A stretch of DNA of 64,000 bases from Gemmatimonadaceae bacterium (lineage in GTDB: Bacteria > Gemmatimonadota > Gemmatimonadetes > Gemmatimonadales > Gemmatimonadaceae). Under the pieces are notes generated by a model, which worked only from the letters and a program-made list of their open reading frames with translations, was not told the DNA's origin and ran no database searches. The stretch spans positions 6,435-70,434 of the forward strand of contig DATLBG010000129.1 in assembly GCA_035527035.1 (NCBI GenBank). Reading direction: 5' to 3'. Positions 1-64,000 of this stretch are shown here, piece by piece. How positions within the stretch are numbered: the stretch's first letter is position 1; each line of letters starts with the position of its first letter. The position numbers were made by a program, and so were the translations under genes.

Positions 1-285
1 GAGGAAAACTTTTCCCTCCACGTGGCGCCTGGTCCATTCGCTCACGTAGGCTTCAACAGGCGCGGTGGCTGCATAAAATCGCCTGTTGGCAGCGCCTGGT
101 TTACGAGCGGGATCGTGCGCCCGGTCCAGGTCGTGGAACATGGCCTCCTCGCGTTTCCGCTCCTCCAGCTGCTCTACCCACTCGCGCCCCATGGTGGTCG
201 GCTGCGATGTCAGCCAGGACCGGAGACTCGCAATCCGATTCGCGGAGGTCGCAAGGTCAGCGGCCGCCCCGGCACCACTCGTCAT
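1..285 (-). CDS. Class I SAM-dependent methyltransferase, N-terminal part only (gene runs off the window edge)
   Basis: Manual translation of the minus strand from the ATG at 285: MTSGAGAAADLATSANRIASLRSWLTSQPTTMGREWVEQLEERKREEAMFHDLDRAHDPARKPGAANRRFYAATAPVEAYVSEWTRRHVEGKVFL. The FHD...RFY...GK-V-L layout resembles the lead-in to the GxGxG motif of polysaccharide-locus methyltransferases. ATGA overlap with the upstream GT2 stop (282-284). Not in the ORF track because it is truncated. Confidence 0.4.
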   Translation of the reverse strand, partial: MTSGAGAAADLATSANRIASLRSWLTSQPTTMGREWVEQLEERKREEAMFHDLDRAHDPARKPGAANRRFYAATAPVEAYVSEWTRRHVEGKVFL

Positions 286-2447
286 TGGCGCACCGCCGAA
301 TCCTGCACGGTCCACGCCGGATCGTCCCGGCGAACGGGCTGCCCGCCCACGAGGAGCTTGAGCACCCCTACGAGCACGCCGATCCCGTGCGTCAGGTGGT
401 ACGCGAGAAAACACGGCGGGAGGAGCAGCACGTGCGCGGGCCGCCGGTACCGGATCGCCTGCTGAACCGAAGCGACCAGAGCGAGCGCCGCGTAAACCGC
501 GAGAATCGCCGCCACGACATACGCAACCGATCGCGAGAAAAATGCGAGCGGAACTCCGAGCAACACGCCTAGCGCGAATACGGCCGTTATTGCGTGCCGG
601 GGCGTGAAGGTGTACGGCGCCAAATACCACATGTACGCGTTAAACGGAGCGTCGGCCAGGAACTGCTTCTGCAGGAATCTTCCGAGAGTGGGCTGTTGGA
701 AGTAGTCCAGCACTATTCTGGGGTCGAGCCATACCCGCCCCCCGCGAGCGCTGATGCGGCGGTTGAACTCGTAATCCTGGCCGCGCCAAAGTCGCTCGTC
801 GAAAAGCCCGAATCGCTCGAACGTCTCGCGTCGGAAGAAGCCGTAAGGAACGGTGTCCGCGGGTCCTTCCTTGGCCGTGGTTCTGAAGGAGATGCCTACG
901 CCGAACCAATGCGTGGTCAGAGCCTGCACGAGCGACGCCTCGTAGCCGGTTCCACGCGCACGCGTGAGGAACAGACCCCCCACGTTGTCGGCACCGGTGC
1001 GGAGCGACGTCTCGACGCATTTGGTCAGATAGTCGGCGGGATACGTGGAATGAGCATCGAGACGCAGCACGTATTCGCCGGTCGAGGCAGCGAGCGCGAG
1101 GTTCAATCCGGTCGACTGCGTGCGCTTTGGATTGTGCAGCAGGCGGAACCGGTTGTCATTGGCCGCAACGGCCGCAACGAGATCGCGCGTGCCGTCAGTG
1201 GAGCCCCCGTCGATCACGAGCACTTCGATGTCCCAATTCGGCGGCAGCAAGAACGATTTCACGGAGTCGAGGCAGGGAATGATGAAGTCTCGCTCCTGAT
1301 AGCAGGGGACAATCACGGAGACGAGAGAGCGCGCCGCTCCAATCAGCGCGGCGCGCGGCGCGGTTACCCGCCACCTCGCATCGGTTCTTCTGACGGGCTG
1401 AATCCCCAGCGCGATGCGCGCCAGACCGCCCAGCACGCCGACGCCATGTGTCAGGTGATAGGCCAGAAACGACAGCGGGAGCAGGAGCACGTGCGCCGGC
1501 CGGCGGTAGCGCACGGCCTGCTGCACCGAGGCCGACACCGCCAGAACCAGGTAGATCGCGAGAATTCCGCCCACGATCACAGCCAACGGTCGCGAGAGAA
1601 ACGCCAGCGGTATTCCCAGCAGGACACCCAGGGCAAACACGGCCGTCACCGCGTGCCGCGGAGTGAAAGTGTACGGCGCCAGATACCACATGTAGGCGTT
1701 GTACGGCGCGTCCTCCCGGAACTGCTTCCGGAGGAATCGCTTCAACGTCGGCTGCTGGTAATAATCCAGCTCTATCCGCGGATCGAGCCACACGTGGCCG
1801 CCACCCGCCGTGATGCGGCGGTTGAACTCATAATCCTGGCCACGCCACAAGCGCTCGTCGAACAGGCCGAATTTTCTGAAGGTTTCGCGCCTGAAAAAGC
1901 CGTACGGCACCGTATCCGCGGGACCTTCCTTCGCACCCGTGCGGAACGAGCTGCCGACGCCGAACCAGTGAGTCGTCAGCGCCTGCACCAGCGCGGCCTG
2001 ATACCCGCTGCCGCGCGCGCGCGTGACGACGAGGCCGCCCACGTTCTCCGCACTGGTCCGCAGCGAGGTCTCGACACACTTCTTCAGGTAATCGGTCGGA
2101 TACGTGGAGTGCGCATCAAGCCGGAGGACGTAGTCTCCATGCGAGTCGGCCAGCGCGAGGTTCAGCGCGGTGGACTGCGTCCGCCTGGGATTGTGCAGTA
2201 ATCGGAAGCGGGGATCCGACGCTGCGACCGTGCTCACGAGATCGCGCGTGCCGTCCGTCGAGCCGCCGTCAATCACCATCACCTCGATGTCCCAACCGGC
2301 CGGAAGCTCGAAGCGTCTGACGGACTCGAGACAGGAGATGATAAAATCCCTTTCCTGATAGCACGGAATGAGCACGGAGACGAGGGATGCCGTCCCGCCG
2401 GGGCCAGCCTCCGTGTGCGTCGCCTGCGTCAAGGGAACAGCGGTCAT
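282..2447 (-). CDS. Tandem-fused double family-2 glycosyltransferase (two complete ExoA-like GT2 plus C-terminal TM units in one ORF)
   Basis: The 735-aa ORF has two near-identical units, SLVSVLIPCYQERDFI...VIDGGSTDGT...RLDAHSTYP and SLVSVIVPCYQERDFI...VIDGGSTDGT...RLDAHSTYP. Each unit is followed by hydrophobic helices. The repeat period is 353 aa (1059 nt). Start trimmed to Met15 (2447), which gives an ATGA overlap with the upstream stop at 2444. Confidence 0.85.
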   Translation of the reverse strand: MTAVPLTQATHTEAGPGGTASLVSVLIPCYQERDFIISCLESVRRFELPAGWDIEVMVIDGGSTDGTRDLVSTVAASDPRFRLLHNPRRTQSTALNLALADSHGDYVLRLDAHSTYPTDYLKKCVETSLRTSAENVGGLVVTRARGSGYQAALVQALTTHWFGVGSSFRTGAKEGPADTVPYGFFRRETFRKFGLFDERLWRGQDYEFNRRITAGGGHVWLDPRIELDYYQQPTLKRFLRKQFREDAPYNAYMWYLAPYTFTPRHAVTAVFALGVLLGIPLAFLSRPLAVIVGGILAIYLVLAVSASVQQAVRYRRPAHVLLLPLSFLAYHLTHGVGVLGGLARIALGIQPVRRTDARWRVTAPRAALIGAARSLVSVIVPCYQERDFIIPCLDSVKSFLLPPNWDIEVLVIDGGSTDGTRDLVAAVAANDNRFRLLHNPKRTQSTGLNLALAASTGEYVLRLDAHSTYPADYLTKCVETSLRTGADNVGGLFLTRARGTGYEASLVQALTTHWFGVGISFRTTAKEGPADTVPYGFFRRETFERFGLFDERLWRGQDYEFNRRISARGGRVWLDPRIVLDYFQQPTLGRFLQKQFLADAPFNAYMWYLAPYTFTPRHAITAVFALGVLLGVPLAFFSRSVAYVVAAILAVYAALALVASVQQAIRYRRPAHVLLLPPCFLAYHLTHGIGVLVGVLKLLVGGQPVRRDDPAWTVQDSAVRQ

Positions 2448-3556
2448 CTCACGGCGACCCTCCGGTACGTCGAGGCGAGCGCATCCCACCTGCGGCGCTC
2501 CGACGGGTACGCCGAATGCGGCTTCTCCGGCCTGGCGATGTAGCGATCCAGATCATCGCTCGTCCAGCCCATTTTCTTGGTGAAGTATTTCTTGTCTTCG
2601 ACGAGCGCCTCAGCCGACGGATAGGCAATTCCCTCGGCGAGCCGCAGCGCCTCGTCTCGCGTCATCTGCCCTGACGCGACCAGCGCGCTCAGGTGAACGC
2701 GGCGTTTGTCCACTCCGAACTTCGTCGGCAGAATGAAACCCTGGTAGAAGCGCGTAAATACCGACTCGTAGTGCTTGTAGGGATACCGCTTGTAACCGTA
2801 GTCGCGCTCAAGTACGTCCAGCGCTTCGTTCTTGTTGTAGTCGAGCAGGTCGAGGAAGGAAATCCATCTGATACGCCGGACGGCCCGGTACCAAAGGTAG
2901 GCGAGTGTGCTGATCGCGGGAAAAGTCCGCAGTCGGACTCCGCCTCCCTTCCCGATCGCTTCGATGTTACGCCTGTCGAACTTCAGCCAGGTCCAGCCCG
3001 GAGGAAAGCGTATGCCCTCTGTCGCCGTATTCGATCCGGCGAGGATGTGGCGCAGGCCGCGCCTCGCGGCCTCGCGGTAATTCACCGCCAGCATGGCGTT
3101 GTCGTACAGGATCTCTACATCAATGACGTCAGCGTCGAAAAATGCCTGCATCAGCTGCCGGTACTCTTCCCAGTCGATGACGTGCGTGTGCAGGTCCACG
3201 CGAAGCCCTCGAATCAGATTGGCGATGTTGTTCTGTGCGAGCTCGGAGTTCCAGCCGTTGTCCATGTGCACGGCCAGCGGGCGGATCCCCAGCTCCACCG
3301 CCTTGGCGAGGGCCCACGAGCTGTCGATTCCGCCCGACACGCCCATGATGCAGTCATACGGCTTCCCCCGGCCCGCGGCCTTCACTTCCGCGACGAAAGC
3401 CTCGAGCCTGAGCTGCCGCTCTGCCGGATCAGTGACGTCGTGGCGCGCCGAGCTCCGCAGCACCTCCGAGCAGTAATTGCAGTTGCCGTCGCCATCGAAG
3501 GCGATGTCGGAAGCCGTCGTGTCCATGATGCAGCGACGGCAGATTCTGTAGCTCAC
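2444..3556 (-). CDS. N-acetyl sugar amidotransferase (WbuX/WbpG/PseA-type, PP-loop ATPase)
   Basis: N-terminal Cys cluster RICRRCIMDTT...DGDGNCNYC, then PP-loop-like CIMGVSGGIDSSW. Sits directly downstream of the HisH/HisF-like pair, as in acetamidino-sugar loci. Confidence 0.8.
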   Translation of the reverse strand: MSYRICRRCIMDTTASDIAFDGDGNCNYCSEVLRSSARHDVTDPAERQLRLEAFVAEVKAAGRGKPYDCIMGVSGGIDSSWALAKAVELGIRPLAVHMDNGWNSELAQNNIANLIRGLRVDLHTHVIDWEEYRQLMQAFFDADVIDVEILYDNAMLAVNYREAARRGLRHILAGSNTATEGIRFPPGWTWLKFDRRNIEAIGKGGGVRLRTFPAISTLAYLWYRAVRRIRWISFLDLLDYNKNEALDVLERDYGYKRYPYKHYESVFTRFYQGFILPTKFGVDKRRVHLSALVASGQMTRDEALRLAEGIAYPSAEALVEDKKYFTKKMGWTSDDLDRYIARPEKPHSAYPSERRRWDALASTYRRVAVR

Positions 3557-4329
3557 TGACGACCCTCTTGCGTGGCGAAGATCTGCTGCAATTCAGTCGG
3601 ATCCGGATAGGTCACGAGCACCGCGCGATGCGGGCCGTGCAGAACGAAGAAGGCGCCGGCCGCGACAGCGCTCGCTCCGGCGTCCACCGCAGCCCTTACA
3701 TCCGCCAGGCTGCCGACTCCCCCGACCGCCACCAACGGAACGGCGATCGCGTGGCTCGCCTCGCGAATCAGTTCGAGGTCGGGGCCCTCCATGGTTCCGT
3801 CGCGGTCCACGGCGTTCAGCAGTATCTCGCCGGCGCCGGCCGCTACCAGCCGCCGCACGTGGTCGAGCCAGGGACCAGGGAGGATCTTTCGCGACGCCGC
3901 GGCATAGAGCTGCATCCGGCCGAACAGCTTCCGCTTCACGTCCACGGAAGCCAGAACCGCCTGCTCGCCGAACTGCTCGGCGATTTTCGTGACCAGGGAA
4001 ACGTCATTCAGGACGGCGGTCTGGAGACACACCTTCTCGACGCCGAGCGCGAACAGCTGCCGGGCCTGCTCGACCGTCCGGATGCCTCCCCCGTAGCACA
4101 GCGGCATGAAGCACTCGCCCGCGAACTGCTCGATCAAGTCGAACTGCGGCCCGCGGCCCTCCACGGACGCCGATATGTCGAGAACCATCAGCTCGTCCGC
4201 CTCCTTCTCGTTGAATATCCGGATGGCGTTGATGGGATCGCCGACGTATTGCGGGGCGGCGAATTTTCGTGTCTTGACCAGGCCCCGCCCACGAAGCAGA
4301 AGACATGGAATGACCCGATGCTTCAGCAT
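3553..4329 (-). CDS. Imidazole glycerol phosphate synthase cyclase subunit homolog (HisF-like, WbuZ-type)
   Basis: MLKHRVIPCLLLRGRGLVKTRKF...VLDISAS...GGGIRT...AVGGVGS, a typical HisF (beta/alpha)8 signature. Lies in a polysaccharide locus, not a his operon. Confidence 0.85.
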   Translation of the reverse strand: MLKHRVIPCLLLRGRGLVKTRKFAAPQYVGDPINAIRIFNEKEADELMVLDISASVEGRGPQFDLIEQFAGECFMPLCYGGGIRTVEQARQLFALGVEKVCLQTAVLNDVSLVTKIAEQFGEQAVLASVDVKRKLFGRMQLYAAASRKILPGPWLDHVRRLVAAGAGEILLNAVDRDGTMEGPDLELIREASHAIAVPLVAVGGVGSLADVRAAVDAGASAVAAGAFFVLHGPHRAVLVTYPDPTELQQIFATQEGRQ

Positions 4330-4943
4330 TCGAGGGCGACAAAGCTCCTCATCACCGACATTCCGAACCGATGGCTTTTCTCGGGATGGAACTGCACACC
4401 ATGGATGTTCCCGCGGCTGAACGCGGCATCGAACGTTTGGCCATGGCGCGCTGTAGCCACGACATCGGAACGGTCACCGCATTCCACGAAATACGAATGC
4501 ACGAAATAAAAGCGTTGCTCGCCGTCGGGGATGAGTCCGCCGGGCTTCGTCACCGTGACCGTATTCCATCCCATGTGCGGAACCTTGATCGCCGGCACCG
4601 GCGGGACAAAGCGCTTCACCTTGCCGCCGATCCAACCCAGGCCCGCGCAGGACCCTTCCTCGCTCTCCTCGCACATGAGCTGCATCCCGAGACAGATGCC
4701 CAGGATCGGCTTCCGGCGGTGAACCACCGCCTCCCGCAAAGCGTCCGCCCACCCGCGTGACGTGAGGCTGCTCATACCCCTGTCGAACGCGCCGACTCCG
4801 GCCAGCACGATCTTGTCGGCCGTCGCGATCTCCGACGGCTCGTCCACGAGGCGCGCTGCTCCCCCGACCTTCTCGACCATTCGTATCACCGAAGCGAAGT
4901 TGCCGATCCCAAGGTTCGGAATTGCGATGGAGAGATTCGTCAC
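4323..4943 (-). CDS. Glutamine amidotransferase, HisH-like (WbuY-type)
   Basis: GNFASV...LAGVGAF...GICLGMQL...HSY...GVQFHPEKS, a class I GATase triad pattern. Start set to the GTG at 4943, giving a GTGA overlap with the GT4 stop. The longer ORF start at 5021 would overlap GT4 by about 80 nt. Confidence 0.8.
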   Translation of the reverse strand: MTNLSIAIPNLGIGNFASVIRMVEKVGGAARLVDEPSEIATADKIVLAGVGAFDRGMSSLTSRGWADALREAVVHRRKPILGICLGMQLMCEESEEGSCAGLGWIGGKVKRFVPPVPAIKVPHMGWNTVTVTKPGGLIPDGEQRFYFVHSYFVECGDRSDVVATARHGQTFDAAFSRGNIHGVQFHPEKSHRFGMSVMRSFVALEC

Positions 4944-6259
4944 GCAGCGGTCCTCGTCTTCTGGGTTATCATCTCCGCGAAAGCCGAGTAGTTGGCCGTT
5001 GCGCTGTACTCCCGTTCCCACTTCGCCCTGCTTCCGGCGCGAAGCCGGTCCAATCGCGCCCGGTCGTCCAGCAGCGACCCGACGACCGCCGAGAACTCCA
5101 CCGGGTCAGGATTCGCTGTGAGCAGCACGCCGTTCTCCGGTCCAATTATCTCCGGGTTTCCTCCGACGGCAGTAGCGATGACGGGTATCCCGGCGCTAAT
5201 GGCCTCCATCACGGCCACCGGCGTTCCCTCGCTCGCGCTGGTGTTGACGAACACATCCACGGGCTGGGCGTGATAGTACGCGAACAACCCATCCCTTCCC
5301 GGATACGGCAGGAAGCGCCATCTGATGTTGGCAGGAAGAACTGCTCGAGCCAAATCCTCCAGCGGCTCTTTCGGCCCGTCACCGATATGGGTCCAGTCGA
5401 ACGTGACGTCTGCCCTCTCACGCCCCAACCGCTCGAGGCAGCGGATGAGCAAGTCGAGTCTCTTGACCGGCACGATGAACGAGCAGCTGACGACTCGGAA
5501 AACACCGTCGGATGACGGCACACTCTGGTGCGGAGCGGCGTCGACGCCAAGTAAGGAAACCTCGATCTTGTCGCGATACGCCGGATATCGGTGGACTACG
5601 TGGCGAGCTCCGGCGTGCGACGCGGAGAACATCCCCGAGATCTGGTCGAGCGCCCGATCGCGGAACGGGATGTAGGGGGGATCGTGCCGCCCCTCGTATA
5701 GATCCACTCCGTGAGCTCTCGTTATTACGGGGACGCCGGCCTTCAGCCGGTAAGACGAGAGACCCAGAGTCGTCGCGTCGAACCACCACGTGTAACACAG
5801 CCACCGGCCAAGCTGATCGGCGTGGTCCCGCGCGAAAGAGCGGATCCAACGCTCGGTTAGCCGCGCGTGCACGTTGTATCGCGCGGCTCTGGCCAGGGCC
5901 GCGGGGTGCCGGAAGAACATCTCACGATGCGCCACGATCTCGCGCCACAGGCGCAGGTCGAAAAGAGTCAACGGTGCCCATAACGCGCGACGGACGCGCG
6001 ACTGGACAAACCGCGAGTATCCGGTGTTGACCGCGATGCCGGGCGTGCGCACATCGTCGAGGTCGCCTTTCGCCAATTGCGGAATGAGGAATATCTTTCC
6101 GAAATAACGCGCGAGGACTTTCAGCTCCTGCTCGAGAAACGTCCTTTCGCCCGTCGCCGAGTACGGGTACGACCCGGTAAAGATCAAAAGCGTGTCCACA
6201 CGCTCGAGCGCCCCACCCGCCTGACGCGGGCGCTCAGTTCTGGTCGAGCGGACGATCAC
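4940..6259 (-). CDS. Glycosyltransferase family 4 (GT-B, GT1-type)
   Basis: C-terminal GT-B motif FVNTSASEGTPVAVMEAISAGIPVIATAVGGNPEII. The start is uncertain: 6259, or the GTG near 6199. Confidence 0.75.
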   Translation of the reverse strand: MIVRSTRTERPRQAGGALERVDTLLIFTGSYPYSATGERTFLEQELKVLARYFGKIFLIPQLAKGDLDDVRTPGIAVNTGYSRFVQSRVRRALWAPLTLFDLRLWREIVAHREMFFRHPAALARAARYNVHARLTERWIRSFARDHADQLGRWLCYTWWFDATTLGLSSYRLKAGVPVITRAHGVDLYEGRHDPPYIPFRDRALDQISGMFSASHAGARHVVHRYPAYRDKIEVSLLGVDAAPHQSVPSSDGVFRVVSCSFIVPVKRLDLLIRCLERLGRERADVTFDWTHIGDGPKEPLEDLARAVLPANIRWRFLPYPGRDGLFAYYHAQPVDVFVNTSASEGTPVAVMEAISAGIPVIATAVGGNPEIIGPENGVLLTANPDPVEFSAVVGSLLDDRARLDRLRAGSRAKWEREYSATANYSAFAEMITQKTRTAA

Positions 6260-6267
6260 AGAGAGAC

Positions 6268-7140
6268 ATGGTGAAACGCCTGGTTAAGTCGGTGCTGATG
6301 TGGCCCGTACGCCTGCTTCGGCGACGCCGGGCAAGAACAACGCTCGCAACGCTCGGCGCGGCCAACTCCGCCGCTCTGCGTGCCGTTGCCGCCGCGATCC
6401 GCGAGGCGCTGGACGGCACCGCGTCTCCCGAGGAGCGCGCCTCGATCGATCGCATAGAGGAGCGTCGGCGCGAGCTGCTCGAGTCGGGCGCGACGATTCC
6501 CGTTATCGATTACGGTGCCGGGAGCGACCCGCGGGTGAAGCGCACCGCCGAGCAGATGCGCGCCGGCGTGGCCACGTCGGCAGCGGTGCGCACCCTCGCA
6601 AGGGCGAGCAAGAGTCCCGCGTCGGCGTTTCTGATCTTCAAGCTGGTCCGGCACCTCGCGCCCAGCTCCTGCATAGAGCTCGGCTCCTGCGTCGGAATTT
6701 CGGCGTCGTATCAGGCAGCGGCGCTGACCTTCAACGGCGGCGGCACTATAAGAACGCTGGAAGGCGCCCCGGCAATCGCGTCGATAGCGCGCGAGACGCT
6801 CGCGCGTATGGCCGTTGCCAACGCATCCGTCGTGGAAGGCCCCTTTCATGAGACGCTCAGTGCAGCTCTGCAAGCCGGCGCGCCCGTCGATTTTCTGTTC
6901 AACGACGGTCACCACAGCGGCGATGCCATGCTGTGTTACTTTCGCGAGTCGCTGGCCTACCTCGCGCCGGAAGCAGTGCTGTTGTTCGACGACATCAACT
7001 GGTCGCTCGATACTCAGACCGCTTGGCGGGAGATCGCACGCCACGACCGCGTAGCGGCCAGCATCGATCTGGGGGAGATGGGGCTGTTGATCGTGTCCAG
7101 CAGATCGACCCTTCGACAGGAGCTGCGCGTCCCGCTCTAA
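6268..7140 (+). CDS. Class I SAM-dependent methyltransferase (O-methyltransferase/Methyltransf_24-like)
   Basis: CIELGSCVGISASY...IRTLEG...DFLFNDGHHSGDAM...LLFDDINW. It is the only plus-strand gene inside the minus-strand sugar operon. Confidence 0.65.
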   Translation: MVKRLVKSVLMWPVRLLRRRRARTTLATLGAANSAALRAVAAAIREALDGTASPEERASIDRIEERRRELLESGATIPVIDYGAGSDPRVKRTAEQMRAGVATSAAVRTLARASKSPASAFLIFKLVRHLAPSSCIELGSCVGISASYQAAALTFNGGGTIRTLEGAPAIASIARETLARMAVANASVVEGPFHETLSAALQAGAPVDFLFNDGHHSGDAMLCYFRESLAYLAPEAVLLFDDINWSLDTQTAWREIARHDRVAASIDLGEMGLLIVSSRSTLRQELRVPL

Positions 7141-7155
7141 GCGAATGCCGGCGTG

Positions 7156-7704
7156 CTAGGCGGCAGCTTTCACGAGCACATCACCGATCGTGAACCCTAC
7201 TCCGCGCCCGATCTCGGCGACCCAAATGACAAGCTGTCTGCTGTTGCGCCGCTCCCGCACCACTCCGCGCATTCCAGCGAGAGCGCCCTCCTGCACAATA
7301 ACTTCGTCGCCGGGGTTGAAGTCCGCCGTATTATCCAAGGCCTCCGGCGAGGACCCCTTGTGCTCGATCGCGTTGCGCAGCGCCGTGATGAACGAATCGG
7401 ACAGAAGCGCCGGCCGCTCCCCCTGCTTCACCACGGTCAGCACGCCAGGCGTCCTCAGCACTTTGTGCCACGGAACGGAGCTGGCCTTCGCAAACAGGTA
7501 GCCGGGAAACAACGGGCAGACGACGTCGCGCCACCGGTCGCTCCAGCGGTGCCTCTCGGTGACGGTAGGCAGCCATGGAGACAGCCCCAGCGCGGCGAGG
7601 CGCGCGGCGACCTTCTTCTCGGCACGCGACTCTGTCCAGATCACGAACCACGGATCGGGGTCAATCACTGGCACGGTTGTCTGGTAAGTCATAGGCACCC
7701 GCAT
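7156..7704 (-). CDS. NusG-family transcription antiterminator paralog (UpxY/RfaH/LoaP-like)
   Basis: NGN-like N-terminus WFVIWTESRAEKKVAARLAALGLSPWLPT...LFPGYLFAK and a KOW-like GDEVIVQEGALAGMRGVV. Lies next to the polysaccharide genes. Confidence 0.8.
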   Translation of the reverse strand: MRVPMTYQTTVPVIDPDPWFVIWTESRAEKKVAARLAALGLSPWLPTVTERHRWSDRWRDVVCPLFPGYLFAKASSVPWHKVLRTPGVLTVVKQGERPALLSDSFITALRNAIEHKGSSPEALDNTADFNPGDEVIVQEGALAGMRGVVRERRNSRQLVIWVAEIGRGVGFTIGDVLVKAAA

Positions 7705-7796
7705 GCACGGTCAGTCACAGGCGCGTGAAAAGCCGAGGAAGAATTCTTTCATTATCCGACCCCCCATTCCGATACCTGGCCCGCGACCCGCTGCGA

Positions 7797-8147
7797 TTAC
7801 GCCCCGATGCCCGCGGATACTCCCGACTCGGCTTCCTGCTGCAAGCGGTTTATCTCCTGACGCAGCTCCTCGTATTCCTCGCGTTTCCGCTGGAGGAACT
7901 GGCGGGTGAGCGTTGCCTTGGCGGCGACGCCCTGCGGCGTGAGCAGATAAGTGTAGCTCGCCTTGTTGGCGTTGTTGCTGAAGTTGCGGACCTTTAGGTA
8001 CCCCTTGGCGAGTAACGCGCGTACGCAATAGTTCGTCTTGCCAAGGCTGATGCCCATCTCCCGCGCCATCTCCCGCTGGCTCAGCCGGGGATTGCTCTCG
8101 AGCAGCCTAAGCACGTTGAGGAGCGAACTGTCAGCGACTGGCGGCAA
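7797..8147 (-). CDS. MarR-family, EPS-associated transcriptional regulator
   Basis: LLNVLRLLESNPRLSQREMAREMGISLGKTNYCVRALLAKGYLKVRNF...YLLTPQGV, a winged-helix pattern of the short EPS-locus MarR class. Confidence 0.8.
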   Translation of the reverse strand: MPPVADSSLLNVLRLLESNPRLSQREMAREMGISLGKTNYCVRALLAKGYLKVRNFSNNANKASYTYLLTPQGVAAKATLTRQFLQRKREEYEELRQEINRLQQEAESGVSAGIGA

Positions 8148-8170
8148 TGTGGTGACCCGAAAATAGTTCC

Positions 8171-8185
8171 GTTCAACGCTTGAAC
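8171..8185. promoter_or_regulatory. Perfect palindrome GTTCAAcgcTTGAAC in the divergent marR/capD spacer (candidate operator)
   Basis: Seen directly. It lies 24 nt upstream of the MarR start codon in the 166-bp, relatively AT-rich divergent intergenic region. Confidence 0.3.
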
Positions 8186-8313
8186 ATGCGCGACCTCGGG
8201 CGCCCTGTCAATGGCGAAAATGGCGCCGCCGAGCTACTAAATAGGCGGAGGGAACCACGGAGTGTTAGTTTTGTACGGGTTCGTAACATCCTTCAATAGC
8301 AATACTTAGTCGC

Positions 8314-10254
8314 ATGACACCTGCGCGTGCCGCAAGTATTCCATACCGACGTTTACACCTTCGGAATCGGCATCTCTTTGCCAGCGATCTCGTCAGTCTC
8401 GTTCTGGCTTCCCTGCTCGCATTCCTTGTCAGATTCGAACAGCTCCAATGGCTCTCGGCTAATAGCTGGCTGATAGCAGCGTACATCGGCATCGCCGTGC
8501 CGCTGCGCCTCGGACTGTTTCACGCGCTCGGCCTCTACAGGCGGCTTTGGCGCCATGCCAGCGTCGGGGAGCTACGCACGCTGGTGCTGGCCGGATTCGC
8601 CGGTGGCGTCATATGCGCGGTCGTCGGGATCTTCCTGCTTCCCTCGTTCGGCATCACCTCGAGCCGCGTCCCGATCTCCGTGGTTTTTATGGACGCCATG
8701 CTCGCCTGCGGCCTGGTCGCGCTGCCGCGGCTGCTCGCGCGCGCAGGCCGTTGGGGGCACCCGCAACGGCGGAGCGAGGACCACGCGAAGCGAACGCTGA
8801 TAGCGGGCGCAGGAACTTCCGGGAAGCAGGTCGCGAAAGAGCTGTGCAGAAACAGCCGCCTCGGCATGATGCCGGTCGGGTTCGTTGACGACGACCGGGC
8901 GAAGCATGGCCACATGCTGTACGATCTCCCCGTGCTGGGCTCGCTGGCCGACATAAGAAAGCTGGTCCCCATGCATGACATCGCCGAGATCGTCATCGCG
9001 ATGCCGTCGGCTTCAGGAACCGTCGTGCGCCAGGTGGTGCGAGCAGCGCTGGACACCGGGATTTCTACCCTGACCGTCCCAAGCCTGCCGGAGATCATCT
9101 CGCAAAAGGGTGGCGGTGCGTCCCTTCGCGAGGTGGAGATTCAGGACCTTCTGCGTCGTGAGCTGGTCGAGACGGACATGGCCTCGGTTGCCGCGCTGGC
9201 CACGGGCGAGACGGTGCTGATTACGGGCGCCGGCGGCTCGATCGGCAGCGAGCTCTGCCGCCAACTGGGAAGGCTGGCGCCCACCCGGCTCATCGTGCTC
9301 GGCCACGGCGAAAATTCCATCTTCGATGTGTACCACGAGCTCCGCGAAAGTTTCCCCCACGTGGAGATCGTTCCCGTCATCGCGGACGTCCGCGATCGCG
9401 ACCGGATGCTGAAGGTGCTCGCGCTGCACCGGCCTCACGCAGTCTTCCACGCCGCGGCCCATAAGCACGTCCCGCTCATGGAAGACAACGTGGTCGAAGC
9501 GGTCACCAACAACGTCACTGGAACGCGCAATACCGTAGACGCAGCGCTGGCAGCCGGTGTCTCCCGGTTCGTATTTATCTCCACGGACAAGGCCGTGCGG
9601 CCCACAAGCGTCATGGGCGCGTCCAAGCGTATTGCCGAGCAGATCGTCCAGCACGCGGCAACCAAGCACGATCAAAACTTCGTGTCAGTGCGGTTCGGCA
9701 ATGTGCTTGGAAGCCGTGGCAGCGTCGTGCCGAGCTTCATGCGCCAGATCCGCGCGGGCGGACCGGTGACGGTGACGCACCCCGAGATGCAGCGCTTCTT
9801 CATGACGATCCCGGAGGCCGTCCAGCTCGTCCTCCAGGCAGGAGCCCTCGGCCGCGGCGGCGAAGTGTTCGTGCTCGACATGGGCGAGCCAGTGAAAGTG
9901 GTCGATCTCGCCACGGACCTCATACGGCTGTCGGGCCTGGAGCCGGGACAGGATATCAAGATTCAGTTCACCGGAATTCGCCCCGGGGAGAAGCTGTACG
10001 AGGAGATGTTTTTCAGCGCGGAAAACGTGATTCCCACCGATCACCCGAAGGTGCTTCGAGCGCGCAACGGCCTGCTTGCCGAGGGCACCATGAGGAAAAT
10101 CGAGGCGCTCGCGAAGGGGGCGGTCGCTGGCAGGGAGGATGACGAGCTTCGGGCGCTGCTGCGTGAGCTGGTGCCGGATTTCCAACCGCACGATCCGCCG
10201 ACCCGACGCGACGCCGCGGCGACGGATCGGGAGTTTATCGCCTCGATCGCTTAG
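8314..10254 (+). CDS. Membrane-anchored polysaccharide biosynthesis protein CapD/WbpM/PglF family (nucleotide-sugar 4,6-dehydratase)
   Basis: N-terminal TM helices, then a first Rossmann segment LIAGAGTSGKQV and an SDR-extended domain VLITGAGGSIGSEL...STDKAV...ASKR. Confidence 0.85.
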   Translation: MTPARAASIPYRRLHLRNRHLFASDLVSLVLASLLAFLVRFEQLQWLSANSWLIAAYIGIAVPLRLGLFHALGLYRRLWRHASVGELRTLVLAGFAGGVICAVVGIFLLPSFGITSSRVPISVVFMDAMLACGLVALPRLLARAGRWGHPQRRSEDHAKRTLIAGAGTSGKQVAKELCRNSRLGMMPVGFVDDDRAKHGHMLYDLPVLGSLADIRKLVPMHDIAEIVIAMPSASGTVVRQVVRAALDTGISTLTVPSLPEIISQKGGGASLREVEIQDLLRRELVETDMASVAALATGETVLITGAGGSIGSELCRQLGRLAPTRLIVLGHGENSIFDVYHELRESFPHVEIVPVIADVRDRDRMLKVLALHRPHAVFHAAAHKHVPLMEDNVVEAVTNNVTGTRNTVDAALAAGVSRFVFISTDKAVRPTSVMGASKRIAEQIVQHAATKHDQNFVSVRFGNVLGSRGSVVPSFMRQIRAGGPVTVTHPEMQRFFMTIPEAVQLVLQAGALGRGGEVFVLDMGEPVKVVDLATDLIRLSGLEPGQDIKIQFTGIRPGEKLYEEMFFSAENVIPTDHPKVLRARNGLLAEGTMRKIEALAKGAVAGREDDELRALLRELVPDFQPHDPPTRRDAAATDREFIASIA

Positions 10255-10263
10255 CCGCTCCGT

Positions 10264-11601
10264 TCACCAGACGTCCGCCGCCCCGCTTACGGCAAGGCCC
10301 TGGCTACGCAGCTTGGCAACAAGCCCGCGGCCGACGCGCGCCCTCAGGACCAGCTCTTCGCCGTCGTGGGTCTGCTCGACCACCTCCCCTTCGCGATGCA
10401 CTTCCGCAAGCAGCCGGCCGTCGCTTGCCGGCATGCGGATCTCCACGATCGGCCTCTGTCTGCGAAGGCATCCGAGCAGCGATCTCCTGAGCGGCTCGAG
10501 CCCGTTCTCGGCCCAGGCTGAGACGAATACCGCGCTCGGCATTTCCTCGCGCACCCGGTCCTGCAGCGCCACCAGCTCCTCGGGTGTCAGCTGGTCAATC
10601 TTGTTGAACACGTGGATAACCGGCTTGTCGTGAGCCTCGATCTCTACCAGCACCTCGTTCACAACAGCAAGCTGCTCCTCCCACTGCGGATGGTTCGCAT
10701 CGATCACGTGCAGCAGCTGGTCGGCCTCCCGCACTTCAGAAAGTGTCGCGCGGAACGAGGCAACCAGGTCGTGCGGGAGCTTCCGGATGAACCCCACGGT
10801 ATCGGTCAGTACCACCGGGTAGTTCTCGCCGATGTCCACGTCACGGGTGAGCGGGTCCAGCGTCGCGAACAGCCGGTCTTCGACGAAGACATCGGGTGAC
10901 CCCGACAGCCCCCGCAGAACAGAAGACTTTCCGGCGTTGGTGTAGCCGACGAGGCTGGCGCGGAACGTGTCGCGTCTGCCGGAGCGCTGCACTTCGCGCG
11001 TCCGCTCGACTTCCTCGAGCCGCTGTCGAAGCGTCTTGATCCGCTGGTTGATGAGCCGGCGATCCGTCTCGAGCTGTGTCTCACCCGGCCCCCGCATGCC
11101 GATGCCGCCCTTGAACCGCTCGAGGTGGGCCCACATCCGCGTGAGTCGCGGTAGCATGTATTGGAGCTGCGCCAGCTCGACCTGGAGTTTGGCTTCGTTA
11201 GAGCGCGCCCGCGTCGCGAAGATGTCGAGAATGAGCTCTGCCCGGTCCATCACGCGGCGACCCGTCGCGTCCTCGACGTTCTTTCCCTGAGCCGGCGTCA
11301 GCTCGTCGTCGAACACGATGAGCGTGGCGCCGCTCTCCGTCACGCGGTGCGTCAGCTCCTGGATCTTCCCCTTGCCGAGGTACGTCGCTGGGTTGGGCCG
11401 GTCGAGCTGCTGCGTCAGCGTGCCGACCACCTTACCGCCGGCGGTATCAACGAGCTGCTCGAGCTCCTCGAGGTGCTCGTCCATCGTTCGGCCACGAGCC
11501 CCCGCGGAAACCCCCGCACCGCCCGACCGCTTGAGCGGGGCGCCGACTAGCAGCACTCGCTCCGTCGGCGACGACAGCTCGATCAGATCGCGCGCCATCA
11601 A
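10264..11601 (-). CDS. hflX: GTPase HflX
   Basis: HflX N-domain, then G motifs LVGYTNAGKSSVL, FATLDP, DTVGFI and NKID. Confidence 0.9.
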   Translation of the reverse strand: MMARDLIELSSPTERVLLVGAPLKRSGGAGVSAGARGRTMDEHLEELEQLVDTAGGKVVGTLTQQLDRPNPATYLGKGKIQELTHRVTESGATLIVFDDELTPAQGKNVEDATGRRVMDRAELILDIFATRARSNEAKLQVELAQLQYMLPRLTRMWAHLERFKGGIGMRGPGETQLETDRRLINQRIKTLRQRLEEVERTREVQRSGRRDTFRASLVGYTNAGKSSVLRGLSGSPDVFVEDRLFATLDPLTRDVDIGENYPVVLTDTVGFIRKLPHDLVASFRATLSEVREADQLLHVIDANHPQWEEQLAVVNEVLVEIEAHDKPVIHVFNKIDQLTPEELVALQDRVREEMPSAVFVSAWAENGLEPLRRSLLGCLRRQRPIVEIRMPASDGRLLAEVHREGEVVEQTHDGEELVLRARVGRGLVAKLRSQGLAVSGAADVW

Positions 11602-11880
11602 GAGCCCCGCGGGCTGACGATGTGCGACCGCGTCCTAGCGAACGCGTAGGACGTATATTTGTTGAGCGCGTACGGCGTTAAAACTGTATGCGCTTGCAGA
11701 AGGTACGACATTAGCTTCGCCGCCTATGTGCCGCTCTGGCCCCGTGCTGAAACTCGTACGTGTCAGTTACCCCCGACACCGCTCCAACCGCCGTCGCGAT
11801 CCCAGTTTTGACTTGTCGCTCGAGGATACATCGATCGACTCCCCTTCCGGCCGCCCGGCATCAATGACGATCTCCAACTA

Positions 11881-13113
11881 GTGGCGGGCCTTGGAAGCGC
11901 GGAATCTACGCGCGTGAGCCACCCGGTCATCAATTGGGCTTCCATCGACAGGATTAAGGTTGGTGCCGAGGCCTCGATTTGCATAAAGGTATCACCGGAA
12001 CTGATAGCGGCGACGGCCGGGGTCACGGGCGATTTCAATCCGCTGCACGTCGATGCGGATGCGGCCCTCATGCTAGGACACTCGCGCCCGGTGGCGCACG
12101 GAGTCGTTCTGCTCGGCGTAATCTCCCGTTTGATCGGGATGCAGCTCCCGGGGCCCGGCTCCGTCTGGTTTGCGAACGAGGTGGAATTCCTCGCCCCCGT
12201 TCATCCAGGAGATGAAGTTGAGATTCGGGCAAAAGTTGTCCGCGTGTCCGCGGCCTCAAATGTTGTCGTGCTCGAGCTCAGCGGCCGCCGCCTGCCTAAC
12301 ACCGAAGTTCTCCGCGGCACCGCGAAGGTGCGAGTGCCCAGCATGATCTTTCATCGGGACGCAAACATGGATGATTCTCAGAAAGTTGCGCTGGTAAGCG
12401 GTGCGAGCAGAGGCGTCGGCCGCGCAATCGCGACGGCACTGGCCGCGGACGGCATTGCGGTGGCGGTCAACTACCGAAACGACTCCGGCGGCGCCGATGA
12501 GACCGTGGCTCAGATCAAGAGCGCCGGCGGCCAAGCCGTTGCAATACGAGGTGACGTCGCCCGAGCCGAGGGTGCCAAGGAAGCGTACGAGGGCACCATG
12601 AAGGAATTCGGACGAATAGACATCATCGTCCACAATGCGACCCCTCCGATCGAGGGGCGCGCCTACCTCGAAACGACTTCTGCGCAGTTTCGGGAATTCT
12701 TCGACACGTACGTTGTTGGACTGCACGAGCTCGTGCTCCTGGCCGCGCCGCAGATGCGTGAGCGCAAAGCCGGCCGCATCATCGCGCTGCTGTCGTCGTT
12801 CATCGCGGAAGTTCCGCCGAAGTTCTCCGCGTACATCACCGGCAAGCACGCGCTGGAAGGGTTCTGCCGATCGCTCGCCGTCGAGCTCGGGCCGTCCGGG
12901 ATCACGGTTAACGCCGTGTCGCCATCGGTTCTCATCGGTCCGACGACCGACGACATCGGAATCATCGGTCGCGAGGTGATCGCCAGAAAGACTCCGCTGC
13001 GCCGCATCGGCCACCCTGACGACGTCGCGAAGATCGTTGTCTTCCTGGCCGGGAACGACGCGAGCTTTATCTCGGGAGCCAACGTTCCCGTGTCGGGCGG
13101 AATTCTCTTTTAG
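11881..13113 (+). CDS. Fusion of a MaoC-like (R)-hydratase/dehydratase hot-dog domain and an SDR (FabG-like) reductase
   Basis: N-terminal half has VTGDFNPLHVDADAA...HG (MaoC signature). C-terminal half has ALVSGASRGVGRAIA...NAT...YITGKHA...SGGIL (classical SDR TGxxxGxG and YxxxK). GTG start as given by the ORF track. Confidence 0.8.
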   Translation: MAGLGSAESTRVSHPVINWASIDRIKVGAEASICIKVSPELIAATAGVTGDFNPLHVDADAALMLGHSRPVAHGVVLLGVISRLIGMQLPGPGSVWFANEVEFLAPVHPGDEVEIRAKVVRVSAASNVVVLELSGRRLPNTEVLRGTAKVRVPSMIFHRDANMDDSQKVALVSGASRGVGRAIATALAADGIAVAVNYRNDSGGADETVAQIKSAGGQAVAIRGDVARAEGAKEAYEGTMKEFGRIDIIVHNATPPIEGRAYLETTSAQFREFFDTYVVGLHELVLLAAPQMRERKAGRIIALLSSFIAEVPPKFSAYITGKHALEGFCRSLAVELGPSGITVNAVSPSVLIGPTTDDIGIIGREVIARKTPLRRIGHPDDVAKIVVFLAGNDASFISGANVPVSGGILF

Positions 13114-13149
13114 CGCTTGCAAGCGATACGACACGCCGGCCCTGGCTCC

Positions 13150-13398
13150 TCAGGTCGGCGAGCCCCCGCCCATGCGATTCTCCACAACCCGACCGACCAG
13201 CCCCACGGACAGCATGTTGTTCACGTCGTCGTCCGACAGCGTGATACCGAACTCGCTTTCGAGCGCGAGCACCAGGTTCACATGCGACAACGAATCCCAG
13301 GCGTCGATGGTGTCCGGACCGTCCTCGTCCGACAGCGAATCGACCGGCGTGCCGAATGCAGAGGAGAGAATCTTGTAAACGCGCTCTTTAGTCGTCAG
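13150..13398 (-). CDS. Acyl carrier protein
   Basis: ERVYKILSSAFGTPVDSLSDEDGPDTIDAWDSLSHVNLVLALESEFGI contains the DSLS phosphopantetheine-attachment motif in a helix-bundle-sized protein. The start is uncertain. The tracked ORF reaches 13497, but that would overlap the FkbH gene. The CTG at 13398 or the ATG at 13461 are alternatives. Confidence 0.7.
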   Translation of the reverse strand: MTTKERVYKILSSAFGTPVDSLSDEDGPDTIDAWDSLSHVNLVLALESEFGITLSDDDVNNMLSVGLVGRVVENRMGGGSPT

Positions 13399-15205
13399 GG
13401 TCGTACTCCAGTGTGAGTTCGATGTGATCCGGCCGCTGCGGGCCGTCCTTGGCGAGATCATACACCCACAGGGCGCCGGAGTCATCCATGCTCGCAAAAC
13501 CGTGGTCGCGGTAAACGGTTCGGGCCGGCTCGTTGCGCGGCGTGTGAATGAACTCGCCCATCAGGCGTCGGCCACCCGATCTTCGGGCCAGCCTCGCGGT
13601 CTCGTGCAGTAGCACTGACTCGGCACCGCGCCCGATCACCCGGCAGCTCAAAAGTAGCACGTCGAGGAGCCAATCGCCCGGGTTGGACGTCGGCACGGCG
13701 ATCGCTACGCCGACAAGTCCGGAGTCTCCGAACCGGTCGCTCACACGAATCCACAACCCAATGCCTCCCCGCGCAAGCAGTCCCTCGATTTCCGCTTGAC
13801 TGTACCTCCGAGTGGTTGTGTTGAATTGGTTCGTCTTTCCAATGAGTTGTGTAACCCGCGGAAGCGTATCGCCACCAATCGTCCCGATGCGCACCTTGAT
13901 CCCCAAGTCCCGAAGGAAGGCGTCGGATGACGGCAGCTCCTCCCTCAGGCGCTTTCGCTTCGTCTCATCGCGGTACATGCTCGCCCGCTTCTGGTCCTCG
14001 GGGGAGATCTGCAGGCTATCGAAGGCCTCCGAATTCTCAAGCGCTTCGATATAGGCCAGAGGATCCGCCGGCACGTCGATGACCAATGTTTCAGGAAGCT
14101 GGGTTCGGACCCACTCGCGCTCCACGGCGCTGTCGTCGAAGAAAGCGACCGCGTCAAGCCCGATTGACAAGTCGCGGGCGATGTTCCGAATCGAGGTCGC
14201 CTTGTCCCCCCAACCGATCTCGACCGCGGAAAATAGATCCGGCCGCAGGAGACAATCAGGATGCTCGGCCAGCGCGCGAATGGCGTCGTCACGATCGTTC
14301 TTGCTTGACACGGCAAGCAGGACGCCCCGATCCCGTAACCCTACGAGGTGCTGCTGAAACGAGCGAAAGATGGTTCCCGGATGATCGTGTCCCATCCTGA
14401 TACCACCGAAACCATCTTCGCCGAGTACGCCACCCCACAGAGTATTGTCGAGGTCCACGACGAGACATTTCCGCGCGGGCCGAAGGAGTGCAGCGATGTA
14501 GCGTGCCACGAGGGCCCCGATTCCTGCGAGCCCTTCGCTCCCGAATGGCAGCCGCGCCCGCAGCCACATGCGGCGATCCCTGATCCGGTCCGCGCCGCGT
14601 CGAGCCACGAACCCGGCAAAGTCCACGACATGGCAATCGGAAACTCCACGCACCGCGTAGGCCAGCTTCGCGTTGAGCTCCGCGACCGCGGACGCCTGCG
14701 ACGGATCGAGAACGGGCGCTGCCAGTCCGCCCGCCGAGCCGTCGATAACCGCGAAGTTCAAAATGAATATTGCGGCGCTGGTGCGGCTCCGTAGGCCTTC
14801 GACGAGCTCCCTTGCACGGACAGTCACCGCGTCAATCTCCGCAGCAACCTCCTCCTGCCTCAGCGCCGCAAACCGGTAACAGAGGGATTCGCTCAGGTCC
14901 TCCAGGAGCGCCGCAATAACGATGACCTCCGGCTGACCGGAAAAAAGCTCGCTACGCTCATTGAATGCCTGTAACTCAAGCTGGTTGAAGGGCGCGAATG
15001 CCGGTATTACCCGGAGGTCTCGGGCGGCGCCTTCCACGATGAGGTACGGTGCGAGCGGCGCAGCGGTGAAAGTGGAGAGCACCGCGACCCGTAAGACCTC
15101 GCTTGACGCGTCCGCGTCGGCCCCGAGCGTTCTGGCCAGCTCCAACACCGCGCCCACGTCGCCCCTCGCTGCTCGAGCCTTATCCCGCAGCGACCCGCTA
15201 GCCAT
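13388..15205 (-). CDS. FkbH-like HAD-superfamily IIIC protein with a C-terminal GNAT-like domain
   Basis: Central LVVDLDNTLWGGVLGEDG (HAD-IIIC/FkbH motif I), SSKN, and a C-terminal acyltransferase-like fold ...LLLSCRVIGRGAES. Immediately upstream of the ACP gene. Confidence 0.75.
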   Translation of the reverse strand: MASGSLRDKARAARGDVGAVLELARTLGADADASSEVLRVAVLSTFTAAPLAPYLIVEGAARDLRVIPAFAPFNQLELQAFNERSELFSGQPEVIVIAALLEDLSESLCYRFAALRQEEVAAEIDAVTVRARELVEGLRSRTSAAIFILNFAVIDGSAGGLAAPVLDPSQASAVAELNAKLAYAVRGVSDCHVVDFAGFVARRGADRIRDRRMWLRARLPFGSEGLAGIGALVARYIAALLRPARKCLVVDLDNTLWGGVLGEDGFGGIRMGHDHPGTIFRSFQQHLVGLRDRGVLLAVSSKNDRDDAIRALAEHPDCLLRPDLFSAVEIGWGDKATSIRNIARDLSIGLDAVAFFDDSAVEREWVRTQLPETLVIDVPADPLAYIEALENSEAFDSLQISPEDQKRASMYRDETKRKRLREELPSSDAFLRDLGIKVRIGTIGGDTLPRVTQLIGKTNQFNTTTRRYSQAEIEGLLARGGIGLWIRVSDRFGDSGLVGVAIAVPTSNPGDWLLDVLLLSCRVIGRGAESVLLHETARLARRSGGRRLMGEFIHTPRNEPARTVYRDHGFASMDDSGALWVYDLAKDGPQRPDHIELTLEYDPDD

Positions 15206-15803
15206 GTCTCGGCCTGGCCTTCATCTCACGCCACTCGTGAACCAGCAGCCCCCACCTATACCCGTCGACGTACGCGTCCCCGAGTCGCATAGCCTCGCGC
15301 AGCCGCCCTTCCAGAGTGAAACCGGTTTTTCGAAAGGTAAAGTTCATTCCCATGTTCTTCGCTGAGCTCCCCCCGGTGATGCGTCGCAACCCCAGCCGCT
15401 CAAAGGCGAACTCCGTGAGAAGCGCGATGGCCTCCTCGGACGCACCCGTCCCCCAGTAATCCTTCTCTCCGATCAGCAGGCCGAACTCGGCTGAACCGTT
15501 GTAGCGATGGATATCGTACAGCGTACAAGTTCCGATGGACTCGCCGGCAGCGCGGGGGACTATCGCCCACATGTATTTCTCCACGGGGCCCTCGAACGAT
15601 TCCACGAACGCCGTGACTGTGTCCCGCGACTGCGGCTGATATCGGGGACGGTCGAGGAAGCGAACGATCTCGGGGTCGCACAGCCAGGAGATGTAGCGGT
15701 CGTTGATCATCGCCTTGTCAAACGGGACAAGCGACAGAGTGGGGCCGTCTAGCCGCTCGCGATTGTTGTCAGTGCTTGACATGCTATAGGATAAAGACTT
15801 CAC
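15198..15803 (-). CDS. GNAT-family N-acyltransferase (RimJ/RimL-like)
   Basis: FGLLIGEKDYWGTGASEEAIALLTEFAFERLGLRRI...N, GNAT motif A. 8-nt overlap with the FkbH-like gene. The start is the GTG at 15803 or the ATG at 15782. Confidence 0.75.
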   Translation of the reverse strand: MKSLSYSMSSTDNNRERLDGPTLSLVPFDKAMINDRYISWLCDPEIVRFLDRPRYQPQSRDTVTAFVESFEGPVEKYMWAIVPRAAGESIGTCTLYDIHRYNGSAEFGLLIGEKDYWGTGASEEAIALLTEFAFERLGLRRITGGSSAKNMGMNFTFRKTGFTLEGRLREAMRLGDAYVDGYRWGLLVHEWREMKARPRHG

Positions 15804-15961
15804 CGCTTCGCGGGCAATCGGCGCCGTTGACGTGAACGCAAGCTCACAACGACGTCTGCCGTCCGAAGAGAGGCCAGACGGTGACTTGATCGCCGCGCGC
15901 CCTCTCGAGCAGAGCTCCCTCAGACCGCCGATGCGTTGCCTCTATAAAGACAACGCCTAGG

Positions 15962-16446
15962 CTACTGCCTGCTCGCGCCGCCGAAGGCGGAAAACCTGCC
16001 GTGGCCGGTGTACGGGCGCGTGAAGCTGCCGATCGGGGTCGCGACCGTCACGTCGCCCGTCACGGTGTACGGCACCGATCCGCTCTGCATCATCTGCCGC
16101 GCGGCCGAGCCGATTCCAGAGTACGTGAAGTCGATCGGAATCCGCACCTCGGTGGAGTCGCCGCGCTGCACTGTGAAGCGCGAGTCCAGCGCGCCCAAGC
16201 CGACCTGCGTCTCGCCGACGAGCAGACGGTATGTCAAGCGCGTCGCGTCGAGCCTGAACTGGTTCGGGTTATAGACGTTGAGATACACGTCGAGCGAGCC
16301 GCCGCTCAACCCGAGGCCGCGCACTCGCAGATCCTTGAAGTTGACGACCGGCTCCTGAAAGATCCCGCGTCCGAGACTGGCGCACGCGCTCACCGCTACC
16401 AGCGCGAACAGCGCGAATATCGCAACCGCAAACTTTGACCTGCGCA

Positions 16447-16450
<4 letters not shown>
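15962..16450 (-). CDS. LEA type-2 (WHy/NDR1-HIN1-like) family lipoprotein
   Basis: Signal peptide plus lipobox (LVAVSAC), then VNFKDLRVRGLGLSGGSLDVYLNVYNPNQF...L.YRL, typical of LEA_2. Confidence 0.65.
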
Positions 16451-17967
<1,517 letters not shown>

Positions 17968-17990
17968 TCAGCTGCTCCGGGAGCTCACTC

Positions 17991-18713
17991 TCACCCTGGA
18001 AGCACCTGTCGCGCCAGCAGGTAGATCGCGCATCCGGAGAAAAACGCCACGGGCAGCTTCCACCCCGGCTTCGCCTGAAATTCCGGGACGAGGTTCGATG
18101 CCCCTACGTACAGCGTCACGCCGCCGGCGAGCGCAAGGCCATGTCTCGCGAGCGGAGCGATCAGCCCCGTGAACAGAACGCCGAGCACGGTAGCCGCGGC
18201 AAGCAGCACGGCGGCGGTGACGGCGCGCCTGCGGCCGGCGCCCGCGGCCAGGAACAGGCTCGAGATCGCTACTCCCTCGGGAATCTTGTGCAGGAGTATC
18301 GCGAAGAAGACGAGGATTCCGAGCGTGCTGCTGACCGCGAAGCCGCTCGCGATCGCGACGCCGTCGATGAAGGTGTGCAGTAGCAATCCGGCGAGCGCTG
18401 ACCACCCGACGGCGGCGGTCACCGCGTGCTTTTCTTCGCCGAAATGGAAGTGGGGCGCCAGCGTGTGCTGGGTGAGATGCACCAGTAAATAGCCCACCAG
18501 CACCATTAGCGCGGCGCGCGAGCCGCCTTCCTCGATGGCGTGAGGGATGAGGTCAAGCAGACCGACCGAGACCATGAAGCCCGCGGAAAATGCGAGCAGG
18601 GCGTCGAGCCCGCTCTCGCTCCACCGGGTTCGCGCGGTGACTGCGGCGGCGCCTATGATGTTGGCGGCGCCGGCGAGCACAGCGTAGCCTAGCGCTACGA
18701 GATCTATGTTCAC
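17991..18713 (-). CDS. ZIP-family divalent metal transporter (ZupT/GufA-like)
   Basis: Multi-TM protein with HKIPEGVAI and HxxxDG motifs. Start moved to the GTG at 18713 (VNIDLVALGY...). The long ORF extension to 19004 overlaps the next gene. Confidence 0.75.
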   Translation of the reverse strand: MNIDLVALGYAVLAGAANIIGAAAVTARTRWSESGLDALLAFSAGFMVSVGLLDLIPHAIEEGGSRAALMVLVGYLLVHLTQHTLAPHFHFGEEKHAVTAAVGWSALAGLLLHTFIDGVAIASGFAVSSTLGILVFFAILLHKIPEGVAISSLFLAAGAGRRRAVTAAVLLAAATVLGVLFTGLIAPLARHGLALAGGVTLYVGASNLVPEFQAKPGWKLPVAFFSGCAIYLLARQVLPG

Positions 18714-18727
18714 GCCGGGAGAACTAC

Positions 18728-18755
18728 TAACAGCCAATAGCCAATAGCCAATAGC
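18728..18755 (+). repeat. Tandem heptamer repeat TAACAGC (CAATAGC)x3
   Basis: Read directly. A low-GC island between the stop of the 175-aa ORF (18763) and the ZIP start (18713). Confidence 0.85.
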
Positions 18756-18762
18756 TCTGTCG

Positions 18763-19290
18763 TCAGGCCGGTGACAGCGAGAGACGCTCGGCCATCGCCA
18801 CGGTCGATTCCGAGAGCATCGGAGCCGGAGCGCGATCCCAAGACGGCGCCCTCCATGGCTTCTCGGCGAGCGCGCCGAACTCTTCGAGTCCGCGCGCCTG
18901 GAGGAAATAGGCCCAGCGGTCGGTGCGCGAATACGCGAACAGCTCGATCTGCGGCGTGAGAGTGAGCTGGTCTTCAAGCGTATACGCGCAGATCTCCACA
19001 CCACCGTACGTCGCGAGCGGAACCTTCAGTCGCGCGATGGCGTCGCGAAAATCCGGCAGGGCAATTCCTTCCCCGCTCCACACGCGGTCGGTGCGGCGAT
19101 CCTCTATCGTCACGTCGATGGCCGGCGGCAGGTGCTCGCTCAGCGTGTAGAACAGGTCCACGACGCGCTCCGCGTTCGCGGCCACGTGCGCCTCCCACAC
19201 GCCGTCCCGCTTCACGAATGTGAACCCGTCGGTCCCCGATCGGAACCGCTTCCATACAGTTGCGTCAGGCTGTCGCGTTCTGAAGATCAT
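18763..19290 (-). CDS. Hypothetical protein (175 aa)
   Basis: An ORF with coding-like composition that fits the spacing between neighbours. I recognise no motif. Confidence 0.5.
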   Translation of the reverse strand: MIFRTRQPDATVWKRFRSGTDGFTFVKRDGVWEAHVAANAERVVDLFYTLSEHLPPAIDVTIEDRRTDRVWSGEGIALPDFRDAIARLKVPLATYGGVEICAYTLEDQLTLTPQIELFAYSRTDRWAYFLQARGLEEFGALAEKPWRAPSWDRAPAPMLSESTVAMAERLSLSPA

Positions 19291-19314
19291 TTCTTCGTTC
19301 GTCTCGCTGCGGAC

Positions 19315-19381
19315 GGGGATGGGTGTCCCCGTCGGGCACCTACGCTACGCTAAGACGGTGCCGACGGGGACACCCATCCCC
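19315..19381 (+). repeat. Nested-hairpin repeat, copy A (minimal core)
   Basis: ggggatgggtgtccccgtcgggcac-CTAC-GC-tac-GC-TAAGAC-ggtgccgacggggacacccatcccc. A 25-bp outer stem with one bulged G. Confidence 0.85.
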
Positions 19382-19438
19382 GCCCGCCTCAGCATCTACC
19401 AGAAACATACTTCGGACGGCAACGGCTTACTGCAAATC

Positions 19439-20770
19439 TCAGGCGTCGGGCCTGGTCGGGGATCCGTTTTTTGCCAGCGATAGCAGGCGATCCGGCGTAT
19501 TCAGAGACGGATCGCGCACAACAGCTTCCAGCAGGGCGTGCAGCGCCTTGCCCAGCGCCGGCCCGGCAATGCCCAGCTTCTGCAGGTCGGTGCCGTCCAC
19601 CGCCAGGTCGCCGAGCTCTACCGGATCGCGATACGCTATCCGCAGCGCCCGGCGATGGAGCGAGGCGATCTTTGCGGCCGCGGGAGCGGGCAGCCCCGCT
19701 TCTCGCTCCGCCCACCAGATCGCGTCCGCCAGCCGCACCACCGAGGCAAAACGCGTGCGACCGGCGACGGACACCCAGCGGCGGATGTCGGCATCGGCGG
19801 CGCCGGCGGGTGACTCGAGCGAGGTGCGCATAACGGGCTCGAGCCTGGCGAGCGCCTCGATCAGCGAGCTGATCCACCCTCCGGCCGCATTCGAGAAGCG
19901 AAGCGACTTCATCACATTCGCCGCGCGGCCCGCGGGCACGGCCGACAGCAGCGCGGCGATCCGCAGCAAGCGCCGCTGCGGGCGGGTGGCGAGGATGGGA
20001 CGCCGCAGGTGATCGATCGCGCGCAGCTGCAGATCGGTGACGCCCGATAGATCCGGAATGAGAGTCCCGAACGCTCCGCCGTCGCGCCAGCGCGCGAATG
20101 CTCCGCTCGGACAGGGGACCTGATCCATCGTCTTTTCCATCTCCTGCCTCACGCGCTCCGGCGACAGCCGTGACATGTGCGGCGCGCTCTCGACGATGGC
20201 GGCCCACGTCCGCGGTTCTATCTCGAACCCGTACCGGGCCGCGAAGCGAATAGCCCGCAGCGCGCGGAGGCGGTCTTCGCGCATCCGGTCGCCCGGATCT
20301 CCAACCGCCCGCACGACGCGCGCGCGCAGGTCCCGCTCTCCGCGAAACGGATCGTGCAGCACGGCGCGAGTCGGCGAGTACGCGATCGCGTTGATGGTGA
20401 AATCCCGGCGCGCCAGATCCTCGTCGAACGAGGCGCCGAACTCGACGACCGCGTGCCGGCCGTCCGTCTGCACGTCGCGCCGGAACGTGGTCACCTCGTG
20501 CATCACGTTCGCCTCGTCGAGCACGCCGATGGTCCCGAACTCGATTCCCACCGGCACCGTTCGCCGGAAAATCTTGCGGACCTGCTCGGGGCGGGCGGCC
20601 GTCGCGAAATCCCAGTCGAGATGCTGCTTGCCGAGCAGAGCATCCCGCACCGCGCCGCCCACGCACCACGTTTCGAAGCCGGCGTCCTCCAGCTTTCGCG
20701 CGATTCCGACCACGGCCGCAGGTGGATCGATGGACGCGCGCTTCGACTCGGGTGCGTCGTGTCGAGTCAA
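19439..20770 (-). CDS. cca: CCA-adding tRNA nucleotidyltransferase / poly(A) polymerase family protein
   Basis: GFETWCVGGAVRDALLG...DWDFAT...RRDFTINA, the class II nucleotidyltransferase head-domain motifs. Confidence 0.8.
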   Translation of the reverse strand: MTRHDAPESKRASIDPPAAVVGIARKLEDAGFETWCVGGAVRDALLGKQHLDWDFATAARPEQVRKIFRRTVPVGIEFGTIGVLDEANVMHEVTTFRRDVQTDGRHAVVEFGASFDEDLARRDFTINAIAYSPTRAVLHDPFRGERDLRARVVRAVGDPGDRMREDRLRALRAIRFAARYGFEIEPRTWAAIVESAPHMSRLSPERVRQEMEKTMDQVPCPSGAFARWRDGGAFGTLIPDLSGVTDLQLRAIDHLRRPILATRPQRRLLRIAALLSAVPAGRAANVMKSLRFSNAAGGWISSLIEALARLEPVMRTSLESPAGAADADIRRWVSVAGRTRFASVVRLADAIWWAEREAGLPAPAAAKIASLHRRALRIAYRDPVELGDLAVDGTDLQKLGIAGPALGKALHALLEAVVRDPSLNTPDRLLSLAKNGSPTRPDA

Positions 20771-21081
20771 CGTGCCGAAAGCCCGCCCAGGCGCGCCAGG
20801 GCGTCGCGCGCAAACTGGTCCGCGCCGCCCGCGGACTCGGCGACCGCCTCGAAAGCGTAGGTCACGAGCGCGTCGGCAAGCAGCAGGTCGGGAGCGATCG
20901 CCGGAGTCTGCGGCTCGGCCCGCAGCACGCGGCCGAGCACTCTCTCGCCGGCGCGGAGCAGCACCCCGGGCGCTTCCGTGAAACTGGCGCCCAGCTCGGC
21001 CTCGAGCTCGGTGCGAAGCGCCTGGGCCAGGCCGTCAGGCGGCTGAGGATCGCGCGCGTCGAGCCATTCGCCGACGGTCAC
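20767..21081 (-). CDS. Hypothetical small protein (104 aa), translationally coupled between alaS and cca
   Basis: GTGA overlap with the alaS stop and ATGA overlap with the cca start. No recognisable motif. Confidence 0.45.
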   Translation of the reverse strand: MTVGEWLDARDPQPPDGLAQALRTELEAELGASFTEAPGVLLRAGERVLGRVLRAEPQTPAIAPDLLLADALVTYAFEAVAESAGGADQFARDALARLGGLSAR

Positions 21082-23921
21082 TTCGCCGCGGCCAGGTGGC
21101 GGCGGATTACGTCGGGCACGGTGGCCAGCAGCGCCGCGATGTCGGCCGAGTCCGGCAGCCCGGCTTGCGCCATGTGCGGCTTTCCCCCGCCGCGGCCGCC
21201 GGCAGCCGCCGCAATTTCCTTGAGCACATTGTCGGCACGGACTCCTCTGCCGCGCAGGTCGTCGCTCACAACGGTGAGAAGCGTGCGCTTGCCGTCGTCG
21301 AGCGTGGCCACCAGAACGGCCGCTCCCGTTCCCATGCTCTCCCGCAGCGAGTCGCCCATCGCCTGCAGAGTCTTTAGATCGGAGGCCTCCACTGAGGACG
21401 CGATGACACGCACGCCTTCGACCTGCTGCGACTGCTCGACCAGCGCGCTCATGCCATTCGCCGCCGGGCCCGCGCCCACCGCTCCTGAGCGTCGCGCTTC
21501 AGCGAGCAGTCGCTCCGACTCTTTCGATTTGTCGAGCAGAGCCTGCACGCGCTTCGCCGCCGCTCCCGGCTGCGCCTTCACCAGCCGCTCGACCTCCGCC
21601 AGCTCCCGCTCTTTATCCAGCATCACTTCGAGCGCGCGCGGTCCCGTCACGGCCTCGATCCGCCTGACGCCGGCCGCTACGCCCGTCTCGCTGACGATGC
21701 GGAATAGCCCGATCTCCGACGTGTTCCGCACGTGCGTGCCGCCGCAGAGCTCGGTCGACACGCCCGGCACTTTCACGACGCGCACGACGTCGCCGTATTT
21801 CTCGCCGAACAGCGCCATTGCACCGTCGGCAATTGCGTCGGCGTACCGCTTCTCTTCGAACGAGAGCGCGATCGCGGAGAAAATCGCGGCGTTGACGTGC
21901 TGCTCCACCGCGACTGTCTGCTCCGGAGTCAACGGGCCGTTGTTGGTGAAATCGAATCGCAGCCGGTCCGGCGCGACGAGCGATCCCGCCTGGTGCACGT
22001 GCTCGCCGAGCACATCCCGCAGCGCCGCGTGCAGCAGGTGCGTGGCCGTGTGATTTCGCTCGGTATCCAGCCGGCTCCCGCGCGGTACCCGGGCCTTCAC
22101 CGTTCCGAACTGAAACTCGCCCTCGATCCGGCCGGCCGCGGCGATCCGGCCTTCCACGCGACGGACCTCGTCCACGTCGAGCCGCCATCCCTCGCCGATG
22201 ATCTCACCGGCGTCGGAGATCTGCCCTCCGGATTCCGCGTAGAACGGCGTCTCGCGCAACACGACCGCGACTCTGCCATCCGCCAGCGCCTTTCGCGCCA
22301 CGACCTCGGTCTCGGTTTCGATGCTGTCGTAGCCGACGAACGCCGCGCCCTGAACCGAAGACAGGCTGCTGTTGGCTATTGGCTGTTGCCTATTGGCTTG
22401 AAGCCCACCGCCTGAACGACCAGGAACCGCTTCATACTCGGCGGTGCGCGCGCCGAAGCTGACGTCTGAGGCGCCGACGACCTCCCAGCCGTCAGCGAGA
22501 TCGTCGCTCGCGGAGACCCCGAGCTTTTTGGATTTGCGCTCCTGCTGCGACTGCGTGCGCTGCGCCGCGAGCGCTCGCTCGAATCCGGGAATGTCCACGG
22601 AATAGCCCCGCTCGGCGGCCATCAGCTGCGTGAGGTCGATCGGAAAGCCGAACGTGTCGTACAGCTTGAATGCATCGTCGCCGGGAATCGTTCCCTTGAG
22701 ATCGACCGAGCCGCCAGTCGTGGACAACGGCGCGAGCTCCTCGAAGCGGCGCATCCCGCCCTCGATCGTCGCGAGAAAGCGCTCTTCCTCGGCGCGCGTG
22801 GTGTCCACGAGATACTTCCGCCGCTGGCGAAGATCCGGGTACGCGTCACCCATGGTCTTGACGACTGCCTCTACGGCCGCGTGCAGGACCGGGCGCTTCA
22901 CGCCGAGGAGCCAGGCGTTGCGGACCGCGCGGCGGAGGATGCGGCGCAGCACATAGCCACGCCCTTCGTTGGACGGAAACACGCCGTCGGCCAGCAGGAA
23001 CGCGACGGAGCGCGCGTGGTCGGCGATGACGCGGTGCGCCGCGTGCGCCGGCTCCGCGCGCGAGTAGCGCACACCAGTCGCGTCGGAGACCGCGTCGATG
23101 ATGGCGGTGAAGACGTCGGAATGAAAGCTGTTGGATTTTCCCTGCGCGATCATCGAGATGCGCTCGAGCCCCATCCCGGTGTCCACCGATGGCTTGGGCA
23201 GCGGCACCAGGGTGCCGTCTTCCTGCCTGTCGAACTGCATGAACACCAGGTTCCAAACCTCGATGAAGCGGTCGGCCTCGGTCCCCTGCACGAACGCCTC
23301 GAGCGAGAATTCCTCGCGGTCGAGCTCCGTCCACTCGCCGGCCGCCCCTTCCGGAAACACCCAGTCTTCCGCGACGTGCGCCTGATCGATGAATATCTCC
23401 GAGCAGGGACCGCACGGGCCTGTGTCGGCCATCTGCCAAAAGTTGTCCTTGTCGCCCAGCGCGTAGACGCGGGACGGATCGAGTCCTGATATTTCGAGCC
23501 ACAGCGCGCGCGCCTCGTCGTCGGTGTGGTGCACCGACACGCGGATGTATTTGGGATCCAGGCGGAGGTGGACGGTGAGGAACTCCCAGGCGAAGCGAAT
23601 CGCGTCGCGCTTGAAGTAATCCCCGAAGGAGAAGTTGCCGAGCATCTCGAAGAAGGTCTGATGCCGCGCGGTGTGGCCGACCTGCTCCAGGTCGTTGTGC
23701 TTGCCGCCCGCACGCACGCACTTCTGCGAGGACGCGGCGCGGCGGCTGCCGCCCGGCGGCTCGGCCGCACCCAGAAACACCTTCTTGAACGGCACCATGC
23801 CCGCATTCGTGAACAGCAGCGTCGGATCGTCCACCGGCACCAGCGACGCGCTCGGCACCACGGCGTGCCCGTTGGCCCGGAAGTATTCGAGGAACGCGCT
23901 GCGAATGTCCGCCGATTTCAT
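21078..23921 (-). CDS. alaS: Alanine--tRNA ligase, with an extended linker containing a heptamer-repeat-encoded insert
   Basis: MKSADIRSAFLEYFRANGHAVVPSASLVP..DPTLLFTNAGM..FK, an editing domain with HTATHLLH and CGGTHV, and a C-terminal DHHA1-like region. The 947-aa length exceeds the usual size. Confidence 0.95.
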   Translation of the reverse strand: MKSADIRSAFLEYFRANGHAVVPSASLVPVDDPTLLFTNAGMVPFKKVFLGAAEPPGGSRRAASSQKCVRAGGKHNDLEQVGHTARHQTFFEMLGNFSFGDYFKRDAIRFAWEFLTVHLRLDPKYIRVSVHHTDDEARALWLEISGLDPSRVYALGDKDNFWQMADTGPCGPCSEIFIDQAHVAEDWVFPEGAAGEWTELDREEFSLEAFVQGTEADRFIEVWNLVFMQFDRQEDGTLVPLPKPSVDTGMGLERISMIAQGKSNSFHSDVFTAIIDAVSDATGVRYSRAEPAHAAHRVIADHARSVAFLLADGVFPSNEGRGYVLRRILRRAVRNAWLLGVKRPVLHAAVEAVVKTMGDAYPDLRQRRKYLVDTTRAEEERFLATIEGGMRRFEELAPLSTTGGSVDLKGTIPGDDAFKLYDTFGFPIDLTQLMAAERGYSVDIPGFERALAAQRTQSQQERKSKKLGVSASDDLADGWEVVGASDVSFGARTAEYEAVPGRSGGGLQANRQQPIANSSLSSVQGAAFVGYDSIETETEVVARKALADGRVAVVLRETPFYAESGGQISDAGEIIGEGWRLDVDEVRRVEGRIAAAGRIEGEFQFGTVKARVPRGSRLDTERNHTATHLLHAALRDVLGEHVHQAGSLVAPDRLRFDFTNNGPLTPEQTVAVEQHVNAAIFSAIALSFEEKRYADAIADGAMALFGEKYGDVVRVVKVPGVSTELCGGTHVRNTSEIGLFRIVSETGVAAGVRRIEAVTGPRALEVMLDKERELAEVERLVKAQPGAAAKRVQALLDKSKESERLLAEARRSGAVGAGPAANGMSALVEQSQQVEGVRVIASSVEASDLKTLQAMGDSLRESMGTGAAVLVATLDDGKRTLLTVVSDDLRGRGVRADNVLKEIAAAAGGRGGGKPHMAQAGLPDSADIAALLATVPDVIRRHLAAAK
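22368..22402 (-). repeat. Tandem heptamers (CAATAGG CAACAGC CAATAGC CAACAGC on the coding strand) inside alaS
   Basis: The plus strand reads GCTGTTG GCTATTG GCTGTTG CCTATTG GCTTGAA. It encodes LQANRQQPIANSS in the AlaS linker. The unit is the same as at 18728-18755. Confidence 0.8.
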
Positions 23922-23978
23922 TCGCCAAATGTAAGTCGGTTCTGGGTTGCAGGTCGTGCGGATGATGCATCATCGTGG

Positions 23979-24070
23979 GGGCACGCGAGGCATAGGCTCC
24001 CGTCGCGTGCTACGCGAGCAAACTGCGCTCGCTAGGACGCACGCTGTGGGAGTCTATGCCTCGCATGCCC
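23979..24070 (+). repeat. Nested-hairpin repeat, copy B (TAGGAC variant)
   Basis: gggcacgcgaggcataggctcccgtcgcgtg-CTAC-GCGAGC-aaactgc-GCTCGC-TAGGAC-gcacgctgtgggagtctatgcctcgcatgccc. The arms are complementary with a few mismatches. Confidence 0.8.
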
Positions 24071-24161
24071 TCCGGCACATTTGGCAACCGCCCGGCCGGC
24101 AACCCAAATCAGCAGGCTTTCCCGGGCGCAACCCCGCGGGCTCGGGTTACCGCATAGAGCG

Positions 24162-24686
24162 CTAGCATTTCGACCCGCCCGGCATCGGACAGTCCACAGG
24201 GTCGAAGCGCCGGCTCGCCTGATCCCATCTTCGACAAGACCATGGCTGATCCCCGGTGAGGAACCTCACACCGGAATAAGTGGGGAGATCGCGCAGGGAG
24301 AATATGAGGAAGAAGTAACGGTGGTCCCGCTCGAGCACGAAAGTGTACGGGCGACCTTCCCCATCACAGTAAACCTCCCTGATTGCGAAGGTGCCCGTCC
24401 CGGTGGACGGCACGGTCAGGTACTGGAAGTATCCGCGCGTACGGCGGGACGTCGTGGCAAGAAGAAACTCGGCAGGCCTGCCGGAAATCCGCATGCTGTC
24501 AGCGCGCTGCACTCCGGGGCCGCATTCGATCCGGCGGGTGGGGAGCATTCGCGGCGTCTGTGGCCCGAGCGAATCGGCCTCAGCTACGAGTCGCGCCCAG
24601 GGATCGTCCTGAGCCCCCGCCGCTAGCGGAAACGCGGCGATGAGCGACAAAAGAACGGTGCACCAGCGTATCGAAGTCGTCTGCAT
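24162..24686 (-). CDS. Hypothetical secreted Cys-containing protein
   Basis: Start set to MQTTSIRWCTVLLSLIAAFPLAAGAQD (signal-peptide-like). No known motif. Confidence 0.5.
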   Translation of the reverse strand: MQTTSIRWCTVLLSLIAAFPLAAGAQDDPWARLVAEADSLGPQTPRMLPTRRIECGPGVQRADSMRISGRPAEFLLATTSRRTRGYFQYLTVPSTGTGTFAIREVYCDGEGRPYTFVLERDHRYFFLIFSLRDLPTYSGVRFLTGDQPWSCRRWDQASRRFDPVDCPMPGGSKC

Positions 24687-24757
24687 GAATGCCCTCCAAC
24701 CACTCATGCCGGCGGTAACGGGAAATGTCACACGACACACGCCGTCCGCGGGATCTT

Positions 24758-25321
24758 TCAGACCAGCAGCGAAACAGTCCGCTTGATCTCGTCGACGTCG
24801 TACCCGCGGCGGGCCAGAAATGCGAAGAGGCGCTGGCGCGCGACGCGAGGGTCGAGGCCGGCGAGAGTCTGCAGTTTCTTGCGCGCGACTTTCTCGACAG
24901 CCGCGGCTGCGTCGACTTCTTCGGTCTCCACGACACGCTGCATGGCAGCAGTCACGGTATCGCTCGCGATACCCTTTCGCACCAGGAGCTGAGCCACGCG
25001 CCGTTGTGACGCGCTCTCGTTCACCAGCTTTCCGCGGGCGAACCGCTCGGCATACGACGCATCATCCAGCAGTCCTGAGCGCTCGAGCCGTTCGACGGTC
25101 GCAGTGACTTCCTCCGGCGGATACTCGCGCTGCACGAGCTTCCGTCTGAGGTCGCGCACGGTGTAGCTCCGCGCGGTCAGCAGCCGCAGCGCGTACTCGT
25201 GCGGCGAGCTGTGCGGCCGCGCGGGGGTGTCGGCGTCCGCGGAGGGGCGGCCGTAACGGCTTGGGCGGGTCACAGCGGAAGGCTGAAGGAGTCCGTTTTC
25301 GGCATCGCCCGCCACGCACAC
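24758..25321 (-). CDS. recX: Recombination regulator RecX
   Basis: YALRLLTARSYTVRDLRRKLVQREYPPEEVTATVERLERSGLLDDASYAERF, the three-repeat RecX pattern, immediately downstream of recA. Confidence 0.85.
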   Translation of the reverse strand: MCVAGDAENGLLQPSAVTRPSRYGRPSADADTPARPHSSPHEYALRLLTARSYTVRDLRRKLVQREYPPEEVTATVERLERSGLLDDASYAERFARGKLVNESASQRRVAQLLVRKGIASDTVTAAMQRVVETEEVDAAAAVEKVARKKLQTLAGLDPRVARQRLFAFLARRGYDVDEIKRTVSLLV

Positions 25322-25352
25322 ATCAGGCAGCCAGCCTGAAAACCCGAAACTC

Positions 25353-26405
25353 CTACTCCTCGACGGCCTCGACCGACTCGACGACCTCGACTTCGCCCGG
25401 CGGCCGGATGCCGAGCACGACCTTCACCTTCTCTTCCACCTCGGCGAGCATCGGCGGGTTGTCCTTCAGGAACATCTTCGCGTTCTCGCGGCCCTGGCCG
25501 ATCCGCTGTCCGTTGTAGCTGTACCAGGCCCCCGACTTGTCGATGATCCCCGACTCCGACGCGATGTCGAGCACCAGCGACGCATGGCTGATACCCTCGG
25601 CGTACATGATGTCGAACTCCGCCTGCTTGAACGGCGGGGCTACCTTGTTCTTCACGACCTTAACGCGGCAGTGCGAGCCCGTGACCTCCTCTTTCTCCTT
25701 CACCGCCGCGATGCGCCGGATGTCCAACCGCACCGATGCGTAGAACTTGAGCGCCTTGCCGCCGGTGGTCGTCTCGGGGTTGCCGAACATGACGCCGATC
25801 TTCTCTCGCAGCTGATTGATGAAGATCACGGAAGTCCGCGACCGGGCGATCGCACCCGTAAGCTTGCGCAGCGCCTGACTCATGAGCCGCGCCTGGAGGC
25901 CGACGTGCGAGTCGCCCATGTCGCCCTCGATCTCGGCTTTTGGCACGAGCGCGGCCACGGAGTCGATGACTACAACGTCCACCGCACCGGACCGCACCAG
26001 GATCTCGCAGATCTCGAGAGCCTGCTCGCCCGTGTCCGGCTGCGACACCAGCATGTTCTCGACGTCCACTCCCAGCTTGGCGGCGTAGTCGGTATCCAGC
26101 GCGTGCTCGGCATCGATGTAAGCCGCCACGCCGCCAGCCTTCTGCGCGTTGGCCACCACATGCAGGCAGAGCGTGGTTTTGCCGCTGGACTCGGGTCCGT
26201 ATATCTCGGTGATCCGCCCCCGGGGAATCCCGCCGACACCGATCGCGGCGTCGAGATTGATCGCGCCGGTTGGAATCGCGTCCACCCGGACCCGCGAATC
26301 CGAGCCCATCTTCATGATGGAGCCCTTACCGTGGGCTTTCTCGATCTGGGCGATGGCGAGGCCGAGGGCCTTTTTCTTCTCTTCCTGCATTGCGGGCGAA
26401 GGCAT
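25353..26405 (-). CDS. recA: Recombinase RecA
   Basis: [27 protein letters not shown] and [22 protein letters not shown], canonical RecA. Confidence 0.98.
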
Positions 26406-26425
26406 AGGGGGAGTCCTCTAACAGG

Positions 26426-26453
26426 TGACTAGTGACTGGTGACTAATGACTAG
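26426..26453 (+). repeat. Tandem heptamer repeat GTGACTA GTGACTG GTGACTA ATGACTA in the recA leader
   Basis: Read directly. It lies 21-48 nt upstream of the recA ATG (26405), between an AT-rich putative promoter region and the GAGGA Shine-Dalgarno. Confidence 0.85.
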
Positions 26454-26509
26454 CCACCCCAGAACGCAGGATTTACGTATACCGAACAAAATACGAAAGC
26501 TGCCCGAAA

Positions 26510-26887
26510 TTAGCAAATGGAATCTCCGGCGTCGAAGGCGTTGGGGACGTGCTTCACCTTCACCGCCCGCCCGGTCTTCAGGATCCCGATAACGTCGAAC
26601 CGGTAGTCTTCGCCAGGCAGCCCATGCCGGGCAATCCAGACCTGGGCGGACCGCCGGAGTTCGCGCTGCTTGCGCCAGTCCACGGCCTGGACTGGATCGC
26701 CGAACTCGAGGCCGGCGCGGGCCTTCACCTCGACGAAAATCACGGTCCCGCGCTGCTGGGCGACGATGTCGATGTCGCGATGGCCGTTGCGGTACCGCAG
26801 GGCGCGGATCCACCAACCCTTACTGGCGAGCCAGCGCGCGGCCACGCGCTCACCAAGCTCACCAAGTGCCCTTCTGGTCGCCGACAT
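26510..26887 (-). CDS. yraN: YraN-family (UPF0102) endonuclease-like protein
   Basis: GELGERVAARWLASKGWWIRALRYRNGHRDIDIVAQQRGTVIFVEVKAR, a PD-(D/E)xK-type YraN pattern. Confidence 0.8.
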   Translation of the reverse strand: MSATRRALGELGERVAARWLASKGWWIRALRYRNGHRDIDIVAQQRGTVIFVEVKARAGLEFGDPVQAVDWRKQRELRRSAQVWIARHGLPGEDYRFDVIGILKTGRAVKVKHVPNAFDAGDSIC

Positions 26888-26984
26888 GCCGCGGATTCTG
26901 CGGCATGCCGGCGCTTAGTGCGTCATCAAATCGTTGAGGGGATTACCGATCGCTTCGGGCTAATGGCTTCGGCCGATAGAGGCG

Positions 26985-28175
26985 CTACCGGATGGAATCG
27001 AGCCGGAGGACGTAATCGCCCGTCGGCCGGCGTGGGGCAAGCGAGTTTGCCCGGATCACGTACTCACCGGAAAACGGAAGAGTGACGTCGAGTCTGGAAT
27101 GCGTGCCACCCGCGCCGTCATCCGCGGACTCGATCGCCGTGAACACCCCGTTGGTAACGGTCCCGATGGACAGGAAGGCGTCGAAATCGTCGGACCGAAG
27201 CGTGATGCGAATCGTCTCCCCTGCCCGCCCGACGTACGTCCACAAATCGTATGGGGTACCGTCGCGCATCTTGGGGTCCGACCCGTCCAGCTCCCCGCGA
27301 ACGACCGAGTTCGCCACAAGCACGCCGCTCCCCGCTCCGCTGCCGGCAAGCCATGGCAGACGCCCACTGGATCGGAGGCTGACAGTGTAAGTGCCGCTGC
27401 GGTCGGGATGCCTACGCTCGGCGCGCGCGATGTACTCGCCATCCGACGGCACGCGATACACGATCCGCGCATTGAGCCCCCCGCCGTCGTTGTCGCTCTG
27501 CGCGACGCGGGTGATCCCCTGCGCGCCCACCGAATACAGCGTCAGAAATGCGTCGAACTCGCTGGACCGCATGTCGAGGGTGAGCGTTTCCCCTTCGCGC
27601 GCGACGTAGCGCCAGTCGCCTTCGGCTGCGCCTAGTCTCGCCGTCGCCTCCGAGTTGAGCGTTCCGGTCATGGTGCGGCCGGAAACAAGCAGTCGCGGAC
27701 CCGGGACTGCCGGCTTGGCGTCGTCCACGGGCTTGGCGCCTGCCGGGAGTGGTGCCGGCCCGGCCACGGTCCGGTTCGACCGTACGCTGACGCGATACGC
27801 GCCGGTCTCGCCGCGCTCCGTTGTCGTGACCGTGATGAGATAGTCGTCGGTCTCGGGCAGCGTGAGCTCGACGCGCGAGTCGCTCCCGCTGCCTCCATCG
27901 TCGTCGCGGGCCAGCAGCGGGCTCGAGCCGCCGGGATACCGCTGCACCATCATGTAGGAGTCGAACTGAATCGAGCGCACGGTCACAACGATCTTCTCGC
28001 CGCGAACGCCGGAATACGTCCAGAGATCGAAATGCGCGCCATTGGACATCCTGCTGTCCGCCCTGGTCAGCGCGCCGCTCATGGCTTCGTTGGCGCCGAT
28101 GCGTGATTGCGCAGTCGCGGCCGGGGCGCAAACCAACAGGGCGAGGCCGGCTACGGTCGTAGACAGTCGGGTCAT
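26985..28175 (-). CDS. Secreted protein with three tandem pre-peptidase C-terminal (PPC)-like domains
   Basis: Start set to MTRLSTTVAGLALLVCAPAATAQS (signal peptide). There are three units of about 110 aa, each of the type G.L...D......DLWTY.G..GE.i.i.lrS.eFDafl......DDDGGg..dsR....lp..geY.i.v. The ORF extension to 28388 runs into repeat copy H. Confidence 0.65.
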   Translation of the reverse strand: MTRLSTTVAGLALLVCAPAATAQSRIGANEAMSGALTRADSRMSNGAHFDLWTYSGVRGEKIVVTVRSIQFDSYMMVQRYPGGSSPLLARDDDGGSGSDSRVELTLPETDDYLITVTTTERGETGAYRVSVRSNRTVAGPAPLPAGAKPVDDAKPAVPGPRLLVSGRTMTGTLNSEATARLGAAEGDWRYVAREGETLTLDMRSSEFDAFLTLYSVGAQGITRVAQSDNDGGGLNARIVYRVPSDGEYIARAERRHPDRSGTYTVSLRSSGRLPWLAGSGAGSGVLVANSVVRGELDGSDPKMRDGTPYDLWTYVGRAGETIRITLRSDDFDAFLSIGTVTNGVFTAIESADDGAGGTHSRLDVTLPFSGEYVIRANSLAPRRPTGDYVLRLDSIR

Positions 28176-28229
28176 GCCCGGGCACGTTGCGAACTTCACG
28201 CCACTGGCTCCGGCTCGGTGCCGGGCGAG

Positions 28230-28356
28230 GCTCCGTCGGTCTGCCGGCGGCCTCTCTGCTGGCGCTACGCTCGCCAGGGCGACGGTGGAGATCGCAGGTC
28301 GCGGTGGGTGCGAGCTAAGACGCGCCTGCAGAGAGGCCACCGCCAGCCCTCGGAGC
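28230..28356 (+). repeat. Nested-hairpin repeat, copy H (long-loop subtype)
   Basis: gctccgtcggtctgccggcggcctctctgctggcg-CTAC-GCTCGC-[35 nt]-GCGAGC-TAAGAC-gcgcctgcagagaggccaccgccagccctcggagc. The arms are imperfectly complementary. Confidence 0.7.
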
Positions 28357-28453
28357 CCCGCACTGCCGCGGTACCAGTGGCAGGGCACGATTCACGGGCA
28401 GACTTCGAGGGCCCGCATCGCACGGCCCGTGTCCGAGCCGCTAGTGATGCCCG

Positions 28454-28578
28454 GCGCGGGGTGGGGCCCGGGTCGTCCCAAGGCGGCGTCTTAGCTCGCA
28501 CCAGTCGCAAATCGCAAACTCGAACCGTCCGCCTGGCGAGCGTAGCCGCCGAGGACGACCCGGGCGCCACCCCGCGCG
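28454..28578 (-). repeat. Nested-hairpin repeat, copy G (long-loop subtype, inverted orientation)
   Basis: gcgcggggtggggcccgggtcgtcccaaggcggc-GTCTTA-GCTCGC-[36 nt with GTCGCAA ATCGCAA ACTCGAA]-GCGAGC-GTAG-ccgccgaggacgacccgggcgccaccccgcgc. Confidence 0.8.
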
Positions 28579-28594
28579 CGCACCAAAACGAAGA

Positions 28595-31141
28595 CTACTG
28601 GCGCGGGCCGACGATGCGGTCCAGCTCTTCCAGGCCCATGAGCACATCGCGCGGCCTTGATCCATCGGGCGGGCCGAGTACTCCCGCGGCGTGGAGCTGG
28701 TCGATGATCCGGGCCGCGCGGCCGTATCCCACCTTGAGCCGGCGCTGCAGGAGGGACGTGGATCCCTGCTGGTGCTGGATAACGGTTTCCGCGGCCTCGC
28801 GAAACAGCTTGTCGCGATCGCCCTCCGCTTCGTCCTCGCCCTCCGCCCCTCCCTGCTCCGCGACCTCGCGCTGGCGGACGAACTCCAGGATGTCTTCCTC
28901 CGTCGCGACCGACCCGGACATGAGCGCTTCCTTGCGAACGCGGTTTTTCTCGTCGAACCAGGAAGTCAACCGCTCGGTGTCCTCGTTGGAGATGAACGCA
29001 CCCTGAATTCGCGACGGCTCCGCCTTGCCTGGCGGAATGAACAGCATGTCGCCGTTGCCGAGCAACGATTCGGCGCCGATCCCATCGAGAATCGTCCGGC
29101 TGTCCACCTGCGACGCCACTCTGAACGCGATCCTGCTCGGGAAGTTCGCCTTGATCAGACCGGTGATCACGTTCACGCTCGGCCGCTGCGTCGCGAGAAT
29201 GAGGTGAATCCCGATGGCGCGCGCTTTCTGCGCGAGCATTGCCAGCGGCCGCTCCACCTCGCCCTGCACAGTCATCATGAGATCAGCGAGCTCGTCTATC
29301 ACCAGCACGATGTACGGCAGGATTCCGCCGGTGTACTCGAGGTTCTCGAACGCGACGTCTGCGCGCTTGGGCTTCGACAGCTTCGCCCCGTCCTGCACCT
29401 TCCGATTGAAGTCCTGGATGTTGCGCGCGCCGTTGGCCGCGAGCAGCTGATAACGGTCCTCCATCTCCAGCACCGCCCACTTCAGCACGGCCGCCGCGTC
29501 GCGGTTTTCGGTCACGACCTTGTGCCGCAGGTGCGGGAGCACGTTGTACACGCTGAGCTCGACCATCTTCGGATCCACGAGCAGGAAGCGCAGCGTCTGC
29601 GGCGTGTGCCGGTAGATGAGGCTCGTGATCAGAGTGTTGACGCATACCGACTTCCCGGATCCCGTCGCGCCCGCGATGAGCAGGTGCGGCATCTTCGCCA
29701 GGTCGGCGATGACTGGATGGCCTTCGAGATCCTTTCCGAGAATCATCGGCAGAGCAGCCCGCGCGGTCTGGAAATCCTTGTGATCCAGCAGCTCGCGGAA
29801 GCCCACCATCTCGGCGGTCGGGTTGGGAACTTCGACGCCGACGGCGCCACGACCCGGGATTGGCGCTACGATGCGGATGCTCGCTGCGCGCATCGCCAGC
29901 GCAAGATCGTTGGCCAGGTTCGCGATCTGCCGGACCTTCACTCCCGCGGCGGGCGCCACCTCGAACTGCGTGACCACCGGCCCGGTCGTCCGGCCTATCA
30001 ATTCGCCCTCGACCTTGAAGGTGCGAAGCGCCTCCATGAGCTGAACGCCCATCGCGTCGAGCTCGCGCTTCCCGATGTCCGCATTTCGCGCCGGTAGCGC
30101 AGCGATCAGCTCCGGCGGCGGAAGCTCGTCGTCCGCTTCGCTTCGAAAAAGGAATGGAGCTGTCGTGGCCGCCGCCGCTCCGCCGCCGCGCGCAGGCGCA
30201 GGCGGCTGCTTGGGCTTCCGCTCCCTCGGCGGCCGGTCCGGAATCGGTGCGGACTGCGGCTCGATTTCCGGCGAGTCGTTCAGCAGTCCGAGATCGAGCG
30301 CCGGCATCTCTTCAGGAGCCGGCTCCAGCGCGCGCGCGACCGACGTGGCGGAAACTTCGGCCGCAGCAGCCTTGGATCCTCTACGCATGTGCGGTACCGC
30401 AGCGACCGTCTCGGAGTCGTCGGGCGCGAGAGGTCTGGCCCGTCTTCCCACGAGCAGTCGAACCGGATTCCAGGATAGCGTTCCCGCCATGAGAGCGCTC
30501 AGCGCCAGCAGCCAGATGATCCACGCGCCGGCGTTGCCCGCGGCTCGCAGCAGGTAGTACGCGGCGAACCCGCCCCACATGCCCGACAGCGCGCTCTGCT
30601 CCGCGGCGCCGCCGAGCGTGAAGCCGAACGCCACGGGTAGCAGCACGACCATCCCGAACAGGAAGACCAGCCACGAGCGATCGGTGCCGCGGTCGAGCCG
30701 GCCGAACAGCGTCATCGCGTGGGCGGCGAGCGCCACGGGAATCAGCACCGCCGCCGGCCAGCCGAACAGCGTCGTGACCGGGCGGGCCAGCGCTTCGCCG
30801 AGCGAGCCGAAGCTGCCTCGCAGATCGGCTTGGCCGTCGGGGCTCGCGTTCAGTAGACCGAATCCGTGAACCGCGAGCGCGCCGCCGATGAAGATCGCAA
30901 ACAGCAGGAGCGCTATCGCCGCGACCTCCCTCCGTACCTCGTCAGACCGGGAGAAGACCTCCTCCCCGTCGCTGCTAGCCGCCCCCGGCTCCGAGCGGGA
31001 CGATCTGCCGGTCGCTGTAGACGGGGACAACAGAGAACGAATCCACCGCGGCACAGAACGCGACGTCGTCGCCGAATCCTGCGGCGAGGAGCGCTTGCCC
31101 GTGGTTCGAGTCTTGGAGGAGCTTCGCGATGTTCTCGCCAT
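28595..31141 (-). CDS. ftsK: DNA translocase FtsK
   Basis: N-terminal TM helices, a Pro/Ala-rich linker, the motor domain HLLIAGATGSGKSV...VIDELADLMM, and a C-terminal gamma domain (SLLQRRLKVGYGRAARIIDQL). The start is uncertain. The ATG at 31141 overlaps the comB 3' end by 167 nt, and GTG 31054 or TTG 31030 are alternatives. Confidence 0.9.
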   Translation of the reverse strand: MARTSRSSSKTRTTGKRSSPQDSATTSRSVPRWIRSLLSPSTATGRSSRSEPGAASSDGEEVFSRSDEVRREVAAIALLLFAIFIGGALAVHGFGLLNASPDGQADLRGSFGSLGEALARPVTTLFGWPAAVLIPVALAAHAMTLFGRLDRGTDRSWLVFLFGMVVLLPVAFGFTLGGAAEQSALSGMWGGFAAYYLLRAAGNAGAWIIWLLALSALMAGTLSWNPVRLLVGRRARPLAPDDSETVAAVPHMRRGSKAAAAEVSATSVARALEPAPEEMPALDLGLLNDSPEIEPQSAPIPDRPPRERKPKQPPAPARGGGAAAATTAPFLFRSEADDELPPPELIAALPARNADIGKRELDAMGVQLMEALRTFKVEGELIGRTTGPVVTQFEVAPAAGVKVRQIANLANDLALAMRAASIRIVAPIPGRGAVGVEVPNPTAEMVGFRELLDHKDFQTARAALPMILGKDLEGHPVIADLAKMPHLLIAGATGSGKSVCVNTLITSLIYRHTPQTLRFLLVDPKMVELSVYNVLPHLRHKVVTENRDAAAVLKWAVLEMEDRYQLLAANGARNIQDFNRKVQDGAKLSKPKRADVAFENLEYTGGILPYIVLVIDELADLMMTVQGEVERPLAMLAQKARAIGIHLILATQRPSVNVITGLIKANFPSRIAFRVASQVDSRTILDGIGAESLLGNGDMLFIPPGKAEPSRIQGAFISNEDTERLTSWFDEKNRVRKEALMSGSVATEEDILEFVRQREVAEQGGAEGEDEAEGDRDKLFREAAETVIQHQQGSTSLLQRRLKVGYGRAARIIDQLHAAGVLGPPDGSRPRDVLMGLEELDRIVGPRQ

Positions 31142-31718
31142 ACTTCCTGTCTATGAGAGCGCACGCGGTAGCGCCGTCGTTGGTCGCGACCTCGTTGAGA
31201 CCCTTCTGAATAGCGCGAACATAACGTCCCGCGCAACCCGCATCTTCAAGCGTGAAGCGCCGCTCGTGCCCGGAGCAGAGAATAACCACGTCCGTCTCGC
31301 TGCGGATGGCCGCGCGCAACATGGCCGCGACCGCCGAGAAGTTTACGTATGACGCGACTACGATGTCGCGCGCGCCCTGCGCCGCGAGCACCGCGCCGCT
31401 CCCGTTCGTCGTCGTGAGCAACACCGTCTTGCCCTGCACGCGCTCGGCCGTGAACTCTCCCGGCGAATTGCCGAGGTCGAACCCGGGGATCGGCAGCATC
31501 TTCTGCTCCCCCGCGAGCAGCACGTCCTCGCGGCCCAGCTGCTTGGACTGCGCTACCGCCTCGTCCGACGTGAGAAAGGGGACGATGGCGCGCGCGCCGT
31601 TGGCGAGCGCCGCGGCGATTGTCGTGGACGCGCGGAGAACGTCCACCACCGCGACCACACGACCGGTGATGTCGGCCGGCGTGAGCTGCTGATAACCGAA
31701 GAACACATCGACTCTCAC
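30975..31718 (-). CDS. comB: 2-phosphosulfolactate phosphatase family protein (ComB-like)
   Basis: [28 protein letters not shown]...LLAGEQ...[10 protein letters not shown]...LLTTTNGS. Start set to the GTG at 31718, giving a GTGA overlap with the accC stop. Confidence 0.75.
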
Positions 31719-33073
31719 GCCACGACGTCCTTCATCAGGTTCGGCTCGCGCTCGAGGAACTTGGTGTCGACGTTCCCCGACTGGAACAGCGGATTCTCCA
31801 TGACGCGCGCGAGGAACGGGATGGTCGTCGTGACGCCTTCGATGATGAAGCTCTCCAGCGCCATGTGCATCCTGCGAATGGCTTCCTGCCGGTCCCTGCC
31901 CTGGCAGATGACTTTCGCCAGCAGCGAGTCGTAGTACGGCGGCACCGTGTACCCCGCGTACACGTGGGTGTCGAGCCGCACGCCGGGCCCGCCAGGCGGG
32001 TGGAACGTGTCGATACGCCCCGGAGACGGCTGGAAGTTCTTCGCCGGATCCTCGGCGTTCACCCGGCACTCGATCACGTGTCCGCGCAGCGTCGGCATGG
32101 ATTTGAAAGACAGCTTCTCCCCGGCCGCGACGCGGATCTGCTCCTTCACGAGGTCGATGCCGGTCAGCATCTCGGTAACCGGATGCTCCACCTGGATGCG
32201 CGTATTCATCTCCATGAAGTAGAACGAGCGATCCTCGTTGAGCAGCATCTCGATGGTGCCGACGCCTACGTAGTCGATCGCCTTGGCGCCGCGCACCGCG
32301 GCGTCGCCCATCTGCGCGCGGAGCTCCGCGTTCAGCGCGGGACTCGGCGCCTCCTCGATCAGCTTCTGGTGCCGGCGCTGCACGGAGCAGTCGCGCTCGC
32401 CGAGGTGCACGACGTTGCCGTGACGGTCGCCCACGATCTGAAACTCGATGTGCCGCGGCCGCTCGAGGTACTTCTCGACGTATACGTCGGAATTGCTGAA
32501 CGCGGACAGCGCCTCGGACCGCGCGAGCTGGAACGAGCGCGCGAAATCGTCCGCGTCCTTGGCGACGCGCATCCCCTTGCCCCCGCCTCCGGCGGACGCC
32601 TTGATGATCACGGGGAAGCCGATGGTCCGCGCGAACTCGAGCGCCTCGTCCACGTCCTCCACGGGGCCGGGCGTGCCCGGGATGATCGGAACGCCGACTT
32701 TCTGCATCGCATCCCGGGCCGACGCCTTGTCGCCCATCACGCGGATCTGGGACGGCGTCGGGCCAATGAACTCAATGTTCGATGCCGCGCAGGTCTCGGC
32801 GAACTCCGCGTTCTCCGCGAGGAAGCCGTAGCCGGGATGGATCGCGTCGGCGCCGGTGATCTCCGCGGCCGCGATCAACCGGGGGATCTTGAGGTACGAG
32901 TCACGCCCGGGGGGCGGGCCGATGCACACGTCGTCGTCGGCGAACCTGACGTGCAGCGACTCCCTGTCGGCCTCGCTGTACACCGCCACAGTCTGTATCC
33001 CCAGCTCCCTGCACGCGCGTATTACCCGCAGAGCGATCTCGCCCCTGTTTGCTATCAGCACCTTCTTAAACAT
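31715..33073 (-). CDS. accC: Acetyl-CoA carboxylase, biotin carboxylase subunit
   Basis: [26 protein letters not shown]...ATP-grasp...[14 protein letters not shown]. Confidence 0.95.
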
Positions 33074-33091
33074 TGCAGGTCCGGGTGTGGA

Positions 33092-33197
33092 CGTGCGCGG
33101 TGTGATCGGACGTGAGTCCGGCCCGGGCGCTACGCGAGCAAACTACGCTCGCTAAGACGCGCCCTTGACCGGACCCACGTCCGATCTTCCGCGCACG
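33092..33197 (+). repeat. Nested-hairpin repeat, copy C
   Basis: cgtgcgcggtgtgatcggacgtgagtccggcccgggcg-CTAC-GCGAGC-aaactac-GCTCGC-TAAGAC-gcgcccttgaccggacccacgtccgatcttccgcgcacg. It starts 19 nt upstream of the accC start codon. Confidence 0.85.
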
Positions 33198-33328
33198 TCC
33201 GGCGGCGCTGTTTGGGGGCGCAACGAGCACGGGGCGAGATCGCAGCGGGTTCGCGCGAACCAGGGACGGTAGGTGACTACGGCGGACCAGCAGGATGCGC
33301 GCGAGCCGCAGCCGCACGGAGGGGGAGG

Positions 33329-33433
33329 GGTCAGGGGCGGGCGCGGACGGGTGTCCCATGCAGGCCCGTCTTAGCGAGCGCAGTTTGCTCGCGTAGGGCC
33401 AGCATGGGATACCCGTCCCGCCCGCCCCTGACC
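33329..33433 (-). repeat. Nested-hairpin repeat, copy D (inverted orientation)
   Basis: ggtcaggggcgggcgcggacgggtgtcccatgcaggccc-GTCTTA-GCGAGC-gcagttt-GCTCGC-GTAG-ggccagcatgggatacccgtcccgcccgcccctgacc. Confidence 0.85.
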
Positions 33434-33444
33434 ACACGCACCGA

Positions 33445-34600
<1,156 letters not shown>

Positions 34601-34608
<8 letters not shown>

Positions 34609-35077
34609 TGGGCGCGATCCGGAACAGTATCTGTCCGTACTCGACCGGGTGCGCGTCCTGCGCGACCATCTCGCGCACAGTGCCGTCGAACTCGGACTCG
34701 ATTTCATTCATGATCTTCATCGCTTCGATGATGCAGATGATCTGTCCCTTCCTCACATTGTCACCGACCGCGAGATACGGCTTCCCGCCGGGCTCGGGCG
34801 AAGCGTAAAACGTTCCCACCATCGGCGACTTCGCTTCGAGGAGCGCTTCCTTGGGGGCTTCCTGCTTAGGCGCCGGCGCGGCCGCTGCGGCGGGCGCGGC
34901 GACAGGTGCCTGCGCGAGCGGAGCTGCTGCAATCAACGGGGCGGATGCCACGGGCGCGTGCTGCGGCGCCTTCGATATCCGGATCTTCATACCCTTGTCG
35001 GAGGATATTTCGATCGAATCCACCGTGGACCCGTCGAGCATGTCCACCAATTTTTTCACGTAACGTAAATCGAACAT
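34601..35077 (-). CDS. accB: Acetyl-CoA carboxylase biotin carboxyl carrier protein
   Basis: Ala/Pro-rich linker and the biotinyl motif CIIEAMKIMNEIE. Confidence 0.95.
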
Positions 35078-35109
35078 GATGGCTGTTTAGGGACCGGCCG
35101 CCTGGTGCC

Positions 35110-36201
35110 TCAGGCGACCTCGATTAGCTCTCTCGTGAAGTCCGTGAGAATCTCCGGACCGCCGGCACCGAGGTGAACGTCGTCCTCGATCCGGATCCCG
35201 CCCCACCCAGGGCGATAGATCCCCGGCTCGATCGTCACAACCGCGCCGACAGACAACGTCCCTTCGGCTGTCCTGGCAAGACGAGGCGCCTCATGCACTT
35301 CCAGGCCAAGGCCATGCCCCAATCCATGCCCGAACGCTTCCCCATAACCTTCGCGCTCAATGTAGCCGCGCGCCAGCGCATCGGCATCCTGCCCCGTCAT
35401 TCCAGCGCGCACTGACCCCGCCGCCAGCGCATTCGCCTGCCGTACAATGTCGTAAACCGCACTCTGCTCTCCGTTCGCGCTTCCTACCACGAGCGTACGG
35501 GTGATATCCGAGCAGTACCCGCGATACTCGGCGCCGAAGTCGAGCAGCAGGAAATCGCCGGCCTCGACGACCCGGGAAGATGATCGGGCATGAGGCAGCG
35601 CTGCGCGGGGGCCGGACGCGACGATGGACGGGAACGGAAACCCTTCGCTGCCCGCGTCACGCAACGCTTTCTCGAGCACGCCCGCCACCTGCAGCTCCGT
35701 CATCCCCGGCGCCAGCCGCGGCAACGTCGCCTGGAGCGCCTCGACCGCGATCGCGGCCGCGCGGCGAATCAGCTTCACCTCGCCCGCGTCCTTCGATTCG
35801 CGGAGTCGCTCGACGGCGTTCACGCTCGGCCGCCATTGCCGGTTTCGCCCGCCGCCGCTCTCCAGCAGACGCTGGAAATCGCGGTGAAAGATGTGCGCGG
35901 ATTCGAATCCCACCGTGGTGACCTTCGCGACTTCACCAAGAGTCGCCCACAGTCCGTTCCAGAGACTCACGGGCTCGATGCGAACTTTTGCGAGATCGCC
36001 CACCTCGTCGGCCACCTGCGTGGCATACCGGAAGTCGGTGATGAAGAACAGCTCGCGCTGGGTCACGAGCAGCAGCGCGCTGCTCCCGGAGAATCCCGTC
36101 AGATAACGCACGTTCGGCAGGCTCGTGATCAGCAGCGCGTCGAGGTCGCCGGCGATGTCCTCCCGGAGCGCGGCGATGCGCCGCTCGCGCGCGTCAGTCA
36201 C
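35110..36201 (-). CDS. pepP: Xaa-Pro aminopeptidase/dipeptidase (M24B family)
   Basis: Creatinase-like N-domain, then DFGAEYRGYCSDITRT, HGLGHGLGLEVHE and VVTIEPGIY. Confidence 0.85.
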   Translation of the reverse strand: MTDARERRIAALREDIAGDLDALLITSLPNVRYLTGFSGSSALLLVTQRELFFITDFRYATQVADEVGDLAKVRIEPVSLWNGLWATLGEVAKVTTVGFESAHIFHRDFQRLLESGGGRNRQWRPSVNAVERLRESKDAGEVKLIRRAAAIAVEALQATLPRLAPGMTELQVAGVLEKALRDAGSEGFPFPSIVASGPRAALPHARSSSRVVEAGDFLLLDFGAEYRGYCSDITRTLVVGSANGEQSAVYDIVRQANALAAGSVRAGMTGQDADALARGYIEREGYGEAFGHGLGHGLGLEVHEAPRLARTAEGTLSVGAVVTIEPGIYRPGWGGIRIEDDVHLGAGGPEILTDFTRELIEVA

Positions 36202-36644
36202 GCTCGCGCGGCGTCGCGCAGCGTATTGACGAGCCCCCTGAGCGCGAGCTCGTAGCCGTATGCGCCGAAGCCGCAGACGACCGCAACGGCGTCCTCGGCC
36301 AGCATCGAGCGCCGCCGATGTTCCTCGCGGGCGTAGATGTTGGTGAGGTGCATCTCGACATACGGAAGGCTCACGCCGACCAGCGCGTCACGAATGGCGA
36401 GGCTGGTGTGGGTGTACGCCCCGGCATTGATGACGATGCCGTCGGCGCTTTCGGTCAGCGCGTGAATCGCGCTTATGAGGTCGCCTTCCCCGTTGTGCTG
36501 GGAGCAGTCGACCTCGACGTCCAGCTCCCGGGCCACGGCAGCGAGCGTCTCCTCGATCTCGCCGAGCGTAGTGTGTCCGTAAATGTGCGGCTCGCGCCGG
36601 CCGAGGAGGTTCAGGTTGGGGCCGTTGATGATCGCGATCTTCAT
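36198..36644 (-). CDS. aroQ: Type II 3-dehydroquinate dehydratase
   Basis: MKIAIINGPNLNLLGRREPHIYG...QHNGEG..I..IH......IVINAGAYTHTS.A..DA. Start at the internal Met, giving an ATGA overlap with the upstream stop. Confidence 0.9.
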   Translation of the reverse strand: MKIAIINGPNLNLLGRREPHIYGHTTLGEIEETLAAVARELDVEVDCSQHNGEGDLISAIHALTESADGIVINAGAYTHTSLAIRDALVGVSLPYVEMHLTNIYAREEHRRRSMLAEDAVAVVCGFGAYGYELALRGLVNTLRDAARA

Positions 36645-38353
36645 GGTCCGCGCAGGCCTCGCAGCCACGCGTCGAAATCAGCCAGCTCGGCGGTCGAAGG
36701 ATCGAACGTCGGGTGCGGCCCCGACGTGCGAGGCAGTATGCTCGGCTGCTCCGCCGGGGGAAGCGGCGGCGGCGCCGGCTGCGCGTCGGGAAACCCGAAC
36801 GGATCGTCGGCGGGCTGCAGCTCGGGGTCGCTATCAGGGAGCGGCACGAAGTCGGACCGCAGCCGCGAGGGCGCGCGGGAATTTCGAGCCTGGCTTCCCC
36901 GCGGGCGGGCGCCGTCCATCCGCGCGAACAGCTCCCGCACCGATCGCGGTTGGGGCAAAAACGCGGGCGGCTCCGGCGAATGTGGAAGCTCTTCTTCCAG
37001 CGGCTCGACCGCGAGCGTCGTGCTTTCCTGTGCAGCCACAAGCTCCGCTATCTCCGCTGGCTCGGCCGTCGCGTCCGTCTCCGCTGCTTCGGCTCGCTCG
37101 GCGCGTGCTGCCGCGACGGCCGCGTCGCGACGCGCGGCGATGACGGATTTGATGCTCTCGATCTTGTCGAGCAGCGGCGCGTCTTCCGGCCGTTGCTCGG
37201 AGAGCTGCAGAAGAAGCTCGAGCGCTTCGTGCGGGTAGCCCTGCTCGAGGTAGAGATCGGCCATGGTCTCGGTGACGAAGGGCGCGGCTGACTCCATCAC
37301 GCGCTCTTCCGTCTGAATCAACTCCTCTACGCTGACCGGCGCGGGCAGCGGGTGAGCCGCGACATCGACTGGCTCGACCGGTAACTCCTCCGGGATGATC
37401 TCGAAGGAGTTCTCGGGAATGAAGTCCAAGGCGGCCGCATCGTGGGCCGGAGACATCTCGGTTGGCTCCGCAGACTCGCTTGCGGCGGAGATCTCCAGAT
37501 CTCCCGCGAAGTCAGCGGATTCAGATACCGCCTCCGGCGAGATCTCTTGCTCGGATTCCAGCTGGGCTTCCTCGTCTACTACCGCTTCTACTACCGCGGC
37601 GGGCTCGGGCGCAGCAGCTGGCGCCGGGTCAAACGTTTCCTCGCTCACCCGTTCGGCCGACGTCTCCGGGGCGGGCTCCGTCACGTGCGGGTAATCCGCT
37701 CGCGTTTCCTCGTTCGCATCAACTGTGTCGGCCGTCTCGATAACGTCCGCGCTCTCAGGCACGTCCGACGGCTCAGGCGCGTACCAATCAGTTGTCGCGT
37801 CATCTTCGACCAGCGAAGTCGGTTCGAGCACTATAGCGGCGGGTTCGATCGCGGCGGCCTCGGCGCTCGGAGTGCCGGCGATCTCCGGGGCATCTACTTG
37901 AGCGGGCTCGCGGATGGCTTGCAGCGCAGCCGTCGCCGCCTCGTTGTACGGGTCCGCCTCGAGCGTGCGGGCGTACCACCGCTCCGCGCCCGGCACGTCG
38001 CCGGTGTCGCGAGCGATATCGCCGAGGTAGCGGAGCGCGACGATGTTTTCCGGATCCAGCGTGAGCGCCCTTTCCAGCGCTGTTCGCGACTCCTCGAAGT
38101 CCCCGGAGTCGTACAGCGCCTGTCCGAGGACGATGTGCCCGCTGATATGCCCGGGGATCGCGGCCAGCTGCGTCCGGCACATGTCAGCGGCGCGCTGAGG
38201 CTCGCCTCCCTTGCGGTACTCGTTCGCCAGCGACGCGAAGTAGCGGTGCGGGCTCTCCTCGAACTTTCGCTCGAGCTCGTCGAGTCTCGCCACTATCTGG
38301 GTGTCTTGGAATCCGGCACCGATGGAAGTTACCCGGATGGCGTACTCGGTCAA
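36641..38353 (-). CDS. TPR-repeat protein with a long acidic Pro/Ala/Glu-rich low-complexity middle region
   Basis: N-terminal TPR-like helices (GEPQRAADMCRTQLAAIPGHISGHIVLGQALYDSGDFEESRTALERALTLDPENIVALRYLGD), an acidic linker, and a further TPR-like segment. Confidence 0.6.
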   Translation of the reverse strand: MTEYAIRVTSIGAGFQDTQIVARLDELERKFEESPHRYFASLANEYRKGGEPQRAADMCRTQLAAIPGHISGHIVLGQALYDSGDFEESRTALERALTLDPENIVALRYLGDIARDTGDVPGAERWYARTLEADPYNEAATAALQAIREPAQVDAPEIAGTPSAEAAAIEPAAIVLEPTSLVEDDATTDWYAPEPSDVPESADVIETADTVDANEETRADYPHVTEPAPETSAERVSEETFDPAPAAAPEPAAVVEAVVDEEAQLESEQEISPEAVSESADFAGDLEISAASESAEPTEMSPAHDAAALDFIPENSFEIIPEELPVEPVDVAAHPLPAPVSVEELIQTEERVMESAAPFVTETMADLYLEQGYPHEALELLLQLSEQRPEDAPLLDKIESIKSVIAARRDAAVAAARAERAEAAETDATAEPAEIAELVAAQESTTLAVEPLEEELPHSPEPPAFLPQPRSVRELFARMDGARPRGSQARNSRAPSRLRSDFVPLPDSDPELQPADDPFGFPDAQPAPPPLPPAEQPSILPRTSGPHPTFDPSTAELADFDAWLRGLRGP

Positions 38354-38436
38354 TCAGAGCGCCGCGCGACACTTGCTCATAAGACGTTGTGCCCGATAGC
38401 TTTCGAGGCTGTTTCGCCTCTCTTTAGGAGCTAGCC

Positions 38437-40293
38437 TTGCTGCAGGGAATGCGCGCCGCCACAAAATGGGTCTGGATCTTCATCGCTGCGGCTTTCGTTG
38501 GCGGCTTCCTGCTCATGGACACCTCGGGTTTAATCGGCCGTTCGGCCGTCACCCCTACGACTCCCGTCGCCACGGTCAACGGCGAGGAGATACTCGCGAC
38601 GCGGTGGTACACGCTCATCCAGCAGCTCGAAACCGAGGAGACGCAGTCGAGCGGACGCACGCTAACGCTCGAGGAGCGCGAGCGACTCGCTGATCAGGCG
38701 TACGAGCAGCTGGTCGGAGAAGTGCTGCTTCGCCAGGAATATCGCCGACGCGGCATCAAGGTCACGAACGCTGAGATCGAGAACGCTGCCCGGTACAGCC
38801 CGCCGCCGCAGCTGATGCAGAGTCCCGAGCTCCAGACGGAAGGCCAGTTCGATCCAGTGAAGTACCAGCGCTTCCTCGCAAGCCCGCTCGCGCGGCAGCA
38901 GGGCGTGCTGCTTCAGCTCGAGCAGTACTACCGGAGCGAGATTCCCAAGCAGAAGCTTTTCGAGCAGGTGCTCGGGGACGTTTACGTCACCGACGCGCGG
39001 CTGTGGACCTTCTGGCGCGACACGCACGACTCGGCGCAGGTGACCTTCGTGAAATTCGCGCCTGAAACGGTGGCAGATTCGCGGGTCACCGTGACCGATG
39101 CGGAAATCCGCGCGTTCTTCGACAAGCATCGTGACGAATTCGACCGCCCCACGCGCGCGGTCGTTTCGGTGATGACGATCCCGAGGATTATCACCGCCGC
39201 GGACAGCGCCGCGGCTCGCGCGAAGGCCGTCGCCATCAAGCGCGAGATCGAGACGGGCGTGCGAACGTTCGAAGACGCTGCCCGGGCCGAGTCGGCCGAC
39301 ACGGTTTCCGGCTCCGATGGCGGGAATCTTGGCCGCGGCGGCCGCGACCGGTTCGTCGCGGACTTCGAGACCGCGGCCTACGGGCTCGCGCCGGGCCGCA
39401 TCTCCGACCCCGTGCTCACGCCCTTCGGCTATCACCTGATCAAGGTGGACTCCCGCAATGGCGACACCCTCTCGCTGCGCCACATTCTGCTCAACATCGC
39501 GCAGAGAGAAGAGTCGGCGGTGCTGACGGACCGCCGGGCTGATTCGCTGGCGCGCATCGCCGCGACCGCGGACGATCCTGCCAAGTTCGACGAGGCGTCG
39601 CGCACACTGAGAATTCCCGTCACGAGAGGCGTCGCGCTCGAAGGCGAGCCGCTGACGATCGGCGGACAGTACATCCCCAGCGTCGGCGCCTGGGCCACGG
39701 GCGGCGCCGAGCAAGGCGACATCAGCGACCTGTTCGACTGGGACGAGGGGTACGCCATTGCCCGCATCGATTCACTCATCGAGGGCGGCGTGCCAAAGCT
39801 CGACGCGGTCAAGGAAGATGTCCGCGCCCGGATCGCCCGCGGGAAGAAGCTCGACATCCTCGCGGCCGAAGGGCGTGCTTTCGCTGGAGCTGCGGCTTCG
39901 AGCTCGCTCGAGCAGGCCGCTGCTGCGCGCAATCTGTCAGTCACCCGGACGGACGTGTTCACACGCACGACGCCCGCCCAGGGACTCGGCCGTCTGAACG
40001 AGGCGATCGGGGCCGCGTTCGTGCTGCCGGTGGGCGCGGTCAGCGCGCCGGTCCGGACCGAGGACGCCGTGTTCGTGCTGCGCGTGGATCGGCGCACGCA
40101 GGCGGATCGCGCGGAATTCGAGAGGCAGAAGGTTGCGCTGCGCGAGCAGCAGACCAATGCCTATCGCCAGCAGCGGCTGCAGGAATTCATCGCGAACCTG
40201 CGCGACGTCGCGGACATCGACGACAACCGCCGCAACATCGCGCGCGCCCAGGCCCAGGCCGCCAATCTCCCCGCCGTCCCCCTCACGCCCTAG
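38437..40293 (+). CDS. ppiD: Periplasmic chaperone / peptidyl-prolyl isomerase (PpiD/SurA-like, parvulin domain)
   Basis: N-terminal TM anchor, a SurA_N-like region, and a parvulin motif GGNLGRGGRDRFVADFETAAYGL..G.ISDPV.TPFGYHLIKV. Confidence 0.8.
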   Translation: MLQGMRAATKWVWIFIAAAFVGGFLLMDTSGLIGRSAVTPTTPVATVNGEEILATRWYTLIQQLETEETQSSGRTLTLEERERLADQAYEQLVGEVLLRQEYRRRGIKVTNAEIENAARYSPPPQLMQSPELQTEGQFDPVKYQRFLASPLARQQGVLLQLEQYYRSEIPKQKLFEQVLGDVYVTDARLWTFWRDTHDSAQVTFVKFAPETVADSRVTVTDAEIRAFFDKHRDEFDRPTRAVVSVMTIPRIITAADSAAARAKAVAIKREIETGVRTFEDAARAESADTVSGSDGGNLGRGGRDRFVADFETAAYGLAPGRISDPVLTPFGYHLIKVDSRNGDTLSLRHILLNIAQREESAVLTDRRADSLARIAATADDPAKFDEASRTLRIPVTRGVALEGEPLTIGGQYIPSVGAWATGGAEQGDISDLFDWDEGYAIARIDSLIEGGVPKLDAVKEDVRARIARGKKLDILAAEGRAFAGAAASSSLEQAAAARNLSVTRTDVFTRTTPAQGLGRLNEAIGAAFVLPVGAVSAPVRTEDAVFVLRVDRRTQADRAEFERQKVALREQQTNAYRQQRLQEFIANLRDVADIDDNRRNIARAQAQAANLPAVPLTP

Positions 40294-40356
40294 CTCGCGC
40301 GTGCGACGTTAGCCGGCCGGGATCTCCGACAAGCCCGGCGCAGCATGGTCGCGCTA

Positions 40357-40459
40357 GGTGCGAGCCTGTGCAGGAGATCCTCTGCGCGCCCTACGCGCGC
40401 AAACAACAACGACGCGCGCTAAGACGGGCGCTTCGAGGACCCCTGCACAGGCTCGCACC
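40357..40459 (+). repeat. Nested-hairpin repeat, copy E
   Basis: ggtgcgagcctgtgcaggagatcctctgcgcgcc-CTAC-GCGCGC-aaacaacaacgac-GCGCGC-TAAGAC-gggcgcttcgaggacccctgcacaggctcgcacc. Confidence 0.85.
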
Positions 40460-40470
40460 ACATGCATTAT

Positions 40471-40572
40471 GGTCGGGCTGGGCGGGCCGGGGCTCCCGTA
40501 AGGCCCCGTCTTAGCGAGCGCAGTTTGCGAGCGTAGGGGCCGACGGGAGTCCCGCGCCCGTCCAGCCCGACC
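40471..40572 (-). repeat. Nested-hairpin repeat, copy F (inverted orientation, inner stem degenerate)
   Basis: ggtcgggctgggcgggccggggctcccgtaaggcccc-GTCTTA-GCGAGC-gcagttt-GCGAGC-GTAG-gggccgacgggagtcccgcgcccgtccagcccgacc. Confidence 0.8.
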
Positions 40573-40604
40573 GGGCGCGCGACAGCGCGCCCGAGCGGTT
40601 CGGA

Positions 40605-40871
40605 CTAGATGAGCCGTTTGGGCTCGGACGAAGACGCGTCGCGGTCGCGAGATTCGGTCGCGCGGCGGGCCTCGAGCTCGGCCTCAGTCAGGCGCGGCTT
40701 GTCGTTCATCCCGTCCTGCACGTCGCGCGTGGCGTCGTTGATGTTCTTCTTGAACTCGCGGATTCCCTTGCCCATCGAGCCCGCGATCTCGGGGATCCTC
40801 TTCGCCCCGAACAGCAGCAGGACGATGAGCATGATCAACAGGATCTCTGGCATGCCTAAGTTGCCGAACAT
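40605..40871 (-). CDS. tatA: Twin-arginine translocase subunit TatA/E
   Basis: MFGNLGMPEILLIMLIVLLLFGAKRIPEIAGSMGKGIREFKK. Confidence 0.9.
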   Translation of the reverse strand: MFGNLGMPEILLIMLIVLLLFGAKRIPEIAGSMGKGIREFKKNINDATRDVQDGMNDKPRLTEAELEARRATESRDRDASSSEPKRLI

Positions 40872-40879
40872 TTAACCCC

Positions 40880-41161
40880 CTAGAAAAGCGAGCGCGCGAT
40901 GAGGTACGCGATCAGCACCCCGACGAGACTCAGCAGAGACACGTCGAGGGCGACCGGCCCGAGCGCGAACTTCAGAATAATCAGGTCTAACGTTATCGGT
41001 CCGAACGACGGAGTCACACCCGTCGTGAAAAACTCCTTTGCCGCGCCCGCCGGCAGAAAGATGCGCGCGGCCTGCGTCAGCGCACCCCCGACGATGAACC
41101 CGATCGCGAGCGTGATTCCGTAGAAGCCGGGGCGCTTGCTCGACTGCCCTCGCGGCGCCAT
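40880..41161 (-). CDS. Small membrane protein, DUF4321-like
   Basis: 93 aa, two or three hydrophobic helices, and a pattern GITLAIGFIVGGALTQ...GPITLDLIILKF. The family assignment is from memory. Confidence 0.5.
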   Translation of the reverse strand: MAPRGQSSKRPGFYGITLAIGFIVGGALTQAARIFLPAGAAKEFFTTGVTPSFGPITLDLIILKFALGPVALDVSLLSLVGVLIAYLIARSLF

Positions 41162-42165
41162 CAGGAGTGCCGCTCCATCACGTACGCAATCGCGCTTCTA
41201 AGCGCGCTCGTCGCCTCGCTTGCCGGGAGCCGGTCAAGGGCTTCCTCGGCCTCCGCCACATATTCGTCGCCCCGCGCTCGCGCGTATTCCAATCCACCCT
41301 CCTCAGACACGATTTCCACGATCCTCGCGACCGCGGCATCCTCCGGCTCGGACGCGGCGAAAAAGGAATCCACCTCCGCCCGCGCCGGCGCGCCCATCGT
41401 GCGCAGCGCCGCGATCAGCGGCAGCGTCACTTTGTGCTCGCGCAGATCCAGCCCTGTCGGCTTGCCCGTCGTCTCCTTCTCCGCGGTGTAGTCAAGCAAG
41501 TCGTCCGCGATCTGGAACGCCATGCCCATCGCCTCGCCGAATCGCGCCAGCGCCGCCCGATGCCCGCTCGCGCCGCACAGCGCGCCCACCTCGCATGCGG
41601 CAGACATCAGCGAGGCAGTCTTCGCGCGAATGAGAAGATTGTAGTCTTCCTCTGAAAATGCGAGCGGATCGTTCAACGCGAGCTGCCGCATTTCGCCCAG
41701 CGTCATCTCGTTCGACGCTTTGGCGAGCACGCCCAGCGATTCCAGATCGCGCAAACGGACGAGCTCAAGCAGCGCCCGGGAATACAGGAAGTCCCCCATG
41801 ATCACCGAGATCTGGTGGCTGAACAACGCGTTGACCGTAGGCATGCCGCGCCGCAGCACCGAGTGATCCACCGAATCATCGTGGACGAGAGTGGCGAGAT
41901 GTATCAGCTCGACTACGGCGCCGAGCGTCGCCGCGCGGGACGTCGGAGACTCGTCCACCTGGCTCGCGAGCAGCACCAGCGTCGGACGGAACATCTTCCC
42001 CTTCATGCCGAGCAGATGGCGACTCACCTCGCCGATCAACGGCGTGTCGGTGACGACGATTCTCACCATCTCTTCGGACACCTGATCCAGCCCGGCTCGG
42101 ACCGGCATCTGGATCCTCGCGAGCGGCGGCGTGAGGGGCGACCGCGGCCGTGCGGTCGCCGTCAT
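41161..42165 (-). CDS. ispB: Polyprenyl diphosphate synthase (IspB-like, long-chain)
   Basis: First DDxxD LVHDDSVD and second FQIADDLLD aspartate-rich motifs. Confidence 0.85.
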   Translation of the reverse strand: MTATARPRSPLTPPLARIQMPVRAGLDQVSEEMVRIVVTDTPLIGEVSRHLLGMKGKMFRPTLVLLASQVDESPTSRAATLGAVVELIHLATLVHDDSVDHSVLRRGMPTVNALFSHQISVIMGDFLYSRALLELVRLRDLESLGVLAKASNEMTLGEMRQLALNDPLAFSEEDYNLLIRAKTASLMSAACEVGALCGASGHRAALARFGEAMGMAFQIADDLLDYTAEKETTGKPTGLDLREHKVTLPLIAALRTMGAPARAEVDSFFAASEPEDAAVARIVEIVSEEGGLEYARARGDEYVAEAEEALDRLPASEATSALRSAIAYVMERHS

Positions 42166-43853
42166 TTAGCCGCCTGCGTGACCGCGGTCAGCCGCTCCGC
42201 CACATCGCGAAAGCCGATGTCCACAGCGAAAACACGGTGGTAGTACGCGGCCGCATCCTGCGATTTGCCGAGCGCTTCAGCGCATACGCCGAGCAGGTAC
42301 AGGACCCCCGAGAGCTTGTCGTCGTCGAGACCGGGCTCGTTCAGCGCGCGCGTGAGCACCGTGCTCGCTACCTCGTACTGCTTCTTCTCCACGAAGCACA
42401 TTCCAAGGGCTTCGTACGTGGCAGCTTTGTGCTTCGTTCCGCGCAGCGCCTTCTGGAATTCGCCGATTGCCTCATCCACGAGTCCCATTTCCTTGAACGC
42501 GATTCCGAGATCGTAGTGCGCGGCTGAATCGTTCTCGTCGATGTTCGCGGCCACGCCTTCCTTGAAGCGCTGGAGCATCTCGCCGAAATCCGCCTGCTCG
42601 TCGATCGGGGGCGGAACGATGCCCTCGGCGATCATGCGGGTCGTCTTGGGCGCCTCTTCGGCGCGCAGCCAATCGCCCAGGTCGAGAAAATCGTCGTCGC
42701 CGCCAGGCGCGGGCGGCGCAGCCGGTTTTTCGGCGGGAGCCGCTGTCGGCATGAGGCCTGGAGGCGCCTCGGCCGGGACCGGCGCCGTCTCGGGCGCCGG
42801 CTCGAAAACCGGCTCCGCGGAGCGAGCTGCGGCGGACACAGGCGATGGCTGCGGCGGCTCGACCAGCGCGGTCGGCTCGATGTCGAGAGGAGGAGCAACC
42901 ACTTCCTCCGCACCAGCGGCTTCCGGCGCCTCGGAGAACCAGTCGTCATCGGAGGCGTCACCGTCGGTGCTCGTGTCGATCAACGGCAGATCCGCCAGCG
43001 CGCGCGCAGCCGCCTGGCGCTCTTTCGCTTCGTCGGCCGGCGGCGGCAGCTCGATCGCGGCGAACTCGAGAGGAGTCAGGGGCCGGTCCTTCTTGGCCGG
43101 CTTCTGCTCGGCAAGCGAGGTCAGCTCCAGCCCGTCCACCGGCGCCGCTTCGGCCGGCGCGGCTTCGGCTTCGGCGTTCACGTCGAGGAACACGAGCTCG
43201 TTCGTGCGGCGCCGCGTCGAGCCCGTGGAGCGCCTCGGCTCGGCCTGCGGGTTCAGCGCGCGCAGCCGCTCGATCGTAGCCGCCGCCTCGTCGTGGCGGC
43301 CCTCCGCGTCCAGCTGCTCGTGCAGCACCTGCAGCTGCTCGAAGGCCTCGGTCTTTCTGCCGGCGCGGGTGAGCTGCTCCGCGAGCATGAGCCTGACGTC
43401 GTCCTGGCTCGGGCACAGATCGGCGAATTCCTTCAGCGCGTGAAACGCCTCGTCCATCCGGCCGACCTTCTGCATCCGGCCGGCGTACTCCAGAAAGTTC
43501 TGCTTCGCGTCGCTGTTGAAGCCCTTCTGCGCGCTGATCTTCCCGAGCTTGTAGTACACGGATGCGCGGTTCGGCGCGTGGCGCAGGATCTTGTTGCAGA
43601 GGGCGATGGCGTTGTTGAAGAAGCCGCCCTCGGCGTACAGGTCCACCGCTCTTTCGTACAGCGTGACGGCCCGCTCCATGTTGCCGAGCCGCAGATACAG
43701 GTCGCCGGCGCGGTTGTACAGCGGGATGTCGGCTTCCTGCTCCTCGCCCGCTATCTCGTCGAGTATCTGCTCGTAAACGGCGAGCGCGCGATCATGCTGG
43801 CGCTTCGCTTCGAACTCGGCTGCTTTTTTCTTAAGTCGTGAGGCGTCAGCCAT
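42162..43853 (-). CDS. TPR-repeat protein with a Pro/Ala/Glu-rich central linker
   Basis: TPR-like helices at both ends (YNRAGDLYLRLGNMERAVTLYERAVDLYAEGG...; HYDLGIAFKEMGLVDEAIGEFQKAL) and low complexity in the middle. Confidence 0.6.
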   Translation of the reverse strand: MADASRLKKKAAEFEAKRQHDRALAVYEQILDEIAGEEQEADIPLYNRAGDLYLRLGNMERAVTLYERAVDLYAEGGFFNNAIALCNKILRHAPNRASVYYKLGKISAQKGFNSDAKQNFLEYAGRMQKVGRMDEAFHALKEFADLCPSQDDVRLMLAEQLTRAGRKTEAFEQLQVLHEQLDAEGRHDEAAATIERLRALNPQAEPRRSTGSTRRRTNELVFLDVNAEAEAAPAEAAPVDGLELTSLAEQKPAKKDRPLTPLEFAAIELPPPADEAKERQAAARALADLPLIDTSTDGDASDDDWFSEAPEAAGAEEVVAPPLDIEPTALVEPPQPSPVSAAARSAEPVFEPAPETAPVPAEAPPGLMPTAAPAEKPAAPPAPGGDDDFLDLGDWLRAEEAPKTTRMIAEGIVPPPIDEQADFGEMLQRFKEGVAANIDENDSAAHYDLGIAFKEMGLVDEAIGEFQKALRGTKHKAATYEALGMCFVEKKQYEVASTVLTRALNEPGLDDDKLSGVLYLLGVCAEALGKSQDAAAYYHRVFAVDIGFRDVAERLTAVTQAAK

Positions 43854-43932
43854 TTGCAGCGGGAGAGCGGGAGCGGGAAAGGAAAGGGCGTCCGGCCACA
43901 GCCGCGCTGGCGTTCATGAGGGCGCCACGGTC

Positions 43933-45201
43933 TTAACCTAGCCCTGGCTCATAGGGGTGACAAGTTTCGCCACGCGCCCACGACCCACGACAGCGACGAT
44001 CTCCGTACCAATAGGGCAACTCCCTGAAATCGTCGGCCTCGAACAGCGCGAGGTCAGCGAGGAACCCCTGGGCGATCTGTCCGGTCTCCGCCGCCAGGCC
44101 AAGCGCCGCAGCGCCGTTGACGGTCGCGGCGATAAAGACCTCGGCCGCGCTCATCCGCAGCTGGCTCACGCCGAGCGTGAGCATCAGCGGAAAATTGACG
44201 GTCGGCGATGATCCCGGGTTGAAGTCGGTCGCGAGCGCCACCGCCGCGCCCGCGTCGATAAGCGCCCGCGCAGGCGCCTGCGTGGCCTTTCCGAGGAAAA
44301 ACATGGTGCCGGGCAGAAGAGTGGCGACGGTCCCGCTGGCAGCGATCGCCGTTATCCCCGCTTCGGAGATCGCGCCCAGGTGATCGGCGGACGTCGCGCC
44401 CAGCTCGGCGGCCAGCTCGGCCCCGCCGGAGTACTCGAGCTCGTCGGCGTGGAGCTTGATGCCGAGCTTCGCCTGCTTCGCGGCCGAGAGGATCGCTCGC
44501 GATTCGTCCTTCGAAAAGACGCCCGGCTCGCAGAAAATATCGGCGAATTTCGCCAGACCGGAGTCGGCTACCGCCCGGAGCATCCCGCCAGCAACCAGGT
44601 CGAGATACTCCGCGCGCCCCGACTCGCGCTCGCGATGCTCCAGAGGGACTTCGTGAGCGCCCATCCAGGTCGGCACGACGCGCACCGGCAGCTTCGCGGC
44701 GAGCCGCTCGATCACACGCAGAGACTTGAGCTCTTCCTCCACGGAGAGGCCGTATCCGGACTTGATCTCCAGCGTCGTGGTTCCGTACGAGGCGAGCTTG
44801 CGCACGCGGGGCACCGACAGCTTGAACAGCTCGTCCTCGCTCCGGCTTCTGAGATCTCGCACGGAGGAATGGATGCCTCCGCCGCGGCGCGCGATCTCCA
44901 TGTAGCCGACGCCGCCGGCGCGAAGCTCGTGTTCGTCGGACCGGGGGCGGCCGAAGACAGCGTGAGTGTGAGAGTCCACGAGCCCGGGCGTCAGAATGCA
45001 GCCTTTGCAGTCCACCTCGGTCGCGTCGGGATGCGCCTTCGACAGCAGCCTTGCTTCCCCGATCGTGGAGATCCGCCCCCCGCTCACCAGCACTGCAACG
45101 CCGCTAAGCACCTGCGCATTACCCATTTCCGCGCCGCGGCGCGCCCGCGGCGGACCCGCGCACGTGACGACCTGCGTCGCGTTGACGAAAAGCCGCTTCA
45201 T
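43933..45201 (-). CDS. hutI: Imidazolonepropionase
   Basis: GLVDSHTHAVFG...KLHADE..., amidohydrolase motifs within a hut gene context. Confidence 0.9.
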   Translation of the reverse strand: MKRLFVNATQVVTCAGPPRARRGAEMGNAQVLSGVAVLVSGGRISTIGEARLLSKAHPDATEVDCKGCILTPGLVDSHTHAVFGRPRSDEHELRAGGVGYMEIARRGGGIHSSVRDLRSRSEDELFKLSVPRVRKLASYGTTTLEIKSGYGLSVEEELKSLRVIERLAAKLPVRVVPTWMGAHEVPLEHRERESGRAEYLDLVAGGMLRAVADSGLAKFADIFCEPGVFSKDESRAILSAAKQAKLGIKLHADELEYSGGAELAAELGATSADHLGAISEAGITAIAASGTVATLLPGTMFFLGKATQAPARALIDAGAAVALATDFNPGSSPTVNFPLMLTLGVSQLRMSAAEVFIAATVNGAAALGLAAETGQIAQGFLADLALFEADDFRELPYWYGDRRCRGSWARGETCHPYEPGLG

Positions 45202-45208
45202 GCGCGCC

Positions 45209-46180
45209 TCACGCCATTACGTCGCGCACGCGGGACAGCCGCATCGGCGCCTCCGCCTCGCCGCGACAGGCGTAGAAGCAGGCGTTGCACGCTACGGGCT
45301 CGTATTTCGTGAACTCCTTCCAGTGGAAGTCCGGCGGGAAGTCGGGGCATCGCTTCACGTGTCCCGTGGGATCGACATGAATCGTGCGGATACCGGACCG
45401 GCAGGGTTCGGTGAGCTCTCCGCGAGCGTAGCGCGGAATCGTTTCGAGATAATGGTCGGAGTTCGTGATCACCCCGCGGTGGTCGCGCTTGAACGCGAGC
45501 AGCTCGGCGGTGACCTCCTCCAGCTCCAGCACGCGGTCGCCGTCCACCAGGTGCATCCGGTTGCCGTTCTTGGAGTCGGTGTACAGGCTGAAGTTCACGC
45601 CGCATCCCAGCTGCTGCGCGCGGCGCACGATGGGCAGGAGCTGGTCGAGGTTGTCGCTCTTGATCACGGTATTGAAGCGGATGTTGTCCACTCCCTGCTC
45701 GCGAATCCCGTCAAGCGACCCGAAAATTCGCGCGACGAGGCCGGGGATTCCGCGGGCTTCGTCGTGCCTCTCGTCGAGATAGTCGAGAGAGATGTTGAAC
45801 TGGTTGATCCCCGCGTCCCATAGCGACTTCGCGCGGTGCGGCGTGAGCATGCCCCCGTGCGTGATGAGCGTGATGTACTTGAGATGAACCGCGTCCGCCA
45901 CGCCGTGGACGAGCTCCTCCAGATCCTTGCGCAGCGTAGGCTCGCCGCCGGTGAAGGTGATCACCATCGGGTTGAAGTAGCGGGCAGCGTCCGCGAAGCT
46001 CTTCAGCTCTTCCGCCTTCGCGGTCGGAGAGGTCTTCCAGTAATCACAGAAGCCGCACCGCGCGTTGCAGCGCATGGTGACTTCGAAATGGACCAGTACC
46101 GGCCGCCGCCGCACCGTCAGGTAGGCGTATTTGGCGAGAAAGAGCGGGACGTGCCAGGGCTTGAATCGCGCGGAGAGCAT
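45209..46180 (-). CDS. Radical SAM protein with a C-terminal Cys-rich (SPASM/twitch-like) region
   Basis: CNARCGFCDYW (CxxxCxxC), GGEPTL, and C-terminal CRSG...RCPD...CNACFYAC. Start set to MLSARF (46180), 10 nt after the hutU stop. Confidence 0.8.
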   Translation of the reverse strand: MLSARFKPWHVPLFLAKYAYLTVRRRPVLVHFEVTMRCNARCGFCDYWKTSPTAKAEELKSFADAARYFNPMVITFTGGEPTLRKDLEELVHGVADAVHLKYITLITHGGMLTPHRAKSLWDAGINQFNISLDYLDERHDEARGIPGLVARIFGSLDGIREQGVDNIRFNTVIKSDNLDQLLPIVRRAQQLGCGVNFSLYTDSKNGNRMHLVDGDRVLELEEVTAELLAFKRDHRGVITNSDHYLETIPRYARGELTEPCRSGIRTIHVDPTGHVKRCPDFPPDFHWKEFTKYEPVACNACFYACRGEAEAPMRLSRVRDVMA

Positions 46181-46190
46181 TGGTTTCTGC

Positions 46191-47924
46191 CTATTTGCGT
46201 GCGAGCCGGTTGGTGGGGCTTCCCGGCTCGTCCAGCATTGGGAGCCGAATGCCATGCTCGTTCGCGGTCTGAACGGCGGCTTCGTAACCAGCGTCAGCGT
46301 GACGGGCCACGCCGATCCCGGGATCGTTCGTGAGCACGCGCTCGAGGCGCACGCGCATCTCGGGCGTCCCGTCGGCGACGATCACCTGCCCCGCGTGCAG
46401 CGAGTTGCCGATGCCCACGCCGCCGCCGTGATGGAACGATACCCACGAGGCCCCGCCGGCTACGTTCAACAGTGCGTTGAGAATGGGCCAGTCCGCTACT
46501 GCGTCGCTGCCGTCCTTCATGGCCTCGGTCTCCCTGAATGGAGACGCGACGCTCCCCGTATCCAGATGGTCGCGCCCGATAACGATCGGAGCGCTCAGCT
46601 CACCGGATGCGACCAGGTCGTTGAGCGCGACCCCGAAACGAGCGCGCTCCCCCTGGCCCAGCCAGCAGATGCGCGCAGGCAGTCCCTGAAAGTGAACTCT
46701 CTCCCGCGCGATCGTGATCCACCTGCGGAGATGCTCGTCGTTCGGGAACAGCTCGAGCACCAGATCGTCGGTGCGCGCGATGTCGCGGCAGTCGCCGGAC
46801 AGCGCCACCCAGCGGAAGGGGCCTTTCCCCTCGCAGAACAGCGGTCTCACGTACTCCGGCACAAATCCGGGGAACGCAAACGCATCCTCGACGCCGGCAT
46901 CGAGCGCCACCGTGCGGATGTTGTTCCCGTAATCGAACGTGACAGCGCCGCGCCTCTGCATCTCGAGCATCGCGCGCACGTGGTTCACGATGGACGCGGT
47001 GGCCTTGGCCACATACGCGTGCGGATCTCTCTCGCGCAGCGCGCGCGCTTCGGCGAGCGACACGCCGGCCGGCACGTAGCCGTTGAGCGTATCGTGGGCG
47101 CTCGTCTGATCGGTGACAACGTCGGGAATCGCGTTGAGCCGCACCAGTTCCGGCACCACTTCGGCCGCGTTGCCGACGAGGCCTACGGACAGGGCTTTTC
47201 CGCCGCGGCGCGCCCGATCCAGAAGCTCCATCGCCTCGGCGAGCGACGTCGCCTTCAAATCGCAGTAGCCTGTCCCGATGCGCTTGTCGATGCGACTCTC
47301 ATCAACTTCGACGCACAGGATCGCGGCGCCCTGCATCGTCGCAGCGAGCGGCTGCGCGCCGCCCATTCCGCCGAGCCCGGCGGTGAGGATGAGCTTGCCG
47401 GCCAGCGAGCCCCCGAAGTGCTTGCGTGCAACGGCGCCGAATGTCTCGTAAGTGCCCTGCAGAATCCCCTGCGTGCCGATGTATATCCACGACCCGGCGG
47501 TCATCTGGCCGTACATCATGAGGCCGGCGCGCTCCAGCTCGCGGAAATGCTCCCACGTGGCCCAACGGCCGACGAGGTTGCTGTTCGCTATGAGCACACG
47601 CGGCGCTGCAGCGTGCGTGCGGAACACTCCGACGGGCTTACCGCTCTGCACCAGCAGCGTCTCGTCGTTCTCGAGCGCGCGCAGCGATTGCACGATCGCG
47701 TCGAAGCATTCCCAATTGCGGGCCGCCTTGCCGATGCCCCCGTAAACCACCAGTTCCTCGGGCCGCTCGGCGACGTCGGGATCGAGATTGTTCATCAGCA
47801 TCCGCAGCGCCGCCTCCTGCTCCCAGCCTTTGCAGGAGATCTCGCTGCCGCGCGGCGCGCGCACCACACGCGCGCCGGCGCCCGCCACCCGCGAGTCCGC
47901 CAGCGACGGCGGGGCGACCGTCAT
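46191..47924 (-). CDS. hutU: Urocanate hydratase
   Basis: [37 protein letters not shown]...[12 protein letters not shown]. Start set to MTVAPPS (47924), giving an ATGA overlap with the hutH stop. Confidence 0.95.
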
Positions 47925-49432
47925 GCCGCGCGCTCCGGCGCGAAATCTCCTTTGGCGACCGCTCGCGCGATCTTCGCGATGTCCCCGCTCAGCACGCGGT
48001 CGTCGGAGAGATGCGGGACCATCGCGCGCACTCGGGCATGCGCGGCGCGTAGCGACGTACCCGTGCTGAGCGGAGCCCGGAAATCCAGCCCCTGCGCCGC
48101 GCACATCAGCTCGATCGCGAGGATGTGCGTAAGGTTCTGCGCGACCCGCCGTGCCTTCCACGCCGCGCCCATCGCCATCGGCACGACGTCCTCCTTGCTG
48201 CCGTCAGTGGGAATCGTGTCCACGCTCGCTGGATGCGACAGCACCTTGCACTCGCTCGCGACGGAGGCCGCGGTGACCTGCGCCATCATCATCCCCGAGT
48301 GCAGTCCCGCGTTCTCGGTCAGGAAGGGCGGCAGCCCCTGATTCATGTCCGGGTGCACCAGCCGGTCTATCCGCCTCTCGGAGATCGTCGCGAGGTTGGT
48401 GAGGGCGACGGCGAGAAAATCGAGCGCCATCGCGACGGACTGGCCGTGGAAGTTACCGCCGCTCAGCAGCTCGCCGTTCTCGAACACGAGTGGGTTGTCC
48501 GTCGCCGCGTTGATCTCCCGGGACACGACCCCTTCGATCCACCGCAGCGCGTCGAGCGCCGGTCCATGCACCTGCGGCATGCAGCGCAAAGCGTACGCAT
48601 CCTGGACGCGGGGGTCGCCCTGGCGGTGCGACTCCCTGATCTCGCTCCCTTCCAGCAGCGAGCGCAACAGCGCGGCGGATTCCCTCTGGCCCTCCTGGCC
48701 GCGCGCGTCGTGAATTCGCGCGTCGAACGCGACCGGAGTGCCGAGAAGCGCGTCAAGCGACATCGCGCCGGCTACGTGCGCCGTCTCCCACAGGATCCGC
48801 GCGTCGTACACCAGCAACGCCGCGACCGCGGTGTGGGCCTGCGTGCCGTTGATGAGCGTGATCCCTTCCTTCGCCTGCAGCTTGAGCGGCGCGAGTTTCA
48901 CCTCGCGAAGGACTTCCGCCGCCGCGCGCTCTTGCCCGTTGAGGAACAGCGTCCCCTCTCCGATCATCGCGAGCGCGAGATGCGCCAGCGGCGCCAGGTC
49001 TCCGCTCGCTCCCGCGCTGCCCTGCTCCGGGACGGGCGGATGCACCCCGGCGTTGAGCATCCCGCACAGCAGCTCGGGGAGATCGGCTCGAGCGCCGGAA
49101 AAACCCTTCGCGATCACATTGGCGCGAAGCAGCATCATCGCCCGAACTTCCCGCTCGGGGAGCAGCGGTCCGACGCCGGACACGTGGCTGCGGACGAGGT
49201 TTACCTGCAGCTCCTCCAGCTTCCCCGCATCGATCGCCACGTCCGCCAGCTTGCCGAACCCGGTGGTGACGCCGTACACCACTTCGCCGCCCGCCGCGGC
49301 CTGCTCCACGACTGCCCGGGTGCGAGCCATGCGCTCTTTCGCTGTGGACGAAAGCTCGACGCGCTCGCGCCCTACGGCGACGCCGTACACGTCCTCGATC
49401 GTGAGCGAGTTACCGTCGAGAGCGACCGTCAC
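47921..49432 (-). CDS. hutH: Histidine ammonia-lyase
   Basis: VYGVTTGFG and the MIO-forming [12 protein letters not shown] motif. Confidence 0.95.
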
Positions 49433-52350
49433 CGCTGCGGTGTCGTCCGGCGGTACGTCTGCTTGTCGTAATCGAACTTCAGGTCAGGCTGAGCCTTGAG
49501 CGCGATGAAGAAGCTGAACGCAAAGTTGCCGTTCGGCGCCTTGGTGAAGGCGAACGTCGATCGCCAGTCGTGCAGGTCGCGCTGCAGGCTCACCGTGTGG
49601 CTCGCGAACGCCTTCGCCTGGAAGTCATAGTTCGTTCCCCAGCTCGCGGACCACGTCGGGGTGATGTTGAAGTTCATCTGCGACTGAATAGTCTCGCGCG
49701 ACGGCATCCGCACGAACGGCGCGCCGATCACCGGCTCGAACGGACTGGCGTTCACCGGATTCGCCTGTTGCTCGATCAGGCATTGGTTGTAAGTGATGGG
49801 ATTGATCTCATAGATGCGGCAGTTCACGGCGGGATCGAAGTCGATGACGTTGCCCCCTACCGGAGGACGCTGCCGCTGCGAGCTGAAGGTGAAGTTGGCC
49901 TGGAAGCCCTGGGTGGGCGCCATCCCGTACATGCGGTCGCGCGCCGCGACGCCGGCCACGGGTGTGGAGCCGGCCCGCTGCGACAAAGCGTCGTCCCCCG
50001 TCCGCTCGATTCGCTCGACCTGCGGCGAGCGCTGCGGGACAGCGCGACCGAAAAGCCGGGAGAAGGCCGCGAAAATTCCAGACTGCTGATTCAGGGTGAA
50101 CGACGCGCTGAGGCTCTCGCGGTACGGCTTGAACACGGCCGTGTCGCTCAGAAGCACGCCCTGAAAGAGCGAATAATCCGCGGTGAGACTGAAGCCTGGA
50201 AGGAGGTCCGAAGCGACGTCATATGACAGACGCTCCGTGGCGAAGCCTGAGCGCCCGGTCGCGCGCGCCCGCTCGAAGTCATACGCCAAGGGCGAGAAAT
50301 TGATCGACAACAGACGGATCTTTCTGTCCACGCCGTCGGACCTGTTGCCGCCGGTGGCGCTGTCCGGCTTCGCCCGCAGCTTGGCTTCGAAATTCTGCGA
50401 GATCTGCAGCTGTATCTGGTTTTGCGCCAGCCCGCCGTTGTAGACGAACCGCGAGCTGTTTGTGGCCGCGAGAAAATCGTCGTTCACTCTCGTGGCCGGC
50501 GCGTAGCTGTACGTCAGGCGCGGCGAGATGGAGTGGCGCAACCGCTCGATCGGGCCCAGGCCGGGGAAAAGCCCGAAGAACGTGGGCGATATTCCCACCC
50601 CGTAAATCGCGCGCTTCGACTGACGGACGAACCGTCCCCCGGAGAACTGCGTGCGCACCATGTACGGCCCGGGATCCACGTTGGTGAACGAGATCTGCGG
50701 CGAGACATTCCATGTTCCGACGAGAAGCCCCGGGAGGCCTATGCTGGTCTCCCAGTCGAGGTCGGTGCGGTAGGTTCTTGAGAAGACGCGACTCGTGTAC
50801 ACGCCGCTGTCGGTCTGGCTCGCCATCTGCACCGTGACGGGAAAATTCTCGTCCTTGTCCGTGGTGCTGAACGAGTTGTTCCAGGTGAAGCCGAAGATCT
50901 TGACCGGCGTGCTGAAAGTGGCCGTCGTCTGCCGCCGGTCGCCGCTCACCTGCACGCTGTCGAGGCCACCGGCGCGGGGGATGTATCGGAATGAGGTGGT
51001 GCCTGGCTGATCCAGGTTGAAGTTCTGGTCGTTGATGAGGGACAGCGACGGCGTCCATTCCAGCCAGCGCGCCAGCGCCAGCGTCGGCGTCGAGATATTG
51101 AAGTTCGGGAACTGCTGATCCACCTGGTCGCGGCCGGGGTACTGTCGGCGGTTGCCTCCTATGGTGAGCGAGGCCGGGCCCAGCTTCTGCGCGTAATTCG
51201 CCTGCGACGAGATGGTCGCCATCACCTGCCGGGGATCGAACGCGTTGGTCCGCTGGATGAAAGTGTTAGTGACGTAATTGAGATTGAAGCTCAGCTTGCG
51301 CGTCTGGGAGAAATCCTGCAGGTGCGCCCAGGACAGGGCCGTATTCGTATTGCCGGTCTTCTGCCGGTCGTGCGACGCCGCGAACCTGCCGGTCATGAAC
51401 CGGCTGAGCCACCGATACTGGAACTCGCCGTTGTATTTGATCCAGCCCGGATCTCCCTCCGTGGGCCGCGCGCCGCTGCGCCAGTCGAGCCAGAGCCGCG
51501 CGTCGTTGTAGTCGCTGAGCGCGAAATAGTAGCCGACGTTGTCCACGTGCCGGCGATACTGAGGACTGTTGCGGAATATCTCGCTGACCCCGAAGCGCGG
51601 CGTCAGTATCCCGCTGCGCCGGCCCGAGCGAATGTCCTGGAACATGAACGGCAGCCAAAGCACCGGCACCTCCCCGATGTACAGGACCGCCGGCCGCGCG
51701 ACCAGAAAGGTCTTCGACACCATCTTGATCTTGCCGGCGCGGAAGAAGTAGTGCGGCACCGAATCGTCGCAGGTCGTGAAGTCGCCCTGCCGCACGAAGA
51801 ACGTGGTGGGCTGACGTCCCGTCGTGTCGGACACGAAGGCGGCCTCGACGCCCGACACGAACCACCGCTCGCCGCTCTCCACCGCCGTGCTGATGTTCGT
51901 CACGCTGCCGCGCTGTGTGGCGATGTTGTATGTGAGTGAGCCTCGCGAGACGACGTCCTCCGCGTTCTGCGACGGATCGCGGAGGATGTTCGTATCGCCG
52001 CGCACCACGACGAGCTTAGTCACGTCGCTGTACAGGATGGTGTCGCCGATCACCAGCGTGGCGCCGCGTCCCACCGCGGCGGGGTCTCCGGTGAGGTCGA
52101 GCGTTCGCACCTTCGCGTCGAACACCACCCGATCTCCCTGGTACCGCGTCGCGGTGTATCCGCGCCGCTCCAGCAGCCCGCGCATCACCGAATCCGCCTC
52201 GGCCCACTTCACGAGCTCGCGCCGCGTCGAATCGCGCGCGGCGGAGTCGCGCGGCGAAGCATCGGGACGGGCCTGAATGCCCTGCGCGCCCGCGCCCGTG
52301 GCGAAAGCAACGAAAGCGGCGCCGCAGCCGAGCAGCAGGCGCGCCGTCAC
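49429..52350 (-). CDS. Large outer-membrane beta-barrel protein, LptD/OstA-like (putative LPS-assembly protein)
   Basis: Signal peptide, an OstA-like N-terminal beta-jellyroll segment (RVVFDAKVRTLDLTGD...LVIGDTILYSD...VVVRGD), then about 750 aa of alternating beta-strand-like sequence ending in an aromatic-rich C-terminus. The assignment is by architecture only. Confidence 0.5.
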   Translation of the reverse strand: MTARLLLGCGAAFVAFATGAGAQGIQARPDASPRDSAARDSTRRELVKWAEADSVMRGLLERRGYTATRYQGDRVVFDAKVRTLDLTGDPAAVGRGATLVIGDTILYSDVTKLVVVRGDTNILRDPSQNAEDVVSRGSLTYNIATQRGSVTNISTAVESGERWFVSGVEAAFVSDTTGRQPTTFFVRQGDFTTCDDSVPHYFFRAGKIKMVSKTFLVARPAVLYIGEVPVLWLPFMFQDIRSGRRSGILTPRFGVSEIFRNSPQYRRHVDNVGYYFALSDYNDARLWLDWRSGARPTEGDPGWIKYNGEFQYRWLSRFMTGRFAASHDRQKTGNTNTALSWAHLQDFSQTRKLSFNLNYVTNTFIQRTNAFDPRQVMATISSQANYAQKLGPASLTIGGNRRQYPGRDQVDQQFPNFNISTPTLALARWLEWTPSLSLINDQNFNLDQPGTTSFRYIPRAGGLDSVQVSGDRRQTTATFSTPVKIFGFTWNNSFSTTDKDENFPVTVQMASQTDSGVYTSRVFSRTYRTDLDWETSIGLPGLLVGTWNVSPQISFTNVDPGPYMVRTQFSGGRFVRQSKRAIYGVGISPTFFGLFPGLGPIERLRHSISPRLTYSYAPATRVNDDFLAATNSSRFVYNGGLAQNQIQLQISQNFEAKLRAKPDSATGGNRSDGVDRKIRLLSINFSPLAYDFERARATGRSGFATERLSYDVASDLLPGFSLTADYSLFQGVLLSDTAVFKPYRESLSASFTLNQQSGIFAAFSRLFGRAVPQRSPQVERIERTGDDALSQRAGSTPVAGVAARDRMYGMAPTQGFQANFTFSSQRQRPPVGGNVIDFDPAVNCRIYEINPITYNQCLIEQQANPVNASPFEPVIGAPFVRMPSRETIQSQMNFNITPTWSASWGTNYDFQAKAFASHTVSLQRDLHDWRSTFAFTKAPNGNFAFSFFIALKAQPDLKFDYDKQTYRRTTPQR

Positions 52351-53150
52351 GCCGGCACTCCCGCGCGCTCCTGCTCGGCGCGCTCACGCGCATCCTCACG
52401 CTCCGCGCGCTTCCGCTTCCGTCGATGCAAGCCCTTCGACATGAGCACGCTCAGCTCATACAGGAAATACAGCGGCACGGCGAGAGCGACGAGCGAGGTC
52501 GGGTCCGAGCCCGGGGTCACGAACGCCGAGACAACGAGCACCGCGACGGCCGCATGGCGGCGAAACTTCACCAGCATCTCCGGAGTCACGATACCCAGCG
52601 CCGTGAGAGCGAGAATGGCGATCGGAAGCTCGAAGGCTGCCCCGAACATCAGCGACATGCTCACGGCGAAGCCGAAATAATCGCCCGCGGTGATCATCGG
52701 CGTCAGCGAGCCTGTCTGCAGCCCGAGCAGAAACTTCATCGTCAGCGGCAGCACGACGAAGAACGACAGCGCCACCCCCGCAAGAAAGAGCACGAGCATG
52801 CCAGCGAGCACGGGAATCACCATCTTTTTTTCGTGCGGCAGCATCGCGGGGGCGATGAACAGCCAGATCTGGTAGGCGATCACCGGGGACGCGAGGATCG
52901 CGCCGAGCACGATCGCCATGTCGATCAATATCCCGAAAACGTCTCCCGGGTGCGTATAAACCAGAGTCTTTCCGCCGAGGTACGGACGGATGGGGCGCTG
53001 AAGAAACCCGATGACGTCGAAGTTCGTTACGACTGCGAAGGCGATTATCACGCCCGCGATGAAGGCCGCTCCCGCCCGCAGTAATCGCTGCCGCAGCTCC
53101 TCGAGATGGTCGAGGAACGGCATCTCGGCGGCGGGCGACTTCCGGGCCAT
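52347..53150 (-). CDS. tatC: Twin-arginine translocase subunit TatC
   Basis: MPFLDHLEELRQRL, six TM helices and a basic C-tail. Confidence 0.9.
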   Translation of the reverse strand: MARKSPAAEMPFLDHLEELRQRLLRAGAAFIAGVIIAFAVVTNFDVIGFLQRPIRPYLGGKTLVYTHPGDVFGILIDMAIVLGAILASPVIAYQIWLFIAPAMLPHEKKMVIPVLAGMLVLFLAGVALSFFVVLPLTMKFLLGLQTGSLTPMITAGDYFGFAVSMSLMFGAAFELPIAILALTALGIVTPEMLVKFRRHAAVAVLVVSAFVTPGSDPTSLVALAVPLYFLYELSVLMSKGLHRRKRKRAEREDARERAEQERAGVPA

Positions 53151-53165
53151 CTCGCTAGTGCCGCG

Positions 53166-53918
53166 CTACTGCAGGTCGCGCAGTCTGTCGCGCGCCAGAG
53201 CCGCCTCGTCGGAGCGCGGAAACTTGGTGATCACTTCGTTGTACAGTTGCCGCGCCTCGCGCGTCCGCCTCGCGCCTTCCGCGGCTACGGCGCGCTTGTA
53301 CGTCGCCGTGGCTGCGCGCGCCGAGCGCGGGTACGCCGCAGCTACCCGCGCGTAGGCGGCGTCGGCGGCCTGCGCGTTCCCCTCCGCGGCATGAGTCTCC
53401 CCGATATAGAACTGGGCCTCGGCGGCGACGTCCGATGTCGGATATCTGGCGAGCAGGTCCTCGAAGGCGGTTCGCGCCGCCGCGGTACTCCCACGGAGCA
53501 GCTGGTCCCGGCCCAGCTGGTACAGCTCGTTGGGACCCGGCACGACGGGCGCTGCACCGGCGGCCGGGGCCGGCGGCGTTCGCGATTCGACCGCGGCTCG
53601 CAGCTCCTGCATCCGCGTCTGGCTCTGCCCGGCGAGCTCCTGGAGCCGGCGGGTGTCGTCTTCAATGGCCGACAGGCGGCCCTGCACGTCGGAGCGCAGG
53701 CGCGTCAGCCGCGTCGCCACGGCGCTCACCGAGTCCGTTGTCGCCTGCATCGATCGCATGAGGCGCTGGATCTCCAGGCGACGCGCCGAGTCGGCCTGCG
53801 CGGCTTCCGCGCGGACCAGCACGATGTCCTGCTGCAGCACGGTGAGGTCGCTCCTCGTAGCCATGCATCCGGCGAGGGCGATCGGCAGCGCGGCGGAGAG
53901 AATAAAAACGCGTCGCAT
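53166..53918 (-). CDS. ybgF: Tol-Pal system protein YbgF/CpoB-like, predicted lipoprotein
   Basis: Start set to MRRVFILSAALPIALAGC (lipobox), then a coiled-coil region and C-terminal TPR (YQLGRDQLLRGSTAAARTAFEDLLARYPTSDVAAEAQFYIGE...). Confidence 0.75.
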   Translation of the reverse strand: MRRVFILSAALPIALAGCMATRSDLTVLQQDIVLVRAEAAQADSARRLEIQRLMRSMQATTDSVSAVATRLTRLRSDVQGRLSAIEDDTRRLQELAGQSQTRMQELRAAVESRTPPAPAAGAAPVVPGPNELYQLGRDQLLRGSTAAARTAFEDLLARYPTSDVAAEAQFYIGETHAAEGNAQAADAAYARVAAAYPRSARAATATYKRAVAAEGARRTREARQLYNEVITKFPRSDEAALARDRLRDLQ

Positions 53919-53919
53919 G

Positions 53920-55260
53920 TCAGTCCTGCGTGTTGGTGGCATTCTGATCGCTGGAAAGAGTTGGAGCGAGATGCGGAGACCAGTCAGCGAGCCGCGCGCC
54001 CGCGGCGTGCGTCAGCTGGCGGAGGCGGCCCGACTCGGTATCGATTACCCAAAGTTGCTTCACACCACTCCGGCTCGACGTGAATACGAGATGTCTCCCG
54101 TCCGGCGCCCACGACGGATCTTCGTTCACCCCTTCGCTCGTCAGCTGCTTCACCGCCCTGTCGCGGAGATTCAGCACCATGATCTGGAAACCGCGGGCGG
54201 TCGCCTGGTACGCGATCAGCCGGCCGTCGGGCGACCACGCGGGGCTCGCGCGGTAGCTCGTACCGCCGTACGTGAACTCCGTCAGCAGCTGGACGTTCGT
54301 GCCGTCCGAGTCCGAAATATATACCTCCGGCTGCCCTGCTCTTCCGGACATGAAGGCGATCCTGCGCCCATCGGGACTGAACGATGGCGACGTGTTGTCC
54401 GTCCCCCGCCCGACCGTCACCCGGCGAGCCGATGCCAGGTTGGAGAGCGACGCGGAAACGATCTCCGTTCCCCCCTCGCGCGTCGTGGCCCAAACGATCT
54501 GCCGGCCGTCCGGGGAGAACGCCGGGGTGATGTTCAGCCCCTCGGGAGTGGCGCGCACGATTTGCGTCGCGCCTGACGGTAGCTCGCGCAGCTCTATGTG
54601 CGTGCCCGCGGATCCATACCGGCTGTAGGCGATGGTCCTGCCGTTGGGATGCCACGCGGGCGACAGGGTCAGTGCGCCGCGCGTGATCTGGCGCTGATTC
54701 GCCCCGTCGCTGTCCACGATCCACACATCACCTCCGCGGACGAACAGCAATCGCGAGCGGGACATGCCTCTCGTGCCGGTGATCCACCGCTCGATCTCGT
54801 CCGCCATCCCGTGAATCTCCATCCGCCAATCGCCCGCGGAGCGCGGCGAACCGATCGCAAAGTCATCGGTCCGAAGCACCGCCCGCCGGGTGACGTCGTG
54901 CACCTCCGCGCGATAGCCGGCGGCTGATGGCACGATGCGCACGATGGCCGCGGCGCCGAGCCGCGCGAAGAGGGCATAGTTGAACCGCCGGCCCGCGGCC
55001 GGCGTCAGACCCCGCAGCGCGACGCTGTCGAGTGCGATGACCGTCACCCGGTCGCCGAAATCGAGGTCGCGTTGCACGATCGCGCGAACCGAATCGCCGG
55101 GAAGCGGCTCCACCGGCATCACGATGACGCCGGGCTTGACGCCGGCGCCGTAGCTGAGCCCGATGCGCACGCCGCGCGGAGTCTCTTGAGCTCCGGCCGT
55201 CGCCGGAATCGCAACGACGAGCGCGACCACGGCGATCGCGCGGACGACGCGCATGATCAT
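53920..55260 (-). CDS. tolB: Tol-Pal system beta-propeller protein TolB
   Basis: Signal peptide, then repeated P.wSPDG..iaf/y propeller blades (SPAWHPNGRTIAY, PAFSPDGRQIVW, PSFSPDGRRIAF, PAWSPDGRLIAY, PSWAPDGRHLVF). Confidence 0.9.
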   Translation of the reverse strand: MIMRVVRAIAVVALVVAIPATAGAQETPRGVRIGLSYGAGVKPGVIVMPVEPLPGDSVRAIVQRDLDFGDRVTVIALDSVALRGLTPAAGRRFNYALFARLGAAAIVRIVPSAAGYRAEVHDVTRRAVLRTDDFAIGSPRSAGDWRMEIHGMADEIERWITGTRGMSRSRLLFVRGGDVWIVDSDGANQRQITRGALTLSPAWHPNGRTIAYSRYGSAGTHIELRELPSGATQIVRATPEGLNITPAFSPDGRQIVWATTREGGTEIVSASLSNLASARRVTVGRGTDNTSPSFSPDGRRIAFMSGRAGQPEVYISDSDGTNVQLLTEFTYGGTSYRASPAWSPDGRLIAYQATARGFQIMVLNLRDRAVKQLTSEGVNEDPSWAPDGRHLVFTSSRSGVKQLWVIDTESGRLRQLTHAAGARLADWSPHLAPTLSSDQNATNTQD

Positions 55261-55952
55261 CGCAGCACCGCCGGATCGAAGCTGAACACCACCGGCAGCA
55301 CGTCGTCGGGGAATCCCTCGGGCAGAGGGCCGAACGCGCGCGCAACTGCCGCGGCTTCGACGGCGCCCTGCGCCTCCAGATCGAAAGGATACGAGCCCGA
55401 ACGGGTGATGAATCTCACGTTCGAGACGGATCCGTCGCGGTGAATCAAAAACATTACCTCCGCCTTCAATCGCGCATCGGGATTCGGCGGCTGGAAGCGG
55501 AGCGCGATCTGCCGCACGATGTTATTCAGGTACACCGGGTACGGGAATTCGATTCCCTCGGTCTGCACCGTCGCGACGTCGGTTCCCCTGCCGCCGATAG
55601 GTCCGCCGCCAGCCCGCGCGGCGGGCGCGCGCGGCTGGCTCGCCGCGGGCGCCGTCGGCGTGACGCGACGTGGCGCGCGCACAGGAGCGCGATCCGGCGA
55701 TGGCATCTGCTGCACAGGCTGCTCGGCGGCCGGTCTGGGCGGCGCTGCCTGGGCGGGGCGCCCGGGCTCGGGCGTCACCTCGCCGATCGCGCGTGGTCCC
55801 GCGGGCGCGGCTACGATGTTGACGCGGTAGATCGGCGGGAGCGCCATCGGCGGGTCGCCCGCTCTCACGACGAACAGCGCGGCCAGCGCGGCTCCGTGCA
55901 ACACTGCCGACGCGAGGAGCGGCCCCGTGAGTCGCGCCTCCCTCCCGCTCAT
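55257..55952 (-). CDS. tolA: TolA/TonB-family energy-transducer protein
   Basis: N-terminal anchor LLASAVLHGAALAALFVV, a Pro/Ala-rich spacer and a TonB_C-like end (YLNNIVRQIALRF...V.F.I.RDGSV.NV....SG...FD..A..AV). Confidence 0.7.
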   Translation of the reverse strand: MSGREARLTGPLLASAVLHGAALAALFVVRAGDPPMALPPIYRVNIVAAPAGPRAIGEVTPEPGRPAQAAPPRPAAEQPVQQMPSPDRAPVRAPRRVTPTAPAASQPRAPAARAGGGPIGGRGTDVATVQTEGIEFPYPVYLNNIVRQIALRFQPPNPDARLKAEVMFLIHRDGSVSNVRFITRSGSYPFDLEAQGAVEAAAVARAFGPLPEGFPDDVLPVVFSFDPAVLR

Positions 55953-55956
55953 GGCG

Positions 55957-56379
55957 TCAGGGACGCGGAGCCGGCACCCGCTCCGGCTCGGCGACGAGCC
56001 CGACGTCCCCCACACCAGCGGCGCGCATCACGCTCAACACGCGTACTACGCTCCCGTAGGGCACGCCTTCGTCTGCCCGCAGATAGATCCCCTGGCCGGC
56101 GCGCCCCTGCGCCAATGCGCGAAAGCTCGCGCGGAACTCCTCATAGCTCAGCTCCGAATCTTCGACGAAGATCGCGCCCGAGCGGTTCACGGTCACCGTC
56201 AGCCCGCTCTTCTGGTCCAGCGGGCGCGCCTCGGCGCGCGGCAGAGCGACGTCCACGCCGCCTTGCATCATGGGGGCGGTGATCATGAAGATGATCATGA
56301 GCAGCATCATCACGTCGATCAGACTCACGACGTTGATCTCGGCGTTGAGCGGCATCCGCTCCCTTCTCGACCGCCGCAT
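55957..56379 (-). CDS. tolR: Biopolymer transport protein TolR/ExbD
   Basis: EINVVSLIDVMMLLMIIFMITAP, the ExbD/TolR signature. Confidence 0.85.
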   Translation of the reverse strand: MRRSRRERMPLNAEINVVSLIDVMMLLMIIFMITAPMMQGGVDVALPRAEARPLDQKSGLTVTVNRSGAIFVEDSELSYEEFRASFRALAQGRAGQGIYLRADEGVPYGSVVRVLSVMRAAGVGDVGLVAEPERVPAPRP

Positions 56380-57086
56380 CAGATCCGGCCTTCGTGCACC
56401 ATGAGCGCGATGAGCTCCGAGCTGAACCCTTCGAACATCCCCTCGATCCGGTTGAGCCTGCTCGCGAAGATGTTGTATCCGAACACCGCGGGGATCGCGA
56501 CGGCCAGCGCGAGCGCGGTGGCCACGAGCGCTTCCGCGATGCCCGGCGCGACCGCGCCGAGGTTGCCCGACCCCTCGCGAGCGAGCCCGAGAAACGCGCC
56601 GATGATTCCGATCACGGTTCCGAAGAGCCCGATGAGCGGACTCGCGGACCCGATCACCGCGAGGGCCGGGATGAATCTGCCGAGGCGGTCGCGCTCAGCG
56701 CCGGCCTGCGCCTCGAGCACCAGCCGCAGCGCCTCCACCTGCGAGACGCTGAGCCGCCCCGCGCGCTCGGCGGTCGGCGCGAGGCCCGGCGTCGTCTGCG
56801 CCAGGAACTGCATCGCGCGGTCGACCATCCGGGAGTATGAGTTGTCGCCGGTGCCACGCACGATACTGCCCGCTTCCTCCAGCGTGGTCACGCGCGAGAA
56901 CTCCTCGGTAAACTCGCGACCGGCGGCTGTCACGCGGCGATACTCGCGCCACTTGAGAAACATGATGGCCCAGCTCGCGAGCGAGAGAGCCACCAGCAGA
57001 ATGAGCACGGCTTTCGCCGCCGGAGAGGTGTGAAGCACCAGCTCCGTCAGCGAGGATGGAATGGCCTGCCCAATTTGTAGGATCAC
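56379..57086 (-). CDS. tolQ: Proton-channel protein TolQ/ExbB (MotA family)
   Basis: Three TM helices and GSASPLIGLFGTVIGIIGAF...GIAEALVATALAL. Confidence 0.85.
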   Translation of the reverse strand: MILQIGQAIPSSLTELVLHTSPAAKAVLILLVALSLASWAIMFLKWREYRRVTAAGREFTEEFSRVTTLEEAGSIVRGTGDNSYSRMVDRAMQFLAQTTPGLAPTAERAGRLSVSQVEALRLVLEAQAGAERDRLGRFIPALAVIGSASPLIGLFGTVIGIIGAFLGLAREGSGNLGAVAPGIAEALVATALALAVAIPAVFGYNIFASRLNRIEGMFEGFSSELIALMVHEGRI

Positions 57087-58054
57087 GATTTACCCGTTGC
57101 GCCGGTGAGACGATTGGATGCGAACCACTCGTACGTAATGGCGAGGCCTTCCGGCAGTTCAACCTTGGGCTCCCAACCCAACAAGTGATTTGCTTTGTCG
57201 ATTGCTATATAAGAATCTTGCTGCTCACCCGGTCGCTTCGACGCAAACTCCAATGGCAGATCTGTGCCGGCGGCTCGTTGCAGGTGGGACGCCAGGTCCA
57301 GCACGCTCGTACCGATCGAGGTCCCGACGTTAAATGCTCGAGCGTCGAGACCAGCGTCATTCGGCAATGTTCCCGTCGCTCCGCGCCACACAGCATCCAC
57401 TACATCTGACACGTATATATAGTCACGGGTTTGCATTCCATTCCCGAACACCGTCAGCGGCCGTCCGTCGAGAATCCGGTTGCAGAAGATCGACACGACA
57501 CCCGCCTCCCCGGCGGGGTCCTGACGAGGTCCATACACGTTTCCGAAGCGCAGGACCGCCGCCTCCAAGCCGAAGAGCCTGTGGTAGTACGCGAGATAGT
57601 ACTCGACCGTGAGCTTGGAGATCGCATAGGGCGACTCCGGTTCCTTCGGGCTGGTTTCGACGGTGGGTGGATGCGCCGACACGCCGTAGACCGCCCCGCC
57701 TGTGGAAGTAAATACCAACCGGGACGCGTGCTTCGACTTTCTAATCGCCTCAATGACGTTTAGCGTGCCCAAAATGTTCACCCCGGCATCGTATCGCGGA
57801 TCTGCGACACTCTTGCGTACATCCATCTGCGCCGCGAGATGGGCCACCACATCGAATGAGCCCCCCTGCACAATTTCCGCAGCCTCAGGCGATCCAACGT
57901 CCAGGTTGTGGAGCACGGCGGAGCTCGGGACGTTCTCCCGCCGGCCGGACGAGAGGTTGTCGATGATCTCCACGCGATAGCCCGCGGAGGCAAATCGATC
58001 TGCGACGTGTGAGCCGATGAATCCGGCGCCGCCGGTGACTAATGCGCGTTTCAT
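57083..58054 (-). CDS. NAD-dependent nucleotide-sugar epimerase/dehydratase (GalE-like extended SDR)
   Basis: ALVTGGAGFIGSHV...STGGAVYG...YAISK. 4-nt overlap with the tolQ start. Confidence 0.8.
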   Translation of the reverse strand: MKRALVTGGAGFIGSHVADRFASAGYRVEIIDNLSSGRRENVPSSAVLHNLDVGSPEAAEIVQGGSFDVVAHLAAQMDVRKSVADPRYDAGVNILGTLNVIEAIRKSKHASRLVFTSTGGAVYGVSAHPPTVETSPKEPESPYAISKLTVEYYLAYYHRLFGLEAAVLRFGNVYGPRQDPAGEAGVVSIFCNRILDGRPLTVFGNGMQTRDYIYVSDVVDAVWRGATGTLPNDAGLDARAFNVGTSIGTSVLDLASHLQRAAGTDLPLEFASKRPGEQQDSYIAIDKANHLLGWEPKVELPEGLAITYEWFASNRLTGATGKS

Positions 58055-58367
58055 TTACTTGTCTACTCCGTCGATGCGTTATGGGCGCCGGCGACCCGGC
58101 GGCGGCCGCGAGGACTCTCCCTGCGGGAAGAGATACTGCGCCGCATCAAATAATCCGAGCCGCCGTCCGGACGAAGACAGGAATCACGCTGCCGTCCGCG
58201 ACAACACTCGCGCCTAACATGGCCGGCGGTCCATTGAGAGCGCACGGACGGGTGCGCCAAGGGCACGCTTCCAGCGCCGCGGCGGCGGGGTCAGGAGATG
58301 GCACTAAAGTAGGCGACGTCAATCATCGTCGCCCCCAATCTACTCCACGGAGCGTCTTATCAGCTGC

Positions 58368-59486
58368 CTAGGGAACCCGCGCTGACAGGCGCGCGCGCAT
58401 GCCGATCGAAATCGTCGGGAGCTCCTGGTCCACGACGATCGCGGTTGCCGCGTATGGAGTGACGCGAACCACCTGCGCCAGTGCCGCGGGCTCGGGTGGA
58501 CGGGTTGTATCAGCCGCTCCGCGTCGGGTCTGGTCGATCAGCAGAAACCTGTCGCCCACGCGGGCCGCGCCGGGCGCGACGTCGAGAAAAACGTAGTGCT
58601 GGAGCGACGGGAGCACGGGATCGTTGTGCACCCACACGATGCGACCCTCCAGGACATCCAGTGACGGCAGCGGATCGCGGGCGCCGGTGGCGGTTTCCGC
58701 AGTGTAAACGAGCAGAGGCTGGCCGATCAGCACCGTGCCGAACTGTCTCACGATCCTCGCGGCGATGGGCCTGCCGGGCTGCGCCTCTACGACGCGAAGG
58801 ATCGCGGTCGGGATGGCGAGTCGCGCGCTGTCCATGACGATCGGACCGAGCGAGAGCGACGTGAAACGCGAGCCGACGACCGTAGCGCCGGCGCCGGGCG
58901 GCGGAGTGATATACACGACGTCGTTGAGCTGAAAGCGGCGATCGCGGACGTTCATCGCGATGCCCGGACGCTCCGCGCTTCCGACGATCTCGCCCGCGAG
59001 CACGGGACCGTCAGCGCCCACCACGAACGGCGCGACGTCGATCTCCCCTGCGCGCACGCCCGCGATCCGGCCGCGCGGCTCGATCTCGAAGCGGGACCGG
59101 GCGCGCCCGCCGCCGGGGCCGAACACCGTCGTCGAAGATGCGACGGGCACCGTCCTGATCGCCGTGACGACGTTCCCCTCGCGCGCCGCGTCCGCCAGCG
59201 CGTCCGGGCGCACGGCGGACGTCGCGATGCGGATTACCTCGCCCGGATAAATCCAGTGCGGGTTCTCTACGACGTCCGGATTCCTCCGGAATATCTCCGG
59301 CCACTTGAAAGGATCGTTCAGATATCGCGCGGCGATTCCCCAGAGAGTGTCGCCGGCCTTCACCGTGTGAGTCACTTCGCGGCCGGTATCGGCCGGCGCG
59401 GCGATGTCTTGCGCGCCCGCGCGTCCGGAGATCAGGGTCAGCGCAGCGATTGCTATGAACGCCGGATAACGAATCTGAGCTTTCAC
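58368..59486 (-). CDS. LysM peptidoglycan-binding domain protein (secreted)
   Basis: Start set to the GTG at 59486 (VKAQIRYPAFIAIAALTLISGRAGAQD, a signal peptide), then LysM HTVKAGDTLWGIAARYLNDPFKWPEIFRRNP..V.NPHWIYPGEVIRI. The 494-aa ORF extension upstream is Arg/Gly-rich noise. Confidence 0.7.
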   Translation of the reverse strand: MKAQIRYPAFIAIAALTLISGRAGAQDIAAPADTGREVTHTVKAGDTLWGIAARYLNDPFKWPEIFRRNPDVVENPHWIYPGEVIRIATSAVRPDALADAAREGNVVTAIRTVPVASSTTVFGPGGGRARSRFEIEPRGRIAGVRAGEIDVAPFVVGADGPVLAGEIVGSAERPGIAMNVRDRRFQLNDVVYITPPPGAGATVVGSRFTSLSLGPIVMDSARLAIPTAILRVVEAQPGRPIAARIVRQFGTVLIGQPLLVYTAETATGARDPLPSLDVLEGRIVWVHNDPVLPSLQHYVFLDVAPGAARVGDRFLLIDQTRRGAADTTRPPEPAALAQVVRVTPYAATAIVVDQELPTISIGMRARLSARVP

Positions 59487-59557
59487 GGTTGGGGGGCTCG
59501 AGTGAGGATCACAAAGTAGGACGAACCAGGGCCGCCTGCCGTAAAAGATGCCCCTGA

Positions 59558-59600
59558 ATACTCCAAACGGGATGCAGCGTTTGCATCCCGTTTGGAGTAT
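59558..59600. terminator. Perfect 19-bp palindrome (ATACTCCAAACGGGATGCA-gcgtt-TGCATCCCGTTTGGAGTAT) downstream of ssb
   Basis: Read directly. It lies 15 nt after the ssb stop. On the minus-strand transcript a short U run (CAUCUUUUAC) follows only after about 10 nt, so it is not a textbook intrinsic terminator. Confidence 0.45.
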
Positions 59601-59614
59601 CCCCGAGCTCCGCC

Positions 59615-60124
59615 TCAGAAGGGCAGGTCGTCGTCCGTGTCTTCCAGTGCCGCTGGGAAATCCTCGAAGTCCCCGCCCGCAGCCGCGCCCGAGCCGGCCG
59701 CGGCCCCGGCCTTCGCCGCCGGCGCGCGACGCGCTCCGCCGCCGGACTCGAAGTCGCCGCCGCCTCCGCCACCGCGCGCTCCGCCAAGCATCACCAGATC
59801 CCGCACCTTGATCTCGGTGGTGTACCGCGTCTGGTTCTCCTTGTCCTGCCACTGGCGGTACTCGATCTCACCTTCGACGTAGAGGCGATCGCCCTTCTTG
59901 ACGTACTTCTCGATGACGTCCACCAGACCGGTGCCGCTCTTCTGGTTCCACACCACGCACTTGTGCCACTCGGTCTTCTCCTGCTTCTCGCCGCTCTGAC
60001 CGGTCCAGCTCCGGCTGGTCGCGAGAGAGAAAGAGGCGACCCGGCTGCCTCCGGTGGTGGAGCGAATCTCAGGATCGCTGCCCAGGTTCCCGATCAGTAT
60101 TGCCTTGTTCAGACTGCGGCTCAC
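59615..60124 (-). CDS. ssb: Single-stranded DNA-binding protein
   Basis: OB fold MSRSLNKAILIGNLGSDPEIR, a Gly-rich tail and the acidic tip DDDLPF. A GAGGAGG Shine-Dalgarno lies upstream. Confidence 0.95.
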   Translation of the reverse strand: MSRSLNKAILIGNLGSDPEIRSTTGGSRVASFSLATSRSWTGQSGEKQEKTEWHKCVVWNQKSGTGLVDVIEKYVKKGDRLYVEGEIEYRQWQDKENQTRYTTEIKVRDLVMLGGARGGGGGGDFESGGGARRAPAAKAGAAAGSGAAAGGDFEDFPAALEDTDDDLPF

Positions 60125-60246
60125 GAATCCTCCTCGCGAAAAGTGTCGGACGGTCTACCCGTCATTGTATATCGTCTGTCGCCAGGGCTCGCGCGGACAC
60201 GAACGGATGCGCCCGCAAGCAGAACCATCCCCAAGGCGCCGTGAGC

Positions 60247-60702
60247 TCATGGCTCGACTCTCTGAAGAATAAGCGCGTCCTCAACGGGCCGCTGATAGTA
60301 CCGCCGCCGCCTGCCTACCTCCACGAATCCGTGCGACTGGTACAACCCACGGGCGGCCGCATTGGATTCCCGTACCTCCAGATAAATCGTTCGGGCTCCG
60401 TCCGCCCGCGCCTCGTGCAGCAGCCGATCAAGCAGCGCGCGCCCCACCCCCCGGCGCCGAGCGTCTTCCGGCACCGCGAGATTCAGCACCTCGGCCTCAT
60501 CCGCTGCCCGCAGGAGGACGGCATATCCGGCCACCCCGCCTTTTCTGCCCTCCGCGACGATGAACGTCGCGCCGGGGCGCCCGACGAAGGCCTCGAAAGA
60601 TTGTTGCGGCCAGGGATCGCGGAAGCAGGCGAGCTCGATCGCAGCCACTTCCGGGAGATCGGCGACGCCGGCGGGGCGGAGGACGAGTCCGCTGCCGGTC
60701 AT
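60247..60702 (-). CDS. rimI: Ribosomal-protein-alanine N-acetyltransferase RimI
   Basis: The GNAT LAVPEDARRRGVGRALL...LEVRESNAAARGLYQSHGF lies in the tsaE-tsaB-rimI context. Start set to MTGSGL (ATGA overlap with the tsaB stop). Confidence 0.85.
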   Translation of the reverse strand: MTGSGLVLRPAGVADLPEVAAIELACFRDPWPQQSFEAFVGRPGATFIVAEGRKGGVAGYAVLLRAADEAEVLNLAVPEDARRRGVGRALLDRLLHEARADGARTIYLEVRESNAAARGLYQSHGFVEVGRRRRYYQRPVEDALILQRVEP

Positions 60703-61355
60703 CGCGGCAGCGGGCGGCCGTGGGCGGCCTCCCATTTCACCTGGGCCTCCGCGGAGCGCCCATAATCCGGCTCCCAGCTTCCGAGGTCGACGGGCCCCGC
60801 GCGGACGACGGCATCCAACATCCGGGCGGCGTGACGCGCGTGTGGCGCGCCCGCCAGCATGACACCGCCCGCGATGCGTGCTTCGTTCGCCAGTCCCGCC
60901 GTCGCCACGATCCTGACCGGGCCGACGGCGACGATGTCGTCCGGCGTCGCCTCGAACAGGGCCGCGAAGGCTTCGCCGCGCATGGCGTCGAGCGAGGCCA
61001 TGAAGCGTCCCCCGCTGAGCGACTGGTCGGAGCCGGCGACGATGAGCGCCAGCGAAGACACGGCGAACAACGGAATTCCGCGCGCGTGGCATATCCCCTT
61101 CGCGATGGACGCGGCGATCCGCAGGCTGGTGAAGCTCCCCGGGCCCGCCCCACACACCAGGCGCCGCACACCGGCCAATCCATCCGGCATCCGCGCCACG
61201 CACTCGGCGACCGCCGGCATCAGCCGCTCTTCGTCACGCCCCCGCATCTCGACATCCCTCTCGGCGACGACGTCCACGCCCCGGAGCAGCGCCACGCTGC
61301 CCGCATACGTGGACGCTTCGAGCACGAGCGTATGACCTTCGCTGCCTGCTGTCAT
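60699..61355 (-). CDS. tsaB: tRNA t6A biosynthesis protein TsaB (YeaZ)
   Basis: LVLEASTYAGSVALL...GAGPGSFTSLRIAASIAKG. Confidence 0.85.
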   Translation of the reverse strand: MTAGSEGHTLVLEASTYAGSVALLRGVDVVAERDVEMRGRDEERLMPAVAECVARMPDGLAGVRRLVCGAGPGSFTSLRIAASIAKGICHARGIPLFAVSSLALIVAGSDQSLSGGRFMASLDAMRGEAFAALFEATPDDIVAVGPVRIVATAGLANEARIAGGVMLAGAPHARHAARMLDAVVRAGPVDLGSWEPDYGRSAEAQVKWEAAHGRPLPR

Positions 61356-61376
61356 GACCCTACGCCGCCGCGGCCG

Positions 61377-61823
61377 TCACCCGGCAAGCAGGATGCGGCG
61401 AGCCGCGTCGCCCGGCTCGTACTCGAGCGCGATGGGCACGTGCGCCGGAAGCCTGCCCGCGGCCCGCTCCGGCCACTCGACGATCACCAGAGCGTCGCCG
61501 TTCAGGACCTCGTCCCAGCCGATGTTGGTGAGCTGGGCCACGCTGTCGAGGCGATACAAATCGATGTGAAAGACCGCCGATCGCGGCGCGGAATACTGCT
61601 GCACCAGCGCGTAGGTCGGGCTCGTGACCGCGTCGGTCACGCCGTATCCCTCGCAGATCGCCTGCGCGAGAGTCGTCTTGCCCGCGCCGAGCTCGCCGCT
61701 CAGCGTCACGACGAGCGGCGGCTCCGCCGCCTGGCCGAAGTGCTTCCCCCATTCGCGCAGCGCGGCTTCGTCGAGGACGAGCCGGCTCCCAGCCGCGAGC
61801 GACGGCACGACCGGCCGCGTCAT
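61377..61823 (-). CDS. tsaE: tRNA t6A biosynthesis ATPase TsaE (YjeE)
   Basis: [16 protein letters not shown]...[12 protein letters not shown]...HIDLYRL. Confidence 0.9.
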
Positions 61824-63889
61824 CCCGCCTTTATTCCCGCAAGCGACCCGCGCGACCGGATGGTCGACCCTTCTGACTGCGCGCGAATCTCGAACAGCTC
61901 GTCGCGAATGCGCGCCGCCGTCTCGAAATCGAGCGCGGTGGCCGCGGCCTTCATGTCGGCCTCGAGCTGCTTCACCGTCGCGGCAACGTCCTCCTTCGTT
62001 CCGTATTTCCCGCTGCCGGCTTCGGCCACGCGCCGGGTCGCGCGTTCCTCCTCTCGCGCGTCACTCCCCTCGCGCGCGTCCGCCACGCGCGTGCTGAAGC
62101 GAACCTGGTCCACGCTCTTGATCACGCCGAGCGGGGTGATTCCGTGCTCGAGGTTGTATGCCTGCTGGGTCGCTCGCCGGCGCCCGGTCTCGTCCAGCGC
62201 GCGCTGCATCGAGCCGGTAATCCGGTCGGCGTAGAAAATCGCGCGCCCGTTCACGTGCCGCGCGGCGCGGCCTATGGTCTGAATCAGTGAGCGGTCGCTT
62301 CGGAGAAAGCCTTCCTGGTCGGCGTCCAGGATGGCGACGAGCGAGACCTCGGGGAGGTCGAGCCCCTCGCGCAGCAGGTTGATTCCGACCAGCACGTCGA
62401 AGTCGCCGAGCCGCAAGCCTCGCACGATCTCCATCCGCTCGATGGCATCGATGTCCGAGTGCATGTATCGAACGCGCACGCCCATCTGCTGCAGATAGTC
62501 GGTGAGGTCCTCTGACATCCGCTTGGTGAGGGTGGTGACCAACACCCGCTCTCCTCTGCGCTCACGGATGCGGATCTCATTCAGCAAGTCGTCCACCTGC
62601 CCGCGCACCGGGCGAATGTCCACTTCCGGATCAACGAGCCCGGTCGGCCGGATGATCTGCTCGACGACGACGCCCTCCGACAGCCGCAGCTCGATCTCTC
62701 CCGGGGTGGCGGACACGTTCAGCGCGCGCGGCGTGAGCGCCAGAAACTCGTCGAACATCAGCGGCCTGTTGTCGAGCGCGCTTGGCAGCCGGAAGCCGTA
62801 CTCCACCAGAGTGAGCTTGCGCGCGCGGTCGCCGTTGAACATTCCCGAGATCTGCGGCAAGGTCACGTGCGACTCGTCCACGACCACGAGGAACTCGTCG
62901 GGGAAGTAATCGAACAGGCACGCCGGCCGCTCCCCGGACGAGCGGTCGGCGAGATGCCGCGAATAATTCTCGATGCCCGCGCACGTTCCGATCTCGAGCA
63001 TCATCTCGATGTCGAAGTTGGTGCGCGACTCCAGTCGCTGGGCCTCGAGCAGCTTGCCGGTCGCGCGCAGCTCCGACAGCCGCTCGGCCAGCTCGGCGCG
63101 GATCTTCGTGACCGCGCGCTCGATGGTCGGCCGCGACGTGACGAAGTGCTTGGCCGGATAGATCGCCGTCTTGCTCAGAGGCGTGATGACCGAGCCCGTC
63201 AGCGGGTCGATCTTGCTGATGCGCTCCACCTCGTCGCCGAACATCTCGATGCGCACCCCCTGCTCCTCGTACGCCGGGAAGATCTCAACCGTGTCGCCGC
63301 GCACGCGGAAGAACCCCCTATCGAACACGACGTCGTTGCGCGAGTACTGGATTTTCACCAGCGAGCGCAGGATGTCGTCGCGGGGTATGCGCTGACCCTT
63401 CTCAATGGTGACCATCTGCTCGCGGTACTGGATCGGATCGCCGAGTCCGTAGATGGCCGAAACGGTGGCGACGATGATCACGTCGTCGCGCTCCATGAGG
63501 CTGGAGGTTGCACGGAGTCGCAGCCGGTCGATGTCCTCGTTGATCGAAGCGTCCTTCTCGATGTACGTGTCGGTGGTGGGCACGTAGGCTTCGGGCTGGT
63601 AGTAGTCGTAGTACGAGATGAAATACTCGACCGCGTTGTTCGGGAAGAACCCCTTCAGCTCCCCGTACAGCTGCGCCGCCAGCGTCTTGTTGTGCGACAT
63701 GACCAGTGTGGGCAAGCCCACGTTCTTCACGACGTTCGCCACGGTCATGGTCTTCCCGGAGCCCGTCACGCCAAGCAGCGTCTGGAACCGGTCCCCTCTC
63801 TCTATCCCCCGCGTCAGCTCGGCGATCGCTTTCGGCTGATCGCCCGCTGGCTTGAATGGCGCTTGCAGGTCAAACTCGGCGCGGGGCAT
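61820..63889 (-). CDS. uvrB: Excinuclease ABC subunit B
   Basis: [23 protein letters not shown], helicase motifs and a C-terminal UVR domain ([21 protein letters not shown]). Confidence 0.97.
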
Positions 63890-64000
63890 CCCTGCAATTT
63901 ATCAGTTTGCGTGTCGTCAGCCCGATCGAGCATCTGTGCGCGTGGCCAGGCTGCGGGCCCAGGGATCGCCAGTCGCGGCTACGGGCGCGCGGGAGGGCTC

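Follow-up and report, generated by a model that had tools for sequence, protein, structure and literature searches.

The locus studied here raises the question of whether one gene encodes two complete membrane glycosyltransferases and, if so, how such a doubling arose and what purpose it could serve. Many membrane-anchored family 2 glycosyltransferases (GT2) make lipid-linked glycans, and these enzymes are poorly understood. In a Gemmatimonadaceae metagenome-assembled genome (MAG) from soil, the minus-strand ORF at 282-2447 of the window (the whole 64,000-nt stretch of DNA analysed) contains two full GT2 units, head to tail and in one frame. All features described below lie on the minus strand.

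One reading frame contains two complete GT2 units

The frame was open from GTG 2489 or ATG 2447 to TGA 282-284, and neither a stop codon nor a frameshift was present at the junction between the units. ATG 2447 was favoured as the start because it overlaps the stop codon of upstream wbuX (ATGA); the same ATGA overlap was found in the ortholog locus (L019). Translation from this ATG gives a product of 721 aa (79.9 kDa, pI 9.6), and translation from the upstream GTG gives 735 aa. The units comprise residues 35-387 and 388-735 in the 735-aa numbering, equivalent to 21-373 and 374-721 in the 721-aa numbering, which is used below unless stated otherwise.

Units N and C showed 77.3% protein identity in a global alignment and 78.9% in a 341-residue local alignment. 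At the DNA level, an ungapped match of 956 nt (2387..1432 vs. 1328..373), 75% identical, recurred with a period of exactly 1059 nt; it scored 430, and codon-shuffled controls scored 15 or less. Tandem Repeats Finder reported no repeat because the 1059-nt period exceeds its 500-nt limit, and a repeat search and our own alignment were used instead. Pfam model PF00535 matched both halves in two stretches (E 1e-54; 185 bits vs. a gathering cutoff of 23.3). Its best-scoring stretch was residues 391-523 of the 735-aa form, in unit C; the best stretch of the related model PF13641 was 37-259, in unit N. The ORF, the double PF00535 match and a 35.5% identical match to ExoA bear out the reading in an earlier note on this DNA, made from the letters alone, that two whole membrane GT2 units resembling ExoA are joined in frame. 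The coordinates, the 1059-nt period and the identity estimate given there also agreed with the alignments.

The product begins with a 20-residue leader (2388..2447) that lies outside the repeat and is disordered in the AlphaFold model (pLDDT <50 at residues 1-18). The GT-A catalytic domain of unit N (residues 21-234; 1746..2387) carries the motifs DGGSTD (60-65), LDAH (110-113) and QDYEF (204-208). It is followed by a membrane region (residues 235-346; 1410..1745) with an amphipathic interfacial helix (235-256) and hydrophobic helices at 263-282, 286-314 and 319-346. The inter-unit linker (residues 347-373; 1329..1409) is Arg-rich (6 R, 1 D) and consists of PVRRxDxxW and then 15 poorly conserved residues, with pLDDT <50 at residues 364-371. 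Unit C has a GT-A domain at residues 374-587 (687..1328), with DGGSTD at 413-418, LDAH at 463-466 and QDYEF at 557-561, and a membrane region at 588-699 (351..686), with an interfacial helix (588-609) followed by three hydrophobic ones (616-635, 639-667 and 672-699). The "3-4 TM helices" per unit noticed earlier correspond to a single amphipathic helix and three hydrophobic ones. Residues 700-721 form the C-terminal tail, which together with the stop codon occupies 282..350; the TGA overlaps the ATG (ATGA) that opens the next gene.

The doubling is old and both units are under purifying selection

Comparison of unit N with unit C gave dS 1.34, dN 0.164 and dN/dS 0.12, and 50% of third codon positions differed between the halves (chance identity, 34%). 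The longest run identical between the halves was 20 nt, about as 75% identity predicts. A search for gene conversion tracts along the query gene found none; third-position identity was flat at ~0.5 over the whole unit. P0002, an 89% identical ortholog from an independent farmland metagenome assembly, is 735 aa long, has the same two units and is syntenic with the query. Between query and P0002, dN/dS was 0.096 for N-N and 0.062 for C-C. The doubling is real and old: an entire membrane GT2 unit was duplicated head to tail and in frame, and both units are under strong purifying selection. The "very recent duplication" considered in the earlier note is contradicted by the dS of ~1.3, the low dN/dS between the halves and their third-position difference.

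The part of the linker that follows the conserved Trp is 15 residues long, the same length as tail plus leader in single-unit relatives, and therefore fits a whole-gene head-to-tail join. No remnant of an old stop or start codon was recognisable at the junction; compared in register, leader and linker shared 23 of 60 nt, no more than chance would give. A TGA out of frame near the linker position that matches the C-unit stop was not significant. Read-through of a former stop codon, suggested in the earlier note, was therefore dropped as a line of argument.

The two-unit design recurs in three phyla

The same fused architecture, for which the earlier note had proposed a search, was found in 18 or more protein clusters (50% identity), which belong to Gemmatimonadota, Acidobacteriota and Nitrospinota. 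Among 8000 candidates scored, there were 750 hits at E<=0.001, compared with 22 two-unit proteins. N/C identity within two-unit relatives ranged from 38 to 88%. The older ones reached only 38-55%, and query and P0002 were unusually similar between halves (78%).

The gene lies in an acetamidino-sugar locus

The co-oriented run begins with a GT4 glycosyltransferase gene (4940..6259), assigned by Pfam and NCBIfam matches and the ortholog locus. It is followed by genes for a HisH-like glutamine amidotransferase (4323..5021; ortholog, 207 aa), whose true start is probably downstream of the listed GTG; an AglZ/HisF2-family acetamidino modification protein (3553..4329; NF038364, 342 bits vs. cutoff 310); and a WbuX-type N-acetyl-sugar amidotransferase (2444..3556; TIGR03573, 239 bits vs. 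cutoff 203), whose stop overlaps the GT2 start. Downstream of the GT2 gene is the 5' part of a class I SAM methyltransferase gene (1..285), which continues past the window start; on contig C129, the gene encodes 305 aa. The overlap of its start with the GT2 stop reads ATGA in the query and GTGA in the ortholog locus. The P0002 locus has the order GT4-HisH-HisF-WbuX-GT2x2-MT-GT2, the same as the query locus. The gene content of the query locus includes a CapD-like dehydratase, GT4, two further GT2 enzymes and a PglK/MsbA-type ABC protein. Judged from the sequence, the two-unit GT2 gene is translationally coupled to the WbuX/HisF2/HisH acetamidino-sugar module upstream and to the methyltransferase gene downstream, in a surface-polysaccharide locus. 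Such a locus would have one active site more than its gene count, which bears on prediction of the repeat unit of the acetamidino-sugar polysaccharide.

Fold and membrane topology

In the AlphaFold prediction the order of elements is repeated: each unit has a GT-A sheet and a long interfacial helix, followed by three more long helices. Each unit was confident in the two-unit model, but the pTM of the model was only 0.59, so that it supports no inter-unit interface. Hydropathy analysis gave helix H3 the same hydrophobicity as H1. The H2-H3 loop has a charge of +3 and the linker after H3 a charge of +6, which fits a position of both H3 ends at the cytoplasmic side.

PcManGT, the nearest solved relative, is described with three transmembrane helices (PMC10569066). 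An odd number of crossings would place unit C outside the cell, and this counts against the explanation favoured below, in which the second GT-A domain would also face the cytoplasm. If unit C has to face the cytoplasm, then both ends of a unit must lie on one and the same side of the membrane. As a corollary, the third hydrophobic helix would not be a simple full crossing; hydropathy and charge did not settle the topology.

Catalytic cores and proposed function

The motifs DGGSTD (60, 413), LDAH (110, 463; a DXH variant) and QDYEF (204, 557) were all intact when the two halves were compared, as the earlier note had advised. Residues D60, D65, H113, D205 and E207, together with the partners D413, D418, D464, H466, D558 and E560, were invariant in all 22 two-unit proteins. 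Each half contains the features of the GT-A class, namely a nucleotide-binding Asp, a DXD-type motif after beta-4 and a base Asp/Glu. In a profile alignment, D205 aligned with the "GED" aspartate of K4CP, which is Asp362 by our own residue count from the truncated crystal construct. Asp362 of K4CP is the general base (PMC12595478).

The catalytic cores of N and C were 82.5% identical. Of the 41 differences between N and C that are fixed in query and P0002, 16 fall among the 215 residues of the GT-A part (7%) and 22 among the 112 residues of the membrane part (20%); half of the 16 are conservative. The non-conservative differences S166I, G171T, V140F and D101A are in or near the THWFGVGxSFRT loop, a putative acceptor loop, and could change acceptor choice. 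Since most fixed differences fall in the membrane helices and the cores hardly differ, the two halves very probably share one donor or have closely similar ones; the likeness of the cores leans against different donor specificities.

The best explanation overall is that the protein is an old doubled GT2 that probably acts as a covalent pseudo-dimer with two similar active sites. Both GT-A domains would lie at the cytoplasmic face and work as inverting transferases on a nucleotide sugar, with the Asp of QDYEF (D205, D558) as the presumed general base and DAH in place of DXD. Both would extend a glycan linked to undecaprenyl diphosphate and held by the membrane helices. Two like residues may be attached one after the other, or an obligate dimer may carry out a single step; the addition of two unrelated sugars is less likely.

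It is also conceivable, with distinctly lower probability, that the enzyme is bifunctional, the halves having specialised after duplication for different sugars or linkages. It would then catalyse a disaccharide step or make an alternating polymer, as K4CP and PmHS2 do. The halves have been distinct since before the P0002 split, and some of their 41 fixed differences fall in the putative acceptor loop; however, the high identity of the cores, the sameness of all donor-side motifs and the conservative nature of half of the 16 GT-A differences argue for a shared activity. Polymerases with two GT2 domains and one activity per domain are established (PMC11231755). For the full-length model, Foldseek placed K4CP and PmHS2 at the top of its list, as both also contain two GT-A domains; their arrangement is unlike that of the query (TM-score 0.24-0.34, rmsd 15-22 A), and they are without membrane units. 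The low N/C identity of older two-unit relatives would suit specialisation, whereas the presence of a single-unit gene in the same slot of an otherwise similar locus would not. A pseudo-dimer with two similar sites is the reading that we retain.

Origin of the two-unit proteins

In many two-unit clusters, the N and C halves were each other's closest relatives. The pairs (Q_N, P0002_N) and (Q_C, P0002_C), where Q is the query, formed one clade (support 100/94), and a tree grouping all N units was rejected by the AU test (p = 3.7e-8). A single origin without later homogenisation is rejected by this test. Query and P0002 form a duplication lineage of their own, apart from the other two-unit proteins. 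We infer that the duplication occurred in the common ancestor of the query gene and its 89% identical ortholog, independently of other two-unit lineages; old gene conversion could be an alternative source of the N/C sister pattern.

A rather unlikely scenario, which still has to be weighed, is a single ancient fusion instead of many independent duplications, its halves having been repeatedly homogenised by gene conversion and the single-unit genes having arisen by recombinational collapse. N/C sisterhood and the AU result are also expected under such concerted evolution; however, no conversion tract was seen in the query gene. In addition, N and C units were reciprocally monophyletic in all three multi-member lineages (Q/P0002; P0003/P0006; 13 proteins in P0004-P0017), which means that their halves went unhomogenised while the proteins diverged by up to ~35%. 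Direct repeats collapse readily, and P0122 and P0123, which have a single unit, fall with the N clade of one of the two-unit lineages and share its synteny; nevertheless, single-unit proteins far outnumber two-unit ones (750 vs. 22), linkers are unalignable across lineages and gene contexts differ. Independent duplication remains our preferred account of the query lineage.

Implications and less probable readings

If duplication was independent and recurrent, covalent doubles kept by selection are indirect evidence that these enzymes act as dimers, and they demand that a unit has both ends on the cytoplasmic side. A bolder proposal, which we consider unlikely, is that the recurrent fusion reveals single-unit enzymes (PcManGT-type and ExoA-like) to be obligate dimers, in which paired half tunnels hold or move the lipid-linked glycan and the third helix is non-crossing. 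If this were true, natural fusions would double as topology reporters for the third "transmembrane" helix. The two-unit proteins are ready constructs for structure determination and for telling apart what each active site does.

A self-contained synthase, in which the two three-helix sets form a six-helix channel like that of BcsA or HAS and the protein polymerises and exports a glycan alone, is very improbable. The three helices of PcManGT have reportedly been described as a "half tunnel", the fusion recurs in many lineages, and a single unit moderately resembles Chlorella virus hyaluronan synthase (TMq 0.61) and PcManGT (TM 0.55-0.57). However, the QxxRW motif is absent, the bit scores for PgaC (TIGR03937, 92.5 vs. 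cutoff 422) and NodC (TIGR04242, 71.7 vs. cutoff 550) are low, and confident packing between the units was not predicted (pTM as above). The locus contains other glycosyltransferases and an ABC exporter/flippase, as would be expected if a glycan is assembled step by step on a lipid carrier.

The idea of an assembly artefact, raised in the earlier note, or of a real stop or frameshift at the junction that yields two separate enzymes, could draw on the source MAG being 74% complete in 178 contigs. It can be set aside almost completely: with a difference at every fourth base between the copies, collapse or expansion by the assembler is impossible; the gene lies >6 kb inside a 75-kb contig; the 89% identical ortholog, assembled independently, shares the 735-aa two-unit structure and the neighbours; the architecture is found in 20 other proteins; relatives that have it lie on contig ptg006887l (a long-read-style name) and on a 3.37-Mb contig; and the regions flanking the junction are under purifying selection.

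Comparison with known systems

To our knowledge, PcManGT is the only close structural relative that has been solved. This transmembrane GT2 mannosyltransferase of Pyrobaculum calidifontis (PDB 6YV7-6YV9) has the same unit layout in ~350 residues, with its three hydrophobic helices antiparallel, and both query units show its GT-A domain, interfacial helix and three membrane helices, with a loose overall fit. The profile match had E 1.7e-24, and Foldseek TM-scores were 0.55-0.61 over 341-367 columns. Unlike the query, PcManGT is archaeal and a single unit, and it has DAD where the query has DAH. Sequence similarity is confined to the GT-A part (~20% identity), and the membrane part superposes loosely (rmsd 7-9 A).

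ExoA of Sinorhizobium meliloti is the succinoglycan beta-1,3-glucosyltransferase responsible for the second sugar on the lipid carrier, a GT2 that works on a lipid-linked repeat unit and is encoded in an exopolysaccharide cluster. It matched unit residues 5-215 (35.5% identity, E 1e-30), and several relatives are named ExoA in JGI annotation. ExoA is a single unit, the match covers the catalytic domain only, and the exo cluster is unrelated to the context of the query. Orthology was rejected on the basis of this GT-A-only alignment and the non-exo neighbours (WbuX/HisF/HisH, methyltransferase, ABC protein), and ExoA is regarded as a homolog. In the curated family search, all 24 NCBIfam matches were far below their cutoffs and none placed the query with ExoA; therefore no equivalog name is given. 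Two further groups were rejected: processive synthases (BcsA, PgaC, NodC, HAS), by the missing QxxRW and the TIGR03937/TIGR04242 scores, and the polyprenyl-phosphate glycosyltransferases GtrB/DPMS/ArnC, for which the profile match is confined to positions 4-144 (E 1e-11 to 1e-13) and does not extend past the N-terminal Rossmann half. NF007986 scored 48 against a cutoff of 529.

A literature search for a described two-unit membrane GT2 returned soluble two-domain polymerases only. K4CP chondroitin polymerase (2Z86/2Z87), PmHS2 heparosan synthase (8VH7) and Klebsiella O7 ORF6 carry two GT-A/GT2 domains in one polypeptide. In contrast to the query, polymerases of the K4CP/PmHS2 type are soluble or peripheral, their domains are old, dissimilar and use different donors, and a repeated membrane module is absent. 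A K4CP-like domain arrangement was rejected on the TM-scores given above.

Among annotated records, the longest unit coverage was found for a GT2 from the form I O-antigen plasmid region of Shigella sonnei / Plesiomonas O17, which belongs to an amino-sugar O antigen cluster. It matched 89% of a unit, membrane helices included (27% identity, E 2e-26); it is a single unit with a generic functional annotation. The same two-unit architecture and family are represented by HEY8176514.1 (Gemmatimonadaceae), MFC1491392.1 (Nitrospinota) and MGD0801841.1 (Terracidiphilus). Two-unit relatives are 675-765 aa long and are annotated only as "glycosyltransferase family 2 protein".

Organization of the double GT2 gene

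The double GT2, a two-unit membrane glycosyltransferase, is encoded on the minus strand in a single open frame, which starts at 2489 (GTG) or 2447 (ATG) and is closed by TGA at 282-284. Its product is likely the 721-aa form (79.9 kDa, pI 9.6), because the ATG at 2447 and the stop of the upstream gene share ATGA and this overlap is also present in the ortholog locus. A 20-residue leader precedes unit N (residues 21-373) and unit C (374-721), which are 77% identical in global and 79% in local alignment. The DNA repeat aligned over 956 nt without gaps (2387..1432 versus 1328..373) with 75% identity and a period of exactly 1059 nt. The alignment score was 430, versus 15 or less in codon-shuffled controls; Tandem Repeats Finder, limited to periods of 500 nt, misses the repeat. 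The earlier note was right about coordinates, period and approximate identity.

A Pfam GT2 match was found in each half. AlphaFold gave pLDDT 87 for the whole protein, and pLDDT 95 and pTM 0.90 for unit N alone. Both units showed the same order of elements in the models: GT-A (catalytic domain) sheet, a long amphipathic helix, then three hydrophobic helices, also long, connected by loops of 2-4 residues. The inverting GT-A motifs occur twice: DGGSTD (60, 413), LDAH (110, 463; replacing DXD) and QDYEF (204, 557). Key motif residues were invariant in all 22 aligned two-unit proteins. The QDYEF aspartate aligned with that of K4CP "GED", which a residue count from the construct equates with Asp362; Asp362 is the general base of K4CP (PMC12595478).

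No curated NCBIfam name applies to the protein, since all 24 matches were far below cutoffs. Similarity to S. meliloti ExoA was confined to the catalytic domain (35.5% identity over unit residues 5-215), and a GT2 of the Shigella sonnei O-antigen plasmid was 27% identical across 89% of the unit. Compared with solved structures, a family profile matched K4CP in the first half of the GT-A domain (E 2e-27) and PcManGT over the entire GT-A domain (E 1.7e-24). Foldseek comparison with PcManGT gave TM-scores of 0.55-0.61 on the whole unit, helices included, and Chlorella virus hyaluronan synthase gave a TMq of 0.61. Assignment to the processive synthases was rejected by the absence of the QxxRW hallmark, and assignment to GtrB/DPMS/ArnC because similarity ends after the Rossmann half.

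Age and selection

The two halves differed at 18%, 14% and 50% of codon positions 1, 2 and 3 (third-position chance identity, 34%), with dS of 1.34 and dN/dS of 0.12 (Nei-Gojobori). Third-position identity was ~0.5 and flat across the entire unit, and the longest identical stretch was 20 nt, approximately as 75% identity predicts; thus, neither profile nor longest run along the unit showed any sign of a recent conversion tract.

An ortholog, P0002 (735 aa), from an independently assembled farmland-soil metagenome contig, was 89% identical and had the same two units. Its gene order was also the same: GT4, HisH-like, HisF-like, WbuX, double GT2, methyltransferase and GT2. The N units of the two proteins were 89% identical (dN/dS 0.096) and the C units 94% (dN/dS 0.062), whereas all N-versus-C comparisons gave 77-78%. 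These values indicate that the duplication is older than the split of the two organisms, and that purifying selection has acted on the two halves ever since.

The earlier note had raised the possibility of a very recent duplication or an assembly artefact. The former is contradicted by the dS between halves and by the already doubled ortholog. The latter is dismissed because the copies differ at one base in four, so that an assembler could neither make nor merge them, and the independent assembly is equally doubled. The gene sits >6 kb from the end, inside a 75-kb contig. Double GT2 is almost certainly a real, old, selected two-unit enzyme.

Origin of the doubling

A search limited to long proteins yielded 22 two-unit proteins. 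Identity between halves of the same protein ranged from 38% to 88%. A single-unit query, scored against 8000 candidates, gave 750 matches at E<=0.001; the top 120 listed were 329-388 aa long. At least 18 two-unit clusters were present among the 150 best matches (library clustered at 50% identity). Their source names fell in Gemmatimonadaceae, Nitrospinota and Acidobacteriota (including Terracidiphilus), and one two-unit protein was on a 3.37-Mb contig.

In trees of separated halves, N and C units of the same lineage were closest relatives in at least 12 sampled lineages, with single units interspersed. A careful tree placed the N and C units of double GT2 and P0002 in one clade (100/94), apart from the P0003/P0006 lineage and the 13-member P0004-P0017 lineage. 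The best tree keeping all N units together was rejected (delta lnL 91, AU p = 3.7e-8); this grouping was named after the tree was seen, though it would be the obvious hypothesis a priori.

Many independent duplications are the probable origin of these proteins. A single ancient fusion with later gene conversion and collapse would also fit the results; however, it is rather unlikely. N and C units were reciprocally monophyletic in all three multi-member lineages, so no homogenisation took place in them over up to 35% divergence. Moreover, double GT2 showed no conversion tract, linkers could not be aligned between lineages, gene contexts varied from lineage to lineage, and single-unit proteins were far commoner than doubles.

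The linker past the conserved Trp was 13-19 residues long. This length fits a whole-gene head-to-tail join, being equal to that of the tail (4-20) plus leader (2-11) of single-unit relatives. No trace of an old stop or start survives at the double GT2 junction, where the earlier note had proposed that a stop codon was once read through. A much younger doubling was observed in P0262 (L025:4001-6040), whose contig name (ptg006887l) is of the long-read-assembler type: two 953-nt units, repeated every 999 nt, were 93% identical without gaps. Its 46-nt spacer resembled neither the leader nor the tail of the gene, indicating that this junction is not a plain tail-plus-leader join.

Two single-unit proteins, P0123 (L022:1114-2217) and P0122 (L023:418-1527), occupy the same slot as the P0010 double (L020:6001-8133), i.e., GT4 - GT2 - HisH - HisF - ~400-aa protein. 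In the tree, they clustered with the N units of P0010-type doubles. This shared synteny and grouping suggests that collapse occurs too, the C unit being lost via recombination between repeats.

Locus and distribution

The genome is a 2.0-Mb MAG, 74% complete, and relatives are labelled Gemmatimonadaceae. Double GT2 lies within a tightly packed, co-oriented run of minus-strand genes: GT4 (4940-6259), HisH-like amidotransferase (4323-5021; listed GTG start, 232 aa), AglZ/HisF2 (3553-4329) and, directly upstream of double GT2, WbuX (2444-3556). Downstream is a SAM methyltransferase gene, its start overlapping the stop of the GT (ATGA in the window, GTGA in the ortholog). The contig region immediately preceding the window, C129:278-6719 (L024), encodes two more GT2s, a 584-aa fused ABC protein (PglK/MsbA type), a HAD hydrolase and a NAD-dependent epimerase/dehydratase; neither Wzx nor Wzy was seen in this part of the locus. 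A CapD-type dehydratase is encoded upstream. The locus is one for surface polysaccharide and should produce an acetamidino amino sugar.

From its listed GTG, the HisH-like gene would share 82 nt (4940-5021) with the GT4 gene. Its real start is probably ~25 codons downstream, near the GT4 stop, because the ortholog has 207 aa. A peptide, SANR(I/V)A(S/G)LRSWLxxQP, precedes the called Met of the methyltransferase in both the window (190-285, minus strand) and the ortholog locus (L019:8205-8297). In view of this conservation, the methyltransferase probably starts at the ATG/GTG overlapping the GT stop, ~30 codons before the L019 gene call. In P0019, P0022 and P0024 (615-626 aa), a single unit of this GT2 family is joined, N- or C-terminally, to a class I SAM methyltransferase domain. 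GT2 and methyltransferase activities seem to be functionally linked, because they are fused in these proteins and translationally coupled in the window.

No other family member was found in this 74% complete MAG, and a search of four same-genus genomes (91-99% complete) did not reveal double GT2. A family-level search gave a match in only 15 of 200 genomes, none a two-unit copy of comparable similarity. The locus therefore belongs to the variable part of the genome, such patchiness being typical of variable glycan loci.

Membrane topology and proposed mechanism

The three helices past the interfacial helix had mean Eisenberg hydrophobicity of 0.40-0.59, with helix 3 equal to helix 1. PcManGT has been described with three transmembrane helices (PMC10569066). 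With three crossings, the linker and the second GT-A domain would lie outside the cell, where nucleotide sugar is lacking. The charges speak against this: the loop ahead of helix 3 has a charge of +3 and the linker behind it contains six Arg and one Asp, and this positive charge on both flanks suggests that helix 3 begins and ends at the cytoplasmic side. Judging from the recurrence of the fusion and the catalytically intact second unit, a unit is predicted to start and finish on the same membrane side. If true, this would bear on the membrane arrangement of the PcManGT fold. The whole-protein model (pTM 0.59) showed no confident packing between units.

Both halves are probably active, since both sites are intact and under selection. 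Forty-one residues differed between N and C units yet were identical in both orthologs: 16 of 215 residues (7%) in the catalytic part, half of them conservative (e.g., L/I, E/D, R/K, S/T), and 22 of 112 (20%) in the membrane part. Such a pattern is expected if alike catalytic domains were retained while the membrane modules adapted to asymmetric packing in a covalent pseudo-dimer. Adoption of different donor sugars by the halves is less expected, given the concentration of fixed differences in the membrane part. A few fixed changes (S166I, G171T) fall in the THWFGVGxSFRT loop and leave room for differing acceptors.

We propose that double GT2 is a pseudo-dimeric inverting transferase dependent on nucleotide sugar, which would act at the cytoplasmic face on an undecaprenyl-diphosphate-linked glycan. 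Its two equivalent or near-equivalent sites would add successive like residues or function as an obligate pair. Taken whole, this proposal is moderately probable; the chance that the two sites have the same or similar specificity is about even.

Comparison with known systems

Chains of two complete membrane units carry only generic names in public databases, and our literature search found no description of a chain so built. Double GT2 is thus a real, non-unique case of an uncharacterised design, whose value lies in the light that recurrent fusions throw on dimerisation and topology in enzymes of this kind rather than in this locus itself. K4CP, PmHS2 and Klebsiella O7 ORF6 also have two GT2 catalytic domains per chain, but are soluble polymerases; PcManGT is a single membrane GT2 unit, whereas double GT2 has two in one chain.

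Follow-up and report, generated by a model that had tools for sequence, protein, structure and literature searches.

The window, a stretch of 64,000 nucleotides from a Gemmatimonadaceae bacterium, carries between positions 11881 and 15803 four genes, which code for a GNAT, an FkbH-like HAD-IIIC protein, a small acyl carrier protein (ACP) and a MaoC-SDR fusion. An earlier note on this DNA had described the first three as a minus-strand trio facing the fusion gene, and the coordinates, gene overlaps and profile matches bear this out (Table 1). The GNAT and FkbH-like genes overlap by 8 nt at the start of the latter. Between the FkbH-like and ACP genes the overlap is 11 nt with an ACP start at CTG 13398 and 74 nt with one at ATG 13461. 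The ACP and MaoC-SDR genes converge, with 36 bp between their stop codons, and the fusion gene has its own 279 bp intergenic region on its 5' side. GTG 11914 is a possible alternative start for this gene. The GNAT gene probably starts at ATG 15782 to give a protein of 194 aa, matching both the gene call on an identical Logan contig and the alignment of homologues.

Table 1. Features of the cassette and of the adjoining polysaccharide genes (positions in the window).
Feature	Positions	Strand	Remarks
WbuX, AglZ/HisF2, HisH acetamidino-modification triad	2444..5021	-	TIGR03573 239 bits, NF038364 342, TIGR01855 206
CapD/PglF/WbpM-like UDP-GlcNAc 4,6-dehydratase, membrane-anchored	8314..10254	+	Polysacc_synt_2 E 3.2e-120
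MaoC-dehydratase/SDR fusion	11881..13113	+	410 aa; Pfam MaoC_dehydratas, adh_short_C2
ACP	13150..13398	-	~82 aa; weak PP-binding and NCBIfam ACP matches, alignment to cassette ACPs
FkbH-like loader	13388..15205	-	605 aa; TIGR01686, TIGR01681, FkbH_N
GNAT	15198..15803	-	Acetyltransf_3, RimL/AAC(6')-like

Profile searches between 8 and 20 kb of the window found no KS, AT or adenylating enzyme, just as had been noted from the sequence. Other genes in this interval encode the CapD/PglF-like dehydratase, HflX, an LEA_2 lipoprotein, RarA, a ZIP transporter and a CCA-adding enzyme. The polysaccharide locus that had been called a neighbour of the module is indeed present nearby, but HflX stands between the two, which counts against the reading that we favour below, and the other flank of the module consists of housekeeping genes. 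Judging from its context, the dehydratase probably catalyzes the first step towards an amino-sugar acceptor; its scores against the PseB and FnlA models fall below their cutoffs. The absence from the window of an aminotransferase, NeuB or other nonulosonic-acid genes likewise counts against the favoured reading. The acetamidino-modification triad forms part of the adjoining polysaccharide locus and is listed for context only.

The FkbH-like protein passes the FkbH domain model TIGR01686 at almost twice its cutoff (278 bits versus 146.65) and also matches the HAD-IIIC model TIGR01681 (62 bits) and Pfam FkbH_N (35 bits). From the N- to the C-terminus, it consists of FkbH_N, the HAD-IIIC phosphatase domain and a domain of GNAT fold that contains Cys521. 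The protein matches PDB entry 3slr by sequence (E 2.6e-42), and a Foldseek search with its AF2 model (pLDDT 91.7) recovers the same entry (TM 0.81), relates the HAD domain to MDP-1 and places the C-terminal domain among GNAT folds, as expected from the acyltransferase-like domain predicted earlier. Positions D251, D253, T255, S301, K302, N303, K335, D357 and D358 are invariant in the family, as are TNQF 458-461 and S520-C521-R522. The presence of the catalytic Asp and Cys residues had been proposed in advance as a test; D251, D253 and C521 are kept in 46 homologues, and C521, within an SCRV motif, is the only invariant Cys. Similarly, all of the residues shared with a Streptomyces FkbH from a canonical KSIII-FkbH-ACP tetronate context are retained (D251/D253/T255, S301, K335, D357/D358 and C521). 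This invariance of the HAD phosphatase residues, in common with a tetronate-context FkbH, argues for a phosphorylated substrate.

The ACP scores 19.7 bits with the PP-binding model, just under the Pfam cutoff of 20.8, and reaches at best E 2e-8 with NCBIfam ACP models, again below their cutoffs. Its alignment with the ACPs of three other cassettes (L081, L083 and L085; 83-85 aa) spans the full length, and the serine motif WDSLSH is kept. None of ATG, GTG and TTG is available as a start codon where one is expected, a point against the favoured reading; CTG 13398, with GGAG 8 nt upstream, is the probable start. Gene calling on the Logan contig mentioned above missed this gene. Among 80 genome loci, at least 62 have an ACP after the FkbH-like gene.

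In the fusion protein, an R-hydratase-type hot-dog domain (MaoC_dehydratas, residues 31-126, E 3.8e-17) precedes an SDR of the FabG-like ketoreductase type (adh_short_C2, residues 174-408, E 3.5e-51), with FabG and glucose 1-dehydrogenase as the best hits in the PDB. Fusion homologues conserve the hydratase-2 motif GDFNPLH together with SGASRGVG, NYR (with its NADPH-type Arg) and YxxxK, and the catalytic motifs of both domains are intact in the window. The presence of both YxxxK and the NADPH-type Arg makes the SDR a ketoreductase rather than an enoyl reductase. We propose that the fusion tailors an ACP-bound C3 acyl group. The GNAT, in turn, matches Acetyltransf_3 (E 2.8e-21), has AAC(6') 6erd and TTHA1799 as its nearest PDB sequences, and is 55% and 53% identical to the GNATs of the L083 cassette and the L081 locus, respectively. 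It fails the PseH model (19.5 bits versus a cutoff of 93.1), which also weighs against the favoured reading. Its proposed function is that of an acyl-ACP-dependent N-acyltransferase.

The order GNAT-FkbH-ACP-MaoC/SDR, with co-directional and overlapping genes, is found on three unrelated metagenome contigs (L083, L085 and the contig of P0004), two of which are nonulosonic-acid clusters. Because the same four genes recur on unrelated contigs, their grouping goes far beyond chance. Relative to this common arrangement the MaoC-SDR gene has been inverted in the window, and the resulting convergent layout recurs in L088. When the fusion was used as the query in a reverse search, an FkbH-like gene was located within 3 kb in 27 of 33 informative metagenome loci, and the fusion adjoins FkbH in 19 of the 80 genome loci, across several phyla. 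Thus, the link between the fusion gene and the trio, on which the earlier note had staked its proposal, holds by synteny. The remaining six or so informative loci, with no FkbH-like gene nearby, count against the favoured reading.

Across 87 FkbH-like loci, the FkbH-ACP pair always has an acyltransferase beside it, of the GNAT, LbH or MBOAT type, in glycan contexts. Genes that surround the cassette elsewhere encode NeuB, DegT, PseB-like proteins, CMP-synthetase and PIG-L. Specifically, locus L035 reads DegT, CapD-like, NeuB, MaoC/SDR, FkbH, ACP, GNAT-like, deacetylase, NeuC-like and CMP-synthetase, such that the cassette lies between Leg-type genes; no conventional N-acetyltransferase of the PglD/LegH type is annotated among the genes scanned there. 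Homologues of the window's CapD-like protein (53-54% identical) are clustered with FkbH-ACP-MaoC/SDR in two Bryobacterales loci (L035 and L038), and Nitrospira loci run on into a Wzm/Wzt-type exporter. The location of the cassette inside nonulosonic-acid clusters lends support to the amino-sugar transfer suggested previously.

FkbH enzymes take the acyl group of 1,3-bisphosphoglycerate onto a Cys as a thioester, dephosphorylate it with the HAD domain and pass the glyceryl unit to an ACP. By analogy, and given the conserved residues, the FkbH-like enzyme would capture glycolytic D-1,3-bisphosphoglycerate as a Cys521 thioester, strip the 3-phosphate with its HAD domain and hand the D-glyceryl group to the phosphopantetheine of the neighbouring ACP. 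The MaoC domain could then dehydrate glyceryl-ACP across C2-C3 to 2-hydroxyacryloyl-ACP, which would tautomerise to pyruvoyl-ACP, and the fused NADPH-type ketoreductase could reduce the 2-oxo group to yield lactyl-ACP. Finally, the translationally coupled GNAT may move the acyl group from the ACP onto an amino sugar that is nucleotide-activated and has a free amino group. From the genomic context, the likeliest acceptor would be a 4-amino-4,6-dideoxy-HexNAc downstream of the nearby PglF-like dehydratase, a precursor of bacillosamine or of a nonulosonic acid. We infer both the glyceryl-pyruvoyl-lactyl route and which acceptor is used.

Stated generally, it is quite likely that a glycerate-derived acyl-ACP is tailored and then transferred to a glycan. 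We lean, on balance, towards the fuller reading in which the four-gene cassette makes an ACP-bound donor and uses it to place an unusual N-acyl group on a surface-glycan amino sugar. Lactyl is the likeliest exact product, yet a tentative assignment that may well prove wrong. Two further points stand against the favoured reading: FabG-like SDRs usually reduce 3-oxo rather than 2-oxo groups, and we know of no MaoC hydratase that acts on 2,3-dihydroxyacyl thioesters. If true, the scheme would constitute a route, not previously described, by which a glycolytic C3 unit is loaded onto an ACP, reshaped and attached to a surface polysaccharide at one of its amino sugars.

The same loading and transfer might also accompany a different tailoring reaction. 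For example, the SDR could act as an FkbK-like dehydrogenase on the C3 or C2 hydroxyl to give 2-hydroxy-3-oxopropanoyl or hydroxypyruvoyl groups, or, with other enzymes, a hydroxymalonyl-type group; as a further variant, pyruvoyl-ACP itself could be transferred or be transaminated to alanyl. Multifunctional enzyme type 2 joins the same two families with an SDR that oxidises a 3-hydroxyacyl thioester, and some cassettes include extra SDRs (L081), a 2-hydroxyacid dehydrogenase (L035) or a second DegT aminotransferase (L085), all of which would suit such chemistry. We nevertheless regard these possibilities, even jointly, as unlikely: the conserved Arg after beta-2 (NYR) suggests NADPH and a reductive role, oxidation gives no evident task to the MaoC domain, although that is conserved and catalytically intact, and neither an FkbI-like acyl-CoA dehydrogenase nor an FkbG-like methyltransferase is present in the window. 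Glycerate loading could be dispensed with if the GNAT-fold domain of the FkbH-like protein moved a CoA-bound acyl group to the ACP and the fusion, as a PhaJ-like plus PhaB/FabG-like enzyme, supplied an (R)-3-hydroxybutyryl thioester from crotonyl or acetoacetyl thioesters for N-(3-hydroxybutanoyl) decoration. The MaoC and SDR families both lead to (R)-3-hydroxyacyl thioesters, such sugars often carry 3-hydroxybutanoyl as their N-acyl group, and the acetoacetyl-CoA reductase model TIGR01829 gives 134 bits, though below its cutoff. The strong FkbH domain match and the invariant HAD phosphatase residues speak against this scheme, no thiolase or KS was seen in the gene-called cassette loci, and we judge it distinctly improbable.

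Doubts of another kind concern the acceptor and the membership of the cassette. Here the product might be a small N-acyl amine or amino-acid metabolite, or a lipid or protein modification, with the polysaccharide neighbour being incidental. The intervening HflX and the flanking housekeeping genes are compatible with this idea, as are the closest relatives of the GNAT with solved structures (acetyltransferases of aminoglycosides, ribosomal proteins and spermidine) and the many loci with a fusion and a short FkbH (L110-L151) that match none of 17 reference proteins. Because an orthologous GNAT and the cassette occur inside NeuB and PseB/DegT clusters elsewhere, and homologues of the window's own CapD-like protein are clustered with the cassette, we consider a non-glycan role very improbable. 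That the MaoC-SDR gene belongs to fatty-acid or PHA metabolism and faces the trio by chance is scarcely credible; it has the opposite strand and its own upstream region in its favor, but is contradicted by the synteny with FkbH-ACP in both search directions and by the same convergent layout in L088.

Enzymes built from the two families of the fusion are familiar. Both peroxisomal multifunctional enzyme type 2 and the pair PhaJ plus FabG/PhaB combine a MaoC (R)-hydratase with a classical SDR that acts on 3-hydroxyacyl/3-oxoacyl thioesters. The window fusion differs from multifunctional enzyme type 2 in its reversed domain order, and in its family the genetic link is with FkbH-ACP, not with genes for beta-oxidation or PHA; a 2,3-dihydroxy C3 acyl-ACP is the putative substrate. 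PseH, PglD and LegH occupy the same pathway position by N-acylating 4-amino-4,6-dideoxy-HexNAc, and PseH is also a RimL-type GNAT, whereas the donor of the window GNAT would be an acyl-ACP rather than acetyl-CoA.

The earlier note knew of no characterised example of this gene set, a statement that needs revision since related precedents exist in polyketide loading modules and in a Campylobacter jejuni locus. Bryostatin BryA is reportedly an FkbH loading module with a lactate starter. Such trans-AT PKS modules, with lactate or glycerate starters, bring the same activities (FkbH loading, dehydration and ketoreduction) to one carrier and share the proposed glyceryl-pyruvoyl-lactyl route, and thus the DH-KR-FkbH-ACP arrangement provides a chemical precedent for the cassette. 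Loading modules of trans-AT synthases take the form DH-(KR/MT)-FkbH-ACP; a published rule assigns D-lactate-ACP to FkbH (PMC7901079), and OocJ exemplifies the module type (PMC4552970). In contrast, the cassette proteins are discrete, the dehydratase is a MaoC/hydratase-2 hot-dog rather than a PKS DH, and the product would go to an N-acyltransferase rather than a ketosynthase. The glyceryl-S-ACP synthases of other polyketide systems (FkbH/FkbJ of FK520, OzmB/OzmE, Tmn16, RkE, Mad7/Mad8 and Mad14/Mad12) likewise combine HAD-IIIC motifs with an invariant Cys that lies in a C-terminal domain of GNAT fold, and have a dedicated small ACP directly downstream (PMC7489565). Unlike these systems, the window lacks FkbK/FkbI/FkbG (methoxymalonyl), a FabH-like KSIII (tetronate) and a PKS; in their place, a GNAT and a MaoC-SDR fusion accompany the FkbH-like protein and its ACP, and the context is that of a glycan.

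In C. jejuni, the fkbH-domain gene cj1302 lies in the flagellin glycosylation locus (PMC7099621), and the organism makes di-O-methylglyceroyl-Pse (PMC3068675). As in the cassette contexts, an FkbH-domain gene thus sits within a nonulosonic-acid locus and a glycerate-derived N-acyl group is found on the sugar; no demonstration of cj1302 function was found in the literature searched. The C. jejuni product keeps both hydroxyls in methylated form, so dehydration and reduction are not expected there. No description of the genetic basis of N-lactoyl or N-glyceroyl sugars was found in the literature searched, and that of the N-glyceroyl-Pse of Tannerella forsythia was unknown in 2017 (PMC5378307). 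Sugars with the proposed group do occur, as N-(R)-lactoyl-pseudaminic acid in Psychrobacter marincola (PMC7281560) and, according to a citation in that paper, as N-lactoyl perosamine in V. cholerae O144/O76.

Homology searches in both directions tie the MaoC-SDR fusion to the GNAT-FkbH-ACP trio. Specifically, a protein search returns 2821 relatives of the FkbH-like protein at E <= 1e-10, and a genome scan of a species-representative collection returns 80 loci, the best with 47% identity. These loci come from Acidobacteriota, Planctomycetota, Verrucomicrobiota, Gemmatimonadota, Nitrospirota, Chloroflexota, Proteobacteria, Firmicutes, and (approximately 30) Thorarchaeota/Promethearchaeota. By tblastn, at least 62 of the 80 loci have an ACP next to the FkbH-like gene, and 19 have a MaoC-SDR fusion there. 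When the fusion serves as the query, 45 of the 80 metagenome loci returned carry a detectable MaoC-SDR fusion: 27 have an FkbH-like gene within 3 kb, six have an ACP at the contig end, and six lie on contigs too short to judge. The last six lack FkbH and ACP, three with sequence on one side only and three with 2.5 kb or more on each side. The earlier note had considered that the fusion might be unrelated to the trio; this is not what is found, because 27 of the fusion loci carry FkbH-like genes and because the convergent layout of the window recurs in a related locus, L088. Key loci were read from precomputed gene calls and tblastn matches, and greedy ORF calling errs in some high-GC loci, for example by reporting an antisense ORF where the L083 fusion lies. 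Among the closer relatives (46-56% identity), the full cassette of GNAT (Acetyltransf_3), FkbH-like, ACP, and MaoC/SDR genes is found co-directional and overlapping in L083, in L085, and on the contig of protein match P0004.

Features of the window and gene content of related loci (coordinates refer to the window or, for L-numbered loci, to the locus named)
Feature	Coordinates	Strand	Content
MaoC-SDR fusion	11881-13113	+	410 aa; MaoC hot-dog domain and classical SDR
ACP	13150-13398	-	Between the FkbH-like gene and the convergent fusion; weak profile matches
FkbH-like protein	13388-15205	-	605 aa; passes NCBIfam FkbH domain and HAD-IIIC models; Pfam FkbH_N
GNAT	15198-15803	-	Acetyltransf_3; 8-nt overlap with the FkbH-like start
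Polysaccharide locus	282-7044	-	Tandem GT2, GT4, complete acetamidino triad; upstream of cassette
Acetamidino triad	2444-5021	-	WbuX N-acetyl sugar amidotransferase (239 bits), AglZ/HisF2 (342 bits), HisH
L083			Upstream of cassette: aminotransferase, GNAT, NeuB, ATP-grasp protein, epimerase, PIG-L deacetylase
L085			Upstream of cassette: PseB-like dehydratase, DegT, CMP-synthetase, GFO oxidoreductase, second DegT; PIG-L at edge
L081			SDR, FkbH, ACP, MaoC/SDR, SDR, two LbH transferases, CMP-sugar synthetase; GNAT 6.5 kb upstream
L035 (Bryobacterales), first part			DegT, CapD-like, NeuB, MaoC/SDR, FkbH, ACP
L035, remainder			376-aa weak GNAT-like protein, deacetylase, NeuC-like epimerase, CMP-synthetase, D-2-hydroxyacid dehydrogenase
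Nitrospira loci, L048-L079	e.g. L068 7030-11600		LbH acyltransferase, FkbH-like, 510-aa MaoC/SDR, ACP
Thorarchaeota/Promethearchaeota, L004-L041 (about 30 MAG loci)			Conserved PPTase, FkbH-like, ACP
L062, L067 (Alcaligenaceae, Achromobacter)	L062 6749-12101		AlgX-like SGNH protein, FkbH-like, ACP, MBOAT, glyoxalase/VOC

ORF listing and profile searches find the four genes where the earlier note had placed them. Judged by its sequence, the loader belongs to the FkbH domain family, and every feature that can be tested in this way is present. It scores 278.3 bits against the TIGR01686 FkbH domain profile (cutoff 146.65) and 62.1 bits against the HAD-IIIC profile (cutoff 35.75). In an alignment of 46 homologues, the HAD motifs D251-L-D253-N-T255, S301, K335, and D357-D358 are invariant, as are S301-K302-N303, T458-N-Q, and S520-C521-R522, in which C521 is the sole invariant Cys. 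The catalytic Asp and Cys residues on which the note had made its proposal depend are thus in place (D251, D253, C521). The invariant residues are also shared with a Streptomyces plasmid FkbH, whose gene order (KSIII, FkbH-like, ACP, PPTase) is the canonical tetronate arrangement.

The AlphaFold model of the FkbH-like protein (pLDDT 91.7) matches PDB 3slr, the N-terminal portion of B. fragilis BF1531, with a TM score of 0.81 across the N-terminal and phosphatase domains, and its HAD domain resembles MDP-1. Residues ~430-600 match many GNAT folds in structure comparison, and the acyltransferase-like C-terminal domain that the note had described is therefore real. C521 lies within this GNAT-fold domain, immediately ahead of the R-x-x-G-x-G/A loop, and is presumably the acyl-enzyme nucleophile, as is reported for OzmB.

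The ACP gene overlaps the FkbH stop codon, so that a dedicated carrier directly adjoins the loader, and its own stop lies 36 bp from that of the fusion. Its PP-binding score is weak (19.7 bits); the alignment with the ACPs of related cassettes (83-85 aa) is full-length, and the serine of WDSLSH is retained. No ATG, GTG, or TTG start is present at the position expected from homologues (window 13398-13461, minus strand). A candidate CTG start at 13398, with GGAG 8 nt upstream, would give an 82-aa product that overlaps FkbH by 11 nt, and an alternative ATG at 13461 would overlap it by 74 nt. The only identical copy lies on a 3.8 kb Logan contig (SRR8554898), on which an automatic gene caller missed the ACP and set the GNAT at 194 aa, in agreement with a start at ATG 15782. 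The window GNAT shares 55% identity with its counterpart in the L083 cassette and 53% with the L081 GNAT. It does not qualify as the sugar N-acetyltransferase PseH (TIGR03585), scoring 19.5 bits against a profile cutoff of 93.1.

Both halves of the fusion retain their catalytic signatures. The MaoC hot-dog domain spans residues 31-126 (E 3.8e-17) and the SDR part residues 174-408 (adh_short_C2, E 3.5e-51), and the closest solved structures are FabG and glucose 1-dehydrogenase. The hydratase-2 motif has the form G-D-x-N-P-[LIV]-H-x5-[AS]. The fusion and its homologues keep it as G-D-F-N-P-L-H-VDADA-A, catalytic Asp and His included. The SDR carries the TGxxxGxG and Ser...YxxxK pattern of classical SDR ketoreductases; because the SGASRGVG cofactor motif, the conserved Arg after beta-2 (NYR), and the YxxxK motif (Y-I-T-G-K) are kept, these residues identify it as ketoreductase-type, with NADPH as its probable cofactor, and not as a FabI/FabL-type enoyl reductase. 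The fusion passes none of the FabG equivalog models, its best scores being 157-159 bits against cutoffs of 222-298.

FkbH enzymes convert 1,3-bisphosphoglycerate to glyceryl-ACP (PMC7489565, PMC3679948). For the cassette, the analysis establishes residue conservation, folds, synteny, and gene content. The pathway that we infer from there, from its substrate through each chemical step to its product and acceptor, would likewise begin with the FkbH-like enzyme placing glyceryl from 1,3-bisphosphoglycerate on the ACP. The MaoC domain, acting on this 2,3-dihydroxyacyl thioester, would yield the enol of pyruvoyl-ACP, which the ketoreductase would next convert to lactyl-ACP. Because the cassette contains no C-C bond-forming enzyme, the acyl unit should stay C3. 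Finally, the GNAT, which is translationally coupled to FkbH, would move the acyl group to an amino sugar. Acyl-ACP donors have precedent among GNAT-fold enzymes, for example in AHL synthases and N-acyl amino acid synthases.

Several known FkbH systems resemble parts of this arrangement. Bryostatin BryA provides one precedent for FkbH loading modules of this type. Glyceryl to pyruvoyl to lactyl logic has been put forward for PKS loading modules in which FkbH occurs together with DH and KR (PMC7901079, PMC4552970); the BiGMeC rule for FkbH converts 1,3-bpg and ACP to D-lactate-ACP (PMC7901079), and OocJ has the order DH-MT-FkbH-ACP (PMC4552970). The cassette would be a free-standing counterpart of such a lactate-starter module, its output being directed to sugar N-acylation. 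It may work like a trans-AT PKS lactate/glycerate loading module without belonging to that class, given that its proteins are discrete, its dehydratase is MaoC-type, and no KS is present. The methoxymalonyl-ACP pathway (FkbG-K) is defined by an FkbK-like 3-hydroxyacyl dehydrogenase, an FkbI-like acyl-CoA dehydrogenase, and an FkbG O-methyltransferase beside FkbH/ACP (PMC7489565), and none of the three genes occurs in window 8-20 kb. The tetronate glycerate-utilisation cassette requires a FabH-like KSIII next to FkbH/ACP; whereas locus L167 has a KSIII directly 5' of its FkbH-like gene, no KS of any type lies near the window cassette. More broadly, the window between 8 and 20 kb contains no ketosynthase, acyltransferase, or adenylating enzyme, just as the earlier note had reported.

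Across the related loci, the shared element is FkbH plus ACP, a donor-making pair accompanied in every case by an acyltransferase of some kind and set among glycan genes, with the MaoC-SDR fusion as an optional tailoring partner. The pair reaches Nitrospira, Acidobacteriota, Planctomycetota, and Thorarchaeota. L035 looks like a legionaminic-acid-type cluster, with its cassette placed among the Leg-type genes; its CapD-like protein is 53% identical to the C-terminal domain of the window CapD-like protein, and no conventional PglD/LegH-type N-acetyltransferase is found among the L035 genes scanned. The longer Nitrospira fusion carries an extra insert, and genes for a Wzt-like ABC ATPase and ABC-2 permeases lie 3' of the ACP. 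In the Asgard loci the opposite strand carries genes for an LbH acyltransferase and a polysaccharide deacetylase, and the fusion is absent. Gene order in L062 and L067 resembles Dlt/alginate-type extracytoplasmic O-acylation, with FkbH in place of the adenylating enzyme, and suggests exopolysaccharide O-glyceroylation.

Other observations concern the surroundings of these loci. ACPs are little used by archaea, and the Asgard PPTase/FkbH/ACP unit is an ACP-dependent module in this domain. In L083, genes for APS kinase, ATP sulfurylase, and a pyruvate kinase homologue (11223-14267) lie directly 3' of the cassette, and in L035 the D-2-hydroxyacid dehydrogenase gene (13966-14943) closes the Leg-like cluster; these genes may represent a link to C3-acid chemistry or glycan sulfation. 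In soil metagenome loci L110-L151 (e.g. L116, L126, L144), the fusion follows an ACP and a shorter FkbH-like match of ~330-400 aa with 29-31% identity, and these contexts give no match among 17 reference proteins.

Sugars bearing the predicted groups are already known. N-glyceroyl, di-O-methylglyceroyl, and N-lactoyl groups occur on pseudaminic/legionaminic acids and perosamine, in sugars carried by flagellins, S-layers, capsules, and O-antigens. Examples include N-(R)-lactoyl-pseudaminic acid in the capsule of Psychrobacter marincola (PMC7281560, which in 2020 reported it as the first case of its kind), N-lactoyl perosamine in V. cholerae O144/O76 (cited in PMC7281560), N-glyceroyl-Pse in Tannerella forsythia, whose genetic basis was called a major challenge in 2017 (PMC5378307), and di-O-methylglyceroyl-Pse in C. 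jejuni 11168 (PMC3068675), whose glycosylation locus includes the fkbH-domain gene cj1302 (PMC7099621). In the literature searched, coverage of which is incomplete, the genetic basis of these N-acyl groups either goes undiscussed or is said to be unknown (PMC5378307, PMC3068675, PMC7281560), and no paper describes the four-gene cassette or reports functional work on FkbH-like genes in glycan biosynthesis, only cj1302 being mentioned, as an fkbH-domain gene.

It is a real possibility, if still somewhat short of probable, that FkbH-ACP pairs constitute a widespread and so far uncharacterised route, in many bacterial phyla and Asgard archaea, from glycolytic 1,3-bisphosphoglycerate to acyl decorations of cell-surface glycans. 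In this proposal the MaoC-SDR fusion would be a dedicated converter of glyceryl-ACP to lactyl-ACP, and the window cassette would supply the genetic basis so far missing for N-lactoyl amino sugars. N-glyceroyl amino sugars would come from the version lacking the fusion, and O-glyceroyl sugars possibly from the MBOAT-linked one. If true, four small genes would account for N-glyceroyl, di-O-methylglyceroyl, and N-lactoyl groups, and glycan structure would become predictable from gene content, such that FkbH-ACP alone signifies glyceroyl and FkbH-ACP plus MaoC-SDR signifies lactoyl. Polyketide-style FkbH/DH/KR logic would then be reused in glycobiology as free-standing proteins, offering a compact enzymatic means to make lactyl- or glyceryl-ACP donors.

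Other explanations need to be weighed against this one. The fusion possibly carries out oxidative or other tailoring; an oxidative role would give the MaoC domain nothing to do and is hard to square with the NADPH-type Arg. A MaoC and ketoreductase pair might instead serve a 3-hydroxybutyryl route rather than one from glycerate, but this is unlikely, being at odds with the invariant phosphatase residues of the loader and with the lack of any thiolase or KS in the gene-called cassette loci. Even less probable is an acceptor in this genome that is not a glycan: the cassette is indeed flanked by HflX and housekeeping genes, yet orthologous cassettes elsewhere point back to glycans, as does the CapD-like homologue that L035 and L038 contain. 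That the fusion neighbours the trio by chance is the most improbable suggestion, contradicted as it is by the synteny recovered in the searches.

The cassette adjoins a polysaccharide locus on its upstream side. A MarR-type EPS regulator and a 646-aa CapD/PglF-like UDP-GlcNAc 4,6-dehydratase come after the glycosyltransferase and acetamidino genes. The glycan probably contains an N-acetimidoyl sugar in addition to the C3 N-acyl group, a combination reminiscent of the 5Am7Gra pattern in pseudaminic acid from Tannerella. No aminotransferase or NeuB is found among the annotated ORFs of the window. The neighbours of the cassette at 8-20 kb encode the CapD/PglF-like dehydratase, HflX, a LEA_2 lipoprotein, RarA, a ZIP transporter, and a CCA-adding enzyme, and most of the genes annotated at 20-64 kb have housekeeping roles (AlaRS, RecA, FtsK, AccC, LptD, TatC, TolB-like). 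Rfam and tRNA scans of the window, which has a GC content of ~65%, give no matches, and promoter and terminator scans of 11500-16600 find sites no more numerous than in shuffled sequence. The polysaccharide locus also contains a 262-aa ORF with no Pfam or NCBIfam match (6256-7044, minus strand). At positions 1-281 (minus strand) lies the N-terminus of a probable SAM-dependent methyltransferase; because this gene runs off the left edge, the polysaccharide locus extends past the window.

Follow-up and report, generated by a model that had tools for sequence, protein, structure and literature searches.

A short tandem array of heptanucleotides lies in frame within alaS, the gene for alanine–tRNA ligase, in a Gemmatimonadaceae bacterium (contig DATLBG010000129.1; the window, as used here, is the whole stretch of 64,000 nucleotides that was analyzed). 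It is probably a short STRR-like SSR array with the unit CCAAYAG (CTRTTGG on the other strand), a member of a period-7 class of arrays in Gemmatimonadota, of old standing, and housed in a predicted disordered, dispensable linker of the synthetase. The array is inherited, not newly inserted, and we regard it as a curiosity more than as a new system. Ortholog comparison shows that it occupied this site before the divergence of a Gemmatimonadaceae clade whose AlaS proteins span about 18% amino acid difference.

Tandem arrays of heptanucleotides have a record of decades in cyanobacteria and were subsequently described in Xanthomonas, Beggiatoaceae, and Bacteroidetes; they are not known to have an accepted origin or function. 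In a full-text literature search that paired heptanucleotide or heptamer repeats with Gemmatimonadetes or with bacterial genomes, no description of such arrays in Gemmatimonadota came up, and the present locus extends them to this phylum.

Sequence and Frame of the Array in alaS

On the plus strand, positions 22368–22396 read GCTGTTGGCTATTGGCTGTTGCCTATTGG, or, unit by unit, CTGTTGG CTATTGG CTGTTGC CTATTGG, and the reverse complement is the array of the alaS coding strand (Table 1). Four head-to-tail 7-nt units are directly readable, where an STRR-like array calls for at least three copies, and their in-frame product is A509–S518 (ANRQQPIANS), within ...GGGLQANRQQPIANSSLSS.... The original prediction of an in-frame heptamer-repeat segment in the AlaS linker is borne out by this direct reading. 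TRF describes the array as period 7 (4.4 copies, 79% match) and, more cleanly, as period 14 (2.2 copies, 94% match), and its lag-7 autocorrelation of 0.71 is the maximum of the entire gene (mean 0.28, sd 0.09).

The same unit builds an intergenic array ahead of a ZIP-family transporter gene. With at most one mismatch, CAAYAGSCAAYAGS has six matches in the window, three at 18728–18755 and three at 22368–22395, compared to 0.11 in shuffles, none of which (0/100) reached six. The predicted sharing of a unit between the two arrays, at a frequency above chance, is thereby confirmed, as is a predicted identity of 14 nt, the 14-mer CAGCCAATAGCCAA being found at both loci. The two arrays point in opposite directions, whether judged by the chromosome or by the transcription of their surroundings. 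A further claim, that the segment is conspicuously AT-richer than its surroundings, holds: the array has 51.7% GC versus 67.1% for the whole of alaS. It is not the AT-richest spot of the gene, the stretch at 23107–23140 being lower in GC. The array codons CAA, CCA, and ATA are rare (7–9% usage).

Table 1. Coordinates in the window of the alaS array, its host gene, and the related or flanking elements
Feature	Position	Strand	Description
Heptanucleotide array, four units	22368..22396	−	CAATAGG CAACAGC CAATAGC CAACAGC, CCAAYAG family
alaS (alanine–tRNA ligase), 947 aa, host gene	21078..23921	−	100% identity to P0001, "alanine--tRNA ligase [Gemmatimonadaceae bacterium]"
Variable AlaS linker segment G490–Y531	22329..22454	−	Clade-specific, contains the array; from ortholog alignment
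Second heptamer family, recA leader	26418..26452	−	TAGTCAT TAGTCAC CAGTCAC TAGTCAC CTGTTAG on transcribed strand
Intergenic array, ZIP-transporter junction	18727..18754	−	Transcribed strand CTATTGG x3, then CTGTTAG
53-nt segment containing ZIP-junction array	18710..18762	−	
Direct repeat, left copy	22349..22358	+	CCTGAACCGA; judged chance match
Direct repeat, right copy	22411..22419	+	CCTGAACGA; no counterpart in L081

The Linker That Hosts the Array

The identity of the host gene is secure. The database protein identical to the window AlaS carries PF01411, PF07973, and PF02272 (tRNA-synt_2c, tRNA_SAD, and DHHA1), and AlaRS structures in the PDB match the window AlaS down to E = 3e-140. The linker follows the catalytic and tRNA-recognition part of the enzyme and precedes the editing domain. 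Catalytic fragments in the PDB stop near residues 458–460 and the editing-domain match begins near 549, leaving residues 460–548 outside the coverage of solved structures. For residues 484–531, AlphaFold gives a pLDDT of about 25 and no secondary structure; because the alignment behind the model is shallow (mean pLDDT 62), this prediction only weakly favors disorder, and with it a linker that would be floppy, tolerant, and dispensable.

Length variation points the same way. The predicted excess length of the protein is real, the linker being ~48 aa longer than in the 897–902 aa AlaS proteins of other Gemmatimonadaceae, and across the family AlaS ranges from 896 to 994 aa with indels at the linker spot. 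In a close relative, L209, the homologous segment has been removed whole by a clean 99-nt in-frame deletion. A search with the linker peptide for length variants, such as extra QQPIANS units, returned five unrelated fragments and nothing else.

Orthologs and the Age of the Array

In the AlaS tree, the window forms the basal branch of its clade, 14.6–19.9% distant from the other members. One of these, L081 (AlaS ~18% diverged), carries an array of four CCAAYAG units that coincides with that of the window in site and frame, and these two lineages are the ones in which the comparison shows the array near-intact, with an equal length of four units. In 10/10 clade members the linker has a homologous segment in which traces of 7-nt periodicity persist; the linker is the gene-wide lag-7 peak in 6/10 clade alaS genes and the second peak in two more. 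The other lineages, on the evidence of these alignments, have drifted to GC-richer heptamers in which the 7-nt periodicity is still visible: at the same codons L082 reads GAC AGC CGC CAG CCA GCA GCC GGC and L207 reads CAG CCT GCG GCG CGC AGC, both GC-enriched. An intact or type-A linker is found in the window, L081, L082, and L207. Among more distant Gemmatimonadota, the linker is the lag-7 maximum of 1/35 alaS genes, and the idea that heptamer arrays generally account for expanded AlaS linkers across the phylum was accordingly rejected.

The segment is shared across the 10 clade members rather than specific to one genome. Whether orthologs encode the same linker with other codons has a divided answer: one relative has the peptide with the same rare codons, whereas L082 and L207 have a similar peptide (QPAA.S.L.SVE) in GC-enriched codons.

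The two intact copies are strikingly alike at the nucleotide level. Between the window and L081 the array core is identical at 27/30 nt (90%), with the rare CAA, CCA, and ATA retained, versus 17/42 (~40%) in the adjoining linker codons (Fisher p = 2e-5) and 58.8% at third positions gene-wide. Three of the four unit differences are C/T swaps at the variable Y position of the family.

Arrays at recA and at the ZIP-Transporter Junction

Between the end of the recA-leader array and the recA ATG (26405) lie 12 nt. It is kept at the orthologous site in L082, L204, L205, L206, and L207, L205 having five units, one more than the four found elsewhere; the recA leader of L208 has CTGATAG/CTGATAA units, equivalent to TAACTGA read in a different register.

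The ZIP-junction array starts 8 nt past the stop of an upstream 175-aa gene, and 13 nt separate its end from the GTG start (18713) of the transporter gene. The segment that contains it is occupied in the window, L204, L205, and L206, where the copy is 6 nt shorter (47 nt), and the site is empty in L082, L083, and L208. The last 10 nt of the segment (CCCGGCGTGA) match the 10 nt that precede the segment (ACCGGCCTGA) at 8/10 positions in fixed register, in both the window and L205; the left-hand copy includes the stop codon of the upstream gene and the right-hand copy provides the GTG start of the downstream one. This arrangement is suggestive of a duplication-associated insertion, at that locus only. 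A single co-varying position of the duplicated 10-mer (G/G in the window, A/A in L205) is too weak to indicate independent insertions, and the nearly equal insert sizes (53 nt; 47 nt in L206) favor homology of the inserts. The ZIP element and the alaS array align loosely, but copying of the former from the latter by template switching at CCTGAAC appears unlikely, since L204 and L205 have the element without an alaS CCAAYAG array. The two arrays of the window also contain a 14-nt perfect complement; long-range pairing between them on a possible common transcript is not conserved, L204 and L205 again being without the alaS partner.

The Heptamer Array Family in Gemmatimonadota

The excess of tandem heptamers extends beyond the window. 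Across 1.37 Mb of Gemmatimonadota loci, 54 period-7 arrays were observed versus 15.8 expected (3.4-fold), while periods 5 and 8 are at expectation. Four of the 54 were flagged coding, compared to 54% of random positions; among high-GC metagenome contigs the count is one, a dubious case, in 33 CTRTTGG arrays. These coding counts are lower bounds, because the rough, GC3-based classifier has a sensitivity of only ~60%. The coding location of the alaS copy is exceptional by both counts, in agreement with the prediction that an in-frame copy would be unusual.

Period-7 arrays often lie just upstream of start codons. CTRTTGG arrays occur elsewhere in L081, in L082 (2121–2156), and in L204 and L205 (ZIP junction), and the CCAAYAG/CTRTTGG family is represented in more than 120 metagenome contigs of 26–70% GC. 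Arrays turn over at orthologous intergenic sites among relatives; inverted array pairs are present in L083, L057, L013, and L016, and GGGAATC-type units in L013. The assembly of L051 ends within a heptamer array.

Relation to Known Repeat Systems

By analogy, the alaS array family resembles the STRR of cyanobacteria, the TAACTGA repeats of Beggiatoaceae, and the GGGAATC repeats of Xanthomonas. The cyanobacterial STRR include heptanucleotide units such as CAACAGT, and the alaS unit, CAACAGC/CAATAGC, is one base apart from it. As in the STRR, the period is 7 nt, arrays have few units, several unit families coexist in a genome, and most copies are noncoding; unlike the STRR, the alaS array belongs to Gemmatimonadota and a 66% GC genome, and is in frame in an essential conserved gene, where it has persisted across species-level divergence.

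TAACTGA direct repeats are known from marine Beggiatoaceae, some Cyanobacteria, and Bacteroidetes, where arrays lie upstream of start codons and occasional reverse-orientation copies fall inside ORFs (MacGregor, 2015; PMC4679880). They share with the present family a size of 2–6 units, a mostly intergenic location, an orientation toward a start codon a few nt downstream (12–13 nt for the recA and ZIP arrays), rare reversed copies within ORFs, and apparent indels in 7-nt steps between relatives. They differ in that CTRTTGG and TAGTCAC predominate in the present family, with many unit families side by side, and in that the TAACTGA copies within ORFs are found in small hypothetical ORFs rather than in a housekeeping synthetase; function is putative in both.

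Many bacteria have an over-representation of heptameric SSRs, chiefly in intergenic DNA, with polymerase slippage proposed as the cause; examples are the G-quadruplex-forming GGGAATC of Xanthomonas and GGGGAYT of Nostoc as well as the three tandem heptanucleotides of Calothrix PCC 7601 (Rehm et al., 2015; PMC4692102). The GGGAATC and GGGGAYT repeats parallel the present arrays in being intergenic and under-represented in coding DNA, in a preference for about four units, in occasional inverted pairs, and in variation of length and sequence at orthologous sites. The alaS array differs in its coding location, and G-quadruplex formation is not expected of it, its unit being without G-tracts.

Two further comparisons are less close. 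Like the phase-variable coding SSRs of pathogens, the alaS array places in an ORF a unit that is not a multiple of 3, so that a change of one unit is a frameshift; unlike them, it lies mid-gene and consists of four imperfect units (79% match), effectively two 14-mers. On–off switching of this gene would kill the cell. A phase-variation (contingency) locus is rejected on the imperfect units, on the essential housekeeping nature of alaS, and on the equal unit number in the window and L081. With MITE- or REP-like insertions that duplicate their target, the ZIP junction has in common a site that is occupied or empty among relatives and ~10 nt of target repeated at the far end, but the arrays have no terminal inverted repeats and no non-repeat core common to copies, and the alaS copy is without a credible duplication.

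Origin and Persistence

On the original prediction, a small mobile element bearing heptamers and flanked by a target-site duplication would have inserted recently, and in frame, into alaS. Both copies of the bracketing direct repeat do exist, CCTGAAC is present also at the unoccupied ZIP-junction site of L082 and L083, the ZIP junction itself offers a duplication-flanked presence/absence polymorphism, and the alaS and ZIP elements have in common a loose leader (CCTGA..CGA..CAG), and only that. However, at 13.6% of positions drawn at random from the window, flank repeats are equally strong (p about 0.14); the copies are 62/61 nt apart, not a multiple of 3, so that simple insertion or excision would frameshift an essential gene; and L081 has the array without the bracket. 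On these three observations we reject a target-site duplication in alaS, and the downstream copy falls in codons S-V-Q, which are conserved as amino acids in relatives. Nor is the array recent: it is shared with L081, and a homologous segment with all clade members. Among relatives no alaS allele was found that is without the array alone, the only deletion allele, in L209, having different boundaries, and over 100 CTRTTGG arrays, compared in their flanks, have no common leader, trailer, non-repeat core, or terminal inverted repeats. Insertion with target duplication is thus largely refuted by the aligned orthologs, and we give it very little credence. Just as implausible is a periodicity that arises as a by-product of selection for a QQPIANS-like peptide, or from chance low complexity, and not from a repeat at the DNA level. 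A (Q)QP(I/A)A.S.L.SV(E/Q)-like peptide does recur in the window, L081, L082, and L207, yet it is not conserved in six other clade members and is deleted in one, the linker is hypervariable, a 7-nt period is no multiple of 3, and noncoding arrays nearby are made of the same unit; chance low complexity is contradicted by the six matches in the window where 0.11 were expected.

The favored account, an old SSR array inherited in a tolerant linker, would have the array originate in the same way as the intergenic ones: a 7-nt unit would have multiplied through polymerase slippage or expansion, with a small insertion and its associated duplication, as at the ZIP junction, perhaps providing the seed. 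It may then have stayed in alaS because the linker accepts almost any sequence. The only visible coding constraints would be a total length that keeps the frame and, in the one unit of three whose YAG is in frame, CAG rather than TAG; in both intact arrays this unit is CAA CAG and the stop is avoided. The contribution to the enzyme would be some 10 residues of flexible spacer, a putative filler. What a neutral passenger leaves unexplained is the conservation of the core relative to its flanks, since under GC pressure it should have decayed as in other lineages. Moreover, the patchy distribution of intact and type-A linkers calls for several independent decays, a poorly resolved tree, or re-homogenization or recombination. 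The array might have been kept for a function of the nucleic acid itself, as a platform for single-strand-binding proteins, a rare-codon pause between AlaRS domains, or an antisense element, to which the conserved core and its rare codons, the wide recurrence of the unit family, the recA-leader array conserved across the clade, and the regulator binding (S1, Csp, CsrA) proposed for analogous arrays (MacGregor, 2015; PMC4679880) would all lend themselves. We consider this unlikely, if worth keeping in view: the AT-rich units are lost at the site in most clade members and the whole segment in one, the rare-codon cluster is missing in 8/10 relatives, the alaS copy is oriented opposite to the leader arrays, a consensus scan found no antisense promoter near the array, and Rfam at gathering thresholds gave no match in the whole window. 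Concerted evolution, in which the alaS array is renewed either through gene conversion by CCAAYAG arrays elsewhere in the genome or through recurrent slippage and re-expansion, would turn the similarity into homogenization. It agrees with the swaps at the Y position, with the same-unit arrays elsewhere in the window and in relatives, and with the patchiness of the intact state, but conversion tracts would be as short as about 28 nt, the two lineages have arrays of equal length, and no donor–recipient pair with identical unit order was found; we regard it as rather improbable, and indistinguishable from selection on present data. About as doubtful, or slightly more so, is the proposal that an active and stereotyped process both generates and preserves the heptamer arrays of this lineage; the alaS copy would be a conserved member of this system, selected for its nucleotide sequence and not its peptide. 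Such a process would deposit a ~43-nt cassette, made up of four 7-nt units between a short leader and a trailer, along with a ~10-nt target duplication, hold the unit sequence constant against GC pressure, and place arrays in mRNA leaders as a binding or standby platform; the ZIP junction of several lineages has cassettes of nearly equal size (53 nt; 47 nt in L206).

Implications

For AlaRS, the finding chiefly illustrates the tolerance of the linker that precedes the editing domain. In practical terms, heptamer arrays can mislead gene callers, break assemblies, and mimic insertions. For Gemmatimonadota, the in-frame alaS array with its intact and decayed states, the presence/absence segment with target duplication at the ZIP junction, and the conserved recA-leader array provide comparative handles that permit asking whether such arrays are neutral, homogenized, or selected.

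An in-frame heptamer array in alaS

The window's AlaS, identical (100%) to a database protein annotated 'alanine--tRNA ligase' from a Gemmatimonadaceae MAG, is encoded downstream of recA and recX by a gene that contains an array of four tandem heptamers, the translation of which sits within ...GGGLQANRQQPIANSSLSS.... Tandem Repeats Finder describes the array either with period 7 (4.4 copies) or with period 14 (2.2 copies, 94% match), the latter being the better fit because T and C units alternate. With no more than one mismatch allowed, CAAYAGSCAAYAGS has six matches in the window, of which three fall at the alaS site and three at 18728-18755, versus 0.11 in shuffles. The array has a GC content of 52%, as against 67% for the whole gene and 65.8% for the whole window, and a single other alaS stretch, near 23110, is richer in AT. 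Short repeats flank it (CCTGAACCGA at 22349-22358 and CCTGAACGA at 22411-22419), and its orientation relative to transcription is opposite to that of the two non-coding arrays of the window, in the recA and ZIP leaders, both of which are read in the same direction as the gene downstream. The original prediction had described the sequence, frame, low GC content and flanking repeats of this segment and the unit it has in common with 18728-18755, and is confirmed in each of these particulars. The alaS stop codon is overlapped by 4 nt by a 104-aa ORF (20767-21081, minus strand) found at the same position, with 104 residues each, in all fetched relatives, and with no Pfam hit on record.

Positions of the genes, arrays and junctions compared (window coordinates unless an L-number, the locus of a Gemmatimonadota relative, is given)
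Feature	Position	Strand	Description
alaS	21078..23921	minus	947 aa
recX	24758..25321
recA	25353..26405
Heptamer array in alaS	22395..22368		coding strand CAATAGG CAACAGC CAATAGC CAACAGC; in frame, encodes A509-S518
ZIP-leader array	18727-18754		CTATTGG x3 then CTGTTAG; ends 13 nt before GTG start of ZIP-family transporter gene
Occupied ZIP junction	18710-18762; L204 15435-15545; L205 about 15480-15535; L206 about 15102-15205
Empty ZIP junction	L082 about 10159; L083 about 14829; L208 about 15451
recA-leader array	26418-26452	minus	TAGTCAT TAGTCAC CAGTCAC TAGTCAC CTGTTAG; ends 12 nt before recA ATG
recA-leader array in relatives	L082 2670-2703; L204 6812-6845; L205 7361-7400; L207 3808-3841; also L206
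PPC-domain/UPF0102 site	about 26888-26984; L082 2121-2175; L083 5566-5620; L204 and L205 6819-6868

Age of the array and tolerance of the linker

Alignment of AlaS homologues at 78-83% identity, the DNA of which was fetched, finds the segment homologous across a clade of 10 Gemmatimonadaceae alaS genes and intact in L081, and hence not a recent insertion. L081 carries four CCAAYAG units in the position and frame seen in the window (GCC AAC AGC CAA CAG CCA ATA GCC AAT AGC, ANSQQPIANS); L082 and L207 have the same codons in GC-enriched versions, and at the corresponding codons L083 and L204-L208 carry heptamer-like units of other sequences (GCTGGCA GCGAACT GCTGGCA GCTCGCA in L206, GCGGATA GCGAATC GCGGGCA GCGCGCA in L208). 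A lag-7 autocorrelation scan places its gene-wide maximum at this linker spot in six of the 10 clade genes, ranks the spot second in two more, and places the maximum there in 1 of 35 more distant Gemmatimonadota alaS genes. In an AlaS distance tree the window branches off at the base of the clade, members of which carry the array or its derivatives; the array is therefore at least as old as their common ancestor. The extension as a whole, about 48 residues, is confined to the clade and missing from AlaS proteins of 897-902 aa.

The original prediction had interpreted the segment as an STRR-like (short tandemly repeated repetitive) in-frame array inserted recently between the copies of a target-site duplication. 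The in-frame, STRR-like array stands; the recent, duplication-flanked insertion is wrong, on the grounds of a flank repeat at chance level, its frame-breaking spacing and the orthologs. As good a flank repeat turns up at 13.6% of random window positions, and the copies of the alaS one are 62 nt apart at their starts and 61 at their ends, so that insertion or excision between them would break the frame of an essential gene. The CCTGAAC bracket is not present in L081, which carries the array at the matching site. Membership tests failed for two candidate identities of the array, a mobile insertion flanked by a target-site duplication, against which the orthologs settle the matter, and a phase-variation locus.

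The alignment to solved AlaRS catalytic fragments runs out near residue 460, and that to the editing domain begins near 549; in an AlphaFold model of modest quality (mean pLDDT 62, 30-sequence alignment), residues 484-531 have a pLDDT of about 25 and are without secondary structure. The length of AlaS ranges from 896 to 994 aa across the family, with indels falling at the linker spot of the array. In L209 (1903-4710, protein P0008), the AlaS of which is 5.5% diverged from that of L205, a clean in-frame deletion of 99 nt (33 codons) between two GGT codons has removed the whole array-bearing linker segment. To judge from the codons, the only coding constraint visible within the array would be the unit with an in-frame YAG, which is CAG in both intact arrays (window and L081) and in which a T would make a stop.

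Heptamer arrays across Gemmatimonadota

The frequency of heptamer arrays, a point that the original prediction raised for CAAYAGC tandems, is above expectation: 1.37 Mb of Gemmatimonadota loci hold 54 period-7 arrays (at least three units, at most two mismatches) as against 15.8 in Markov-shuffled sequence, with periods 5 and 8 at expectation and periods 6 and 9 raised, as coding DNA predicts. Period-7 arrays occur generally in these genomes. Their units vary by genome (CTRTTGG, TAGTCAC, GTAGACG, GGGAATC, GCGAATA, CTCCTRT, CTGATAG and others), and some form inverted pairs, as at L057 (1002-1125), L013 (19969-20018), L016 (11417-11482) and L044 (915-975). By a rough GC3-based classifier, four of the 54 are coding versus 54% of random positions, and two of the coding cases are AT-rich, namely those in alaS, one in the window and one in L081. 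Metagenome contigs with CTRTTGG x3 numbered more than 120 and had GC contents of 26-70%; of the 33 arrays in those at 60% GC or more, one looked coding, and that one was dubious.

Several individual repeats may be recorded here. A 16-unit array in L051 (16299-16409), (CTCCTAT)8 then (CTCCTGT)8, continues into the Ns of a scaffold gap, suggesting that such arrays break assemblies. The GGGAATC-type units of L013 (5556-5590) are the unit of Xanthomonas repeats. In the window, 8457-8477 (GGCTAATAGCT GGCTGATAGC) is a two-copy period-11 repeat with CTRATAG motifs in the 5' part of ORF 8314-10254, the counterpart of a polysaccharide-biosynthesis gene of relatives (CoA_binding_3/Polysacc_synt_2).

Orthologous intergenic sites

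The window shares its recA-leader array with L082 and L204-L207, and L205 has one unit more (5 units). The place of the array is taken in L208 (7964-8026) by GCGCAGY-type units, then CTGATAG x3, CTGATAA and CTGATTC, of which CTGATAG/CTGATAA are, in another register, the TAACTGA unit of Beggiatoaceae, cyanobacteria and Bacteroidetes. L083 (6107-6252) has gained an inverted array, so that two arrays of opposite orientation about 70 nt apart, (GTGACTA)5 and (TCACTAR)4, stand where the other genomes have their hairpin region. As to the leader itself, (TAGTCAC)4 is preceded by a conserved promoter-like stretch (TTGCTA-N17-TATTTT) and a small hairpin and followed by the ribosome-binding site. The array begins in most relatives with GGTGAC, which can pair with any later GTCACC unit, and alternative hairpins are therefore possible.

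Between the PPC-domain and UPF0102 genes, an intergenic site beginning at a TAG stop differs relative by relative in units (CTGTTGG, CTCTTGG/CTGCTAG, CTGATNG then CCAATAG), in length and in orientation, both orientations occurring, and the window has a degenerate remnant only. Gene content also varies in the recX-alaS interval (window 23922-24757; L083 8096-9179; L204 8684-9776; L209; L210): several relatives have an HTH_3 and Fic gene pair there, in its place the window carries another ORF, of 192 aa (24162-24740), the start of which resembles a signal peptide, and toxin-antitoxin genes (PemK, PIN, HicB) are scattered downstream in relatives.

The ZIP junction, the boundary of a 175-aa gene and a ZIP-family transporter gene, is empty in L082, L083 and L208, where stop and CTG start overlap (GCCTGAAC), and holds an extra segment of 53 nt in the window, L204 and L205 and of 47 nt in L206. 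In this segment an 8-nt leader is followed by four heptamers, a 7-nt trailer and, last, a copy of the 10 nt that stand before the segment, the upstream stop codon among them. In the window and L205 the copy matches at 8/10 positions in a fixed register, and a changed base in it gives the ZIP gene its GTG or TTG start. So arranged, the segment looks like a duplication-associated insertion, and the junction may have seen either one ancient insertion with three precise deletions or recurrent insertion.

Maintenance of the alaS array

Compared with its counterpart in L081, the array core of the window is identical at 27/30 positions, as against 17/42 in the adjoining linker codons (Fisher p = 2e-5); the two alaS genes as wholes are 78.7% identical, a figure that falls to 58.8% for third positions. 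The units differ at four places, three of them by a C/T swap at the variable position of the family. The conserved array codons include CAA, CCA and ATA, each of which makes up 7-9% of its amino acid's usage in the genome, and intact arrays are distributed patchily on the tree. Taken together, the conserved core, rare codons and patchy intact state do not fit a purely neutral passenger. They could be explained by selection on the nucleotide sequence of the array or by homogenisation towards the family unit, and both are given real weight. Against them, the array has decayed in most relatives, and neither a promoter-like site nor a known RNA family was found at the alaS array; for these reasons a neutral passenger is the most likely reading.

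Relation to known heptamer repeats

Cyanobacterial STRR units include CAACAGT, from which the alaS unit is one base apart. Over-representation of heptameric simple sequence repeats (SSRs) has been reported for many bacterial genomes, with slippage linked to the polymerase footprint as the proposed cause; the arrays of GGGAATC in Xanthomonas and of GGGGAYT in Nostoc occur between genes, tend to have four units and are variable among relatives (PMC4692102). Beggiatoaceae, cyanobacteria and Bacteroidetes have TAACTGA arrays shortly before start codons, with rare reverse copies inside ORFs; these arrays have been proposed as the site of a post-transcriptional regulator (PMC4679880). The searched literature yielded no description of heptamer arrays in Gemmatimonadetes. 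The alaS array is filed as a heptanucleotide SSR, unusual in that it lies in frame within the gene of an essential synthetase and has persisted across species. Although they show no new mechanism, the alaS locus and its neighbours lend themselves to comparative study of bacterial heptamer repeats and their unexplained biology.
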